A stretch of DNA of 64,000 bases from Selaginella moellendorffii. Lineage: Eukaryota > Plantae > Lycopodiophyta. Both the position numbers and the translations under genes were made by a program. The stretch lies in contig NW_003314273.1 of NCBI RefSeq assembly GCF_000143415.4, positions 2,480,719-2,544,718 on the forward strand. The letters are read 5' to 3'. Below the pieces are notes generated by a model. The model had not been told where the DNA came from. It ran no database searches and saw only the letters and a list, made by a program, of their open reading frames with translations. The first letter of the stretch is position 1. Every line of letters starts with the position of its first letter. Below are positions 1-64,000 of the stretch, in pieces.

Positions 1-1
1 C

Positions 2-505
2 AGCAAGTACGACAGGCCACTTCTCATAAGTGAGACCTCGGTGCTGTCGTCAGAGCATCCGCTAACCAGATCAAAGTCACAGTCCGAGATTGTGGCCGAG
101 AACATCGACAAGAGTCAAGGCAATCCGGGTGAAGCAAAGCCTCAACTCGCGGGCCTGGATTCCATGGGCCTGAATTCGAAGGACATAACACTGCTAGGAG
201 CGGCGTTCGGGAAATCTCACGCAAAGCTGCCGGTCGAGGAGGAAGAATCTCCTCAACCGAAACCGGCGGAGATAGATGGCGAAAATGCACAGGTTGTCCG
301 AGGCAAGATCTACGTGCAGGACGATGTCAAAGAGCAGATTGTTGGCAGCGTAAGAGCAGTGAAAGGAGATGGAAACGGCAAGAAAGGCCTGCCGAGATCT
401 TCGTCGGTAGAAGAGAACTTAGTTCTCGGCGTTGCTTTGGATGGATCAAAGAGGACATTGCCTCTCAATGGTCCAGAAACCAATATAGATGTTAAAAGGC
501 TGTAA
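2..505 (+). CDS. MSL2: 3' terminal exon of plastid MscS-like mechanosensitive channel (MSL2/MSL3 type); 5' part lies outside the window
   Basis: Frame is open from base 2 to TAA at 505. C-terminal EENLVLGVALDGSKRTLPL matches the conserved MSL2/3 tail (EENIVLGVALEGSKRTLPI). Confidence 0.75.
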   Translation, partial: SKYDRPLLISETSVLSSEHPLTRSKSQSEIVAENIDKSQGNPGEAKPQLAGLDSMGLNSKDITLLGAAFGKSHAKLPVEEEESPQPKPAEIDGENAQVVRGKIYVQDDVKEQIVGSVRAVKGDGNGKKGLPRSSSVEENLVLGVALDGSKRTLPLNGPETNIDVKRL

Positions 506-635
506 ATAACACTTACAAAATAGAAAATCGCTCTTGTAGATTTCCGTGTGATTCATCATAGAGTTCATGAAATAAGATATGATAAAAGAGATCCTACACA
601 ACTATATAAGCATCTAATTTTATTTTTTTTTATCT

Positions 636-1160
636 TTAGAGAAGTTTGATTTTCTCGCCACAGCTCCAGGGGTGCTCTTGATTGCGGTTCTTTCGGACCT
701 GGAAAGCCGCGGACAATTTCCCACACAGTCTCATGATCCTGGAGTTTCCTTTCTTTCCAAAAGCTCCCGAGAGGCTGCTCGATCGCTCGAGCTTGGCACC
801 AGCTCCTCCACCCAGCAGTGCTTCCTCGAGCCTCCTGCTGAAAGAATTGAGCTCGTAAGCGTCGAGCAGATTGCTTCTCCTGTTGTCTACCACAATCTGG
901 AGCTTCCCGCTCTCTTCCAGAGCTTCAAAAGCTTCCATCCTAAACCGCGAAGTCGAAGCTCGAGCAGCCCCTGCTGGTGCTGTCACTACAGCATGCTGAG
1001 AATCGGCGTTTCCGGCACCTCCTCCTCCTCGACCATACCATGCCCAAGCTGCGGCCTTTCTCTGCTCGATCAAGCCTGCATTCTCGTCTCCCGAGCTCCG
1101 CTCGTCTTTCACCTCGCACTGATCAAAGTAGCTGCTCCTTGCTGCTCCTACACGATTCAT
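636..1160 (-). CDS. Conserved plant protein of unknown function (AAAWAWY / SRFRMEA / LLDAYEL family)
   Basis: Single-exon 174-aa ORF with the motif series KAAAWAWY...SRFRMEA...SNLLDAYELNSFSRRL, seen in a small land-plant family. Confidence 0.65.
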   Translation of the reverse strand: MNRVGAARSSYFDQCEVKDERSSGDENAGLIEQRKAAAWAWYGRGGGGAGNADSQHAVVTAPAGAARASTSRFRMEAFEALEESGKLQIVVDNRRSNLLDAYELNSFSRRLEEALLGGGAGAKLERSSSLSGAFGKKGNSRIMRLCGKLSAAFQVRKNRNQEHPWSCGEKIKLL

Positions 1161-1704
1161 ACGACCTGGGTGACCACATCAAACGCAAAAAATCAGAGTC
1201 GGATTTATCTTTCCGGCCTAGACAACCAAAAGCTGTCTACGATTACGAAAGAAAAGGAGAAAAAGCCTACTAGACTGGATGAATGATGTAAAACTTACGC
1301 GAAGGCCAGAAAAATCCCATGTGATTCTCCTTTTTTTTCCGAGCACTAGCCTGTGAATGATAGACAGCCTTTTGAGGCACGCGAAGCTAGCTGCAAAAAC
1401 CGAGTTTTTCTAAGTATGTAAACCGTAAGATAAGATAAACACAGCACAACCTTGGACACATTCCTGACTGTACTGCCTGTCGCGAGGATGGCCACTGCAG
1501 TGAAAGAAAAGAATTTTTAAGAATCTGCTGCAAAAAAACAAAGGAAAAAACAGACCTTGCTCGTCACCGCGTCATCCGGAAGAAATCTGCAACGTAAAAG
1601 ACTGGACAAGGAAGAAAACGATAAACAAAAGTTAGAGAAAAACAAAATGGAGATGGAGCGTCCAGTTTAAGCAGCTGCGATGGTAGAAAAGATCTTCTTC
1701 TTTA

Positions 1705-2061
1705 CTAGAAAATGTGGACAATGTCATAGACGAGCGTCCAAAAGAGCACGAAAGACATGAGCCCCTGGAGGAAACCATCGAACGCCACGCGGTGCCACGA
1801 ATCGAAGAAGGCGCTGGTGTTGAATCGGGTCTTGGCAGCGAGCCCAGCCGATGCGCACAGCATCACCAGGAAGTAGCAAAGGAATCCATACACACCGGTG
1901 AGCCCTAGAACGCCCGCGATGGCGCCCGCCACGATCGACAGGAACGTCCGGCAGTAGTAGGCGATCCTGAGATTGTGCTGCACATTTTCGGCGCTGAGAG
2001 CGAGCGAATCGAGCGGATCATCGGCCTTCTTCGCGTCGGCAGCGTCGTGAGCCAGCGCCAT
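1705..2061 (-). CDS. EMC6: ER membrane protein complex subunit 6 (Rab5-interacting/TMEM93 family)
   Basis: 118 aa: YCRTFLSIVAGAIAGVLGLTG...GLMSFVLFWTLVYDIVHIF. Telo-box-like GCCCTAAA repeats lie immediately upstream. Confidence 0.93.
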   Translation of the reverse strand: MALAHDAADAKKADDPLDSLALSAENVQHNLRIAYYCRTFLSIVAGAIAGVLGLTGVYGFLCYFLVMLCASAGLAAKTRFNTSAFFDSWHRVAFDGFLQGLMSFVLFWTLVYDIVHIF

Positions 2062-2125
2062 TCCCCCAAAGCCCTAAAATCTATTAGCCCTAAATCTTGA
2101 TCCAGGAGAATATACTTTATTTAAA

Positions 2126-3297
2126 CTATCTACAAATGTTGGGTGTAAGATCGGCTAGAATGCTGCTAGAATGCGCTCTTGTGGCGGCTTTCTTTTCATA
2201 TTTTCTAGCTCTTTCGCTTTTGTTTTCGCTTGTCTCTGGATCTCGCGACGAAGAAAATCTGGTAACGAGTTTTTTGATGGCCACTGGAGTCGGGCACTCC
2301 GATCTGTTGTTGAGGAAGCTAGAAATCTGCAAGAAATCACAAAAGGAGTCAGTTTTTTTCTTAGTTAAAGCGAAGCTTAGATACCTTTCTTTGCAGGCTA
2401 TGAATCTCTCGCTCCAGCTCCAGGATCGTCTCGTCTTTACGCCTGGAAACGTCTTCTAGAGCGGCTAATCTCTAGGAAAATCACAAAAGGGAATCGTCGC
2501 AAAGACAAACAAGAGCGTTGCTTACTTGCGTTGCGGAAGAACAGTGGCAACAGTGCTGTCCATTTGACGTCTTTCGAGCTCGATTCAATTGTTGCTGGAG
2601 GAATCTTTCTCGAGTTTCACTCGCTTGGACGCGCTCCCTTAGCATTGTCACCTCGGATTCCATGCCAGCAACCTGTTACAAGCATGCTTCCAAGTTCTAA
2701 ACAGACAAAGAGAAAACGAAAGCAAACTTTTCGTAGTACCTGCGCAGCAGCTCTCTCGAGCTCGCTTAGAAGCTCGTCCGCAATCAAATCCACAGAGATC
2801 TCCTGCCTGGCACGTTGATCTTCCCCAAAAGCATCCACCGCATTTCGTATCGCCGAAACCATCTCCTTCCCCAGCAAATGCGACGAGGGCGACGTCCTGA
2901 TCTTCGAAGGAGCTTCCAGAGGATCAAAAGAAATCCGCGCTTCCGGAAGGTCTTCGCAACCATCTTCTTCCGTCATCGATCGCGAAGCTGGCGCGATCAC
3001 TCCCATTCCAATGCAAAATTCTCGCATTTCTTCCTGTGGAAAGAGTCCCCTTGGCGAAATTCCTTGCTGAAAGAAAGGGCATACCTCGATCGACGCCTCA
3101 TCCTCTTCCGGATCGCGGAGAAGCGGGATCCAGTCCTCCCCGCGATCGCGTCGATTAGCCGCCGCCTCAGAGGAGCGCAGCCTCAATTCGGGACCAGACC
3201 TCGCAACCCTGCCCTGCGCAACAGTACCTCGATCGCCGAGTCCCAGCGCCTGCCGATTCGATCGATGGCAACGCTGCCGGACGCGGCAGTGGATCAT
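2126..3297 (-). CDS. Multi-exon coiled-coil protein of unknown function (start uncertain)
   Basis: About 5 GT-AG-bounded exons encode ELLSELERAAAQ / MESEVTMLRERVQASETRERFLQQQL / RLAALEDVSRRKDETILELEREIHSLQRK and a terminal exon ending LADLTPNICR*. Confidence 0.5.
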
Positions 3298-3508
3298 CCC
3301 TAGCTATGGCGGCCGAGCCGATGATCCACCGCGGACACATTCAAGAAAGAAGAAGTTTCTTCCACAAAGGAGCCGTTCGTGAAGATTCGAGCATATTCGC
3401 ATTGTGCTAAGAATATTTTTTGCCAGGATTCGAAACCGCGACCTCGTGCTAAGCCCTAATCTTTTTTAAGGGGGTCTTCTTCTTCTTCTCGCGTAGACCG
3501 ACCGAGCT

Positions 3509-5010
3509 ATGGAGGAAGTGAGGATCGTTTCCGTGCAAATGGTTGCGCCGGCAGAGCCGCCCAATCCATCCTCCTTTCGCGAATCGATCAAGCTTACACT
3601 CTACGATCGAGCAATGCGCTTTGCTCTCTACCAGAAGAGGATCCTCTTCTACAATCCGGTGGAGCCGTCCAGCATCGATTGCCACATCCAATCTCTCAAG
3701 GGCAGCCTCGCCCAAGCGCTTGTCAGCTTCTATCCTCTCGCCGGTAGGCTCTCGAGCTCCTCTCTCGAGATCGATTGCTCCACGCTCTCGGTCCAGTTCA
3801 CGGAGGCAGTGACCGATGCAACGCTGGGCGATCTCGCCATCCGGCCCTCGAGTTTCTGTGACAAGCTTTGCGACATGGGATCTTCTCCAACTTGGCCATG
3901 GAGTCCAGATTTGCCACTGCTATTCGCACAGGTAAGCTTAGATCCTCGGAGTTCTTGACAAGTTCTCCGGAGTTTCCGGAAGAATGTACTTCCGGAGAAC
4001 CTACCTTGACTCTTCGTTTTCACACACGGTTTTTCCTTGACCAGGTGACGAGATTTGTCGATGGTGGGATCAGCGTCGCGATCGCTTTCAGCCACCAAGT
4101 TTGCGACGGCGTTAGCGGATGGCATTTCTTCAATTCCTGGGCTCAAATCGCTCGAGATGGTGTCTTGCGAAATCCGCCAGTGGTTTCATACGAAGTGGAA
4201 GAACAAGACATGGAGCTCGAGGAAGCATTCGAGGTCGCAGCGTCCATAGGCTACAAAGTCAAGAAATCAGCGTCATCACCCCGGGATCTCTCCAAACCAC
4301 GCGAATCAATCTCCTCGAGCTCTATGCCGCAGCTGGACGTCAGGCTCTTCCGCCTGGATCAGAGCCACATCTCCGAGCTCAAATCCAGATGCCTGGAAGA
4401 AACTCGCGCCAGCTTCTCCAGCTATGAAGTCGTGTGCGCGTACTTTTGGACGCTAACCGCGCGCCATCGCGGCTTGCGCCCGGATCAAGAGGCCGCGATC
4501 GCGATTCTTTTCGACAGCCGGGGAAGGTTCGCCAAAGTCCCAGAGTTTTACTTGGGAAACGCCATCGCCACCGCGATCGTGAGCGCTAGAGTCGAGGATC
4601 TGACGTCCAAGGGGATTGGTTACGCCGCGGGCCTCCTGCACGACGCCATCGTGAGCATGGACGAGAAGAAGAACCAAGCCCAGCTGAAGTTCATGTATCA
4701 CGTCATGGAAACCGGATTCATCACAGAGATGGAGATCGATCCAGCGTCTTTCAGCCTTGTGGTGAGCTCTCCCCGGCATCCGGTCTACGAGACAGACTTT
4801 GGATTTGGAAGGCCAGCCGGTGTTACATTTGGGACCAACGATTTGAGCGACGGCAAGATCTATCTCTTTCCATCGCCCGCTGGAAACCGGGGTGTGGAAG
4901 TGAGTGTGGTTCTTCATCCAGAGAGATTCACACTAGAACTAGTATTAGACTTAGAGAGTATTGGACTCCCGCAGGATATTCTTGCAAATTCCCTTAAATT
5001 AATTAAATGA
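3509..5010 (+). CDS. BAHD acyltransferase (exons 3509-3931, 4045-5010)
   Basis: Has FYPLAGRL, catalytic HxxxD (SHQVCDG) and DFGFG motifs. The single intron falls after FAQ, the conserved 'Q' intron position of BAHD genes. Confidence 0.93.
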
Positions 5011-5174
5011 AAGACTTTTAACTTTTAAAAAGTTCACATCGAAAATTAATCCAATATCGGGCTTGATTCCTTGAGAAAGTTGCTTAATGTTTTTTCATCC
5101 TTCATCCTCGAGCTTTGGAAACAAATGTCGTCATAGACTTATATGCTATTGTTTCGAATTATGCTGTGTGATCT

Positions 5175-5986
5175 TCACAACGTGTGAACCATATCTTGGA
5201 TCCATATCAATGGATTGGAGATTGTTAACGATGCAAGATCCTTTGGTAGATCATTCCCTGTGATGAAAGCTACTTCCCGGAGCCTCTGTATGGCTCTCGC
5301 CATCTTCGAGTTTGCGACAAGGTGCCATGGAGACTCCAGCAAGTTGGGAGAGAGGAGCAGCGCGTATGCCACGGCCAGCGTCCCGGAGAAGACGTCCAAC
5401 TGAATCGACCATTTGCTCCGCAGCAAGAAGATTGCAAGAGAGGAAAGGGCGGTGGTGCCAGCGAAAGTGGGCAGAACGATCGACCAGGCATAGCTGAAGA
5501 TCCAAGGATCATTGAACTCGAGCATGAGCTGCCAGGCCATGTTGAGCACGCCCACGAAGCACAAGCTTGCCTTGGACAGTTCAATCGTGGGATTTGTCCA
5601 TGCCATCGAAAGGATTCCAGTCAGACCAGAGGCGAGCATGATGAGAGTGTAGATGGTGTTGAAGTTGATGCCCCAGATCACCGCTAGCATCTCACCTGTG
5701 GAAACAAGATGATCCTTTGAGTGCTCTAGCTAGAGAAGGTGATGCAAAGAAACTTACAGAAGATCAAAGGGACTAGTGTGAGGAAGAACTGGAGATCAAG
5801 GCCCTGTTTATCTGGATTGCCTTCAAGATTGAGGATCGCCAAGATGCTGAGAAGAGATTGGAAAACAAGTGGCCAATAGCCCAGCGCGTAGAAGAAACTT
5901 TGCCACTTGAACAGCCACTGGTGATTGCTCCACCGCTGCAAGATCTCCTCTAGACTATACTCACCACTCACCATGGGCAAAGCCAT
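5175..5986 (-). CDS. Divergent half-size organic cation/carnitine transporter-like MFS protein (exons 5986-5758, 5695-5175; ~249 aa); may be a pseudogene
   Basis: A GT-AG intron joins the two ORFs in frame. N-terminus SLEEILQRW...FKWQ and LLESPWHLVANSKMARAIQRLREVA resemble the OCT/SLC22 start and the post-TM6 ESPRWL motif. Confidence 0.5.
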
Positions 5987-6840
5987 TGTCCTTCCTTTTG
6001 AAACCCTAACTCAGAAATCTCAACAATCCTTAAAATGTTTCAGGAACTAGAAAAAGAATATATTTAATTGTGTTAGATTCTTAATATATAATTAAAATTC
6101 TTTTATTTCAGAATAAACTTTAATGAAAATAAATTGAGAATTTTAAAAAATAAATTAAAATATTGTCAATGGAAAATAAAAATAAAATTAATGGTTTCAT
6201 TAATTTATATAAAGAAAATTTAATTTTTGAGTGTTAGAGGGTTAAATATTATGATGTAAAACTATGTTAAAGTATAAATTTATTGTGAACTTAAGAATCC
6301 ATTCTAAGTGTAACAAATTCAACAGTAAAATGAAAAAGAAACCCTTTCTTTTGCAATTACTTCTCTTTCTATGAATATCCAAAGATAAAATTTTAATAAT
6401 CCAAGTTTTGGATATTCATTAGCATTTACAAATATTATTGTCAGTGTTGGATATTAAATATATTTAAGTTAAAATTATTAATTTTAAAAGTAAATTTCAT
6501 TAAATTAATTAAATTTATATGTATGTATGTATGTTTAAAATTTAAGTTTTTAATAATTGGTATAAAAAAACAAGAAATAAATTTCTTGAAAATATAATAT
6601 TTACTTTATATTAATATTAAATTAATCTTATATTAATTTTATTTTATTCCTAGAAAAAGAGGAAATGGATGAATTCCTTAATATAATCAAAATTACTCAA
6701 AATTTTTAAATACACATAATTAAGTATTTCAGCTCTTTGTAAATATAAATTTTATTCAGGCTTTATAGTTCTAAAATCGCTTGTTTTGCTTAATAGTAGT
6801 GTTATTCTTACTTATTAATCCAATTGATCAAATAAAGTTT

Positions 6841-7025
6841 AGAATTATAAGCATGTTTGTAATTTATAAACACAAGATTAATCTTATTGCATATCAACCA
6901 TTAGATGATAGAATAAAAAGAATATACTAAAAAGAGTTTAAGAAAGTTTATAAATTATAAACATGTTTATAAATTATAAATACAAGATTAATCTAAATGA
7001 ATAACAACCGTTAGATGGTAGAATA
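6841..7025. repeat. Imperfect ~75-bp direct repeat in an AT-rich spacer
   Basis: AATTATAA.CATGTTT.TAA.TTATAAA.ACAAGATTAATCT...CAACC.TTAGATG.TAGAATA occurs at ~6841-6915 and ~6951-7025. Confidence 0.6.
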
Positions 7026-7291
7026 TTCTAGAATAGTTAAGCACATTTTACAAGTTTACTTAAACAAACTAAAAAACTACAAAATAACTTACCAAATCTT
7101 TCAAAATAATCATGAATAAATTATTTTAATGCTAAATTGTTACTTTTTATAGAGAATATTTTTTAATATTCTTAAATATTTCCAAGCAAACAAAGGACAT
7201 TGTCTTGTGTAACGGCAGGACAAACACAGAAAAGCATTTATTAATCCTAGGCGTATAAGGTAGTATGTACATAAACGAATACGAGGCGCGA

Positions 7292-10230
7292 CTATTTCTC
7301 TCCAAACCACTGGTTGAGAGTCTCCATGACAACGTCGCCCTTGATCACGGGATTGTCCGGCAGTAGAGGCAAGCTGTTGTCAGGCTTCTCCAAGCGCTCC
7401 ACCACAACCGGCGCGGCAGGGACGCTCTCCCACCAGGCCTTGAGTCGAGCGAAAAACTCACGCACCATTGGCCTCCGGAACTTGAGCTCCATGGTGAACT
7501 GATCCAGGACAAGGAAAGCCACGATGATCTGGAATGGCAGCGTCACGAGAAGGCCAGCGGCAGCGATCACGGAGAGCAAAGCCAAGTTGGTCGCCTGGAA
7601 AACTCAAACCAAGATCAACAAAATGAAAGAGAAGTTAAGAGACTACCTTTGGATTGCTGGACAGAGCGATCGTCCGGAGCTTCAAGAGAGCTACGTTGAC
7701 GTTCTGGAGGAACGTCTCGAGTTGAGCCAGTGCTTCCTTCAGGGAGATTATCTTTTGGAGTGTGTTGGAGGGAGGTTGTTCCTGGATTGTAACTTTTCCA
7801 AAGTCCGGCTCTACGTGTCCATTGGCTCTCAAACCTCGCAGTGCCAAAACTCCGATGCTACTGATAAGTAAAACACTGGGAAAAACGTAGCGCAGCCATC
7901 TCCTACAAAAGATATATAGTTAAAAATGAACGAGAAGAGTTCTTCCAAGTGCTTACAAGTATAAGGCACCATAGAAGCACGCCAAGAACGCCAGTGTCTT
8001 TGGTGGCTCTTTCCATTCTTTAAGTTTCTTAAGCTCCATCACCATCGCTAGCAAAGGGGACATAAGTTCCTGCCAAAACAAAAACACGACACTAACTTCC
8101 ATCGCTAGAAAAGTTGCGTACCTTGAAAAGATCAATGTTTTCTGGAATTCCTGCGATTATAGCCCCGTCAATGGTTGCTTTCGTCAACTCAAGCTCCCTG
8201 TTTTGCTCCTTGCATTCCCCCACTGCCCTCTCCAGCTGACTCAAGCCTCCAACTACGTGATTCTTTCCCAGAACCATGCCTCCTCCTCCCAGTCTTTGCC
8301 TCCAAAATGCTATGGACTCTGCGCGGTTCCACGTCTCTGAGTCCATCCATTTTCGGAAGTAGATGCTACCATCCGTGCCAACTATATAGCCGCTTGAAGT
8401 GAGTTCGTTGTTTTTCGGGACCTGCGAGTTCTCGTAAGAGCTTAGCTCCATCCTGCCACCCCAAAAGTCTACTGCCAGCGATTGAAGCACCAAGAACCCA
8501 GCTGCTGTGCTCGAAACATATGAATACTGGAGAAGTTTCTCTGGATGCTCCGGTGCTTTCTTTAAGGTAGCTTGCAAAGCTTGAAACCTTGCTATCCCAA
8601 GCAGCGCACTGTTTATGGCCCTTCTCCTTCCAGTCTTGGAGACGTAAGCGTATTCTGGAGAAGTTTCGCTCGTCTTTGGAGCATACTCTCGAATAAACCT
8701 GTGCACCATCATCATTTCTAGAATGAACAGGTACCAAATTTCCCGGCGACCTCTACCTGTGAAGTCGACAAATTCCAGCACCCATGGATCGTCCCTGCAA
8801 GATAGCATTCAAGTACAGATATTACACATCGCTTAAGTCAAAAACGTTCTCAAAACGTACTCCGAGCTCGAAGAAATCGAAATTGCAGAATCAAAGAGCT
8901 CCATCCCGAGGGGCCCAACTCTCCTACGTTCAATTTTAGCCTCGGGTCCATCAAAACTGAGACGCAGTGTTTGTTTATCCTGGAAAGCAATCCTGAAAGG
9001 CTATGCAATACATAAAAGTCAGAAGGACTAATGCTGGAAGAAAAAGAAACCAAGCTAAACCTCGAAATAGAGAGCACGATCCGTCATAGTCAAATTTCCA
9101 GGCCACGCCATCCCATTATCCCATTTCTGCACAGGTTGCCTCCGGCTAGCTCCAATACAAATAAGACTTTCGTCACGATCGAGCTCTAAGTTACATTCCT
9201 GACGAAAAATGTGTCGACCATTTACAACACTGAATTTAGAGAAAACATAAAACTTAAAACAGAATCGAAGGAAAAAAACAAAAAGGTTTTGACACTCACC
9301 CGCACAGCTCGCAAAGATATCTATCCCAAGTGTCAAACGACAAACCATCTTTGTCGCCAGTAAGAGCTTTAAACAGGTGGTGCGCCGTGGCTAAGTCGGC
9401 AGCTCCAGGTATGGAGGGCGCGATTCTTGCAAACGCTGGTTCTTGTACAAGTGTCTGCACCAAAAAGAGTTTTGGAGACGAAAATAAAAACAGAAAAGAA
9501 GGCTTACTTGAATTTTTTCTTGAGCTTCCATGTAAGGTTGCTGCCATGCCAGCATTGTTATAAAGGTGAGACGTCGAAACGCAGCATCCTGGAGAAGGAG
9601 AGAGCGATCACAAACAAACGCTTTCACAAAGTTATTGACAAGTTCTACCTTTAAGTTTGGTATGAAATCTCCAGAGCCTCTTCCCAGGAACCGAAAGCAG
9701 CAAAACTCGAGTAAGTTTCGTGCTTCGTTTTGCACAGAAACTGGAGCATATCTTTCGAAATGTTCTCTCATCCTCCTGCCTGTCACTCCACTCAATCTTT
9801 TTTTTCCCCCGCGGAGAAGGAAAGAAAAAACCGTCATTGGATTCTCATCGATCGATCGAACTAGAACACTTACCGACTGAATTGCTCAATCGCATTGATC
9901 GCAGCAGTAGAAAGCTCGCCTCTAGGCGTTTTACTGTCCACTGTTTGCTCCTTAACACTAAACGCCTCTAGCAGCTGCCGTTGCGCGTCGATTCCACCAT
10001 CGTCCCTCACATTCTGATCGCCTTGCCAGAACGCACTGATGACTGCGCCAGAATCGAGAGCTAGAAACCAAGAAATCTCACAATATCATACCATTCCGCC
10101 TCGAGCAATGCCTCAATCGTCGAAACGCCGCCTTGCGACCGCAGCAGCAGAGATTCAGCTGGAAGAATACGCCGCGATTGACTGGAAGAAGCCAGGAACT
10201 CATCCCCGGCGCCCAGACACATCCCTCCAT
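7292..10230 (-). CDS. DUF639 family plant protein, multi-exon, with a transit-peptide-like N-terminus
   Basis: Exons encode ELSTAAINAIEQFSR, ARNLLEFCCFRFL, AFARIAPSIPGAAD, AWPGNLTMTDRALYFE, ATIDGAIIAGIPENIDLFKEL and WWESVPAAPVVV, typical of DUF639. Likely ATG at 10230 (MEGCVWAPG). Confidence 0.88.
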
Positions 10231-10286
10231 TTTTCCTTGTTCTTCGCTAGGGTAGAAAGCGAATATGCCACCTCCACATACTTTAT

Positions 10287-10340
10287 TCCACGTAGTTTCC
10301 ACGTGGGCACTGTACAAAGCCCTTATCTCTAGCCGTTGGA
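10287..10340. promoter_or_regulatory. Candidate cis-elements upstream of the DUF639 gene: G-box CACGTG (10300-10305) and MSA-like TCCAACGGCTA (10330-10340, minus strand)
   Basis: Exact motif matches 70-110 bp upstream of the ATG; no functional evidence. Confidence 0.3.
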
Positions 10341-10359
10341 TAAATCCTCTAAATTTGTG

Positions 10360-10760
10360 AAAAGTATTTACCTAATCACTTCAGCTCAAAATCTTAAACT
10401 GTTGGAGAAGAAATTTGGAGCAAATAAGAAGAGGGAAAAACAAAATTTAAAATATTAACCTCTACAAAGTATTGTTTAAACGGATAAGGATTGAACTTTA
10501 AACGAATGCAAACTTTAAAAGCTTTTTAATAAGAGATATTAAGCAAGTGTTAAAGGAAAAGTGATTTTAAAGAAACCCTAAATGAAATGTTAATAAAAAT
10601 TTGCAAAGATTGTTCTTGATTTAAAAGTGCTGTGCATAGCATACCGAGCAACCACTTGAAGCTTTTCAAAAGCAGTGATGAACAGTCTCGTTCCCAGGCA
10701 TTTCTTTGCATAACAGCTCTTTGATTGCACATGAGGTTTGTGATTGGGATTCTTTAAGTA
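10360..10760. pseudogene. Collapsed relic of the 13.1-14.5 kb locus (Chibby-like promoter plus SNI1 3' exon fragments)
   Basis: 10362-10440 resembles 13098-13205. 10615-10690 resembles SNI1 exon sequence at 14300-14365 (CATAGCATACCGAG.AACC.CTTGAAGCTTTTCAAAAGCAG.GATGAACAGTC). 10738-10760 resembles ~14508-14530. Confidence 0.6.
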
Positions 10761-11399
10761 GCAAAATTAAGTGGCTAGAAGCCATTGGAATCTCTATACC
10801 ATAGAATATGGAGATCTTTTGATTTTTTTACTTTCGAAAAGTACTTTCGAAATGCCGCTGCAGCTCTCGAATGTAATTAGCTAGCAAAATAAAATCAAAA
10901 TCAAAACTTTGAGATCTTTAATGAAATTTTACAAGATGCAAATCGTCTCGTCATGGCCTTCTTTGCTCCATCCAGCACAGTCCTGTTACCACTTGTTCCA
11001 GTTTTCACCAAGCTTTCAGAGGTATGCTCAGGTATGCTCGTCTAGTTTTTAATTTCTCACTCAAAGAAAAGCCTTTGAGCTAACCAAGGCATCAAGCTTT
11101 GCTGTTGCTCACGCTACCAAGCAATCCCCCGATCATTCGAGCTCTCTTCTAGCGCTCTTCATTCTACGATCTTGCCACTCAAGCCGTAGCATTGCAAGTA
11201 CTGTCCATGTCTATGAATTTATCTTAGATGTGCTGGGCTCTACTTTTTACTTGTTATGTGCCTTCCTTCTGCGTGTTTTCTCTCTCTTGATGGCAAGGCT
11301 CCATTTTACATGAGCTTAGCTGCCGTCTTCGCAAATGCTCTTTTGGACTGGGGAGTAGCACTATACTAATATGGCTACTCCATCTTGTTTAAGGAAGTA

Positions 11400-11830
11400 C
11401 ATAATTTTAAACACACGATTAAGAGCTTGGCCACGAAAGATGTTTCATCCTCGAGGAAGCATGCCTTGAACTCCTCATCGTCAATGCGTACTGCACTGAC
11501 TAGGGCCAAGAGCTAGAAAAACACAGTTCAAAAACTTCTTCAGTGTTCACAGTAACACAAGATTGGTGGAATTTTGTCTCTTTTTGTGAATCTAGTGTTA
11601 AAGATAAGTGCACTCAGTGTGCAATCTTTGCACATGTGCATGCGAGTGAATAACTAGGTACAAAGCTCTCCATGTACCACGCTTGGATTGCGCTCCCCCT
11701 CCGCAACTCGAGCGTGGCATCCACGGTTTCTCTCAAGCCCGGGGGCACAACCGCAGCCCCAAGCTTGAATAGGCGATCCTCCTCCCTGCTGTAGACTTCA
11801 AGGGAACAAGGCTCATTCGAGATAAAAGGG
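11400..11830 (-). pseudogene. Lineage-specific coding fragments related to the 12248-12890 gene
   Basis: Translates to ISNEPCSLEVYSREEDRLFKLGAAVVPPG... and VRIDDEEFKACFLEDETSFVAKLL; the latter resembles ARIDDEDEEDVKAEFLVYNKQSETSFMFKLL of the neighbouring gene. Confidence 0.4.
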
Positions 11831-12247
11831 AACTACTTCAACTGCTGAGGGATTGCAGCTCTGTCTGCTCGTGAGACAAAGAAACAAAAAAAGAGTGGTC
11901 GCCAACTTTGTGGAAAACAGCATCTATATCTGCTCTGAACAGCACTAGACACAGTCGACAAAATAGAATGTTAGCAAATGGCGATGCTAGGCTGCTGCTA
12001 AGAGTTGCGCGATCATATGTGCTTGTCCAGGGCAGGAGGAAGATCGATGCAGGTTGTTTATCATCTTTTCTTGTTCTCTTAGTCATCACTGAAAAATGAA
12101 ACACTTAACAGGTTTTTGATCCAAGCAAGTAAGTTTCATTGATTTCTTGAAAAAGTCAGTATTCGTGAGCTCCCGATCAATCTTTGGATGAGGGATTTCG
12201 TGGACAAAAGCAACAAGTCAAAAACCAACAAAGCTGCATCCGCCCGA

Positions 12248-12890
12248 TTAGACATCGATGTCGTATGTGCGGTGAGCCAGGAGCTTGAACATGAAAGATG
12301 TTTCACTCTGCTTGTTGTACACGAGGAACTCTGCCTTGACGTCCTCTTCGTCCTCGTCGTCAATGCGAGCCAGGCATGCTGCCTCCTTTTCCGGTGAACT
12401 CTTGCGCGAGCCCACGAAGCACTCCCCCAATCTCGACATCCTCGCCATGTAACAGCCGCGGCTCTCTGGCTCATAATCCATTGGCGTCACGTAATACACC
12501 TTCGTCTCCGGGTCGCTGAGCACGCCCAAGTGGTTGCCCGATGCGCGCTGCCTCTGCAGGACGTGGAACGTGAAGGGAGGGTGGCCATGCAGCTGCCGCA
12601 TGGCTGGAGCGGCCCCCTTACGGATCGCCTCGTCTCTGAAAAATAAACTGAAAAATCGAAAATGCTGAAGGCTCACAAGATCGGCTTCTCTCGACAAGTT
12701 CGACAGGAAGCTCCGAGTTGCTCAACCACAGCCGCGCATCTAACACGGCAATGTAGACGTTCTCCTCGTGCGTAAGGTAAGGGCACATCGTAATAAGAGA
12801 AGCAAGCCTTCCGCCGTCACTCAGATCTACCAGGAGCTGCTCCAGATCCTTGCAGTTACAGTGGTTTTTGTCGGTAGTTTCAACTCCCAT
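12248..12890 (-). CDS. Hypothetical lineage-specific protein (at least 2 exons)
   Basis: GC-rich, codon-like ORFs MGVETTDKNHCNCKDLEQLL... and ...DEAIRKGAAPAMRQLHGHPPF...YDIDV*, separated by a pyrimidine-rich TTTCAG acceptor near 12637. No recognisable domain. Confidence 0.45.
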
Positions 12891-13255
12891 GGCTTGCAGC
12901 GCGGGATGTCATTAAGAAAGAAATCCCGTTATGGGTTCCTTTAACAGCAAATTAAACTCCACAGCGAGAAAAGCAGTGGGGTATTCCTCCTAGGTACGTA
13001 TTTCTCCACGTACCACGCTTCGATTGTCTCAAACAGAGCTCCACCCTATGGAGATGAGAGCGTGTACGTCCATTGGCCAGCCCTAAAAGACAAGATTAAG
13101 TATTTACTTAATCACTTCAGCTGAATCTTAAGCCGTTGGTGATTTATACACACAACCCTTGAAACCTGCGAAGACAAGAAATTTGGAGCAAAAGAGAAGA
13201 GGGCAAATCTCTTTGATTTCTCCCCTCTTGGGTGGATTTGTTTTTCCTCTTGGCG

Positions 13256-14092
13256 ATGTCTTGCTCGTGCTGTTGCTGTACGTGCTCGTATTCAACGCTG
13301 GAATGGTGCACAGCTCCACTTTGGAAGATTTATTGCATCCTTCGCTACTTTGAGAAGGAGCTGATGCATCAAATCTTTGTCATTGGCCTCTTTAGAAACT
13401 GGTAAGCTTCCTTTCTTCGAGATTGTCCTGGAAAAAGAAAACAAAATGGTTTTCTCAGGAGACAAAGAGGCGTTCGATCGGAGCAAAACCTAGCAGAGAT
13501 TGAGAACCTTGGGCCGATCACGCTCACTTTGGACAATCAGCCTTTCACCTGTCAAGATGGATCATGGTCTGCTGGTAAAACTCAATCCTTTACCTCTCTC
13601 GAGAATGGAAGTACAAGTCTTAGTTGTGCTCGATCCAGGTCCTGGAATCCCGAGAACAGCGATGGGAATCCATCGAGAGATTTATGTCTTGAGGCGTGAA
13701 AGGAAACACCTGGTAAAACTCGAAAAAAAAAGCACAAAACAAAACTCGTAAGTAGCTCCAAAAACTTACAGTTCTTGGATTTGTAGAAGAGAGAGGTGGC
13801 CAAGTACGCAAGGAAAACAGAAGAGCTCAAAGGCATGAAGGATAAGATCAACATGCTGGACTTCAAGTACCAGCTTCTTCTCGACATGGTAAGAACTTAA
13901 GCTCGCTGGAGTTAGAAGGAAACTTTTCTGAATAAATGGATTTGATCAATCGATTGATTGATTGAGCAGTGGACCACGAAAGTCATGGGTGGTGAGAATG
14001 GAGGCGGCGGTTCTCCGAGAAGAGGCCTCAGTAGGACACCATCACCACGAAAGAGTCCGAAGAACACTCCACAGCGGAGTCGCAGCCGATAA
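13256..14092 (+). CDS. Chibby-like coiled-coil protein (exons 13256-13401, 13459-13574, 13639-13713, 13787-13888, 13970-14092)
   Basis: Five GT-AG exons splice in frame to ~186 aa: Cys-rich N-terminus, LGPITLTLDNQPFTCQDGSWSA, coiled coil ending KINMLDFKYQLLLDMW, and an SR-rich tail. Pattern resembles Chibby (PTMNLAGQSLKFENGQW...NNLLRLKVDILLDML). Confidence 0.62.
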
Positions 14093-14200
14093 AAATCTGT
14101 TAATACCTGTGAAGATCGTCAAGAACAAACATTACTCCAGAAACGAGTAATGCGTTTACCGGTCTTAGAGATTAGTCTTTCTCAATTGGAGTTGACGACT

Positions 14201-16171
14201 TCAGATGTTGCTCAAGACCTCCGCCACAACCAAGGCCTGCTTTGCAGTCGGATGGACAATGAAATCCCTGGAAAACAGGAAACAAATGTTTTGGAGAACT
14301 TTGATTTAGGCATAGCATACCGAGGAACCGCTTGAAGCTTTTCAAAAGCAGCGATGAACAGTCCTGCAATCGAAGAGCCGTCGGAAGGATTGATGCAGAG
14401 AATTGCCTGGAAAAAGAAAAGAAAAAGAAAAAGAAAAAGAAAAAGAAATTGTTTTGCAAAATTGAGAAACAAAACAGCGATACCTGAAACGCGTGAGCAA
14501 GCAGCAATTGTGATTGTGATTCTTTGAGTAAGACCTGCGCAGTTCGATCATCGAAGCGTTGCAGCAAGACTTCGAAGGATGAAAAATCTATAGGTGGTCG
14601 CTACAAAAAGATAAAAACGTTCGAACTCTTCCAATCATAAGTTACAGAAAGAAAACCACATACCCTTGAGGAAAATAGCTTAACAAAACACTCCATTACG
14701 AATTGGAGCTTCTGCTCGGGTTTCTGGATTGCCTTATGAAATAAAAACATCGTCGATATTTAAAAGCATGTAAATAGATAAACACACCTCCAAGAAAATA
14801 GGCATTTTTTCACCGTTATTCTTGAACAGTTTGTCCACTAACTGGTCGATATAATCCTTCGTTAAGCTGACAAAGGTAAAGATTATCGCACCATTATAAA
14901 CAACGATTCTCACCTCGTTTTCAGTTCATCAAGGTGAAATAGCTTGTGAAAACAATAAGAGACGTTATTACAACAAGGTCACAGAAAAACTTACCAGAGA
15001 TATCAACGCTTGGGTCGATTTATAAATGATGTCGAAGTACTGGAGACTGCTATTGTTCTCTGTCACTCCCTCCAAACTAAAATGTAGCAACTCCAGGAGG
15101 ATCTTATCAAAGGAAGAATTTCCACCGCACATCTCCAACTGCTTATAAACGCAAAACCTCTCCATATTTGCACCTGCGAGATCTTCAAACTTTTAGCTTC
15201 TACCCTTTCGAAAAAAAACACATACCATCGAAGCTTGCCCGTGTCTGCTCAAAATCTTTGACCAACTGATCAATGAAGTGCCGAAACACAAGTGTTTTCA
15301 CCGGAAACTGAAACTCCATTGTAAAGAAAAGCATGTAAGGAGAAAATAACAGAAAGAAATAAATAAAATTTCACTTACGGCGCAGATTGGAGACTCTTTA
15401 ACCATTAAATCTCTGGCAAGCGATGACAGATTCTAGAAGGCATCCGTCAGAACATGGAGAAAAGGAAAAATTAAATAAATAAATGGTGAATTGAGTTACC
15501 AAGGAGGTAATGCAGGAAACATTTTTGTAAGGGACTTCCGACGCGTAAGATATGACTACCTGTGAAAAAGAAAAGGAAGAAAGATAGATTGATCAGTATG
15601 ATCGAAGAGGTTACCTCGTCTAAGTCTTTCAAAAGTCTGTAGCTCGCCATTGCCACCTCCATGGATTTGCTTTCTCGCAAACACGAGTAGACAGCTCTGT
15701 AGATGCTCCTAGAAATCCAAAACTTAGAAAAGTTTTTCTTTCTTTTCTCTTTTCTTTGCTTACTTGCTTGGCCTGGCTTTCTCGGGCATCACAAACTCCT
15801 CAAAAACGACATCCAGGAACGAAAGCTCTGAAAAGAGTTAACGAGAAACTAAAGAAAAGAAAAACCATAAAAAACGAGAGAGCTCATACTGTCGTCTCGA
15901 ATGGATTCGGCGTCTTTGACGCCCTGTGAATCCAGCATTGCGAGCACATTGTCTTCCATGTAGCCCACACCAAAGTCGACAGTTTCCTGGAAAAAATTCG
16001 TTCATGAAAAAGAAATCGACAGGAGAACCATTTCTCACCCCTTCTGGCTCCGGCGCACCACCGCGCGCAGCAATCTACAAAACCAGCGAGCTCAACACAC
16101 GCCACCGGAGGGAAAATGCTTACCCGGGAAGACGATCGCCGCTGCCGCTTCATCGTCCCGCCCAAACTCAT
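14201..16171 (-). CDS. SNI1: SNI1 (Suppressor of npr1-1 Inducible 1; NSE6-like SMC5/6 subunit), many short exons
   Basis: Exons encode MEDNVLAMLDSQGVKDAESIRDD, LSFLDVVFEEFVMPEKARPS, SIYRAVYSCLRESKSMEVAMASYRLLKDLDE, LLLAHAFQ and the C-terminal AKQALVVAEVLSNI*. These parallel Arabidopsis SNI1 (LEANTLAMIDSTGAKD..., MYQAIFRILRFGKTLELITASFQLL). Confidence 0.8.
14411..14447. repeat. (AAAAAG)n microsatellite in an SNI1 intron
   Basis: About 6 tandem units are visible. Confidence 0.8.
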
Positions 16172-16286
16172 TAGGGTTTACACTAGAACAGGATATTCCT
16201 TTCCCCCTTAAGAGCCTTTTGGTCGATCGAGGCAACGAGTGTGATAGCTTGATTGAGGCTCGCGAGACCATCGCCCACGATCAGGG

Positions 16287-17867
16287 ATGAGCTGCCGCAA
16301 TGGAAGAAATGCCGCCACTTCCACTCCATGAGATCCTATTCATCTAGATCCTATCAAGCTCCACTCCCTGGTTCCTGGAAATCCCCCCAAAGCATCTCGA
16401 CCTACGCCTCTGCGATCCGGCTTTGCAGGAACTCGAATCGCTCTCCGTGCACCTAGTTGGAAATGGCTGGGATTGAAACACCTTCTCCTAGTGGAATAGT
16501 TTGGCAAATGCGGCAGCTTGGACGAATCCCACTGGGCATTTGAGAGAATTGCGATGCACTCATGGATGTATTATATTATTTAGAATAAAATTTTGGATGT
16601 GTAAATCTTGAGAAGGGGAAGTTACAATGAAAAATTGACTCCATTTTTGAGATCATGACGGCAGCCTACACTGGCAATGGGAATCTCCACGAAGCTAGGA
16701 GGATCTTCGCCCAGATGCCTAACAAAGATATTGTGTCATGCACTGCATATTCCCAGGTGCGGAGACATGTTCGACTAGATGCCGCAGTGGTCGTGGAACG
16801 CAATCATAAGGGTATATTCTCTGTCTGGCTCTCTCGACACCGCAAAGGATCTTTTTGACAAGATGCCCCAGCAGACAATCGTGTGCTGGTCGCGGAATAT
16901 GCCCAGAAACGGCGAGTGAGAAGATTCTAATGAGGGATATGGTGCTGTGGAACAAGGTGGTTGACGTGGGAATGGCGAACAAGGCCATCAAGCTCTTGGA
17001 GGCGATGTCTCATGGAACACGCGAACGAAGGTGTTTGTGCAGCTTGGAGATCTCGAAAGCTCAAAGAGGTCGTTTGAATCCACTCCAAAGCCGGACTTGG
17101 CATCATTTACTACAATGGTGGTGGCGTTTTCGCAGCAGGGGAAGCTCCCAAATGCGAGAGAGATGTTCGATCGGATGCCCTGTCGAGACACAGTGGTGTG
17201 GACGACAATGGTTTCGGCTTATGCTCAAAACAGGCATGTCAACAGCGCGAGAAATCTGTTCCATGAGATGCCAGAGAAGAACTTGTGTCGTGGAACGCAA
17301 TGGTGGCGGCGTACGGACAGAACTGCGATGGAGCTACTGCAGTTCATCTGTTTAGATTAATGGATCTGGAGGGTATTCAAGTGGATTCTATAAGTTTGGT
17401 GAGTGCTTTGGATTGATGTTCTTCCGAGACAGCTCTGGCCGAAGGATTAAATATAGAATGCTATGAAGCTTAAACTATGAATTCAGAACTTTGCAGGCTC
17501 TGGGAAAATTGAGGGACAATTGAAGGACAGATTCACCACAAGTACTGAATATCACATAGGAAGAGTCTGAGGTTTATGGTGATGCTGTGGAGCTGGGATT
17601 TTATCAAGATACAACTCTTGCAAACTCGCTAGTTGCAATGTATGCGAGCTGTGGATGCCTTGGTGAAGCTTGCAAGCTGTTTGATGGAATTCTAGCAAAG
17701 AATGTGGTGTCTTGGCCGACCATGGCGCTGCTTACGCATAGAACAGCAAGAACTATGCCACTGATGCCAAACAAGGTAACTCTCACAACTGTCCTAAGGC
17801 TGTGTAGTCAAAGTGGTAAACTATGTGATGCCAGAGAGAACTTCATACTTGTGACTGGAGATTTTGA
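16287..17867 (+). pseudogene. PPR pseudogene, decayed duplicate of 32098-33924
   Basis: Near-identical blocks to the intact PPR are interrupted by many small deletions, frameshifts, stops, two foreign inserts (~16560-16652, ~17447-17583) and a 3' truncation. Confidence 0.9.
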
Positions 17868-17899
17868 GCCTCTCAACATGGGGAGAAACACATGAATCC

Positions 17900-20800
17900 A
17901 GTTGTCAATTAAAGTGATATCTTGTGTGAACTCCTTACCCTAAAAGTGGAGAGTATATTCCCAATATTTTAACAATAGAATATTCTAGAGAAACTCACTC
18001 AATGTTATGCATATCCTAATAGACAACCATAGAGGATTGCATAGACTTTATTGCATACAAAAAACCCATGACCATTACAACATAATACACTATATTAACA
18101 CTGCTGCAAGAAAAAGTAGAGGGAAACACAAAAGAAAAAGCCAAGAAAGAGGAAAGGAGGAAGTGAAAAATTCCAGATTCAAAGGAAAACCATGATGGGC
18201 AAAACTAGTTTCATATTTCTTTATTACTCCCTTTTTATTTTGCTTGATTTTCCATTTTTTCTACTTTGCTTTGGGTTAAGTGTTAAGTTCCAAGTGAAGG
18301 AGAATCACTTATCTGGAATTCTTAAGTTTTATAAAGTTTTAGTGTTTCTATAAATATGCTCAACTAGTAGATTTAGACAGTTTTTATAAATAACCAATAG
18401 GACTAAACGGGACCACACATGGGTATAATAGTGAAAGTGTTTGGTAGACATGGTAAGTTATCATTGGCAATATTAAGGAACTAGTCTCAATACAAAGGGG
18501 TTTTTATCATTAGTTAATGCAAGATATAATGAAATAGGAACTCCTTATATGGGCTAAGTATGCTTACTTAATAGCATATAGAAATTCTATCCTTATATTC
18601 GTCCAGTCTAAGTACACTCAAAATGCCCAATTAACTCCATTAGCACAAGAAGGATTAATAAAAGGTCTAACAATACTAATTTTTTGCCGTGCTAACAAAT
18701 AAATTTCAATACCCACAATTACATTTGCAATACATCCCCAATCTCTTGAAAGGAAGCTTAGGTATATTTTAAAATTGTTATACCAGTAAATGCATTTATA
18801 AGGAGCTTTGTATCCCATACTTGAAGTAACTCCTTAGTAGCTACAATATTTTAAGTAATATAAAGCTTCTTCTTCATCACATTCTCAAGCTTGCTCTTCA
18901 ATTTCTTTTCATTATTACGATACCAAGTCTTGAGAAGCTCCAAGCAAAAAACTTATTCATTGAAGGAGAGTTTGCTTTTTACAATGTTATAAATTAATTT
19001 TTCATGTGCTTTTCCATTTCTTGTAAGTATAAAGATTTCAAAGTGGAATGAGAAAGATAAAAAGTTCATTGCCATGAGAGCATATCTCCACAATGCAATC
19101 CAACTAATCTTGATTCTGTTGAATATCTACAAATTGACCTTTGACTTCTTCAAATTCAAAATGCATTACTCAATCTGTCATAGTTCAAGGTTCTTTTTCC
19201 CCTCATCAACTATTTGCATAATCTTCAAATACAAGTTTTGCTCTACCTTAACAATTAGGTAAAAGGAAAACTTATAAATAGAAAAATACAAGTTTATGCA
19301 AGAGAAGTACCTTTGCTCAGACATCAACCAAAAAATCCATAGGCACCTATTACTAGATAAGCAACTTCTTGCATTTACGTACAACAAGTTTTGCTTATAC
19401 TACTTCCATAACCTTGCAACTTTGATTTTTGAGAAAGATAGAACATGCTAACATATTAAAGGTGCTTAATCTTATAGATTAGGATATGCACTTGGAATGC
19501 AAACTAGTTAAGCTTGTAATATAGTTGGTGAAATCAAAAGCTATTAATGAATTTTTACATGCTGATTTTATGACATGCTAAATTAAACTTCATAGCTTAG
19601 TTCAATCTTTTAGTTCCACAAATACCACTAGAACAGAAATATATCACTTATAATTATCTTGAAAGTTTTCTTGAATACACCTTCAAAGCACTAGCCACTA
19701 GTGGTTTTTATTGATAATGTAGAACATTCAGCCTACAAAGGCTTTTATCTTTTTATGATACACTATCAAAGCATCGAATGCTTGAAATTTCATTTGCTAA
19801 ATTGATCCCAAGTTTGCTTGATCTCCCAAGTAACTATGTTTATACAATTAGTTTATAAGAATGATAATGACAAAGCCACAAATTTTTCTTTTCCAATTTG
19901 CTAGTTTACTTCATATATTCAACTACCTCCACCTTAGCTTTAGTTAATAAATGTTCCAACCGTGTGCCTAAATTCAACTTCTGTGAAAAAGGTATAAATA
20001 GCCATGTTGAGGCTATAGGCCAAATGCACCTAGTGACTTTGTTTGAGATGACAAAGTGGAATTTTAAATTTTTGAAGTCCTCTTTAAGCCATTTCACCTA
20101 CACTTTATTGATAATTCATTCTTGAGCCTAGACAATAATATTATGTACAATGATATTAACCTCTACCATATTTAAAGCCTAGCCTTCAACTATTATTTTA
20201 TTTCCACCATCTATATTACCACTTATATGTTCTACCTTATTTCCATCATTTCTAGCATTAGTAGCTAATTGTACTTGATGATTACTATCAATAGCTATAA
20301 TCAACTCCTTCATTCCCAAGACTTTCAACATCAAGGTTAGCAACTACTCCATTCATGTGAATGTTGTATTAGTCAAAAGAGTGTTATCAAGGGTGGCTAG
20401 TGCAAGTGAAGTTTCACATTTTTTTTTTGATGAAGTGCTAATTATAACACGCTTAACTTAATTCACTCTAACATATTTGGCTCTATATAAATCAAAATGC
20501 TATAGAAGCAAACACCAAATTTCATAAGTGATTTAGATGGCCTTTGATGTAAATAATGTAATTACTGTAAAGTGATTAAATTAATAGTATATATCATCTC
20601 TAGAATTTTTATAAAAGAAATTTGGTTGGTCTTGAGGATTAGCAACAAAAGAAGGACAAGCTATATCACATGCTATGAATACTGCTAAAAGAGGAAGAAG
20701 TTGCTACAAAAGAAGCTTTAAAATGAACATAAATGATAAACAAAAAAGAAAAAATGCAATCTTGAACATTAGATAGCACCTTCTATCCATTATTCTCTAA

Positions 20801-21030
20801 AAACTTTGTTCCTTGGGCTTTATCTAATAGAAAGCTACAAGAACAAAATAAATCTAGACAATGTAAAAACTAAAATCATAAATCTAAACACTCCTTAGAA
20901 ATAATTAAAATTACCTCTAAACATAAGTATATAGAATACATAAATAGGATTGAAATAAATCTAACAACTATCAAAATCCTTTTATGCTAATAATAGTATA
21001 CAATATTGTAATTATTTATTTAACACTTTT
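17900..21030. mobile_element. AT-rich degenerate repeat/TE-derived region; the right end is a decayed copy of the gypsy leader plus LTR
   Basis: 20620-20690 resembles 26380-26445, 20880-20930 resembles 26710-26770, and 20945-21010 resembles the LTR interior. The remainder has only short stop-riddled ORFs that I could not assign. Confidence 0.4.
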
Positions 21031-21035
21031 TCCAT

Positions 21036-21201
21036 TGTGAGTGCATGGAATACAGAAAGGGAATACATAAAATGTGCATCTCAATTAACCCAACCTAGCT
21101 TATATACAGGAGTGTGGTCTAGATTGAAACCAATCTTACGGCTACCAAAATCCCACTACGTATTAGTATACAACATTATAGCCATACATTTGAACCTCAC
21201 A
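21036..21201 (-). repeat. 3' LTR of the gypsy element
   Basis: TGTGAGTGCATGGAATACAGAAAGGGAAT...ACCTCACA, adjacent to the polypurine tract. Confidence 0.85.
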
Positions 21202-24200
21202 TCATCCCCTCCTCTCGGAATGATAGAAGACTATTAGGGTTCTCTTGTAGATGGGGCTGGGATTTAGAGGAACATTAAGAGGAGGCATTGGTGGATCTAT
21301 AAGTGGTACCAATTATTCTTGATCCTTTTGTACGAATTATTTCAATTACTGTATATGCACAATTTTTGGAGGATTAGCTTGCTAGACGTTATGCCGAACC
21401 TCATAAATTTGTGGTCCAACTTGCCACAACACCTGATATGGTCCTTTCCACTGAGTAAAGAACTCCTTAGATAAACCATATACCATAAGATGGGGAAGAT
21501 GAACTAATACCAAATTATCCACTTTGTACTCCACATGTGGATGATGATGGGAATTGTAGCACCATTGTTGTCTCATTTGTATGCGGCCTAGGTGTTTGGT
21601 AGACTCTGCCCAGACAAGTGGAAGAATGCTTATCAAATACTATATACGACCTAGCATTGGAAGCTCATAGCAATTGTGAAGTTAAACCCAACTCTATTAG
21701 TAATATTGGATCATGATGATATAGGAGTTTATATGGTGAAGCACCAACAAAATTCTGCACCCTTATGACATATGTATATAAAGAGACAACAAATAACCAT
21801 CTCAATCTGAATGCTAAAAATTCACGTACTTCGCAATCATCCCTTTAATAAACCATTTCACTAAACCATTTAATTATGGATGATAAGCACTCATGAAAGT
21901 GTCGTGTATCCCTAACCAAGATGTCAAAACATGAAATGCCTCAGTCATAAATACAAGACTATTATCTGAAAGGATTTTCTCTAAACAAAAATATTGGAAC
22001 ACCACTCGATTGAGGAGGATGTATTCAACAGTAGTTGTAGAGGCGCTAGCAAAAGAACCAACTTCCACCTAGCGAGTTAAATAGTCAAATGCAATAATAA
22101 CATATTCATTGCTAGTAGTCTATCATGGGAAAGGTCCCATAAAATCAACACCACCAATTCAAAAAGATGGGAAACTGAAATTGATTTGAACTATCCTTCC
22201 ACAGCACGATAGAGAGTATTGCGAGCTTGGCACCAAACATAACTAAGCACATATCGAATAACATCATGTCGCATCTTTGGCTAATAGAAAGACTAATGCA
22301 ACTTCTCAATCATACGATGATGTCCCACATGCCTACCTAGAACACAAGAATCATGGTAAGCATGGAGAAACTATGCAATAAAGATTGAAGGCACCACTAA
22401 CTGTAAATGATTATTAGGATCCGTCCTTACAAAATAAAGAAGGCAATCTTCAAGGCAATATTGAGAATGTAAATGTTGGAATGGCAAGTCATCAACAAGT
22501 GATGTAAGATTCTCAAACCCATCTCAAAGCTTTCAAATCCATAGCTCAATCAACCTTATCAAAAGAAGGTAAATTGTGCAATGCACCTTGTGGACATTGA
22601 ACTTTAAATACATCAACCGCCGATGGCACAAAATCCTCTTTTAAAAAATCTACAGATGCTAAAATAATAGGCTTACCAAAAATATGAGAAGAAAGTAAAG
22701 AAGGAAGAGGAGCTCGAAAAAAGGCATTAACATCAACCATAGAACTCAGTAGGTGATGAACAATATCAAAATCATATATCTAAAGCTTCAAAACCCACTA
22801 AGCAGTACAACCAACCATGTTTTTCCACTTTAGTAATGAAGTAATAGTAGCATAATCACCTTCTAGTAACATTCGAAAACCATGTAGATATGCATGAAGT
22901 TTCTCAAAACCCTAGACTGCTACTAAACACTCTTTCTCTATTGTGGAGTAGTTCGCCTCCACTGGGTGTAATATATAGCTAATATATGCAATAGAACGAC
23001 ACTAACCAGGCACACTCGGGTTCTTTTGCATCAACACACTTCCAAGACTAATATCAAAAGCTTCTATGCACAAAATAAAAGGTTGAGTGTAGTCAAGATA
23101 CACCAAAATTGGAGGAATCGTGAATAACTCTTTGAGATCCATGAACACTTGCTCACAGTCTGCATTCTAAATGAAAGATGACATTGATAATTTCAGCAAC
23201 ACTTGTAATTGTGCAATGCAATCAAAAAGATGATCCACAAAAAAATTGAGATATTGCACCTTGCCCAAGAAGTGCTATATATAATTCACACAATTTGGAA
23301 TAGAGAACTTCAGAATAGCCACAAGTTTGTTAGGATCAACTTGCAAACCCTTACGAGAAATACAATACCCAAACATGCACTTCTCTGGCTTCAACTTTAA
23401 ACCAACTTCCCATAGTTGATCCAACACTTTATGAATATGATAGACGTGTTCCTCTTACGTCCCCTCCGAGTGGATGAAAACATCATTGGTGAAGTTAGCA
23501 GTCACCTTCACCATATCATAAATAACTTTGTCCATCATCCACTGGAAGTCACTAGAGCATTGTTCAAATTAAATAGCATCACCAAGAACTTGTATAAACT
23601 AAATGGTGTATGAAAAGAAGTCTTAGGAATATTTTCAGCCATCAATACTTGCTAGTACCTAAAAGCAAGATATAATTTGGTAAACCAATGACTTCTTCCC
23701 AAACGATCCAAGAAATCAACAGTGTGAGGAAGAGGGTACACATTTGGGATTGTCATTTAATTTAACAAACGATAATCAATGTAGAAACAAATACACCCAT
23801 CAAGCTTTGTCACAAGATGAGGTTCACATGCCTAAGGACTCCACAACTTTTGAATAACACCCTTTTCTAACATCTCTTAGACATTTACACGTAAAATCTT
23901 GATCTTTTTGGGTGACCGACAATAAATAGAAACTTTGATTGCACGAGCATCCTCAGTTGGAATTAGATGATGTGTGGCAATTTTAGACCTAGATGATAAG
24001 TCAAATTCAAAGAGATTGACATACTCTTTCATGAGTCAATCAACTGTTGCAACACAAAGATCGTTGGAGGGATCGTAAAAGGGAAGAGCGAAATAAGATA
24101 GAAATATAGGAGGAAGTAATTGGGAGATAAAAGTAATAGAAGTAGAAGTAAAAAGCAAAGGGACTAAAAGGTATAAAAGTGAGAGGAATGGTTAAAATAT

Positions 24201-26761
24201 AAAGAAGTATGAAATAAGGGGGAAAAGCTTCAAAATCACATTTGGCATGATTGCACTGCAACCAATCTATACCAAGGATAAGGTCAAAAGCTTGACTTAG
24301 CACCACTTGCAATGACTACAATCGAAGCTTGAGATTGCCCACACGCACATTTAGGTTTGTCTCATCCTATGCATATGCGTGTGTACAGCCGTTGCTATAA
24401 AAAATGAAAATTGACTCTACCGTATGATGCAAATGTAGATGGCAGCATGTGGCAATAGGTCGAGCATAGAAAATAAACTCAAACTTATATCAACTAACAT
24501 GGAGAGAATAATAGGAGACCTTTTGTTATAAAAACGAGCTTGGAAAGTAAACACTGGATAAACTAATGCCGAATAAACCCTTTGATGATACTCCTGAAAG
24601 AAAGATGGAGAGGCCACTAACTTATTTGCATAAGGTCCTTCTATTATTCGCATAACTCCTTGTTTCCCAAATGCATCTCAATGTTTAGACCTTCCACTAT
24701 AATAGCACCAACAGGACGTTGTTAACACCAAGGTTTCCACCTAGGAAATAGAGGTTGCAAATCCGAAAAACACCGGCAACTCCAACAAATGTAACCAATT
24801 TCATCACATGCCTAATAATGAACATCACGGCCATGACCATGTCCTTGCCCTTGTCCTTAAACTTAAGCAGTAGCAGCATTAACCTCTATTGGAACAAGAC
24901 CATCTCTCATAGGAAGTAGAGCTGAAGGACATGCAATAAGAAGTGGAAGAGGCGATATCTTATAATGTCATGCCAAACAAAGGGCATCATCAAGGGTGGT
25001 TAAAACAAGTGCATGCACAAGTCCTACAAGATTTTGACAAAGTGTTAGGCACAACATTCCCAGCTTGATTCACTCAACATATTTGGCTCCGCATGAAGCA
25101 AGAAGTTTCGGAAACAAATGCCAAATTGCATCACTGACTCAAATGGCCCTTGACAAAGATGATGCAATTGCTAGAAGGCATCATCACAATTATCGGCATG
25201 TCCGAATGCGCATTTAAAGATGTCTGGGAGAATATTTCAATCCTTATGAGTGGTTGTGTCAAACCATTGTACCAATGCAATGCTATCCCTTGGAGACACA
25301 TGGGAAACTCACATAAACGTCAAGCATCATCCCAAGAATGATATGTGGCAATCACTATTGTCGCAACTATGACTTTGGGTATCGAAAGTTATCTGTCGGC
25401 TAGTACTTTTGGATATTCTTTCTTTACTGCCACAACGGCAGGAGGTTGGTATTGTTGGACCCATTATTAGTTCCCACTTGAACTAGTTGAGAAACTAATC
25501 AATGACCATGCACTTAGATTTGATAAACATAAGGTAGGAACCCTATGTGTTTTTTGCTGAGCATACCCGGCCTTGTTTGAGAAACTTGTGTCATTGGCTT
25601 GCACTTGCTAGTATCAAGAACCCCCGCAATATTGAGCTTCGTCCCTTAATATTCGCTAAATAACAGCTTATTGTGTTCGCCAAACACCCTCACTATCATG
25701 CCCTTTGTGTTAGTCTCATTTCGGTCCCAAATGCTATTTATGGAAAGTGTCTAGATTTGCTCATTTGGCATATCTATGGAATATAGATATTGTTTTGAAC
25801 ACAATGGTGTTTGTCCCATGTCCAAATTTAAGAGTTAGTCTTTGGAACAAACTTAAAACTTTTTATGGAATGTCCTTGATATTAAGGGAGGCTTGGGGTG
25901 AAAGCCTAAAGTGTCTATTTCTCAAGGGCCGGGGGGGGGGAAGAGGTTATGGGGGGTTCTAAATGTAGGTAGGTCAAGCATGGCTAACTAATCTAAAAAA
26001 CAGTTTAGTTCCCACTTGCATGTTTGTTTTTGTTCTGCATTCAGTTTGGGTTTAAGCCCAAGCTTCACACCATGCTAGTTGGTGGAGTACCCATATCCTT
26101 ATGTTAATCCACTGGTATACTGAAATAGCATTAAACTCCGTTTGGCTCCGTTTTGTGTGTTAGTCTTGGCATTGGGATGTTAAATGTTCTAGGACTGTTC
26201 TAAATCGTTCCATGCTCTTGTCCACATTCCTTTGTTTAGTGTCCCAAGGCTCTGAAACTCGATTTATGTTTCGCTTCATGGTTATCCTATGGTAAATCAC
26301 TATAAGATAAACCATGTGCACTACAAGTGATTGAGCCTATGGTACACATCATCCCTAAGATTTGCATGAAAGAACTCTGGTTAAACATGAGGATTGGCAT
26401 TAAGAGCAAGAAGAGCTATACCACGTGCTATGAATGCTGTCATTAATTAAGTTTAGTTGTTCAATTACAATCACATAATATTGAACAATTGCATCAATTG
26501 TTGCTCCAGAGTCAAAAGAGGAGAAAACTGTTACTCTACCATATAGATGAATGAAAAGGAAAGGGCAAAAGAAAAGAAATGAAAAAATTAAAAGGAAAGG
26601 GAAATTTAGACAATTCAAAAGTTAAATTTAAACCAAAATCTTGAAAGGAAATAACAAAAGAAAAGAAATGAAAAAAAACAATGCAAAAACTAAATTTAAA
26701 CCAAAATCCTAAATTCAAGCACTCCTTAGGGACAATTAAAGGTGCCTCTCATTTTCACTAA

Positions 26762-26937
26762 TGTAAGTGCATGGAATATAGAAAGGGAATATAATAAATG
26801 TACATCTTAATTAGCCCAAAAACCTTAATTTATATACAAGAGTGAGTGATCTCAATTTAAATCAATCTAACAACTATTAAAATTTCACTATGTTAATATT
26901 AGTATATGGCATTTTAGCTGTACACTTAGACCTCACA
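26762..26937 (-). repeat. 5' LTR of the gypsy element
   Basis: TGTAAGTGCATGGAATATAGAAAGGGAAT...ACCTCACA followed by the CCAT TSD. Confidence 0.85.
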
Positions 26938-27202
26938 CCATTAATTTATCCTTTTTTGTTTTAAAAAAAAATCCTAGAATATACTCTTTAAAGGAGATAA
27001 GTTTAGATACGAGAATATGCCTTAGACCACGTCACTTCCACGTCTAATCCCCGTCATTTTTGTACGACTCCGGGTTTAACGAATATACTTTGGTGCTCTC
27101 ATGTCATCTTCACAGCCTCATCCTGTCGCCAGCAAATAGAGACTTCCTTCGTCTAAAGCCCTCGTGTTCTCCCGTCTCTCCGAGTAGGGTACCGCGGGGG
27201 CG

Positions 27203-30200
27203 ATGGATCGGTGGGCTATGGCGCCGGCAATGCTGATCGCCGCCACAGGGTTCTGCTCGATCTTCTTATTTCGATGCGTTACCGCGCAGCAAACTAATGT
27301 CACCGATCCGAGAGAAGGTAAGCGCGAGCTCTGTATTTCGAGGATTTCCTTCCCATTCTGGTCGATTTCGATTTCTCCGCACAGTGAGCGCACTCAGGGC
27401 ACTGGGCACCTCGATTGGCCTGTCCCCGCCGTGGGATTTCAGCGTGGATCCTTGTAGCGGTGCCGCGGGATGGGGTGAGGATACCGGCACGAATCAGTTC
27501 CGGAGGCGCAGCGCGATTCAATGCGATTGCTCCATTGGAAGTGACGGTGTCTGTCACGTAACTAGGATGTGAGTATAGTAGCGTTTCTTTTGTGTTTTTT
27601 ATAGCTTTGCTGGTTTCTCTGATATATCTTCCAGAGCGATCGTAAGCATGAACGTGAGAGGCCAAATTCCTCCAGAGATTGGAAACTTTCCCTACATGAA
27701 TGATTTGTAAGTAGGAAGGATCTTGCATCGGGCCTTGCCAACGCTTCTTTTTGACAGGAATTTCCAAGCCAACCTGATAACCGGTGTGATCCCAGATGAG
27801 ATCGGTTTACTCTCCAACATGGAACATTTGTAAGTTTTCGCAGCAGTTTCTACGTTTCCGTCTCTTTTTGACCTTTGCTATGTAGAACTGTCGCATCGAA
27901 TAGACTTTCGGGGCCTATTCCAGGAACCATGGGAAATCTTACTCGACTGTTGACACTGTAAGTCAAATTTAAAGTAGCAAGTTGGATTCTAATAAAAAGC
28001 TTTGTTTCTTTTTCAGGAGTCTTGCTGTCAACAATTTTTCAGGAACTCTTCCGCAGGAAATTGGTAACCTGTCTTCACTGACCGAGCTGTAAGTTCTTGC
28101 ATTCATTTTCATGTCGACAACCAACTTGATTAGAACTGAAGGTACTTAGACTCTACTGGTCTAGGCGGGGAGCTCCCACCAGCCTTGAGAAATTTGCGAA
28201 GGCTCCAGACACTGTAAGCTTCTTAAGTCGGTGTGATGTTTACTTGTTTTCTTGGAACCAGAAATATTTTCGACAACAACTTCAATGGCTCGATACCGGA
28301 CTTCCTTGCAAACATGTCTAGTCTCCAAGTTTTGTAAGTGCAATAAATTCATTCTTACAAGTTTATGTGAATGCGGCTGCTTTGACAGAGCTATGTATGG
28401 GAACAAATTCACTGGTCCGCTTCCTGCATCTCTTGCCAATCTTACAAACCTGAGAGAATTGTAAGTCTGTGAAACTCTTCTTGAATTTCTAAATAGCTTA
28501 TTACATAGAGAACTGGGAGAAGTGTCAGCTGGAGGCTCAATACCGCCTAGCTACAATCGTTTGACTTCTCTAACAAAACTGTGAGTCGCCAGCCATGAAT
28601 CTTTCTTCTTTTAGCAGTTAGCATTTACTTTGGCTGTTATGCACCAGGTCCTTAAGGAACTGTCAGCTATCTGGTTTCATACCTGACCTGGGAAATCTTA
28701 CCCAGCTCACACACTTGTAAGCTTGCAGGAAGGTGTACAACTTGTAAGATGTATCTAACGAACGGTGTTATTGCAGGGATTTGAGTTTCAACAATCTGTC
28801 TGGGACAATTCCAGCATACTTAGCATCTATTGATAGTCTTAGCAGACTGTAAGTTTTTTCTTCTTGTTTTAAATCTAAAGGGAACCCGAGCATTTTCAGT
28901 TTCTTGGGAAGCAACAATCTAACTGGAGGCCTTCCGAACCAGCTATCGAGGATCGTCGACTTGTACGTAGACTGCAAAATCGTTCTCCTCTTCTAACCAA
29001 GTACATATTTGCATATACAGAGATGTATCGTTCAACAGGCTCACTGGACCTTTTTCTCAAATGAGCGAGTATGTGTTTTTTCTTTGCAACATGCTATTAA
29101 TTTTTCTAAACGTGCACAGGAATGCTACCATTATTGGCAATCAGTTCCAAGTTAATAGAACTCAAGGGTAAGGTTCTCTTCCTGTTTCAAGAAGGTTCAT
29201 CTCACCATGTTCTCGTTGCAGACAAAATGTGAATGCTGCTACATGTATACAGGATATAGCAAACTGCGGCAATGTGAACCAAAGAAACAGTTGAGTGATA
29301 TTTGCTGCATAAAGTCTTCGATTTCGATTGATTTAGACATATTTCCTTCTCAGATTTTCAATTCGCCATCAACTGTGGTGGACCTCAGATCACTTCAGAT
29401 GGGACAGATTTTAACGCAGACATGCAAAGTTCTTTGGACGGGGACTTCTATTCAACGGGAGGATGGGTAACTAGCAGCTCTGGTTTTGCGGAATCCTTTC
29501 AAGATAACCCCACTTGGTTTCAAAGCATAGAAGGCTCGGCTGGTCAGCAAGCTGTACTGTATCAAACCGCCAGAACTGCGCCAACATCCTTGAAGTACCT
29601 CGGAGTTGGGATGCAAAGTGGCTCATACACAGTACACCTCCAATTTGCAGAGATTATCATCGGCACTGGCCAGGATGGACCAGGAGTGGGTAGACGGTAT
29701 TTTGACATCTTTATCCAGGGGGACAGGAAGCTCAAAGATTTCAACATAAGGGAAGAAGCGAATGGGTCTCTTAGAGCTTTGACAAGGAGCTTCACTGCCG
29801 TTAATGTATCTAACGGCGTTCTCGACATTCATCTTCTTTGGATGGGAAAAGGAACTTGTTGTGCTCCATTCAGATCTTTTGGTCCTCTGATATCCGCAAT
29901 CCAAGTTCTACCTGGTATGTGTTAGATACTACTGAAGTTTGTCATCGTTCTAAACTTGCGTTTAACAGAATTTGAAACTGGTGGCGCGAGTCAGAGCGAA
30001 AACAGTTCCAGAGGCGTAAAAATAGGTGTTGGAATCTCCGTGCCACTCCTGGTGCTCTTTGTGGTTTCCGGTTATTTGTTGTGGAGGAAACGACACAGAA
30101 AGAACTTAGAGAACGACGATGAAGGTCACTTTTTTGTTAATGTTTTTGCGGATTATTCATACTAATGTTCTGTGTGATGCAGAGCTCAAACTTCTAGACG

Positions 30201-31486
30201 GAAAGCTGCATATGTTTTCTTACAATGAAATAAAAAACGCTACGGCAGGATTTGACCCCGCGAGATTGTTGGGAAAAGGAGCATTTGGCAAGGTCTACAA
30301 GGTAAAGTTTTCTTTATGCAGAAAGTGAAAAAAGCTAAAGTGTTTGGACTTTCAGGGGGTATTATCTGATGGTACGTTAGTAGCGATCAAGCAGCTTAAT
30401 AAGATGGGCGACAACACGGGCGATTTCGTGAACGAGGCCACACTTATCTCCACAGTGCAGCATCGCAATCTAGTCAAGCTCTATGGATGCTGCACCGAAG
30501 GAAACAATTGGATTCTTGTTTTCGAGTTTATGGAAAACAACAATCTGCATCAGGCGCTCTTGAGTAAGTACTTTAATCTAGTGCTTCCCTCATCCTCCAT
30601 GTATTCTGTAGGTCCCTCGGGGCGAAATATACACCTCAGCTGGCCAACTCGCTTCAACATATGCATTGGAGTCGCAAGAGGGCTCGCCTACTTGCACGAG
30701 GAGTCATCACCGCGTATTATACATCGAGACATCAAAGCTACCAATGTACTTTTGGATCAAGCTCTGGTGGCAAAGATAGCGGACTTTGGTTTGGCAAGGC
30801 TCTTCGAAGATCATCAGTCTCACATCAGTACGAGGGTTGCCGGAACAATGTGAGAGCTCAACTTGTAAGTGCTTGAGCTGATCTTCTCCGATTCTTCTTT
30901 CAGGGGATACCTGGCTCCAGAATACGCCCTGAGAGGCCAGCTGACCGAGAAGGCAGATGTCTACAGCTATGGAGTTTTGGCACTAGAAATCGTGAGCGGA
31001 AGAACCAATCTGGACACCACCAGTGAACACATGACCCATCTTCTCGATCACGTACGTATAAAGATCGACGAAATGTTCTACTTCTTAACTGCCGTCGATG
31101 ATCAGGCATGGGATCTGTACCAAAATGATAAGCTACGAGAGCTCCTGGACAAAAGAGCGGATGATGCGGACGAAGAACAAGTTCTAAGAACGATCAAGGT
31201 GGCGCTTCTTTGCACCCAAGCGACAGCATCACAGCGTCCAGCAATGTCCAAAGTTGTGGCGATGCTCACTGGCAGCGAGGAGGTGAAGGTGAGCTCCTTG
31301 CTCCCGGGATACTTCAGCGCCATGGACATGGTTCCGCGGATGCGAGAGCTGCTAAGCAAAGACCGAGAGAGCCGAGAGAGCCGATCGAGCAAAGATCCTA
31401 GCAGCAGTGCAAGCAGCAGCGCGATCGGGACTGACTCGCCATGGAGAGGATCTTCCTCGGCAAACAACGGTATACTTCCAAGGTAG
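27203..31486 (+). CDS. LRR-malectin receptor-like Ser/Thr kinase (LRR-VIII-2 type), intact, >20 exons
   Basis: Signal peptide, a series of ~72-bp single-LRR exons, malectin domain ([14 protein letters not shown]...LQFAEI...[11 protein letters not shown]...GPLISAI), TM helix, and kinase motifs [34 protein letters not shown]. Confidence 0.93.
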
Positions 31487-31640
31487 AGTCTCCATCTCTC
31501 GAGTTTTGAGCTTCCAGGATGATGCGAAGGACTTTACAATAGTACTCCAAGTTTTGAGCTTCCAGGACGATGCAAAATACTTCCACATATCTCTCGAGTT
31601 TTGATTACAACAGTATACTTCCAATGTAGAGTGGAAAGAA
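31470..31640. repeat. Degenerate minisatellite spanning the RLK stop codon and 3' UTR
   Basis: Recurrent units TACTTCCAA(GGTAGAG) and GAGTTTTGAGCTTCCAGGA(T/C)GATGC. Confidence 0.65.
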
Positions 31641-31704
31641 GCTTCATATATGAGCTTTATCAGCGAGATAGAGATAAAGATTGTGGGCGGTAAACCTAAA
31701 CTGT

Positions 31705-31990
31705 ATAGCGAAAATGCTGTAGAGATGGCAGGAATATGCCCAGCCCCGGCATCTCGAAAGAAAGCATCGATTCTTTAACCATTAAATCTCTCGCAAACGA
31801 CTATCTGTGAAAAAGAAAAGGAAGAAAGATAGGTTGATCAATATGATCGAAGAGGTTACCTCGTCTAAGTCTTTCAAATGTCTGTAGCTCGCCATTGCCA
31901 CCTCCATGGATTTGCTTTCTCGCAAACACGAGTAGACAGCCCTGTAGATGCTCCTAGAAATCCAAAACTTAGAAAAGTTTTTCCTAGCTC
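31705..31990. pseudogene. Duplication junction: first codons of PPR(44466) fused to an internally deleted SNI1 relic
   Basis: 31710-31770 matches 44440-44506. 31771-31795 matches 15394-15420 and 31805-31983 matches 15560-15738 (one SNI1 exon with its splice sites). Confidence 0.85.
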
Positions 31991-32097
31991 TTGCGCGTTT
32001 GCAAGCTTCGCATAGCCATGGTCGATCGAGCAGCACGAATGGGCAACGAGTGTGATAGCTTGATTGAGGCTCGCGAGACCATCGGCCGGGATCAGGG

Positions 32098-33924
32098 ATG
32101 AGCTGCCGCAATGGAAGAAATGCCGCCACTTCCACTTCCAGATCCTATTCATCTCTGGCAGATCCTATCAAGCTCCACTCCCTCCACGACGTGCTCGCGG
32201 CCATCGATTCCTTGAAATCCCCCCAAAGCATCGCGACCTACGCCTCTGCCATCCGACTTTGCGGGAATTCGAGATCGCTCTCCGCCGCCAGGCGAATCCG
32301 CGATCACCTCGTTGGAAATGGCTGGGATCGAAACACCTTCCTCGGCAATCTCCTGGTGGAATTGTTTGGCAAATGCGGCAGCTTGGACGAGTCCCGCCGG
32401 GCATTCGAGAGAATCGCGACGCCCAACACCTACTCATGGAACATCATGACGGCAGCCTACACCGGCAATGGGAATCTCCACGATGCCAGGAGGATCTTCG
32501 CCCAGATGCCCGACAAAGATATCGTGTCGTGGAACGCCATGGTTACCGCATATTCCCAGGCGCGGCATTTTCTGCCTGCACTAGACATGTTCGACAAGAT
32601 GCCGCAGTGGGATGTCTGGTCGTGGAACGCAATCATGAGGGTATATTCTCTGTCTGGCTCTCTCGACACCGCAAAGGATCTTTTTGACAAGATGCCTCAG
32701 CGGACAATCGTGTCCTGGAACACGCTGGTTGCGGAATATGCCCAGAAACGGCATCTCCGAGATGCCGTGGAAATGTTTGAGAAGATTCCAATGAGGGATA
32801 TGGTGCTGTGGAACGAGGTGGTCATGGTCTTCCTTGACGTGGGAATGGCGAACGAGGCCATCGAGCTCTTGGAGGCGATGCCGCAGCGCGATACCGTCTC
32901 TTGGAACACGCGAACGAAGGCGTTTGTGCAGATTGGAGATCTCGTAAATGCAAAGAGGTCGTTTGATTCCACTCCAAAGCCGGACTTGGCATCATTTACT
33001 ACAATGGTGGCGGCGTTTTCGCAGCAGGGGAAGCTCCGAAACGCGAGAGAGATGTTCGATCGGATGCCCTGTCGAGACACCGTGGCGTGGACGGCAATGG
33101 TCTCGGCTTATGCCCAAAACGGGCATGTCAGCAGCGCGAGAAATCTGTTCCATGAGATGCCAGAGAAGAACCTGGTGTCGTGGAATGCAATGGTGGCGGC
33201 TTACGGACAGAACTGCGATGGAGCTACTGCAGTTCATCTGTTTAGATTGATGGATCTTGAGGGTATTCAAGTGGATTCTATAAGTTTGGTGAGTGCTTTG
33301 GATGGATGTTCTTCGAAGACAGCTCTGGCCGAAGGGAGAATTCTCCATGCTGCTGCTGTGGAGCTGGGCTTTGATCAAGATACAACGGTTGCAAACTCGC
33401 TAGTTGCAATGTATGCGAGCTGTGGATGCCTTGGTGAAGCTCGCAAGCTGTTTGATGGAATTCTAGCAAAGAATGTGGTGTCTTGGTCGACCATGGTCGC
33501 TGCTTACGCACAGAACAGCAAGACTCATGAAGCACTTCACCTGTTTAGAACTATCCCGCTTGAAGGAGTGATGCCAAACGAGGTGACTCTCACAATTGTC
33601 TTAAGCCTGTGTAGTCAAACTGGTAAATTACACGATGCAAGGGAGAACTTCATACTTGTGACTGGAGATTTTGGAATTGAGGCACGAATGGATCACTTCA
33701 TGTGTATTGTGGATCTTATTGCAAGATCGGGGAGATTAGAAGTGGCAGAGGAGCTAATAAACAACATGCCATTTGAGGCAGATCCTTTGGCATGGAGGAC
33801 ACTGCTTAGTGCTTGTAGGAATCAAGAGAACTCAAAGCTTGGAGCCCAGATTGCTGGCCAAGCACTTGATGCAACAATGTCAGATTCAGCTTCTTATGTT
33901 CTCTTGTCAAATAGCTTCTGTTGA
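32098..33924 (+). CDS. PLS-class pentatricopeptide repeat protein with E-type C-terminus (608 aa, intronless)
   Basis: Tandem ~31-35-aa repeats (FDKMPQR..VSWN), C-terminal HFMCIVDLIARSGRL...MPFEAD..AWRTLLSAC...SYVLLSN. No DYW domain. Confidence 0.93.
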   Translation: MSCRNGRNAATSTSRSYSSLADPIKLHSLHDVLAAIDSLKSPQSIATYASAIRLCGNSRSLSAARRIRDHLVGNGWDRNTFLGNLLVELFGKCGSLDESRRAFERIATPNTYSWNIMTAAYTGNGNLHDARRIFAQMPDKDIVSWNAMVTAYSQARHFLPALDMFDKMPQWDVWSWNAIMRVYSLSGSLDTAKDLFDKMPQRTIVSWNTLVAEYAQKRHLRDAVEMFEKIPMRDMVLWNEVVMVFLDVGMANEAIELLEAMPQRDTVSWNTRTKAFVQIGDLVNAKRSFDSTPKPDLASFTTMVAAFSQQGKLRNAREMFDRMPCRDTVAWTAMVSAYAQNGHVSSARNLFHEMPEKNLVSWNAMVAAYGQNCDGATAVHLFRLMDLEGIQVDSISLVSALDGCSSKTALAEGRILHAAAVELGFDQDTTVANSLVAMYASCGCLGEARKLFDGILAKNVVSWSTMVAAYAQNSKTHEALHLFRTIPLEGVMPNEVTLTIVLSLCSQTGKLHDARENFILVTGDFGIEARMDHFMCIVDLIARSGRLEVAEELINNMPFEADPLAWRTLLSACRNQENSKLGAQIAGQALDATMSDSASYVLLSNSFC

Positions 33925-35018
33925 TCCTTTAAAAAAAAAATCAATTAACTATTACTTCATTTAAAAACTAAGTAAATAAAATAAAATTACATTTGATTAA
34001 GTATATGATTCTAACTGTAAAAAAAAAATTTAGGTGTGTTTCTTAAAATGGTCAATTGCATAGAGTACTTTCCTTCCAATAAATGTTAAAATTATATAAT
34101 ACTTCTTTTATATTTAATTGTTTTATTTAGAAACAATAAAAGATAAAATTAATAAAGTAGTTGTGAGGTTCAAATCAGTAGAAATGGATTAAGATGCTTA
34201 TATTTCCTGTGAAGACAATAAAAATTTAAATTAAATAGGATGTAATATAAGAAAAATAAAAGTTTCATTCTCAGATAATTCTAGAGCAAAAGGGTGTTAG
34301 TAGACAATGGACAATAAACAATTTTCAACATTTACCTCAATCTAATCTTAACAAATAAGGAACTTTTTATTAACTTGCAATATAAACATTACCTAGAAAA
34401 AGAATTAGCCATTGCTGAGAAAAAATAGGCTTTGATAATAATGTTTATGAAAACAAAACTTTAATTGAAGGCATTTTACACTTCAACATAGACATCAGCT
34501 TTGGATTGACTCTTTTCTTGTGGCTAAAGATCATAAGGTTGTTACTATTCTTGACTTAAAAGTATAAGTATCACAAACTTTATCATTGATTGTATTCATG
34601 TTTTCGAATTGGTTTCAAATTTCTAACAGTACTTCACCTGGCTGGACATCATAGGTACATTCAAAATGGAAACCCCCTTGGAAACCCCACCACAATTGGG
34701 GATGGAAAAGGAGTGTAACATGGAATTTGCAGCAGTCTTGTAGGGACAGCTCCTGGGGGTATTCAGGTCAAACCTCCTCATACCTGTATGGCAAGCTTGC
34801 CCTCCACAACAAATACTGTCTCACTCCAATCAGCCACTTCTTCTTCACCTTGGAAGGTCAGCGATGGTGTACTTATAGAAAAGACCAAGGACATCTAATC
34901 TTGCAGAGGAGCCCTAAATTGCTCAAAACTTATACTATCCAGCCGGGTGAACGCTTCCACCACCACCACCAGTGTCTGGCCTGTTAGCTCCATCTCAGAC
35001 CTCAGTCGCAGCACCAAA

Positions 35019-38000
35019 CTATCCTCGTCGTTTGCTCAGACGCCATGAGTTCGGCTCGTGGTACCGATCGTATAGCGGCTTTATACGTTCCTCCCGCTTC
35101 CTCTTGCTCAACTTGGTTGGATCGGCTGCCTTGAAGAACCTGGGAGCAAGCTCGACCAGCCACTTTGGATCGATGACTGTAATTTCTCGCATGTACTCCT
35201 TGGTCGTCATAACCAGCTCATTGTAAATCACCCAGTCGGGCTGATGCTGGAAGAGTGCACTGCTTGGATGAATGTAGACAGGCTGGTTCTCCACAATCGT
35301 CCTGTATCCTTCCTGAGGATCCTTGCGTGCGGCATGGAAAAAAAATCCAGCACATGTAGCCTTCCTGATCCTTGTCAAGTTCTTCCCAGCACTCACCACC
35401 TCCAGCTTATGTTTGTCCATGATCGTAAGCAGCTGCTTCCTCACGTCCTGTGCCTTTCGTAGTGATCGAGACTGTACAAAGTTCTCGAAGCACCATGGTC
35501 CGGAGAACTTCTTATCACTCCACGCCTCGTAGACAGCAAGTAGCGTCAGGTGATCACCCTCCGGCTGGAAAAACCTGGCTCTCTTTTGATCCGCCTGGGC
35601 CTGCTTCTCCCCAGGACGATAGAAAATGTTTTGCGCCTGGAGCATCGAAATGATCGTGAGTATCTCGTCGCTGCAGCCGAGGTCCACGCTCGCCAGGAGC
35701 ATCTTGGACAGAGGTGGCTCCAAAGGAAACTCCGCCATCTTTCGCCCCACCTTGGTCAGCAAACCTTCTTCATCCAACGCTTGCAAGCTGTAGAGCTGCA
35801 TCATGGCAGAAACCAGCGCCTGGGACTGTGGAGGATCCATGAAGTCGAATGAGAGCAAATCGTTGATCCCCATGGCCTTCATCATCAGAACCGTCATCCC
35901 GAGATTCACCCTCTGTATCTCTGGGACGCTCGTCGGAAGCATCTCGTTCCAGAACGAGCCCTCGGTGTAAAGCCGAAAACACTTTCCGGGCCCTGTTCTT
36001 CCTGCACGACCAGCTCTCTGCTTGGCTGACGCTTGAGATATAGGAGTGATCACCAGCGAGTCGAATCCCAGCTTCGGATTGTACACCTTTTGCTTTGCAA
36101 ATCCCGGATCAACGACGTAGTAAATGCCATCAATTGTCAGGGATGCCTCTGCAATATTGGTAGCAATGACGAGTTTCCTCGTCCCCGCAGGAGCTGGATC
36201 GAAGATTCGAGTCTGCATCTCGCTGGGAAGAGCGCTGTAGACCGGCAGGACGATCAACTCTGGCACATTCGGTCCCAGATCCTTCATACGTTCATGCAAA
36301 ATCTCGCAAGCGGTGTCAATCTCCTCTTGTCCCGTTAGAAAGAGCAATACGTCCCCCTCCGGTTCCGTAAGGTGGATTTGCATCACCGTGGTCAATGCCG
36401 CATCCAGGTAGTCGGTCTCTGGCTGCTTGGTGTAGAGAATCTCGACTGGAAAAGAGCGTCCTGGTATGGTGAAGATGTTGCAGTTGAAAAAGTAGGCCGA
36501 GAACTTCTCAGCGTCCAGAGTTGCCGACGTGACAATGAGCCGCAAGTCAGGCCGCCGCTTCACCAGGCTCTTGAGCAACCCGAAAAGAACATCCGTGTGG
36601 ATTGTTCTCTCATGAGCCTCGTCCAGCATGATCACCGAGTATGCCGAGAGGTTCTCGTCCATGAGTATCTCTCGGAGAAGCATACCATCTGTCATGTACT
36701 TGATGACGGTCTCAAGCCCTGTGCAGTCCTCGAACCGGATGGCATATCCAACCTCCTCACCCAAACGGCAGCCGAATTCTTCTGCCACCCTCTTGGACAC
36801 GGACATGGCGGCCACCCTTCGAGGTTGCGTGCAGCCGATTTTCCCCCTCGAAGTGTATCCTGCCTCGGCCAGGTACTGCGTCATCTGAGTTGTCTTTCCC
36901 GAGCCGGTCTCACCAATCACGACCAGCACCTGGTTCTCGTTCACGGCCTTGACGAGGTCCATCTTCAGCTTGTAAATCGGCAAGCTCTGTCTCTGCTCTT
37001 GAATCGAAAGCTTCGACCGTTGTCCGAAAGTTGGCGCCTTTCCGAACGCATTCTTCTTCCAGTCGGGCATATCGTACGCAGACAGTCCTACACCCCGGAG
37101 TTCTTGTGCTAGGCGCCGCTCTCCTGTCTCTGGCATGGGATCCTCCCATGAACGATTCAAGTCCTTGGGTATAGAGTCCAGCATTGTTCGCTGCTGCTGC
37201 TCCCTTCTCTCTTTAGCCAGAGGCAATTGAGTTATCGCTGCTCTCTGCAAAGAACCGTCAGGGTTCCTGACGATCTTCAGAGGTGAGAGATCAATCGAGT
37301 ACCTTGTTTGTCCCCTCAAGAACGCAGGCTTGTCCTCGTTCGGCAATATTTCAAGCTCTACTTCTGCACCATCATCGTGAAACAGCATACCACCTCCGTC
37401 ATCGTCATGCATGGGATTGTCTCGCATGCCCAGCACCCCTGAAGCAGCCAGCTGCGTTCTTTCAAACCTCTCTGGAGAGCTCATTTTCTTGGAAGGCCGA
37501 GGAGCGTCTGAGGTGTCGTCGATCAGTGGAATCCCAGAAAGGCCCATCCTTGTCGTCGATGGCTTGTTGGCAATGGAAGGATTGGTTCTAAAGTCATCCT
37601 CTTCATTTCCCGATGGCTTGAGAATAGGAACCAGATCGTCCCCGCTTTCCTGGTCCACGTCTCTCATAGAGAGACTCATCTTCCCACCCTTCAAAGACAC
37701 CACCTTCACCCAGACCTCCTGGCCCCTCTTCACAACATCCTTGGCATGCTCAACCCTCCGAGAAGCCATCTCAGACTTATGGACGAGTCCTTCCGCGAAG
37801 GACCCGTTAAGCTGAACAAAGCATCCAGAATCCATTATCCTCTGCACCCTGCCCTTGTAAATCTTGTAGAGCTCTGGCCTGGACTCGGGCTCCCGACGAT
37901 GGTCTTCCTCGTCTCTGCTGCTTCTCCCACTGCTCCTGCTATCCGTGTCCCTATGCCTTTCTCCATCTCGATCCCGCTCGCAATCCCTCTCCTCTTTATC

Positions 38001-38288
38001 TCGCTCCTTCCCTCTAACATTCTCCCTCCCCCGATGTCTATCCTTGTCTTTCCTCACGGGCGGGAAAATGGCGTGAATGATCATCAGCAGCTTCTTGACG
38101 AAGTAATCCTGGAACTCCGCCCCGTTTTCCTTGAGCCTCCCGCCGAATTCCTCCAAGCTCTCGCTGTGCCGGCCAAGCTCGATGATAAACTCGGCCAGCG
38201 TCTTGTTGCTGCACCCTAAGTGCGTTTCCAGCTCGGTGCATACCTTTGACACGAGCGACAAGTACTCAAGCTTCTCCTGGAGCTCCAT
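35019..38288 (-). CDS. PRP22: Pre-mRNA splicing DEAH-box RNA helicase PRP22/DHX8, intronless
   Basis: ~1089 aa: N-terminal [18 protein letters not shown]1 domain, [26 protein letters not shown]2/OB fold, terminal WRLSKRR. Confidence 0.96.
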
Positions 38289-38529
38289 CACTGCAGCTCT
38301 GCCCTAGCCCTAGAAATCCGCCCTTTATAGAACTTGTTTTAATCTTTATATAACCATGGTTGCTTACTAAACTTTTAGGCTGTTTATTCAGTTAAGCAAA
38401 CTTTATTCCTTTTTGTTCACCAAATGTTCAAAAATTGATACTTTAAAGATCCACCCAATCTTGTATTTATGACAATTTTAGTAAGAAAAGTTTGGAGGTT
38501 ATTAATTTTTTAAAATACAGCTCAAAGGC

Positions 38530-39060
38530 ACTTACAAAACTTTGTGACAAAGTTGGCCATCATGGGATCGTAGTCGGGAGCTTCCATTTGGAAATGGCCC
38601 GACTCCAGGGACAAGGTATGTCTCAGCTCCCAACTGCGGACTTGTGCTTGGATTCCAGCTGCTTGATGCTCGTGAATCCATCATGAGTTCCCCATGACGA
38701 ACAGCTTGGGCTTGGCCGACTGGAGGATGCCTTTGTTGTATGGCCAAAGAGAACCGGTGCCCAGACCAAACGGGTAGCCCAGCCCCACATATCCCACTAC
38801 TTCTTTCACCTGATCCACAGCCGAGCCAGCAATTAGAGCCCCTGGAATCGAGAAAGAGAAACTATAGTTAGAAATGGATGCTCCATGCTCTCTTCTTGAT
38901 GATCATCCATCAAGAGTTCCTGTTTTGATCAAGCAATGCTTCCAAACAAGACTAAAATAAAAAGGAAATCCACAAGAGAACTCCAAAGCTTGGGAGAAGA
39001 CAAAACACTTCCTACCAAGAGACAAAGAGGAGGAAGAACAGCTATGGAAAAACTAGTGTC
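38530..39060 (-). pseudogene. Relic of the alpha/beta hydrolase gene (part of intron plus exon 2), inverted copy of 55905-56440
   Basis: Reverse complement matches the hydrolase intron and exon 2 with deletions; exon 1 is missing. Confidence 0.85.
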
Positions 39061-39259
39061 CAAACAGACAAGAAACAAGATTGGGATTTCATATACTCGC
39101 TGAGTTTCACATTGTGGGGGCTTTTGCTGTTGCTTGAAAGGGTCTACAAAGGTCCTTGATGTTGATTTTGCAAAGACCACCCAATAATCAGGGCAGCACT
39201 CTTCCTCTTGTTTGAGAAAATTGGGTTTGTGAGTGAGGCATATTAGCAATTTAGGTTAC

Positions 39260-41465
39260 ACTTTGAGGCCATGTTACCATGGGTAAAAATAAACCTTCAT
39301 TGGGTTTGCTATGAATGGTGAATAGGCTAGTTTATAGCTGTTTAGCATATGAGTGGATTAATTAAAATTATAAGGATTAATTTATTAGTTTAGATAATCA
39401 TTGTTGTGCTCTTTTGTAAACTTTTTTTATATTGAAAGTTTAAGGATTAGTTAGAGTTTGAGTCCAAAAAAGAGAGTCATCAAAGATGAAGAATCAAGTA
39501 CGTAAATCATCTTTTCTTCTTCGAAAGATGATTTAGCAAAAAGATATGATATCATTGCTTGTATTTATATCATGCAATTAAAAGTCTCTACTTTAATGCA
39601 TGTTATTTATAATAGTTTTACAAGTGGTGAGTTGTGGGATGGATAGTAGTGAAGTGTTAAATTATTTTTTTTAAGCTTGCTATTGAAAGCTTGAGTTGCA
39701 ATGCTTAATTATTTTCTAAGGAACTATTGCAAATGTAACTGTGTGTATTGAAAGTTACTTGTTGGCAAGTTCTTTCATATATTCTTTCCTTATTGCTATG
39801 ACAGTAGAGGGTTGAGATTGGTAAACCCTTTATTAGTCTCCACTCAAACTAGTTGAGAAATTAATTATCATGTATGTACTTATACTGGATAAATATAAGG
39901 TAGGAACTCTTATACGTTTTTTGTTGAGCATACTCAACCTGGTATAAAAAACTTATATGTTAGTATGCACTTGCTAATGTTAGGAACCCCTGCGATATTG
40001 AGTTTGATCCCTTAATATTTGCTAGATGATAGATTATCATGTCTGTTATATATATTAAATGGAAAGTGTCTAAATTAGTTATTTATACATATCTATGGAA
40101 TGTAGATATTGTCGTGAACATGATGATGTTCTCGTGTCTAAATTTGCAATCTACTACCATTTCATATTTAATAAATTTTTATGATTGTCCTAAAGATTAA
40201 CTTCTGAGACTGAGGAAAGCCCAAAATATGCATTCCTTAGGGGGGGTTCTAAATGTATAATAGGGGTGGGGGGCATGGCCAATTAACCTAAGGTATAGCT
40301 TAATTCTTATTTGTGTGTTTATCTTTGTTTTGCATTTAATTTGGGTCTAGGCCCAAATTCCATATTATGGTAGTTGATAGAGAACCCATATCTTTATGTT
40401 AAGCTATTGGTATGTTGAAATAGTATTAAATTTTGTTTAGCTTCATTTTGCATGTTGATTTTAGCATTAGGATGCTAGATGCTTTAGAACTATTCTTATA
40501 TTACTTTGTACTCCTATCCCTTTGCTCCTTAGGTTGTACGTTAAAAAATTGTTCTATGCTCCACTTCTTTAGCTCATTGATTCCATGATTAAGAGTTTGG
40601 CTTTATCCCTTCATTTAGTGGTCCAAGGCTTTAAAACTCAAATTCTAGTTTATTATTGTTGGACACATGGCATATAAAGAGTTTAGGTTCCACTTCGTGG
40701 TAATCTTATGGTAAAGAACCATAGAATAAAGAGGTGAAAACCACATGTGTTACATTTGTTATCAGAGAATAAGTCTCAATGAGTACTATTAATGAGCTGG
40801 GGCAATTAGTCTCGTTGTATATGTAAAGATGAAAACATTGATCTGAGTGGGTACATATTTGGGTGTTATAACTTTGCATTTGTTCCTTATGTATAGATTT
40901 TGGTTACCTTTTGTACCAAAATATATTTACTTTTGCTTGGGTTCATAAGTTGGATATGAGATGTTCCATTTGCATGAGTTTGTGCTTAGGCTCATGAGTA
41001 AGGCACATTAGCAACTCAAAGTTATACATTGAGTTGACAGAATTAATGTTAGCCTATCGATGGTTATCATGAGGTGTTTCGTATTACTGTGGGTGAAAGT
41101 AAACGTCCCTTGGATTTGCTATGAGTGGCAAATAAATTGGTCTATTGGATTTTATACACTTTTGTTTGATTAGACTGAAGATATTGCAAATGCAAGTTTA
41201 AGGTTTGGTCAAAGTTAATCCAAAAAGAGAGTCATTAGAAACTAAGGATCAAACATATAAATTATTTTCTCTTTTTAGAGAGATGATTTACAATGAGATG
41301 TGAATTTATTGCTCATGTTCACATAATGCAATCAAGAGTCCTATCTTGATGCATGTTAGTTATAATAACCTTATAAGTAGTGAATCATATGAATGAAGCA
41401 CTAAACCATTTTGTCTAAACTTACTATTAAAGATTTAGATATAATCCTTAATTATTTTCTAAGGA
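39260..41465. mobile_element. Degenerate non-coding LTR-like element: diverged ~400-450-bp direct repeats flanking sequence homologous to the gypsy leader
   Basis: 39280-39725 resembles 41090-41465 (e.g. CCAAAAAGAGAGTCAT...TTAATTATTTTCTAAGGAA). 39840-40720 resembles 25480-26320. Confidence 0.5.
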
Positions 41466-41492
41466 AGCTTATGATTGCTTCTTGAGTAACTT

Positions 41493-44190
41493 GCTTACAA
41501 ACCTGAGAAAATTGTAAATCTATGAAACTCTTTCTAAATTTCTAAATAGCTTGTTACATAAAGAATTGGGAGAATAGTGCCTAGCTACAATCATTTGTTC
41601 TCTAACAAAACTGTGAGTCACCAGCCATAAATCTTTCTTCTTTAAGCAGTTCACATTTACTTTTGGCTGTTATGCACCAAGTAACTGTTAACTATCTAGT
41701 TTTATACCTGACCTACCCAGCTCACACATTTGTAAGCTTGCAGGAAGGTGTACAACTTGTAAGATGTATCTAATGAACGGTGTTATTGCAGGAATTTGAG
41801 TTTCAACAACCTGTCTGGGACAATTCCAGCATACTTATCATCTTTTGATAGTCTTAGCAGACTGTAAGTTTTTTCATCTATTGAGTTAAATCTAAACGGG
41901 AAGCCGAGCATTTTTAGTTTCTTGGGAAGCAACAATCTAGCTAGAGGCCTTCTGAACAAGCTATTGAGGATCATCGACTTGTACATAGACTGCAAAATCG
42001 TTCTCCTCTTCTAACCAGGTTATATATATACAGAGATGTATCGTTCAACAGGCTGATTGGACCTTTCCCTCAAATAAGCGAGTACATGTTTTTATTCTAA
42101 GCAACATGCTATTAATTTTTCTAAACGTGCAAGGTTCTCAAAAAGTTTCATCTCACCACGTTCTCGTTGCAGGCAACATGCGAATGCTTCTACATGTATA
42201 CAGGATATAGCAAACTGCAGCAATGTGAACCAAAGAAACGATATTTGCTGCATATAAAGTCTTCGATTGATTTAGACATATTTCTTTCTCAGGTTTTCAA
42301 TTCGCCATCAACTGTGGAGGACCTCAGATCACTTCGAATGGGACAGATTTTAACGCAGATATGCCAAGGGCTTTTATGGACGGGGACTCCTATTCAACGG
42401 GAGGATGGGTATCTAGCAGCTCTGGTTTTGCGGAATCCTTTGATGATAACCCCACTTGGCCTCAAAGCATAGAAGGATCGGCTGGTCGGCAGGCTGTACT
42501 GTATCGAACCGCCAGAGCTGTGCCAACATCTTTGAGGTACCTCGGAGTTGGCATGCAAAGTGGCTCATACACAGTACACCTCCACTTTGCAGAGATTATC
42601 ATCGGCACTGGCCAGGATGGGCCAGGAGTGGGTCGACGGTATTTTGACGTCTTTATCCAAGCTCAAAGATTTCAACATAAGGGAAGAAGCCAATGGGTCT
42701 CTTAGAGCTTTGAGAAGGAGCTTCACTGCCGTTAATGTATCTAACGGCGTTCTGGACATTCATCTTCTTTGGATGGGAAAAGGAACATGTTGTGCTCCAT
42801 TCAGATCTTTCGGTCCTCTGATATCCGCAATCCAAGTTCTACCTGGTAAGTGTTAGATACTGCTGAAGTTTGTCATCGTTCTAAACTTGCGTTTAACAGA
42901 ATTTGAAACTGGTGGCGCAAGTCAGTGCGAAAACAGTTCCAGAGGCGTAAAAATAGGTGTTTGGAATCTCCCTGCCACTGGTGCTCTTTGTGGTCTCCGG
43001 TTATTTGTTGTGGAGGAAACGACACATAAAAAACAAAGAGAACGACAATGAAGATCATTTTTTGTTAATGTTTTTGCGGATTATTCATAACAATGCTCTG
43101 TACGATGCAGACTTCAAACTTCTAGACGGAAAGCTGCATATGCTTTCTTACAATGAAAAAGAAAACGCTACGGCAGGATTTGACCCCGCGAAGGTGCAGA
43201 AAGTGAAAAAAGTGTTTGGACTTTCAGGGACGTTAGTAGCGTCAAGCAGCTTAATAAGATGAGCGACAACACGGGCGATTTCGTGAACGAGGCCACACTT
43301 ATCTCCACAGTGCAGCATCGCAATCTAGTCAAGCTCTATGGATGCTGCACCGAAGGAAACAATTGGATTCTTGTTTTCGAGTTTATGGAAAACAAAAATC
43401 TGCATCAGGTGCTCGAGTAAGTACTTTAATCTAATGCTTCCCTCATGCTTCATGTATTCTGTAGGTCCCTCGGGGCGAAATATACACCTCAGCTGGCCAA
43501 CTCGCTTCAACATATGCATTGGAGTCGCAAGAGGGCTCGCACTTTGGCTTGGCAAGGCTCTTCGAAGATCATCAGTCTCACATCAGTACGAGGGTTGCCG
43601 GAACAATGTGAGAGCTCAGCTTGTAAGTGCTTGAGCTGATCTTCTCCGATTCTTCTTTCAGGGGATACCTGGCTCCAGAATACGCCCTGAGAGGCCAGTT
43701 GACCGAGAAGGCAGATGTCTACAGCTATGGAGTTTTGGCACCAGAAATCGTGAGCGGAAGAACCAATCTGGACACCACCACTGAACACATGACTCGATCA
43801 CGTACGTATAAAGATCGACGAAATGTTCTACTTTTTAACTTGCGTCGATGATCAGGCATGGGATCTGTGCCAAAATGATAAGCTACTAGAGCTCCTGGAG
43901 AAGAGAGCAGATTGTGCTGATGAAGAAAAAGTTCTAAGAACGATCAAGGTGGCACTTCTTTGCGCCCAAGTGACAACATCACAGCGTCCAGCAATGTCCG
44001 AAGTTGTGGCGATGCTCACCGGCAGCGAGGAGGTGAAGTGAGCTCCTTGCTCCCGGGATACTTCAGCGCCATGGACATGGTTCCCCGGATGCGAAGGAAA
44101 GACCGAGACAGCAGCAGTGCCAGCAGCAGCACGATCGGGACTGACTCGCCATGAAGAGGATTGGCAAACAATAGTATTCTTCCAAGGTAG
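41493..44190 (+). pseudogene. 5'-truncated pseudogene copy of the LRR-malectin RLK (27203-31486)
   Basis: Colinear with 28438-31486 including introns. It has an 11-bp deletion at ~42660, loss of the Gly-loop, and a deletion removing YLHEE...HRDIK...IAD at ~43540. Confidence 0.93.
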
Positions 44191-44420
44191 AGTCTCCATG
44201 TCTCTCGAGTTTTGAGTTTCCAGCACAACGCCGAGGACTTTACGATAGTAAACTTCCAAGGTAGAGTGGAAATGAAGGTCCAAGTTCTGAGCATCCAGGA
44301 CAATGCAAAGGTATACTTCCAAGGTAGAGTCCATATCTCTCAAGTTTTAATTACAACAGTAATACTTCCAAGGTAGAGTAGGAAACAAGCTCCATATCTC
44401 TCAAATTTTGAGCTTTATCA
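44175..44420. repeat. Minisatellite homologous to 31470-31640
   Basis: CTTCCAAGGTAGAGT occurs four times (~44179, 44253, 44316, 44365). Confidence 0.7.
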
Positions 44421-44465
44421 GCGAAATAGATACTATAGGGAAAATGCTATAGAGATGGCAGGAAT

Positions 44466-46421
44466 ATGCCCAACCCCGGCATCTTGAAAGCCCTCCAAAG
44501 CATTGACAGTGGCATCGCGGCCGCCAGTTCCGACACGTACGCGTCCCTCCTCCGTGGATGCCGCCGCATCAGCGAGGTCTCGCTCATCCATGCTCACGTC
44601 TCCAGCAATGGCTGGATCCGCAAGGCCTTCGTCGCGAATCTCGTCGTACAGATGTACGGCGCCCTCGGCGGCGCTGGCGACGCGTGGCAAGCCTTCTCTA
44701 CAATGCCCACCAGGAATCTTTTCTCCTGGAACATCACTCTGGGCGCACACACGCGGCACGAGGAGCTGGAATATGCCAGGAACCTCTTTCGAAAGATGCC
44801 CAGCCACGATACCGTGTCGTGGAATCTCATGTTTGCAGCATATGCCCAATCCGGGCATCTTGCCGTTGCGAGGAATCTCTTTGATTCTATGCCCAGGAAG
44901 AGCCCCGTGTCTTGGAACTCGATGGTGCAAGCCTACATTAGCCATGGATTCCTGGACGAGGCTAGGGTTTTGTTTGATCGCACTCCTGGAAAGAACGTCG
45001 TGTCCTGGAACGCTATGATCCAGGCGTATGCCGAGAGAGAGAATTTGCGGCGGTCAAGAGATCTCTTTGACAGAATGCCGCTCACGGATCTCATCTCCTG
45101 GACGACGATCGTCACGGGTCACGTCGCGCAGGGCAAGATCGAAGAGGGTAGGGTTTTGTTCCTAGCGATGCCGGAGAGGAGTGCTGTGGCTTGGAACGCG
45201 ATGATCCAGGCGAGCTGCCAGGAAGGGGATGTGGATGCCGCGGCCGCGCTCTTCACGGACATGCCGGCTGGACGGGATTGCAGCTCCTGGACGTCGATGA
45301 TTTCTGGCTATGCCAGGAACAATCGAATCGGGGCTGCGGTGGCGGTGTTTTGGCGAATGCCGGCGTGGAGTGTGATTTCCTGGAATGCCATGGCCATTGC
45401 GCTGGCCGAGAGCGGCGATCTCTCCTCGGCCAAGATTCTCTTCGATCGCATCCCAGAGAGGAACAGCGTCTCCTGGAACGCGATGATCCAGGGCTACACC
45501 GTGAGCGGGGATTGGATCGCCGCTATGGAGGTCTTCGATCGAATGCCGCAGCTTGACGTGATCTCCTTCACCACGATCGTCGCGGCGATCGCGCAGGGCG
45601 GAGATCTGGATCGCGCCAGGGTGCTGTTCGATGCCATGCCAGAGCGAAATCTCGTGTCCTGGAACGCGATGATGGCCGGCTACGCCCAGAACGGCGATCC
45701 GAGCTCGGCTATGGTGCTGCTCAAGCTCCTGGATCAAGACGGCCTCCGGCCCAACGCCATCACTTTCGTCGTGGCGCTAGATTCGTGTGCCAATCTCGCG
45801 GCGCTGGCCCAGGGCAAGCTCCTCCTTGCCGAGATATCCCTCCTCCAGGACGAGCTGTGCCAGTCGATCGAGCTCGGCAACGCAGCAATCAATCTCCTTG
45901 GCAAATGCGGGCAGCTGGATCAAGCCCGCCAGCTCTTCGATTCCTGGAACACTGGCCGTGGTGATGCCGTGGCCTGGAACACCACGATCGCGGCCTACGC
46001 CCAGAATGGCATGGGCCGCGACGCGATGGAGCTCTTCACGGCCATGAATCTCGAGGGCGTGGAGGTGGACGACGTGACGCTCTTGAGCGTCCTGGCGTCA
46101 ACCAGCGGCTCTGACGCGATCCAGTTCTTCCACTCCATCGCCGCGGACTACCGATGCGCGCACAGCCGCGAGCACTTCCTGTGCCTGGCCGACGCACTGG
46201 GGCGATGGGGCAAGCTCCGTGAGGCGCTGGCGGTGATCCTGACGATGCCCTACGCGCCCAACCTCATCGCGTGGACGACGCTGCTGAGCGCTTGCAAGGG
46301 CCACGCGGACGTGGAGATAGGCGAGGAGGCGGCGAGGAGGGCGAGCGAGCTCTGGCCCGAGAGCCCCGCGCCATACATCGCGCTCTCGAGCATCTATGCC
46401 GCGCGCTTTTTCAAAAGTTAG
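44466..46421 (+). CDS. PLS-class pentatricopeptide repeat protein with E-type C-terminus (651 aa, intronless)
   Basis: A long array of S-type repeats (FDRMPE.N.VSWNAM) ends in HFLCLADALGRWGKL...MPYAPNLIAWTTLLSAC...PYIALSSIY. No DYW domain. Confidence 0.93.
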   Translation: MPNPGILKALQSIDSGIAAASSDTYASLLRGCRRISEVSLIHAHVSSNGWIRKAFVANLVVQMYGALGGAGDAWQAFSTMPTRNLFSWNITLGAHTRHEELEYARNLFRKMPSHDTVSWNLMFAAYAQSGHLAVARNLFDSMPRKSPVSWNSMVQAYISHGFLDEARVLFDRTPGKNVVSWNAMIQAYAERENLRRSRDLFDRMPLTDLISWTTIVTGHVAQGKIEEGRVLFLAMPERSAVAWNAMIQASCQEGDVDAAAALFTDMPAGRDCSSWTSMISGYARNNRIGAAVAVFWRMPAWSVISWNAMAIALAESGDLSSAKILFDRIPERNSVSWNAMIQGYTVSGDWIAAMEVFDRMPQLDVISFTTIVAAIAQGGDLDRARVLFDAMPERNLVSWNAMMAGYAQNGDPSSAMVLLKLLDQDGLRPNAITFVVALDSCANLAALAQGKLLLAEISLLQDELCQSIELGNAAINLLGKCGQLDQARQLFDSWNTGRGDAVAWNTTIAAYAQNGMGRDAMELFTAMNLEGVEVDDVTLLSVLASTSGSDAIQFFHSIAADYRCAHSREHFLCLADALGRWGKLREALAVILTMPYAPNLIAWTTLLSACKGHADVEIGEEAARRASELWPESPAPYIALSSIYAARFFKS

Positions 46422-46718
46422 GGCACGGGCGAATATTCACCTTTAGGGTTAAAGGTAATTTTAGGGTTCTTGGCATTTTGTCCTTATCGATCGCCCGCAG
46501 TAGAGAAACACATGGACGTGGTGCCGCTGAGCAAGCGCATTTGGTAGCGGATGAGCCGGCTGATCTGGTCATGACCACCGTTCCAAAGTTTGATTCAGAT
46601 GTGATTCGAGTGCTTCCGCTGCCCAAGGAGAACACAATCGTTTATTCCTAGACGATCTTCCATAGTTTTGAGGAACAATAGCTAAATTACCATAGACAAT
46701 AGCAATGGCTTTCTTCTT

Positions 46719-48521
46719 TCAGTGAACAAAAGTTTGAAAGACTCTCATCCCCAAGAACGAAGAATAGAGCACGAGAAGCCCAATTCCCAGCGCTCGACTG
46801 GGTTGCATCCTCCTCCCCGGAAGAAGTAGCAGCGTCCAGATCAATCCCACCACCAAGAAGCCAATGGTGTAGTACAAGCTTGGATCGCTGGGGACGACGA
46901 AGGACGCTGGATACGTCTTCAAGCTCGCGAGCAGCAGCGAGATCCCCAGCCCAACCAGAGTGTTAAACATCGGCCCCGCATAGCAGCCCGATACCGCCAC
47001 CTGAGCTCCATCACCTCCACTGAAAGCCATGGCGACGTTGGCCATGAGATCGCCCATCGAGTTCCCCCACGCCAGCACCGTCAAGCCCAGCAGCGACGAG
47101 TCGATCTCCAGGATTACCCCCAGGCTGACGAGAACCGCCACGAGCTCCTTGGCGATGATGTAGAACCAGACGATGCTCATGAGGAATCCTCCCACCACCC
47201 AGGGAAAGACGAAGCTCCGAGGAGGATGATCCGGGGTCGTGACGAAGAAAGCCGTCAGGCCGAGCACAGCTCCACTGCCAAATCCCCAGGAGTAGACGTA
47301 GAAGGCGCTGGAGGGCGAAACTCCGGCGCTCAGGAGGAACGCGAGGAGAACCGGAGCTAGAGTGACGCTCGCCACTGCCACCGGACGAGACCATCGCTTG
47401 TCCTCCACGAGAGGAATCGTGAGCTGCCTGGGAATAGTGAGCGGCCAGTCGATCACCATCTTGAAGAGCCTGTGGAGAAAGCTCTTCCAGTTCCGAGAAG
47501 ACTCGTGCTCCTCTTGCTGCTCGCTCCATCCCCAGAGCGGGCGGGGAACAGCCTCCTCGACTGGCTGCTGGTGCGCGTAGATCGCTACGTGAGAAGCCCA
47601 CCTCCACTGCGGCAACGTGATCTCGATCGGGTTGCTCGTCGCCCCGGAAGAATCCGGATCCATCAGCGGTGTATACCAGTTGTTCTCTGGATCCTCGTCG
47701 TGAACCACGGCTTGCATGGGCAGCCACCGTAGCTTGGATGCTTGCTTCTTGATCACCTCCGAGGCAGCCACAGTGACGGCATAGACGAGATAGATCGAGA
47801 CGAAGGCCACAGCTCCCCAGAAACTAATCCTCCCAACGTAGAGAATGATCGTGAGGATCGCGAGGGTGACAAGGAAGAAGCAAACGTCCCGGATGAAGCA
47901 GTGGCGATCGAGCTGGACGGAGCTGGAAGTTCTCCCGGCAGTGATCACGTAGACGAGCCCCGCCACCACGGAAGTCACGAACACAGCTCCTCCAAGAACA
48001 CTGTTTAGGCCAACTTCGCCAGCTCCAGCCCCCACGAAGGCCGCGATACTGGCGAAGACGTCCGGAGCTCCATTGCCGAGAGGGAGTAAGGAGACCCCCG
48101 CGACGGTGGGAGGGAGATGGAGCAAGCTGGAGAGCTTCTGGAGCGAGCAACAAAAGTAGTCGGCGGCGGTGTTGCCCAGCATGTAGAAGAGCGAGGCGAG
48201 CCAAATGCCCAGCAGCAAATGCCCCAGCCATGGGAGAGCTCCAAAGCGGCAGAAGAAGATCCGCGTGTAATCGATGGCGCCCCCCGACGCGCAGTCACGG
48301 GCGTGAGCCTTGACGAAGGAACACGCATCGTGAGATTTCCCTGGGCTGTCACAGCCGCCGCTGCCGATCAAGTGATTTGGGGCGGCTGCCGGCTGCGCGA
48401 GCGCGAGATCAAGGAGCGCTCTTCCCCGCGAGTGGCTGCTTGCCGCGGGATTGGAGGGAATGCGCCCGGAGAGGAAGAGGAGAAGCACGGCCCACGAAGC
48501 CAACCCTAGAACGGACCTCAT
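46719..48521 (-). CDS. CCX: Cation/calcium exchanger (CCX, NCLX-like), intronless
   Basis: 600 aa with alpha-1 (GNGAPD) and alpha-2 (GNSMGD) repeats diagnostic of CCX, and multiple TM helices. Confidence 0.95.
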   Translation of the reverse strand: MRSVLGLASWAVLLLFLSGRIPSNPAASSHSRGRALLDLALAQPAAAPNHLIGSGGCDSPGKSHDACSFVKAHARDCASGGAIDYTRIFFCRFGALPWLGHLLLGIWLASLFYMLGNTAADYFCCSLQKLSSLLHLPPTVAGVSLLPLGNGAPDVFASIAAFVGAGAGEVGLNSVLGGAVFVTSVVAGLVYVITAGRTSSSVQLDRHCFIRDVCFFLVTLAILTIILYVGRISFWGAVAFVSIYLVYAVTVAASEVIKKQASKLRWLPMQAVVHDEDPENNWYTPLMDPDSSGATSNPIEITLPQWRWASHVAIYAHQQPVEEAVPRPLWGWSEQQEEHESSRNWKSFLHRLFKMVIDWPLTIPRQLTIPLVEDKRWSRPVAVASVTLAPVLLAFLLSAGVSPSSAFYVYSWGFGSGAVLGLTAFFVTTPDHPPRSFVFPWVVGGFLMSIVWFYIIAKELVAVLVSLGVILEIDSSLLGLTVLAWGNSMGDLMANVAMAFSGGDGAQVAVSGCYAGPMFNTLVGLGISLLLASLKTYPASFVVPSDPSLYYTIGFLVVGLIWTLLLLPGRRMQPSRALGIGLLVLYSSFLGMRVFQTFVH

Positions 48522-48659
48522 CGAAGACGCTGCTCCTCATCTCCAACCCAAAAAATTAGGGTTCTTGGAAAAATGGGCGTTCATAGAAAAATTAGGGTTC
48601 TTGGAGAAGTCACAAACTTTTACTAGAGGTCGTGCAAAAAGAGTTTTGAAGAAGGCTCT

Positions 48660-49234
48660 TCAGTAGCCTCCCTTGAGATCGTTGACAACATCGTATGGCA
48701 CAGGAGTGACAGTCTCTAGCGTCGCGCCCTCGACGATAAATCCAGGCTTTGGCCCCGCGGGCTGGCGCTTGAGGCACGTCTTGTTGCCACTCTTCCTCGC
48801 CTCCGCACTGCTCTTGATTCTCTTGAGGAAATCCTCCCGGCAGCGCGAGGGCTTGACGTGCTCGATCCGGACGTGTAGCCTCTTCTTGATGATCCTGTTC
48901 CCCACCTAGCAGAAGAAGCCAAGAATCCACATCAAAATCTTGCGAAAACCCACATCGAATTGGAATAGAAAGACGAAAAGATTGATGCGAGGCATACCTG
49001 CTTGTTCATCTCGACTCCGACCGCGCGCTTGGTGACATTCCACACAACCCCGGTGCGGCCGTGGTAGAATTTGTGCGGCATGCCCTTGTGGATCGCGCCA
49101 TTCACCTTGACATCCACGTAGTCGCCCACACGGAATGTGCGCAGGTAGACGCTGAGCGGGATCGGCCCCTTCTTGCGGAACTCCCTCGCGAACAGATCCC
49201 TGGTACGCGCCCTCTGCCCGTGTCCCGCCGGCAT
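48660..49234 (-). CDS. RPL21: 60S ribosomal protein L21 (eL21); exons 49234-48998, 48905-48660
   Basis: [15 protein letters not shown]...[13 protein letters not shown]...EMNKQ|[17 protein letters not shown]...[12 protein letters not shown]. Confidence 0.97.
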
Positions 49235-49367
49235 TGCGCTAGCTCTTTCTTTCCCCTAGCCGCCGGAAGAACCCTAATCCTAGGAGCCCTAAGATCGATT
49301 TAAACATCAGAATGGACGGTCAAGATGATACAATGAAAATGCCCGGGTTTTAGGGCTCTTGGTTGGA
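49235..49367. promoter_or_regulatory. 133-bp head-to-head interval (putative bidirectional promoter) between RPL21 and TDP1, with a telo-box
   Basis: AACCCTAAT at ~49270 and opposite-orientation GGGTTTTAGGG at ~49345. Confidence 0.5.
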
Positions 49368-52032
49368 ATGGAAGTCGAGGTATCTTCTTCCTTGCGATCG
49401 CGATCGCGGCGGTTTTGATTTGTAGCTCTTTCCCTGCCAGGATCAAATTGGATTGCTGCTTCCGCTGCTTGCGAATGGAGAGGAGGATCCGTCGGTTGCA
49501 GCGATACCGATATTTCGAGGTTTCAACTCGGTCGGAAGGAGCAGCAATCTTGTTGTTGAGGTTTCTTCTTCGGCATTGGAGATGGAGATTTCAGTGGTAT
49601 GATTATGATCCTTGCATTTTCTTTGTTTTCTCGATTGATCGATGCACTCCAGACAGGGTCGAGCTCAATCTCGATCAAATCCGGCTCCAGCGCGAAGATT
49701 ATCCTCAGCTCGCAGTCCAAATCTCCACTCCGTGCTGGCGACATTGTCGAAGGAGATCGCTTCTTCAAGTTTATGCTGTGTTCTTCGCTTAAAGGGAAGG
49801 CAGCAGCGTCTCAAAGTGACAATGTGCTTGCTTCCAACAAGCGAAAGAGGCAAATCGAGGACGACGAAGCATTCGCCCGAGCTTTGCAGCAGGAGGTATC
49901 TATCCTTTTTTTTTTTTTCTATCTTCCTTCACGAAACAAGCATTTTCCTTGTGTGCTCAGGATATGGCGACGACTGTACACTCGAAGAACACGCGAGGTG
50001 GCGAGCCCGAGAATTCGAAAATGCTTCAGAGCTCGAGATCGCCTTGTGGTTTCCAGCTACTGCGTGTTCAAGGCTTGCCCGACTGGGCGAACGCTGGGTG
50101 CGTGCGAATTTCTGATGTGATAAAGGTGATTCGTGCTTTGGTGGTCTTACGTTATAAGAACTTTTGTGATTGAGTCAGGGCGATGTTCTCGTTGCGATCC
50201 TCTCGAATTACATGGTGGACATCGAGTGGCTGCTCTCTGGTAAAGCTACTGCTTGTTTTTTTTCCTTCCAAATAACTTTTTATTCGTAGCTTGCCCGCTT
50301 TTGAGGTCGATCCCGCAAGTGGTGATGATCCACGGAGAGAGCAACGTTTCACAACTGCAGGTTTGCGCTGTTGTGTCTATTGTGTAGCTTTTGTCTAATG
50401 CTTTTTTTGGTTTCCTTTTGTGTGTAGTCTGTGAAGCCAAGTAACTGGCTACTCTTCAAGCCGAGATTGTGGATCTCATATGGAACACACCATTCCAAAG
50501 CCATGCTACTTGTTTATCCAACTGGTGTCCGAGTTGTTGTGCACACTGCAAACCTGATCAATATCGATTGGAATAACAAGACCCAAGGCTTGTGGATGCA
50601 AGATTTTCCTTTAAAAAGTATGACGGGGATTACCACTGCATCAGACTTTGAAAACGATCTGGTGGACTATTTGACAGCACTTGAGGTACGTCAGGTTTCC
50701 TGTAGCCTTTCGCGAACAAGATCAGTTTTTTTACAGTGGTCAGGATGTACCGTAGATGTCCAACACCATGGACAGATGAAGATCAACGCAAGCTATTTCC
50801 GAAACTTCGATTTCAGCAATGCTGCGGTAATTATTTTTCGCACTTTAAAATGAATGGAACTGACGCTTCTAGCTACCAGGTACGGCTGATAGGATCCATA
50901 CCTGGCTATCACAGTGGCCCTCAGCTGAATAAGTGGGGTCATATGAAGCTCCGTTCGATTTTGAAGGAGGAGAAGTTTGATAAAAAGTTCCAGAATTCTC
51001 CTCTTGTGTATCAGGTACCTAGAGTCACGATCTATGCATCGTCGTAACTTGCTTCATTTCTTGCAGTTTTCCTCGCTTGGATCGCTTGACGAGAAATGGA
51101 TGGAAGAATTCTCGTCTTCGCTAAGCGAAGGTTCGACACTTGATGGGCGACGCTTGGGCTTAGGAGAAGCTCAAATTATTTTTCCCACCGTTGAAGACGT
51201 TCGACAATCACTCGAGGTCAGCGATTGTTTCCCGTTATAGGCGCTGGAACTGAACTTGCATCGTCTTCTCAGGGGTATCGTGCTGGGGCCGCGATTCCAA
51301 GTCCCGCGAAAAATGTGGAGAAGCCACTGCTTAAGAAGTACTGGTCGCGGTGGCAAGCAGAGCATACTGGAAGAAGGTTTACCATTGTTTCAAACGCTGC
51401 AAAAACTCAAGCTCTTGTTCTTGTCATGCAGTCGTGCTATGCCTCACATCAAGACTTTTGTACGCTTTCGGGAAAACGCTCTGGCGTAAGTCCGTGCATT
51501 TCCTTGATATTTTGTGACATATCTCCCACGCAGTTGGGTGTGTCTCACGTCCTCGAATCTCAGCAAAGCGGCGTGGGGTGCTTTGCAAAAGAACAAGACA
51601 CAACTAATGATCCGTTCTTACGAGGTTTGCATTCCTAATGAAATGAGCTTCGCAGCAGTCCTGACTTCATCTTCTCCCCAGCTGGGTGTAGTTTTCCTGC
51701 CTTCGATGCTCAGCAAATTCAAGAACAGATACTCTTGCACCGAAGACTTGCCCCTGATCAACGAAAACGAGGCTTGCAAAACCGGAGCACCCAACGTGAA
51801 GCTGTATACTCTCGCTGCCACCGAGAGCATGGACGAGGAAGAAGATACCAACGCGAAGATTATAAGGCTGCCTCTGCCTTACGCATTGCCGCCGCCTCGA
51901 TACTCCTCGCAAGGTTTGAAGCTTCCATTGTCTTGAGAGTGGCTTGCTGGATTCTTGGTGCCAGATGAACCATGGAAGTGGGACAAGCAATACTTACACC
52001 CAGACGTCTATGGCAAACGATGGCCAAACTAA
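49368..52032 (+). CDS. TDP1: Tyrosyl-DNA phosphodiesterase 1 with N-terminal FHA-like region (TDP1-alpha type), multi-exon
   Basis: Two HKN catalytic motifs ([10 protein letters not shown]...TANL; AMPHIKTF...[11 protein letters not shown]), [16 protein letters not shown], and terminal [19 protein letters not shown]. Confidence 0.93.
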
Positions 52033-52385
52033 AGGCCTCGATACTCCTCGCAAGGTTTGAATCACTTCCATGTTTTTATCATTGTCTTGACGATGGTTTG
52101 CTCGAATCTCCATTCCAGATGAATCATGGAAGTGATACTTATGGAAAGGTTTCCTTAATATTTTTCTTTTATGGATAGAGCTTATATAACTTTGGCCCTT
52201 TCTACTAATAGAAAGTACGCCGCCGGAGGAGCCCTAAAAATCCCACAAGTGCGAATGGTTGGACGGCCAGGATGCGCTGCGATTGGAGCTCGGCTATGGG
52301 GCGCCAAGGAAGGTGAAGTTTGGGACTCGAGGTGACAAGGCCGTGAAGATTGGTTCGTGGGTTTTAGGGGTTTAGGGCAACAGGG

Positions 52386-53469
52386 ATGCGGGAAATCCAT
52401 AGCGCCTTGCGCTGCCGCCAACTGCTGAGGAGTCATCGTCGCTTCTACTGCCTCGCGGCTTCCAAGCGTAAGTAAAAAGGAAAGAACAAATGGAATTTGC
52501 GCTGACAAGGGAGGTTTTCCTCGTGTTTGTAGAGATGAAGAACGCCGCGGAAGGGCGGCCGAAGAAGATCAAGTTTTTCGTGGGGAGCCAGAGGAGCAAT
52601 GTGGAGGCGCTCAAGCGAGAGAAGCACTTGGAAAACTCTCCTGGTGAGTTTTGAGAGCTGGGATCACTATGGAGAAACTATAAATTGTGGTTGTTGCAGG
52701 ATGGATCGAGGCTTTTTGTTCGCAGAAGGAGAACGATCTTTTCGTGAGAGTTGACACCGACTTCATCCGGGATCAGTTTAATCTCCACGGGCTTAGCAAC
52801 GAGGTCTTGGATTATCATGGATCTCTGCGTGACATCCTCGAGACGTACAGTAAGTTCTCAAGCTCTCTCGTTCTCACCCCCTCCTTGAATATTCTCGTTT
52901 TTCCAGGGGGGTATTTCGATGAAGAAGCGCAAAAGTTGTATGGTCTGATCCACAGGCGGTACATTCTATCCACCAAAGGACTCGAGGCCATGGTACGTTT
53001 TCTCACATCACTTATGAAACGCTTCTTTTGTTCATCATGTTTTTTTCTTCTCCTCTTGTCCAGGCGAGAAAGTTCAAGCACGAAGAGTTTGAAAAGTGCC
53101 CGAGATCCTGCTGCGAGGATCAAACTTGTCTTCCAGTTGGGCTCTCGGACGATCCAGGAGTGTCCACGGTTCGCTTCTTCTGCCCCCGGTGCGAAGACGT
53201 GTTTGATCCGATCGCCGTGCAACATCGAAGTAAGCAAAGTTCCTGTTGTTATCTTATCTTTCTCGCCATCGCTAAGATCTCTGTTCTGGATTCCAGGTGT
53301 CGATGGCGCATACTTTGGTCCCACATTCGCGCACTTGCTACTCCTGACGCATCCCATGGAAATCAAGCCCTGTGTCAAGCATCCATCGTCGTCTGGCTAC
53401 GTTCCTAGGATCTTTGGCTTTAAAATTCATAAACCATCCGCGTCTAGCGACGATATGGAAGTTGCTTGA
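52386..53469 (+). CDS. CKB: Divergent casein kinase II regulatory (beta) subunit
   Basis: WIEAFC...VDTDFIRDQFNLHGL, LYGLIHRRYI, zinc finger CPRSCC...CPRC, DGAYFGPTF and YVPRIFGFKIH. An upstream exon (52386-52467) splices in frame to 52533. Confidence 0.88.
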
Positions 53470-53670
53470 CAATCCAGTCGATTTTTTCTCATATTTTCCT
53501 GACGATCTTGTACTTATAATCGAGAAATCCACAGGGTAAAAAAAGGTTCCACAGAAGAAACTAGCCGTTAGTTCTTACGTTCTTACGTGGTTGTAAAAAA
53601 CTCTTTCCTAGCTAGCCTGTGTACAGTGGAGTTCTCTCCCCTTTCCCTTATTTTTCTCGAATCGAATCGA

Positions 53671-54315
53671 ATGGACAGCGCCAGAGGTTTTTGTGATCCG
53701 CGCTTCCATCACAGCCAGCGAGCTTTGGTGCCGAGATCACGACGAAGAAGCAGTCAAATTCGCTGCGCTGGTGGAGGAGATCACAGCCAAAGTTTCTTGC
53801 ATCGGCTAGGCGAGGCCTGGAGCGTTGTCTTGGGCTTACAATCGTCGCAGGTAGCTACAAGATTGCTCGTTTCCTGGTTTTTCCTCATCGCTTGTTCGTT
53901 CTTTCCAGGCCGGGACGAGGAGAGTCGCCAAGCAGAGATTTTCCAAGCTTCTCGTCACTGACAGAGGCTTCGACGCCGAGAAGCTCTCGCATTTCTACAG
54001 CCTGGTAAGCAAGCAAGCTTCTCAAGATTAGAACACAAGCTAGAGACTTAGAACACAAGAGCTAGAAACTTACAAGTTTTCTTGTACCAAAGGCAAAGGC
54101 GGCCATCTCGGAGCACGTAGTTCTCGAAGACAAGCAGGTAACTCGTTGATAGAGTAGCGTTTTCATTTCCAAAGTGACGATGGATCGAACAGGGAAAAGC
54201 CACAGTCGAAAGACTCGGGGAGTTGCAACTCCAGTTCAACGTGAAGAGGATAAAGAGTTCCGCGCAGAACGAGCCTTGGGCGGTGCCGACGCTGATCGAG
54301 TACGAGCCGGAGTGA
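53671..54315 (+). CDS. Divergent MinE-like plastid division protein (exons 53671-53850, 53909-54004, 54093-54137, 54193-54315; 147 aa)
   Basis: Transit-peptide-like N-terminus, then SFLHRLGEAWSVVL...RRVAKQRFSKLLVTDR...AKAAISEHVVLE...FNVKRIK. This parallels plant MinE1 (SFLERLNLAWKIIF...RIAKQRLKMILFSDR...ALSDFVEIE...VPVRRVK). Confidence 0.7.
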
Positions 54316-54498
54316 GAGATCTGCTAGAGGGCGGTGAATCACCTGTGTACACAAGTTTCTAAAAGAAAGTTACCATTGTCGATCTAGATATTCACAAGCT
54401 TAGAGATCGAGAAAATGGATTCTGCTCATCAAACCTGTGTAGCCAACCTCTGTTTTTTTTTCCATCGCGGGCTTGTTAAGTACAGGGAGAACTCGCGA

Positions 54499-55017
54499 TC
54501 ATCTCTTCTCTGGAGCGCAAGTTGTGCTCTTGGGACGCTTGTGATCCCCGAGAGGCGAATCGGTGGCCGAGCGCTTCAACTTGAGCTGCTTGCATACACT
54601 CGAGTGAGTGATGAATGAATCATAGCATTGATCGGGAAGAACTTACCTTGTGATCGGCTTTTTGATAGAAGTGCCTCAGCAAAATGTTGGTAGCTTCAGT
54701 GGAGATGACTGCAAAGAAAGCAAAGTTAGCTCAAATTCGCGAAGCTATGGTGATGGTTACCTTGATCCGCCGGAGGCATCGTCCGGTCGTGAGTAGCGTG
54801 ATAAGTGAGCGGTGTGAGTTGCTGCAAAAAAAAAAAGAAAAAAAAAAAAGAAATGGTGGTCAGTCAAGCAAGAACAACGAAGAAAACACGAAGAGAAGAA
54901 AAACCGAAGAGAAAATGCTCGTCGATCTCTTACGGAGCGATGAGAAGGATCCGATGGTCTCAACTGGCTGAAATTGTGCGGGTTGTACGAAGGAAGATCG
55001 CCCAGCAAGGAACCCAT
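54499..55017 (-). CDS. DDA1: DET1- and DDB1-associated protein 1, 4 exons
   Basis: [24 protein letters not shown]...[31 protein letters not shown]...LKRSA...KRPK. Confidence 0.93.
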
Positions 55018-55517
55018 TGTGATCCTCGCGAAAAGAAAACCTCTTTTTTCGCTTTGCGTTGCTACTGATGAATGAAAAGAGCTAATGAGAAGAGGGGAAG
55101 AACAAGGAGAGATTACTCCACATACCTCGACGAAGACGATAGATCTGCGCGCTTCTAGAGGAGGAGGCGCAGCGGCATTGCAAAGCCCTACCTACACTCT
55201 GGGAGAACCAAAAACCCTACCCTTCGAGCGCAAGCGACACGATCGCTCGCTTCTATCCGATAGAGCGACCAGGATTTTAAGGCGCACACCGATTCCCTCT
55301 CGCTCGATCGATCGCAACCCCGCAGCTAAAAGAATGTCCCTTCTCTCCTCCTCCTATGACATGGAAAAGAGCCTTGGTTTTGTTGGCTAGGGTTTTTAAG
55401 CGGCATCGTCGACAATGCGGGCAGCAGGGCGCGCGATCTTCCCTCCCCGACCGATCAGCAGGTGTTTGTAGCTCGCCAGGAGCTGGGAATCCCCCGGCGC
55501 CAGCTTAGATCGTGGCC

Positions 55518-56446
55518 ATGGCAGTGGAATTCGAGAGTGTGGATGGAGGGAATGGAATCTCGCTCGCTGTGAGGATCTACAGGCCGGCGGAGGAGGCGCG
55601 CATCGCAGATCTGGCGCTGGTTCTGGTGCACCAATTCACGGTGCTTGGCGGGTGTCAGGGATTGCTCAAAGGGATGGCGACGGAGCTCAACAACAGGGGA
55701 TACCTGGTTGTCACGTTTGATATGCGTGGTGCTGGGCGATCCTCCGGGCGGGCTACGCTCATGGGATCGTCGGAGGTCCAGGACGTGGTGAGAGTTTGCG
55801 AGTGGGCCGTGGAGAAAATCCCTGCCTCGAGGATCGTTCTCGTCGGCTCTTCAGCGGGTACGTGAAACTCCTCCGACCGATCGTACTCTAGTCGGTTTGG
55901 AAGCTCTAGTTTTTCCATAGCTGTTCTTCCTCCTCTTTCGTTTCTTCGTCTCTTTCTCCCAAGCTTTGGAGTTCTGTTGTGGATTTCCTTTTTATCTTCA
56001 GTCTTGTTTGGAAGCATTGCTTGATCGAAACAGGAACTCTTGATGGATGATCATCAGGATGAGAGAATGGAGCATGCATTTCCTTTTGGGTTCTAACTCT
56101 AGTTTCTCTTTTCTCGATTCCAGGGGCTCCAATTGCTGGCTCGGCTGTGGATCAGGTGAAAGAAGTAGTGGGATACGTGGGGCTGGGCTACCCGTTTGGA
56201 TTCTGGGCGTCGGTTCTTTTCGGCCGCCACAACAAAGCGATCCTCCAGTCGGCCAAGCCCAAGCTGTTCGTCATGGGAACTCGCGATGGGTTTACGAGCG
56301 TCAAGCAGCTGGAATCCAAGCTCAAGTCCGCGGTTGGGAGAGCCGAGACGCGCCTCGTCCCTGGAGTCGGCCATTTCCAGATGGAAGCTCCCGACTACGA
56401 TCCCATGATGGCCAACTTTGTCACAGAGTTCTGTAAGTCATTGTGA
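55518..56446 (+). CDS. Alpha/beta-hydrolase fold protein (exons 55518-55857, 56124-56446)
   Basis: FDMRGAGRS, nucleophile elbow GSSAG, catalytic Asp/His candidates GTRDGF and GVGHF. Confidence 0.9.
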
Positions 56447-56681
56447 TTTTTTCTGTGTTATATACAAGAGTGCCTTGAGCTGTATTTTAAAAAATTAATA
56501 ATTCTACCTCAGCATAGCCGCATTATAAACTTTTCATACTAAAATTGTCACAGAAATACAAGATTAGATGGATCTTTATAGAGTATCAATTTTTGTGAAC
56601 AAAAAGAGTGAACTGAATAAACAGCCCTAAGAGTTTAGTAACCATGGTTATATAAAGATTAAAAAAAGGGAGAGCTCAGCG

Positions 56682-57330
56682 ATGGAGCTCCACTTGTCGC
56701 TCGTGTCAAAGGTATGCACCGAGCTAGAAACGCACGTAGGGTGCAGCAACAAGACGCTGGCCGAGTGTATCATCGAGCTGGGCCGGCGCAGCGAGAGCGT
56801 GGAGAAATTCGGCGGCAAGCTCAAGGAAAACGGGGCGGAGTTCCCGGATGACTTCGTCAAGAGGCTGCTGGCGATCATTCACGCCATCTTCCCGCCCGTG
56901 AGGAAAGACAAGGATAGACATCGGGGGAGGGAGGAAGATAGAGATCATAAGGAGAAGGAGCGAGATAAAGAGGAGAGGGATTGCGAGCGGGATCGAGATG
57001 GAGAAAGGCATAGGGACACGGATAGCAGTGGGAGAAGCAGCAGCTCTCCAGAGAGGTTTGAAATAACGCAGCTGGCTGCTTCAGGGGTGGTGGGCATGCG
57101 AAATAATCCCATGCATGACGATGACGGAGGTTGTATGCTGTATGACGACGAGGGTGAGGAAGAAGAGCTTGAAATAGAGCTGAACGAGGACGAGCCTGCG
57201 TTCTTGAGGGGACTCGGTTGATCTCTCACCTGTGAAGATCGTGAGGAACCCCGACGGTTCTTTGCAGAGAGCAGCATTGGCTCTGGCTAAGCTTCGCGAA
57301 CAGCAGCAGCGAACAATGCTGGACTCTAGA
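56682..57330 (+). pseudogene. Truncated, internally deleted PRP22 pseudogene (inverted copy of the 5' end of 35019-38288)
   Basis: Near-identical N-terminus, but the S1 domain is deleted (SSS|SPERF), there is a frameshift and stop at 57221, and homology ends at ~57330. Confidence 0.9.
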
Positions 57331-57399
57331 CTTGAATTCCAAAACTGTATAGGTAGTTCAGGTGGTTCATAACACTACAGTGACAATATAGGTTTTTCA

Positions 57400-59840
57400 G
57401 CATGTTTTGACAATTTGAGTTTTCCAGTAAGTTTTATATATGGTTTTAAAATTTGGCTATAGGTATTTTTATTAGTTCTATATAGTGGTTATGATTTACT
57501 GCTTCTGTCTATGTTTGTAGCATGGTCTTGAAATATGATTAACTTTATAAATCAGTTTTTGGAATGATTTATATTAATGTTTAAAAGCTAACCTTTAAAG
57601 AAGATTGTCCTAAAGTTAGGTACTTCATCCACTTGTGATCAACCCATCTGAAGTGGTGATGTATTTATTCTTCTTGAGTAAATATTAATAGTTGTATGGT
57701 CATAATCTTAGCAATACTGCAAGACCATAACTTTGAGCATCTTTGAAGTAGACAATCACTTACTTGGCATCTCTTATACAATCCTTCAAACTCAGTTGAA
57801 AACTTGCATAAAAACACAAATGCATTAATGAATTCAAATAAAATGGATTGAAGATGCCCTTTTGCAAGTGAACATTTATTGAATGGGGAATTCCCAAGTA
57901 AAGGAATCTCAAAAGAAGAATTAGTGTTTGAAGTTTGGAATACATAAGTGAAATGTTCTCCAATATAAAAAATATCCACTATAACTGGGCAATACTGATT
58001 TAATTCACAATCTTGAACCACCTCCAAAGCTAACTTACATCTTTTCTAGTGGGAATCATAGTGTGAGAGAATGAAAATTTCGATCAAAATGAGCTCAACT
58101 AGAATTATACAAATGTGATCAAATCCCATTTGACAAGGGTTTAAGATTTTCCATCCAATTTCAACATCTACTTGAGGTGATAAATGAGAATTTGGATAAA
58201 TGTACTGGTAAACCAAAATATAAACTTATTTATCTCAAGAGTTAAAAATCTAAAAGATAAATTTTACTAACAGTAATTTCCCAAAAAGAAAACTTAGATT
58301 TTGTTGTTGACAAAAATTAAGAATTTTTTTGTGATTTCCAAAAAAAATCTCTCCTAGAAATAGTATTATATATAAACCAAGTTTTTCTTTGAGTTATTTT
58401 CATCTTTGATAATTGTGTTTGATTATTATTTAAAAAATTTTAAGTGAATGTAAATTGCTTGATAAGGTGCAATCTTTGTGCTCATTGTTGTGGCAGAATT
58501 GATTCTAGCAACCCCAAAAATAGGCCACATGCTTAGAAATTTTATTTACACTAAGTTGGAATTTTAGTTTCTAACACTTATAAAGCACCAAAACTAGTTC
58601 TTTTACTTGTTTCTATAATTGTGAAGCTTGGACCTATAATTTAATTACAATGAGTCCATTTAAAATTAACACATCACTATATGATATTGTAAGTTGAACA
58701 AAATTAAAAGCTAAATCATTTTTCTTTTTCAACAAATGAACAAATCAATCAATTAACTTAAAAGAAATATAAATGTTATGATAAACTAATGTACTATATA
58801 CTATTCTTTCCCATGTTTTCTTTATAGTTTTTGAGTTTGTTGTGATATCATATAAATATTTGAATTCACTCTCTAAAGTTGCAACCCAATAATTACCAAA
58901 TTCTCCATAGTTAAAGTTGTTATAAAAAAAACATACCTTTATCCAAGTGAGTGTTCTACATGTGCTCCTCTCCATTTAACACTTCTAACTAGTTACAATA
59001 TTCACAAGCATGTTGAAGTGTTCTTAGTCATAAATCTTACTAACATTATAAAAAATATTAATAATAACCAATATAAACCTATAACACCTTTTTAGACTAT
59101 CATTTAGTAATCCAACCATGATATAGGGAGTATACCATTGAGCAAATACTTGATGCTCAATAGCTTGCTAATAATTAAGTGTTTGAATAATATACAAGAT
59201 TTAAGCATCTTACTAAATCAGAACTTGTTAATTATGTAGATGTGTTAAAGTTATTAAGTATTTATTTTTACTCTCCACCATAGCAAAAAGCTCATCATCA
59301 AATTTTTTATATCCATTTAATACACTTTTATGCATTAGCTCCACAACAAAAGAGAACACCAAATCAAGTTTAGACAAAAGCTTATTAAAAAATCCATTCA
59401 ATAATTTAACTCAAATCTACTTACCCATAACAATTAAGAAAGAGAGTAGTGTTCTATTATGAATATCAGTATCCCTCTAGATTTTCTTGAGATTTGTGAG
59501 TGAAAACCATTAAACAACCAAAACTTTATCTACTCTTTCCTCCTAATCTTGCATAGTTTTGAGTTGTTTTAGTTCCATCAAATTTAATAAAATATTTGAG
59601 TACTTCCAGTGTGACATTTGTAATGTAGACAACTTACTCTTCCCTTACTTAACATTTTCAATAGCTTGCATTATGTTGGATGGTTTGATCCAGAAATTAA
59701 GCATAAAATTAGTTGTTTAAACTCTTGTAGCCTTAGAAAACAAACATCCAACCCATATTTGACTTTCACACCATCTTTGAAAAGTTCTTCTAATTTGTAT
59801 AGTAGAAATTTTAGAAATGGGTCATGTTGACAAAATTTGT
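57400..59840 (-). mobile_element. Highly degenerate CACTA/EnSpm-like DNA transposase relic
   Basis: AT-rich with stop-riddled frames. DPFLKFLLYKLEELFKDGVKV and LISGSNHPT resemble Transposase_21 (d.yL.PL..eL..L...Gv; .D.Pa). Termini not found. Confidence 0.4.
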
Positions 59841-60023
59841 AGTCAGATTGGCTATTGTAAAAGTAAATCGGCAAAGATTCCGGCAAGTGTGGTTACTCAC
59901 TTACCACCTCTAGAGGTATACATATGGTTGACAAAATTTGGCCCATACCTCTAGAGGTGGTAAGTGAGTAACCACACTTGCCAGAATCTTTGCCGGTTTA
60001 CTTTTACAATAGCCAATCTGACT
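59841..60023. repeat. Near-perfect inverted repeat: 79-bp arms (59841-59919, 59945-60023) with a 25-nt loop
   Basis: The arms are reverse complements with only two mismatches, both transitions. Confidence 0.92.
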
Positions 60024-60200
60024 TGCGATGTCGTCCAATATCATTGAAAAGTGAGTAACCACACACAAACCACCACTAACCAACGAGTAACAGTGTAACG
60101 CTACAAGTTCCTGTAGTTTCTTAGGGATAGATCCACTCCATCTGTTTGGCTTAAATGCACTCGCCCACATCTCCCACACATTTTACCCTTAATCCAGCAA

Positions 60201-61934
60201 ATGGAAGGGAGATGGATCTTGAGCACTTGCATCGTCCTCTTCACTGCAGCGCTATGGCGATTCGTGACGGTCTACTGGTGGCGCCCCAGGGCGATCGCGG
60301 CGCAGCTGAAGAAGGAGGGCATTCAGGGGCTTCCATTCCGGTTCATGGTAGGCCAAATAGCTGAAATCCAGAACATGAGGCGCGCCATCAAGACATGGAA
60401 AGTTTCAGCCACGACATTTTCCATCGGGTACATCCTGCGTTGCTCAAATGGCGGAAGCAATATGGTATGTTATTGTCATCCCTGATGAATCTCAAAGCTT
60501 CGTTTCTGATGATCATGGTCCAGGAAAGAGATTTGTGTTCTGGTGGGGAACTGAACCAAGGATATCGGTCTCGGAGCCTGAGATCGTAAGGGAGGTTTTG
60601 TCTAAGAAGTTTTCTCAGTTTGATAAATCGGAGGGCGGGTTGCGGGTTGCGAACTTGTTCCTTGGTCGTGGATTGGTTTGTGTTACTGGAGAGGAATGGG
60701 GTCATCACCGCCGACTCGTAGCACCGGCATTCTTTCATGAACGTATTAAAGTGGGTATTCATACTATTATCTTCTGTTTCTGATTCTCCTGTACACAGCA
60801 AATGACCGGTACAATCGCAGGGTGCACATTTCGCATGCTTGATCAATGGGAAGCTACGAGGCAGCAGAATCCCGAGATTGAAATCTCTGGAGAAGTGCGC
60901 AAGCTCACAGGAGACGTTATCTCCCATACAGCATTTGGAACTAGCTATCTCGAAGGGCAGAGGGTTTTCGAGATATTGTCTAAGAAAATCCCAGAGCTAG
61001 TGCCCAAACTCATCAGCTTTTCGTGGATTCCAGGCTTCAGGTATGCTCGATCATCTATTGAACTGAATCATAATCACTTGCTACAGGTTTCTCCCACTTC
61101 CAATCAACCTCCAACTGTGGAAGCTTCATCAGGAGTTGGATTCTCTGATCACTGGGATCATAGACGAGCGTCGGAACTCAGTGAAGTCAGGGGGGAGCAA
61201 TACATACGGGAATGACTTACTCGGACTGATGCTAAAGGAGTGTGACAGCAGCAGTAATTTCACAAGCAGTAATCTGATAGAGGAATGCAAGACGTTCTAC
61301 ATTGCGGGCCATGAGACCACAGCCGCCCTACTAACCTGGACTTTGATGCTACTGGGAGGCTATCCTGAATGGCAAGAACGCGCCCGTGCTGAGGTACACG
61401 AAGTATGTGGCAATGAGATTCCTGATGGCGAGAGTGTCAGCAGGCTCAAGCTTGTAAGTCGATCAATATCTCCTAATTCCAAAACTTAACTTCTTGATTC
61501 TTGAACAGGTGGGAATGATCCTTTACGAAACTCTGCGGTTGTATCCACCAGTAGTCGAGATGACCAGGGAGTGTGTGGAGGAGTCTTGGCTGCAAGATTT
61601 ACACGTTCCAAAAGGAGTATCTGTATTGTTTCCAATCGTTGGATTGCATCAGGATAAGGAGCTCTGGGGAGAAGATGCAGGCCAATTCAATCCTGATCGC
61701 TTCAAAGATGGGATCTCAAGCGCGTGCAAGCATCCAAATGCTTTCATGCCGTTTTCGTTTGGGCCGCGGGTGTGCGTGGGCCAGTCGTTTGCGATGATCG
61801 AAGCCAAAGTCATTCTGGCTATGATACTACAGCGATTCTTGTTCCGGCTTTCACCGAACTACCGCCATAATCCTGCGATGAAGTTTGGCTTGAAGCCTAT
61901 CCATGGAGTGCCGCTTGTACTCTGTAAAATGTGA
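60201..61934 (+). pseudogene. Cytochrome P450, CYP72 clan, 5 exons, with one frameshift in exon 1 (~60390)
   Basis: WWRP...GIQGLPFRF, AGHETT, ETLRLYPP, PDRF and heme motif FSFGPRVCVG. The frame shifts between RRAI and DMESFSHDIFHRVHP. Confidence 0.8.
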
Positions 61935-63534
61935 TGCATGTTCGTGGCATTAGAAGTTTATAAAAGTTATGTTTGTTAAACTTCTCCGAGTTCTTGAACC
62001 AAACTGGTTGATAAATCATCTGCTCTTTCATAGTACCTCAGAAACGTTTAGAACCATCGCGATGGAGCCCGAGGTTCCAAGAGATCTGCATCTTTTCATC
62101 CACCACCGAGTGCTTCTTGAACGATCCAGAGCGAGACGCGGTTTGGTGTCAAGGGCGAGACGATCAAGTGCGAGATCAACTCATCTAGAACCCGTCCTCC
62201 TAACTCCTAAATCCGCCTCGAGCAGCGAGAATCTCGTCCAAAATGCCATGCTTATCAAATTCAAAGTAGAGTTTAAACTGTTTATAATACTGTTTTGATA
62301 TGGATACATATATTTTTCGAGCCATTGGATTGAAACAGCATAGTTTAGAATATAGCCATCAATCGGCATTATGGAATAGACAGGACTGCCATAGTGGATC
62401 ACATTCTAGTTTGGGCTTGCATTGCTTCACCAGCCACTGCACAATAGAAACTACCCCTGCAAAATCAGTGATCCACTCTGAATTGAAAGGAGATGGAAAA
62501 CATATATCTTAGATGTACCACCACCGCTAACACTGAATTTACCAACAGGAATCAACGTCCATCAATGACTTGTGATATGCATTACATATTTGCTCTAATA
62601 TATTAATTATAACATTTTGTACTTAGTGAAGGATATTAGTATTAGCCACAACCACACCATCAACATCCACTATAATATAGTTTGATGGAATACAAAATAA
62701 TTTAATATTAAAAACAAAGTACCATATGCAAAGTTGTCTAAATTTTTTAATTAATTATTTTACACATAAATATTAAATATAATAATGCAATGTTGCATTA
62801 ATATAAAAGATTAACTAATGTTAAATATAATTAAATATTTTCGGTCACTTAGTAATTAAATCACTTCAACATTTTGGATAAGTTTATTTTAAGTTTTCCA
62901 ATATTGTAAATGTAGTTACAAAATTAATTATGTCAAAAGTAAAGATGTTTATAATATTGCAACCTGAAAGTGTAAATCTTGACCTTTTTCTATGTAAAAA
63001 AGTCTTTGCAACCATATCCACTGTAGTATTTGAATATATAGATTCTTCATAAGTTGTGAATAAATCTTTGCTCAAAATCAATCAAGCTAACTTTTATGTG
63101 TGGAAACAGTTCATACAAACCAAGTATAATATCATTGCTATGTCTTCACTGAAGTATTGGGCCAAAAGTTTAAACATAAGGGTAATAAAAGTCCAAGAAT
63201 CAAGCATTATATCTTTTTGTTGCATTCGTATGTAATTTATGGGGTTATAGGCCTACTTATCCAAAAAAAATTATTTCTTTTTAATGTATTCTTTTACATT
63301 ATAACCTAATCTAAGTACATTCTAACCGTTAGGTCATAAAATATGCTAAAATATACCTAGAAGTGTTTCAACTGTACATTTAGAATATACCTGAATATTC
63401 TAGCATACTATTTATAACCCTGCCAGTGATCAGAATTCTTCTCATCCCTTCATCGTTTTTTCTTTCCTCAGTGCCGATCAGGGTAGGTGAGTGAGTGAGA
63501 GACTTAGACAAGATCTTAGTAGCATCACATCAAG

Positions 63535-63566
63535 AAGAAAGAGGAAGAAGAAGAAGAAGAAGAAGA
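63535..63566. repeat. (GAA)n microsatellite
   Basis: About 7-8 tandem GAA units. Confidence 0.8.
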
Positions 63567-63567
63567 C

Positions 63568-63680
63568 ATGGCTTCTCCAAGGCGATGCTCCATCCTCTTT
63601 AAATGAAGGCGTTTGCTGCCAGAGATCGATCTACTCACTCACACTGGAGGAGCTCCAGAATTCAATGCAGGACGAGTTCA
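63568..63680 (+). pseudogene. Fragment resembling the N-terminal C1 motif of group-A bZIP (ABI5/ABF/AREB)
   Basis: QRSIYSLTLEELQNSMQDEF compared with RQxSIYSLTLDEFQN...MDEF. It is out of frame with the ATG at 63568. Confidence 0.5.
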
Positions 63681-63729
63681 CTCCTTATGGTTACCTTTTA
63701 AGAATAGGTTAAGATCACTAGGGTTGCAA

Positions 63730-63975
63730 ATGAATCAAGAGATTGAGGAGGAAGTGTTGCAGCAGCTGCCGCTGTGCGATGTCTGGCGGATGAGAGCAGT
63801 GTGCAAACAGTGGCGGGAATTGATCGACTCCCCAGGGTTTGGCAAGCATTCCAGCAGCTGTTCCGGAAGAAATGCACAATACAGCACCCCTCACTCTTAC
63901 ATGGTTGCCCCTTTGCCACGCTCACTCCTTGCTTCCTCCGTGGCACGCTTAGTCACGCCCAGCTCTGCACCCTAA
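63730..63975 (+). pseudogene. Short F-box ORF (F-box domain only; truncated)
   Basis: MNQEIEEEVLQQLPLCDVWRMRAVCKQWRELIDSPGF is a canonical F-box; stop after ~80 aa. Confidence 0.65.
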
Positions 63976-64000
63976 ATGTTTAACGTTAAACTTTAATTAG

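What the first reader, a model, noticed from the sequence alone, without database searches (positions are those of the whole stretch)
13256..14092. Hidden five-exon Chibby-like (basal body/transition zone) gene in a land plant
Seen: five short GT-AG exons, invisible in the ORF track, splice in frame to MSCSCCCTCSYS...EIENLGPITLTLDNQPFTCQDGSWSAGPG...REIYVLRRERKHLKREVAKYARKTEELKGMKDKINMLDFKYQLLLDMWTT...SPRRGLSRTPSPRKSPK. Known: Chibby (CBY1) has a P-x-L-x-L...F-x-x-G-x-W block followed by a coiled coil ending K-x-x-LLLDML, and is mainly studied in animals for basal-body docking. Inference: this may be a plant Chibby-like protein used in flagellated sperm. It carries additions: a Cys cluster (possible S-acylation anchor) and an SP/SR-rich phosphorylatable tail.
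Basis: partly seen in the sequence, partly recalled or inferred. Interest (0 to 1): 0.8.

Follow-up and report, generated by a model that had tools for sequence, protein, structure and literature searches.

The report
Spikemoss Chibby gene, already annotated
The five short exons are a real gene of the spikemoss Selaginella moellendorffii for a Chibby-family protein (in animals, a docking factor for the base of cilia); public databases and a 2012 paper already record it, and its role in sperm is still untested.

Summary
Five GT-AG exons at 13256-14092 (+) join in frame to 186 codons. The organism is Selaginella moellendorffii.

The allele on the other haplotype is already in GenBank as SELMODRAFT_411549. 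It has 149 aa and the same exons 1-4, and it passes Pfam's Chibby threshold (27.8 bits against 24.8). Enjolras et al. 2012 already mentioned "possibly related" Chibby proteins in this species.

The LLLDM|WT junction, all four intron positions and their phases match the moss Physcomitrium and a Selaginella paralogue.
- Relatives with the Chibby domain occur in Mesostigma, Chlorokybus, Klebsormidium, a liverwort, mosses and ferns. No named hit is a seed plant.
- The Cys-rich N-terminus is probably translated and is specific to this locus. The SP-basic tail is shared with mosses.

Weak point: four RNA data sets show only a spliced antisense RNA, the long 3'UTR of the convergent neighbour. No sense junction was seen, and the tissues are unknown. 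A role at sperm basal bodies is inferred, not shown.

The joined 186-aa model was not sent to any search tool.

The parts
13256..13401 (+). Exon 1 (ATG at 13256; 48 codons + 2 nt, phase 2). Contains a Cys-rich N-terminus (8 Cys in the first 27 residues), then a helix-forming extension, then I-G-L-F, which corresponds to the ancestral M-G-I-F start.
   Evidence: Same exon in GenBank allele P0001. Residues 28-46 are conserved with paralogue P0042; 8 of the 10 identical residues use different synonymous codons. An in-frame stop lies 13 codons upstream of M1, and no other ATG precedes the conserved part.
13459..13574 (+). Exon 2: the conserved RSE...LGPITLTLD...F.C.DGSW block, which is the non-coiled-coil part of the Chibby domain.
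   Evidence: Alone it hits only PF14645, profile positions 37-59, 12 bits. 100% identical to P0001. AF2 predicts three short strands at residues 69-87.
13639..13712 (+). Exon 3: linker and start of the coiled coil (REIYVLRRERKHL).
   Evidence: The LRRER motif is invariant in moss orthologues. The junction after it is phase 0, as in Physcomitrium.
13787..13888 (+). Exon 4 (102 nt): coiled coil ending in NMLDFKYQLLLDM.
   Evidence: Alone it hits only PF14645, positions 72-99, 12.5 bits. The exon is 102 nt in Physcomitrium and in the paralogue too. AF2 helix 95-148 has pLDDT 92-98.
13970..14092 (+). Exon 5: WTTKV..., a Gly run, then an [ST]P-x-[KR]-rich basic tail and TAA. Missing from the GenBank model of the other allele, which reads through the exon 4 donor to ...DMVRT*.
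   Evidence: DM|WT is conserved across green-lineage relatives. The junction position and phase equal those of Physcomitrium and paralogue P0042. The haplotypes differ here by an in-frame 3-nt indel.
13071..14200 (-). Antisense RNA: the long 3'UTR of the convergent neighbour gene. It is spliced on the minus strand (introns 13549-13593 and 14104-14156 or 14109-14161) and covers the whole Chibby gene.
   Evidence: Contigs of three runs from three studies, plus stranded raw reads. All joints read CT..AC on the + strand. All 56 raw reads have the same orientation as those on the neighbour's coding exons.
14201..16160 (-). Convergent neighbour gene (380 aa in GenBank, no Pfam family). Its stop codon lies 108 nt from the Chibby stop. 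The upstream end given here is approximate.
   Evidence: Called gene in L002 at 4935-6880. Translation of the spliced minus-strand transcript. Exon scans gave only a weak UBA_N4BP1 hit.

Best explanation
This is an intact five-exon protein-coding gene of Selaginella moellendorffii for a member of the Chibby (CBY1) family. Shown: the gene structure, the family membership, and the architecture. The architecture is a disordered Cys-rich N-terminus, a helix, a small three-strand block, a roughly 50-residue leucine-zipper helix ending in LLLDMW, and a basic SP-rich tail. Also shown: domain-bearing relatives were found in plants and streptophyte algae that make flagellated cells and in no seed plant. 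Inferred from animal CBY1 and Drosophila Cby: the protein dimerises through the coiled coil and sits at the distal end of the basal bodies of developing spermatozoids. There it would help couple them to membrane before the flagella grow. The segment corresponding to the animal N-terminal FAM92/CIBAR-binding region (here IGLFRNWRQRGVRSE) would serve as the partner-binding site. The Cys cluster, if S-acylated, would give this paralogue a membrane anchor of its own. The SP-x-K/R tail may be phosphorylated. Real Chibby-family gene: about 0.97. Role at sperm basal bodies: about 0.6.
For: Exons 2 and 4 each hit only PF14645, in colinear order. The allele P0001 (SELMODRAFT_411549) scores 27.8 bits against a cut-off of 24.8. 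Nine other streptophyte relatives were scanned and eight score 26-46 bits. A plant-only profile run against 1.84 billion proteins gave 36 hits. The named ones are Sphagnum, Physcomitrium, Chlorokybus, Mesostigma, Adiantum, three Selaginella loci and trebouxiophytes. The word search adds Ceratodon, Riccia, Ceratopteris and Klebsormidium, with no seed plant. Intron positions and phases are identical in Physcomitrium and in the paralogue. Between the two haplotypes the CDS shows 2 changes in 561 nt, one of them an in-frame 3-nt indel. Non-coding sequence shows 9 changes in 540 nt, with indels of 8, 1 and 7 nt; Fisher p = 0.03. AF2 gives helix 95-148 at pLDDT above 90 and strands at 69-87. Animal function comes from Enjolras 2012, where CBY sits at the distal basal body and transition zone. 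The JBC 2025 paper shows that the N-terminus of CBY1 binds the FAM92A BAR domain and that the coiled-coil dimer raises affinity.
Against: No sense-strand transcript or junction appeared in four RNA data sets; only antisense RNA was seen. The ancestral start codon (M of MGIF) is ATT here, so the conserved N-terminal segment is internal, behind a 42-residue extension. Selaginella has at least three Chibby-like loci, so this one may have diverged in function. Divergent relatives occur in trebouxiophyte algae (Coccomyxa, Parachlorella, Apatococcus); to my knowledge these have no flagellate stage. No FAM92/CIBAR or DZIP1 partner was looked for in plants. No localisation or mutant data exist for any plant member.
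Confidence: 0.7

Rival explanations
1. It is a real Chibby-family gene, but this paralogue has moved to a role unrelated to flagella. It would act as a lipid-anchored coiled-coil adaptor elsewhere in the cell.
For: There are three Chibby-like loci in Selaginella. The N-terminus is unique and Cys-rich, and the ancestral start is lost. This locus has one of the lowest Pfam scores among the intact streptophyte models: 27.8 bits against 32-46 for other species, with the two Selaginella paralogues at 26.3 and 29.3. Relatives occur in trebouxiophytes that I believe lack flagella.
Against: Both conserved blocks, all intron positions and the WT junction are retained. Domain-bearing relatives were found only in lineages with flagellated cells. 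No sense RNA was seen in the sampled runs, which fits a narrowly expressed gene.
Confidence: 0.2
2. It is a silent or decaying duplicate, no longer expressed, that lies under the neighbour's 3'UTR.
For: Only antisense RNA was seen. The ancestral ATG has changed to ATT. One radical Tyr/Asp difference separates the haplotypes in the coiled coil.
Against: The reading frame and all eight splice sites are intact in both haplotypes. The exon indel is in frame, whereas the non-coding indels are not. Variation is lower in the CDS than in introns and flanks. The N-terminal extension shows a synonymous-substitution pattern against the paralogue.
Confidence: 0.08
3. There is no plus-strand gene. The only product of the locus is the minus-strand RNA, and the plus-strand frame is chance.
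For: All RNA seen is minus-strand and spliced on that strand.
Against: The minus strand has no credible ORF across this stretch. The plus-strand model is 41-46% identical to moss proteins at E about 1e-15. It also shares four intron positions with them.
Confidence: 0.01

Closest known systems
SELMODRAFT_411549 (GenBank/UniProt hypothetical protein, S. moellendorffii; P0001)
   Same: This is the same gene on the other haplotype. Exons 1-4 and their junctions are identical, and the protein is listed with Pfam PF14645.
   Different: It has Asp instead of Tyr at residue 104. The model ends ...LLLDMVRT* by reading into intron 4. It therefore lacks the conserved WT... exon 5 and the SP-basic tail.
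Animal Chibby (human/mouse CBY1, Drosophila Cby)
   Same: It is a small protein with a basic N-terminal segment and a conserved block of the type L..L...F..G.W. A leucine-zipper coiled coil ends in LLDM. It belongs to Pfam family PF14645, and the family tracks organisms with motile cilia.
   Different: From memory of the animal sequences: the plant coiled coil is about 19 residues longer, the plant proteins continue with WTMR.LD and often an SP-basic tail, and this locus adds a 42-residue N-terminal extension with a Cys cluster. The plant profile alone did not retrieve animal CBY1 at E below 0.001, so the link rests on the Pfam model. The vertebrate 14-3-3 and beta-catenin functions were not examined.
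Physcomitrium patens LOC112292548 (XP_024396945, P0041) and other streptophyte Chibby-domain proteins
   Same: Five exons with identical intron positions and phases. The 102-nt exon 4, the DM|WT junction and the [ST]P-x-[KR] tail are shared.
   Different: These proteins start directly at MGIF and have no Cys-rich extension. None has been studied experimentally in the literature I could search.
Selaginella paralogues SELMODRAFT_415304/417494 and 422193
   Same: The same five-exon plan, and the N-terminal IL.Y.E..L.H.IFV extension is shared with 415304.
   Different: About 38% identity. 415304 keeps a Met at the ancestral start position and has MGVSG in place of the Cys cluster.

Membership tests
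Chibby family (Pfam PF14645) | Match to the family HMM at or above the gathering score | tested here: met
   Allele P0001 scores 27.8 bits against 24.8, E = 2.8e-6, profile positions 38-100. Window exons 2 and 4 alone score 12 and 12.5 bits, are colinear and are the only hits. The joined 186-aa window model itself was not scanned because it has no reference.
Chibby family (Pfam PF14645) | Conserved non-coiled N-terminal block (L..L...F..G.W type) | tested here: met
   Exon 2 aligns to profile positions 37-59. LGPI.L.LD...W is invariant in moss orthologues. AF2 predicts three short strands there.
Chibby family (Pfam PF14645) | C-terminal leucine-zipper coiled coil ending in the LLDM motif, used for homodimerisation in CBY1 | tested here: met
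   AF2 gives a single helix at 95-148 with pLDDT 92-98. Heptad positions are L105, L112, Y119, L126, I133 and Y140, read from the sequence. FKYQLLLDM is near-invariant. Dimerisation itself was not tested.
Chibby family (Pfam PF14645) | Basic segment at the extreme N-terminus that binds FAM92/CIBAR BAR domains (about the first 22 residues of CBY1) | tested here: inconclusive
   Orthologues start MGIF.KK..PRSE. Here the equivalent segment is internal, at residues 43-57, behind an extension. No plant FAM92 was sought.
Chibby family (Pfam PF14645) | Occurs in organisms with (motile) cilia and is lost where cilia are lost | tested here: met
   Domain-bearing named hits all come from lineages that, by textbook knowledge, make flagellated cells. 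No seed plant or zygnematophyte is among the named hits. Limits: unnamed metagenome hits, a candidate length window of 82-260 aa, and divergent trebouxiophyte relatives.
Chibby family (Pfam PF14645) | Expression in ciliated or sperm cells | tested here: inconclusive
   Four RNA data sets of unknown tissue show only antisense RNA and no sense junction.
Chibby family (Pfam PF14645) | Localisation at the distal basal body or transition zone, and a role in basal-body docking | not testable with these tools
   Needs tagging and mutants. Known for Drosophila and mouse.

The most novel reading that the evidence does not exclude
Chibby is an ancestral basal-body docking factor kept by every streptophyte lineage that still builds flagella. 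Non-seed land plants have lost all known MKS/NPHP transition-zone proteins and the Y-links (Barker et al. 2014), so Chibby would be one of their few remaining animal-type links between basal body and membrane. In Selaginella, one paralogue has replaced the ancestral N-terminus with an S-acylated Cys cluster that anchors it directly to membrane. Outside spermatogenesis it is held silent under the neighbour's antisense 3'UTR.
Probability: 0.2. Interest if true: 0.6.

Novelty: already known. Interest (0 to 1): 0.33.

Why it matters
The gene and its family assignment are already public, so the identification is not a discovery. Three points are still useful.

First, the public model of this gene is truncated. 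The conserved exon 5 is missing, so the annotation should be corrected.

Second, in 2012 Chibby was thought to be missing from bikonts other than Trichomonas, apart from "possibly related" Selaginella proteins. Clear Chibby-domain proteins are in fact present from Mesostigma to ferns and were not found in seed plants. This supports an origin before plants and animals split, followed by loss together with flagella.

Third, mosses and Selaginella were reported to lack all known transition-zone complex proteins. A retained Chibby is therefore a concrete candidate, testable in Physcomitrium or Marchantia, for how plant sperm basal bodies attach to membrane.

Tried and rejected
- **Rfam scan of the window:** nothing found.
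- **PDB sequence searches:** exon 4 and exon 2 gave nothing. The plant profile gave only generic coiled coils at E above 1. No full-length Chibby chain was found.
- **RNA support for the sense gene:** none of the four junctions appeared in X1, X2 or X7 (contigs) or X23 (stranded raw reads). Only antisense RNA was seen. This is reported as no support, not as refutation, because the tissues are unknown and the reads tool allowed one call.
- **Literature:** no paper links Chibby, CBY1 or FAM92 to Marchantia, Physcomitrium or other plants, apart from Enjolras 2012.
- **Earlier scan notes:** none mention Chibby, FAM92, CIBAR or DZIP1.
- **Neighbour gene:** Pfam scans of its exons gave only a weak UBA_N4BP1 hit.
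- **Ceratopteris exon mapping:** my script failed, probably because the introns are long.
- **N-myristoylation of the ancestral MGIF start:** considered and not claimed. Most orthologues do not fit the G-x-x-x-[STAGCN] rule at position 6, judged from the sequences against the PROSITE pattern as I remember it.
- **Transmembrane segment in the N-terminus:** rejected. The best 19-residue Kyte-Doolittle mean is 0.82.
- **Not run:** Complex prediction (homodimer) and fold search. The family question was already settled by profile, and a long helix would return generic coiled coils.
- **Joined model:** the joined 186-aa protein was built only inside scripts for local alignment. It was not sent to any search, family, fold or structure tool. 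Exons were searched by reference, and the annotated allele P0001 stood in for exons 1-4.

Full report
**1. The observation**

Reading window 12800-14600 and rebuilding the model in a script confirms five plus-strand exons:

| Exon | Coordinates |
|---|---|
| 1 | 13256-13401 |
| 2 | 13459-13574 |
| 3 | 13639-13712 |
| 4 | 13787-13888 |
| 5 | 13970-14092 |

- The introns are 57, 64, 74 and 81 nt, all GT..AG.
- The exons join in frame to 561 nt, which is 186 residues plus TAA.
The only slip is one missing Cys in the quoted N-terminus.
- Each exon lies in an ORF of under 60 aa, so a standard ORF track would not show the gene.

**2. Organism and public status**

- Other ORFs in the window are PLS-type PPR proteins with an E motif and a BAHD transferase, so this is a land plant.
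- I ran a word search with the stop-free frame that contains exon 2, scored on exon 2 only. It returned one protein, P0001, which is SELMODRAFT_411549 of Selaginella moellendorffii. It has 149 aa, is 100% identical over exon 2 and is listed with PF14645.
It then reads through the exon 4 donor and ends ...LLLDMVRT*.
- P0001 carries Asp where the window has Tyr. The same T>G at 13683 is seen in other strains' contigs, so P0001 is the other haplotype's allele.
- Its locus L002 (GL377580.1) aligns to the window at 96.4% identity over 12977-17911.
- Enjolras et al. [quoted passage not shown] They found no CBY in other bikonts except Trichomonas.
- The gene is therefore hidden only from an ORF track, not from the databases or the literature.

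**3. Family membership**

- Searched one by one by reference, exon 2 hits only Pfam Chibby (profile positions 37-59, 12 bits).
- Exon 4 also hits only Chibby (positions 72-99, 12.5 bits). The two hits are colinear.
- The annotated allele scores 27.8 bits against a gathering score of 24.8.
- The match spans the non-coiled N-terminal block as well as the coiled coil. It is therefore more than a generic coiled-coil resemblance.
- AlphaFold2 on a 14-sequence alignment gives this layout:
  - a disordered Cys cluster at residues 1-18
  - a helix at 22-51
  - a short helix at 57-64
  - three short strands at 69-87
  - one long helix at 95-148 with pLDDT 92-98
- The heptad positions in the long helix are L105, L112, Y119, L126, I133 and Y140.

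**4. Relatives and distribution**

- P0001 finds two Sphagnum proteins at E about 1e-15 with 44-46% identity, both listed with PF14645.
- A profile of the three conserved cores was scored against all 1.84 billion representatives. It gave 36 proteins at E up to 0.001.
- The named hits are:
  - Sphagnum (two paralogues)
  - Physcomitrium patens
  - Chlorokybus
  - Mesostigma
  - Adiantum
  - two further Selaginella loci (415304/417494 and 422193)
  - the trebouxiophytes Myrmecia, Asterochloris, Botryococcus and Coccomyxa
- A word search with a 14-sequence profile adds Ceratodon, Riccia, Ceratopteris, Klebsormidium, Apatococcus, Trebouxia and Parachlorella.
- Of the nine other streptophyte proteins scanned, eight pass the Chibby cut-off at 26-46 bits. 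The exception is a broken Adiantum model.
- The trebouxiophyte proteins share only the C-terminal WNL..FKYQLL.DMWAMRVLDNE motif and carry no Pfam call.
- No named hit is a seed plant, a zygnematophyte or Chlamydomonas.
It comes with limits:
  - many hits are unnamed metagenome or Logan proteins
  - considers only proteins of 82-260 aa
  - unannotated genes would be missed

**5. Gene model**

- I mapped P0041 onto its Physcomitrium locus L001. It has five exons with phases 2, 1, 0, 0 after exons 1-4 and a 102-nt exon 4.
- The Selaginella model has the same four positions, the same phases and a 102-nt exon 4.
- The paralogue P0042 in L003 shows the same plan as annotated in GenBank.
- Exon 5 is therefore correct and the GenBank 3' end of SELMODRAFT_411549 is a read-through artefact.
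- Differences between the two haplotypes over 13100-14200:

| Region | Length | Changes |
|---|---|---|
| CDS | 561 nt | one substitution and one in-frame 3-nt indel |
| Introns and flanks | 540 nt | nine events, with indels of 8, 1 and 7 nt |

- Fisher's test on these counts gives p = 0.03. The sample is small, but the pattern fits a constrained coding sequence.

**6. The two "additions"**

N-terminus:
- Most orthologues start MGIF.KK..PRSE.
- In this locus the corresponding codon is ATT (I43), so translation must start upstream.
- Residues 28-46 align with the N-terminal extension of paralogue P0042 (pattern IL.Y.E..L.H.IFV).
- Eight of the ten identical residues use different synonymous codons. 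That is the signature of a translated, selected sequence.
- The internal Met37 is Leu in the paralogue. The only in-frame ATG between the upstream stop and residue 28 is the one at 13256.
- The Cys-rich start is therefore probably translated, unless an unseen upstream exon exists.
- No orthologue or paralogue has the cluster of 8 Cys in 27 residues, so it is specific to this locus.
- S-acylation is plausible but untested. There is no transmembrane-like segment.

C-terminal tail:
- [ST]P-x-[KR] motifs are shared with Physcomitrium (4), Ceratodon (5) and one Sphagnum paralogue (3).
- The tail is therefore a feature of one plant subgroup and not an addition of this gene.

**7. RNA evidence**

- I laid three contig sets from three studies, plus one stranded raw RNA-seq run, on 12600-14700.
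- Every joint reads CT..AC on the plus strand, so the introns lie on the minus strand. They are 13549-13593, 14104-14156 or 14109-14161, 14267-14319 and 14601-14663.
- The contigs run unspliced through all four plus-strand introns.
- All 56 raw reads have the same orientation as reads on the neighbour's coding exons.
- Translation of this RNA shows that the neighbour's ORF stops at about 14201. That is 108 nt from the Chibby stop.
- The RNA is therefore the neighbour's 3'UTR of about 1 kb. It contains two introns and is antisense to the whole Chibby gene, reaching past its start codon.
- No sense transcript was seen.
- Run identities and tissues are coded. A spermatogenesis-specific gene would be absent from vegetative samples. 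This is an open weakness, not a refutation.

**8. How it most likely works**

By homology with animal CBY:
- Animal CBY localises to the distal basal body and transition zone and is needed for normal basal body function.
- The N-terminal region of CBY1 binds the FAM92A BAR dimer, and its coiled-coil dimer raises the affinity more than tenfold.
- I therefore infer a dimeric adaptor at the distal end of spermatid basal bodies that links them to membrane.

Context:
- Barker et al. [quoted passage not shown]
- A Chibby retained across flagellate streptophytes is therefore a notable survivor.

None of this functional account is shown for any plant.

**9. Verdict**

The phylogenetic prediction is borne out among named hits.
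- The gene is already annotated and was mentioned in print, so I rate it as already known.

**Method note.** The joined 186-aa protein has no reference. It was built only inside scripts for local alignment. It was not submitted to any search, family or structure tool.

Noticed in passing
window 13071-14200 (-): The convergent neighbour gene has a 3'UTR of about 1 kb that contains two introns, one of only 45 nt (13549-13593). The other intron has alternative boundaries, 14104-14156 or 14109-14161. The UTR overlaps the entire Chibby gene in antisense. Whether it regulates the sense gene is unknown.
   Followed up: partly
window 14201-~16160 (-); L002 4935-6880: The neighbour gene (380 aa in GenBank) has no Pfam family on record. 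One exon (15852-15968) gives a weak UBA_N4BP1 hit (E = 0.007). An (AAAAG)n run lies in its intron at 14406-14456.
   Followed up: partly
L002 4001-4644 (GenBank SELMODRAFT_411549): The public gene model is truncated because it reads through the exon 4 donor (..DMVRT*). A related Logan-predicted protein (P0016) shows the same kind of read-through. SELMODRAFT_417494 (P0007) lacks the N-terminal exon that its allele 415304 has.
   Followed up: yes
P0029, P0032-P0035, P0056-P0062 (trebouxiophyte algae): A divergent group in Trebouxiophyceae (Myrmecia, Asterochloris, Botryococcus, Coccomyxa, Apatococcus, Trebouxia, Parachlorella) keeps only the C-terminal WNL..FKYQLL.DMWAMRVLDNE motif and has no Pfam Chibby call. 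To my knowledge some of these algae have no flagellate stage. Chlamydomonas was not among the hits.
   Followed up: partly
window 35019-38291 (-): A single uninterrupted 1090-aa ORF encodes a DEAH-box helicase with an S1 domain, HA2 and an OB fold (DHX8/PRP22-like architecture).
   Followed up: no
window 32098-33924 (+), 44466-46421 (+), 16640-17400 (+): Two intact intronless PPR genes, one with an E motif. A third PPR-like stretch at 16640-17400 looked frame-broken when read by eye.
   Followed up: no
window 9001-12926 vs L002: Identity between the haplotypes drops from 96-98% to 85-91% in 10529-12926, with many indels, just upstream of the Chibby gene.
   Followed up: no
window 46719-48521 (-), 3868-5010 (+): A Na/Ca-exchanger-domain protein (600-aa ORF) and a BAHD-type acyltransferase ORF. 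Both look like ordinary plant genes.
   Followed up: no

Follow-up and report, generated by a model that had tools for sequence, protein, structure and literature searches.

The stretch of Selaginella moellendorffii DNA analysed here (the window, 64,000 nt in all) carries an expressed, spliced and hitherto unannotated nuclear gene that encodes a small MinE-like protein. We propose that this gene probably specifies a very divergent paralogue of plastid MinE, one that would take an alternative or modulating part in the placement of the FtsZ ring. The evidence comes from splice joints in RNA, from the order and spacing in which the exons match a plant MinE profile, from a comparison of two alleles and from the residues that the protein keeps and loses relative to canonical plant MinE.

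Gene model and transcripts

The gene has four exons separated by three short introns, placed as follows (window coordinates).

53671-53850, + strand: exon 1, 180 nt, 60 aa
53851-53908, + strand: intron 1, 58 nt, GT..AG, phase 0; joint 53850/53909 in runs X1 and X2
53909-54004, + strand: exon 2, 96 nt, 32 aa; MinD-contact segment and start of the topological-specificity helix
54005-54092, + strand: intron 2, 88 nt, GT..AG, phase 0; joint 54004/54093 in run X2
54093-54137, + strand: exon 3, 45 nt, 15 aa; AKAAISEHVVLEDKQ, end of the helix
54138-54192, + strand: intron 3, 55 nt, GT..AG, phase 0; joint 54137/54193 in runs X1, X2 and X5
54193-54315, + strand: exon 4, 123 nt including the TGA, 40 aa; putative beta hairpin and short tail

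Every exon length is divisible by three and the spliced open reading frame runs to 147 aa. A sequence-only reading of the window had proposed four phase-0 exons giving a protein of this length at 53671-54315 on the + strand, and its model is borne out by the sequence together with the RNA-derived joints; the exon 2 motif that it quoted, RRVAKQRFSKLLVTDRG, is present in the exon 2 translation, AGTRRVAKQRFSKLLVTDRGFDAEKLSHFYSL. The GC content is 0.56-0.58 in the exons versus 0.38-0.45 in the introns. There is no upstream ATG between 53554 and 53671, and the window holds no repeated or introner-like copies of the three introns.

Splice joints were read from RNA-derived Logan contigs of four runs from four studies, aligned to positions 53300-54800. 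All three modelled introns are removed in RNA, at GT..AG joints on the + strand seen in runs of different studies, and we regard the exon model as transcript-backed because these three joints appear in RNA-derived contigs. Expression extends beyond these runs: 20 public runs belonging to eight studies contain roughly half or more of the words sampled from 53600-54400. Logan contigs are strandless, and overlapping transcripts may be merged in them.

The public annotation used for comparison was that of GCA_000143415.2, scaffold GL377577.1, anchored to the window by an exact match of the 600-aa cation-exchanger ORF at 46722-48521 (- strand). It places no gene between the two neighbours of the MinE-like gene, CK2-beta and DDA1. 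Nor was any protein of 53-168 aa found that shares three 5-residue words with exon 1. A HMMER pass with exon 2 over 1.84 billion cluster representatives, drawn from a collection of 15 billion proteins, gave no genuine match, and no close orthologue over exon 2 from another species was found in this collection. The sole match to exon 2 (P0001, E = 2e-9) was rejected as spurious, its score being summed over repeats: this protein of 1,963 aa consists of about 15 near-identical PDZ-like repeats, and short queries set against repeat proteins yield false positives of this kind.

Homology to plant MinE

Standard family models stay below threshold on every exon, and the assignment to the MinE family that we propose rests on exon-wise profile statistics. 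When the exons were run separately against Pfam, exon 2 matched MinE (PF03776) and nothing else, at 12.3 bits (E = 0.17, profile positions 1-18 of 68), the gathering score of this family being 25 bits. Exons 1 and 4 had no Pfam match, exon 3 being too short for the tool, and an NCBIfam scan of the exons returned nothing. Exon 2 retrieved no MinE from the PDB sequences, only a lone chance LYR-like match at E = 1, and nothing usable from a feature search of the ESM Atlas.

Profiles were therefore built from collected MinE sequences rather than taken from curated models. A degenerate DNA pattern for RL[KQ]LVLAHDR recovered 120 genome loci, nearly all of them cyanobacterial minE. A second pattern, for AKQRLKxILxSDR, recovered 54 loci from JGI metagenomes, 52 of which are plant MinE genes or cDNAs spanning Arabidopsis-like, poplar-like, grass, conifer-like, fern-like and moss-like sequences. 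Metagenome contigs of this source carry many host-plant nuclear genes and cDNAs. The other two of the 54 loci, L153 and L155, encode bacterial sigma-70-type factors in which AKQRLKEILLSDR occurs by chance. Word searches that started from a conifer-like MinE cDNA and from its core added about 200 further plant MinE proteins. Two plant profiles were made, from 34 and from 225 non-identical MinE cores, the set of 225 being without lycophyte sequences, along with a cyanobacterial profile from 94 MinE sequences.

The scoring covered 2,466 segments: the four exons and all 2,462 stretches of the window that are free of stops in a six-frame translation. With both plant profiles the two best segments are exon 2 and exon 1, and the best unrelated segment of the window reaches 4.7-5.0 bits. 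The matches fall on the plant profile as listed here.

Exon 1: profile positions 5-23 or 5-24, membrane-targeting helix, 6.4-6.9 bits
Exon 2: profile positions 32-47 or 32-48, MinD-contact segment, 7.3-7.7 bits
Exon 3: profile positions 64-72, ALSDFVEIE, weak, about 0 bits
Exon 4: profile positions 95-107, VPVRRVKPEYQ, weak, 0.1-0.7 bits

Successive matched blocks are separated by 7, 15 and 18 residues, where the plant profile has 8, 16 and 23, and the four exons lie on diagonals -34, -33, -32 and -27. Their summed score is 14.6 bits, a value that none of 3,000 per-exon shuffles attained (null mean -4.6, maximum 3.5); in none of the 3,000 did all four best matches fall in a single diagonal band. 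Against the helix and hairpin, exons 3 and 4 score about 0 bits each, with P values of 0.08 and 0.025 against shuffles, and they share the diagonal. Alignment with MAFFT, in which the exons were entered as separate fragments, set exon 1 on the membrane-targeting helix, exon 2 on the contact motif and exon 3 on the end of the helix, with the tail of exon 4 falling on VRRVK...ITNVEY. The MinE-like core that had been read from the letters thus recurs in the profile comparison, the four exons matching in order and with the expected spacing, and with the helix and contact motif kept.

The cyanobacterial profile scores the individual exons at only about -3 to 3 bits. Summed single-sequence scores reach about 10 bits for the best plant sequences and at most 0.6 for the best cyanobacterial one. 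Because the cyanobacterial profile scores low and the membrane-targeting helix is of the plant type (R-L-x-x-A-W, as against the cyanobacterial L-L-E-R-L-F type), descent of the gene from plant nuclear MinE is in our view well supported, as opposed to a separate bacterial acquisition.

Parts of the protein

Residues 1-38 form a presequence-like N-terminus rich in Arg and Ser (8 Arg, 5 Ser, 3 Asp). Its Arg content would equally suit a mitochondrial presequence, and the compartment to which it would direct the protein is uncertain. The predicted amphipathic membrane-targeting helix (MTS) follows at residues 41-55, SFLHRLGEAWSVVLG, within exon 1, with a maximum hydrophobic moment of 0.55 over residues 40-51. 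SFLHRLGEAWS, within this helix, shares 9 of its 11 residues with SFLERLGRAWS of the bryophyte-type MinE P0147. As is characteristic of the MinE family, the helix stands directly upstream of the MinD-contact segment, at a distance of 7 residues versus 8 in the plant profile.

The contact segment, RVAKQRFSKLLVTDRG / VAKQRFSKLLVTDR, is encoded by exon 2 and keeps the A-K-Q-R..D-R pattern: its A, K, Q, R, L42, D and R agree with the plant consensus. It departs from that consensus at the L22-equivalent position, where Leu is replaced by Phe, and at the I24-equivalent position, where Met is replaced by Lys. Exon 4 supplies a putative hairpin, ATVERL-GE-LQLQFNVKRIK, whose alternating L-x-L-x-F-x-V would be compatible with the last strand of the topological-specificity domain. 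The protein ends in a tail, TLIEYEPE, of which TLIEY aligns with ITNVEY(KD) of seed-plant MinE.

Divergence from canonical plant MinE

The general plan of the AtMinE1/ARC12 type of MinE is shared: a nuclear gene, a putative N-terminal presequence and a helix with F-x-x-R-L-x-x-A-W. As in plant MinE, 7-8 residues then lead to A-K-Q-R-x-x-x-x-L-x-x-D-R, followed in the same order and spacing by a predicted A-x-S-x-x-V-x-x-E helix, a putative hairpin ending in V-[KR]-R-[VI]-K and a T-x-I-E-Y tail. Some traits are also held in common with cyanobacterial and E. coli MinE, namely a small presumed mature protein (about 105-110 aa), a membrane helix near the N-terminus and an A-K-x-R-[hydrophobic] contact motif; the putative hairpin has a short loop, much as in E. 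coli MinE.

Within this plan the sequence has changed extensively. Of 57 HMM-aligned positions, 23 (about 40%) carry the residue most common among plants and 38 count as similar, identity being lower over the whole core. Residues invariant in all 225 plant cores are altered at F20L, P21G, L38F, M40K, I41L and C47G, and further along at L65I, F68H, E70V, P96N, V100I and Y104A. The protein had been described as highly divergent, and these changes do place it far outside the variation of canonical plant MinE.

Lengths were compared with 94 full-length plant MinE proteins, whose median is 230 aa as against 147 aa here. Ahead of the MTS, plant MinE has a median of 95 residues (range 58-193) whereas the MinE-like protein has 41. 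After the RRVK-type motif, the plant median is 41 residues (range 28-111), compared with 19 after the corresponding KRIK. Of the roughly 40 residues that make up the plant C-terminal extension, nothing but the opening motif (TLIEY here) is retained, and the terminal G-S-V-D-V-R-F-D-F part (V-D-[VI]-R-F type) is missing. The earlier suggestion of a shorter topological-specificity region is partly right: the hairpin region has 5 residues fewer than in the plant profile, and the protein ends 19 residues past KRIK, versus a plant median of 41. Gene structure differs as well. In 52 of 52 plant MinE loci, some of which are cDNA and so uninformative, a single open frame without interruption spans the core (MTS to stop codon), whereas the MinE-like gene carries three phase-0 introns within the core.

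Since invariant residues, C-terminal extension and uninterrupted core all fail to conform, we do not file the gene as a canonical MinE1. As judged from its sequence, it is a strongly remodelled variant of the MinE family.

Constraint between two alleles

A contig of run X5 represents a second allele or strain of the gene. It differs from the window at five coding positions, each of which changes an amino acid (G6A, S23L, Q29R, S59T and Q60E) and affects either the presequence or the linker that follows the MTS, and it has an 8-nt deletion within intron 1. The MTS and exons 2-4 show no difference, and the ORF and splice sites are intact in both alleles. Five changes in 180 nt versus none in 264 nt correspond to a P of about 0.01 under a uniform rate, which mildly suggests constraint on the MinE-like core and drift of the N-terminus.

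Chance, remnant or additional copy

That the resemblance to MinE has arisen by chance, the locus giving rise to an unrelated small protein or to a non-coding spliced transcript, would be in keeping with single-exon scores that are each weak (at most 7.7 bits) and nowhere above a curated threshold. We nevertheless hold this to be extremely improbable: four independent exons fit the order and spacing of the plant profile, neither the sum nor the common diagonal is matched in 3,000 shuffles, no other segment among the 2,466 of the window outscores exons 1 and 2, and MAFFT sets the separate exon fragments on the same MinE motifs. A more serious alternative, which we consider somewhat unlikely, accepts the descent from MinE and places the product outside the Min system, either as a decaying transcribed copy whose ORF is intact by chance or as a protein recruited elsewhere that keeps only the membrane helix. 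Identity of about 40% to the commonest plant residue over 57 aligned positions, and less over the whole core, is what such a duplicate might show, as are the many altered residues that are invariant in 225 plant MinE, the lost C-terminal extension and shortened hairpin, and five of five allelic coding differences being non-synonymous. To these may be added that protein searches found neither an annotated product nor an orthologue and that the gene is covered by an antisense 3'UTR. This alternative is, however, harder to reconcile with a four-exon ORF and three correctly spliced introns that are intact in two alleles, with exons of GC 0.56-0.58 set against introns of 0.38-0.45, and with allelic changes that spare the MTS, the contact segment and exons 2-4 (P about 0.01, uniform rate). 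It also has to contend with the retention of functionally central residues in both segments, F, R-L and A-W in the MTS and A-K-Q-R and D-R in the contact segment.

The sequence-only reading had left a choice between a second, diverged MinE paralogue and a fast-evolving MinE. Table S1 of Miyagishima et al. 2014 (PMC4015805) gives four BLAST-derived MinE entries for S. moellendorffii under the identifiers GI 302768475, 302761908, 302786540 and 302791389; they might, for instance, represent two loci, each present in two haplotypes. Because the window locus is without an annotated product and its exon 2 is absent from the protein collection, these entries are most likely other, recognisable MinE genes, with the window gene an additional divergent copy. 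In the literature searched, Table S1 of PMC4015805 is the only statement on Selaginella MinE copy number. No Selaginella-named MinE occurs among the best 120 of 580 matches or the best 120 of 221 matches, as might be expected if this were the sole true Selaginella orthologue, fast-evolving and with no extra paralogue beside it, yet the absence of a name from the best 120 of each set means little. Against a sole orthologue stand the four entries of Table S1 (PMC4015805), which most likely represent other genes given a window locus that has no annotated product and an exon 2 that is unmatched. We judge a sole orthologue to be very unlikely, and of the two options the 'second, diverged paralogue' fits the entries of Table S1 and the unmatched exon 2 better.

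Proposed mechanism and significance

For a divergent paralogue of plastid MinE, we envisage the following sequence of events. The short Arg/Ser-rich presequence would bring the MinE-like protein into the plastid, where the membrane helix would bind the inner envelope. The contact segment would bind MinD and stimulate its ATPase. A minimal domain of helix plus hairpin would mediate dimerisation, for which canonical MinE is a possible further partner, and the protein could in this way serve as an alternative or modulating MinE in the placement of the FtsZ ring.

One substitution suggests how such a protein might differ from its canonical counterpart. In an alignment that included E. coli MinE (K-12 record) for the mapping of I24, the I24-equivalent residue is Met in 225 of 225 plant sequences, Leu or Phe in four aligned cyanobacterial sequences and Lys in the MinE-like protein. 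The E. coli I24N variant is locked in the reactive conformation (PMC5939084). The Lys found here resembles I24N in placing a polar or charged residue at this position, a likeness that we offer as an analogy only. Because of this Lys and the missing plant C-terminal extension, the MinE-like protein may be less able to reach the latent closed state and may be more constantly reactive. The changes at invariant residues could equally mean that MinD or dimer functions have been lost.

In Arabidopsis, the number and size of chloroplasts depend on the dosage of MinE and MinD, and loss of MinE1 in arc12 leaves one or a few giant chloroplasts. Single giant chloroplasts are described for some cells of many Selaginella species (PMC10784399). 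A hidden minimal MinE variant that is constantly reactive in particular cells could tip the balance of MinE and MinD so that FtsZ rings are suppressed or form in the wrong place, which would in part account for the single giant chloroplasts seen in the epidermis and meristems of spikemosses, a speculation that we regard as quite unlikely to be correct. As an expressed, unannotated and strongly remodelled copy of MinE in the model genome of the lycophytes, the gene is nonetheless a concrete candidate for lineage-specific control of plastid division, and surveys of the annotated proteome would undercount the Min components of S. moellendorffii. If the gene is only a decaying duplicate, what is left is an annotation correction of modest interest.

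Antisense RNA and neighbouring genes

The MinE-like gene lies in a compact setting, the features of which are these.

52272-53469, + strand: CK2-beta (casein kinase II beta, PF01214), public annotation; upstream neighbour
53562-53571, - strand: MSA-like motif CTAACGGCTA, exact match to CYAACGGYYA, 100 nt upstream of the ATG
53554-54498, - strand: antisense RNA covering the entire MinE-like gene, spliced at 54002-54073 and polyadenylated at 53554
54499-55017, - strand: coding sequence of DDA1 (PF10172), public annotation; convergent, downstream

The antisense RNA is recognised by a CT..AC joint at 54001/54074 (runs X1 and X5), which corresponds to a minus-strand intron at 54002-54073, and by a loose end in run X2, made up of adapter and poly(T) and lying before 53554, which marks where a minus-strand RNA is polyadenylated. 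There are also contigs that continue into the exons of DDA1, and the simplest reading is that the antisense RNA is a long spliced 3'UTR isoform of this convergent gene. The isoform and the MinE-like gene possibly constitute a natural antisense pair. With its intron more than 400 nt past the stop codon, the isoform has an arrangement typical of targets of nonsense-mediated decay.

On the other side, the stop codon of CK2-beta is about 200 nt ahead of the MinE-like ATG, and some contigs bridge the gap. Its 3'UTR possibly overlaps the end of the antisense RNA or the 5' end of the MinE-like mRNA. We considered whether the + strand introns could belong to a read-through 3'UTR of CK2-beta and find this unlikely in view of gaps in X2 and X3 coverage between the end of CK2-beta (about 53435-53568) and the MinE-like gene, though the contigs are strandless.

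The MSA-like motif CTAACGGCTA that had been noted upstream of the gene is present at 53562-53571 on the - strand, and we treat it as a consensus match only. CYAACGGYYA has three matches in the window versus 0.31 expected, and two of 100 shuffles reach three. A distance of 8 nt separates the motif from the position at which the antisense RNA is polyadenylated. The other exact matches are at window positions 10330-10339 and 63323-63332 (- strand).

Elsewhere in the window, the public annotation contains two overlapping models.

About 46719-47529 (10993-11803 of L175), - strand: helicase/exchanger overlap, public annotation

Here a 1,240-aa DEAH-type helicase is modelled from a start within the intronless 600-aa Na/Ca-exchanger ORF. 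Both lie on one strand and overlap by 810 nt; the first exon of the helicase is probably mis-modelled.
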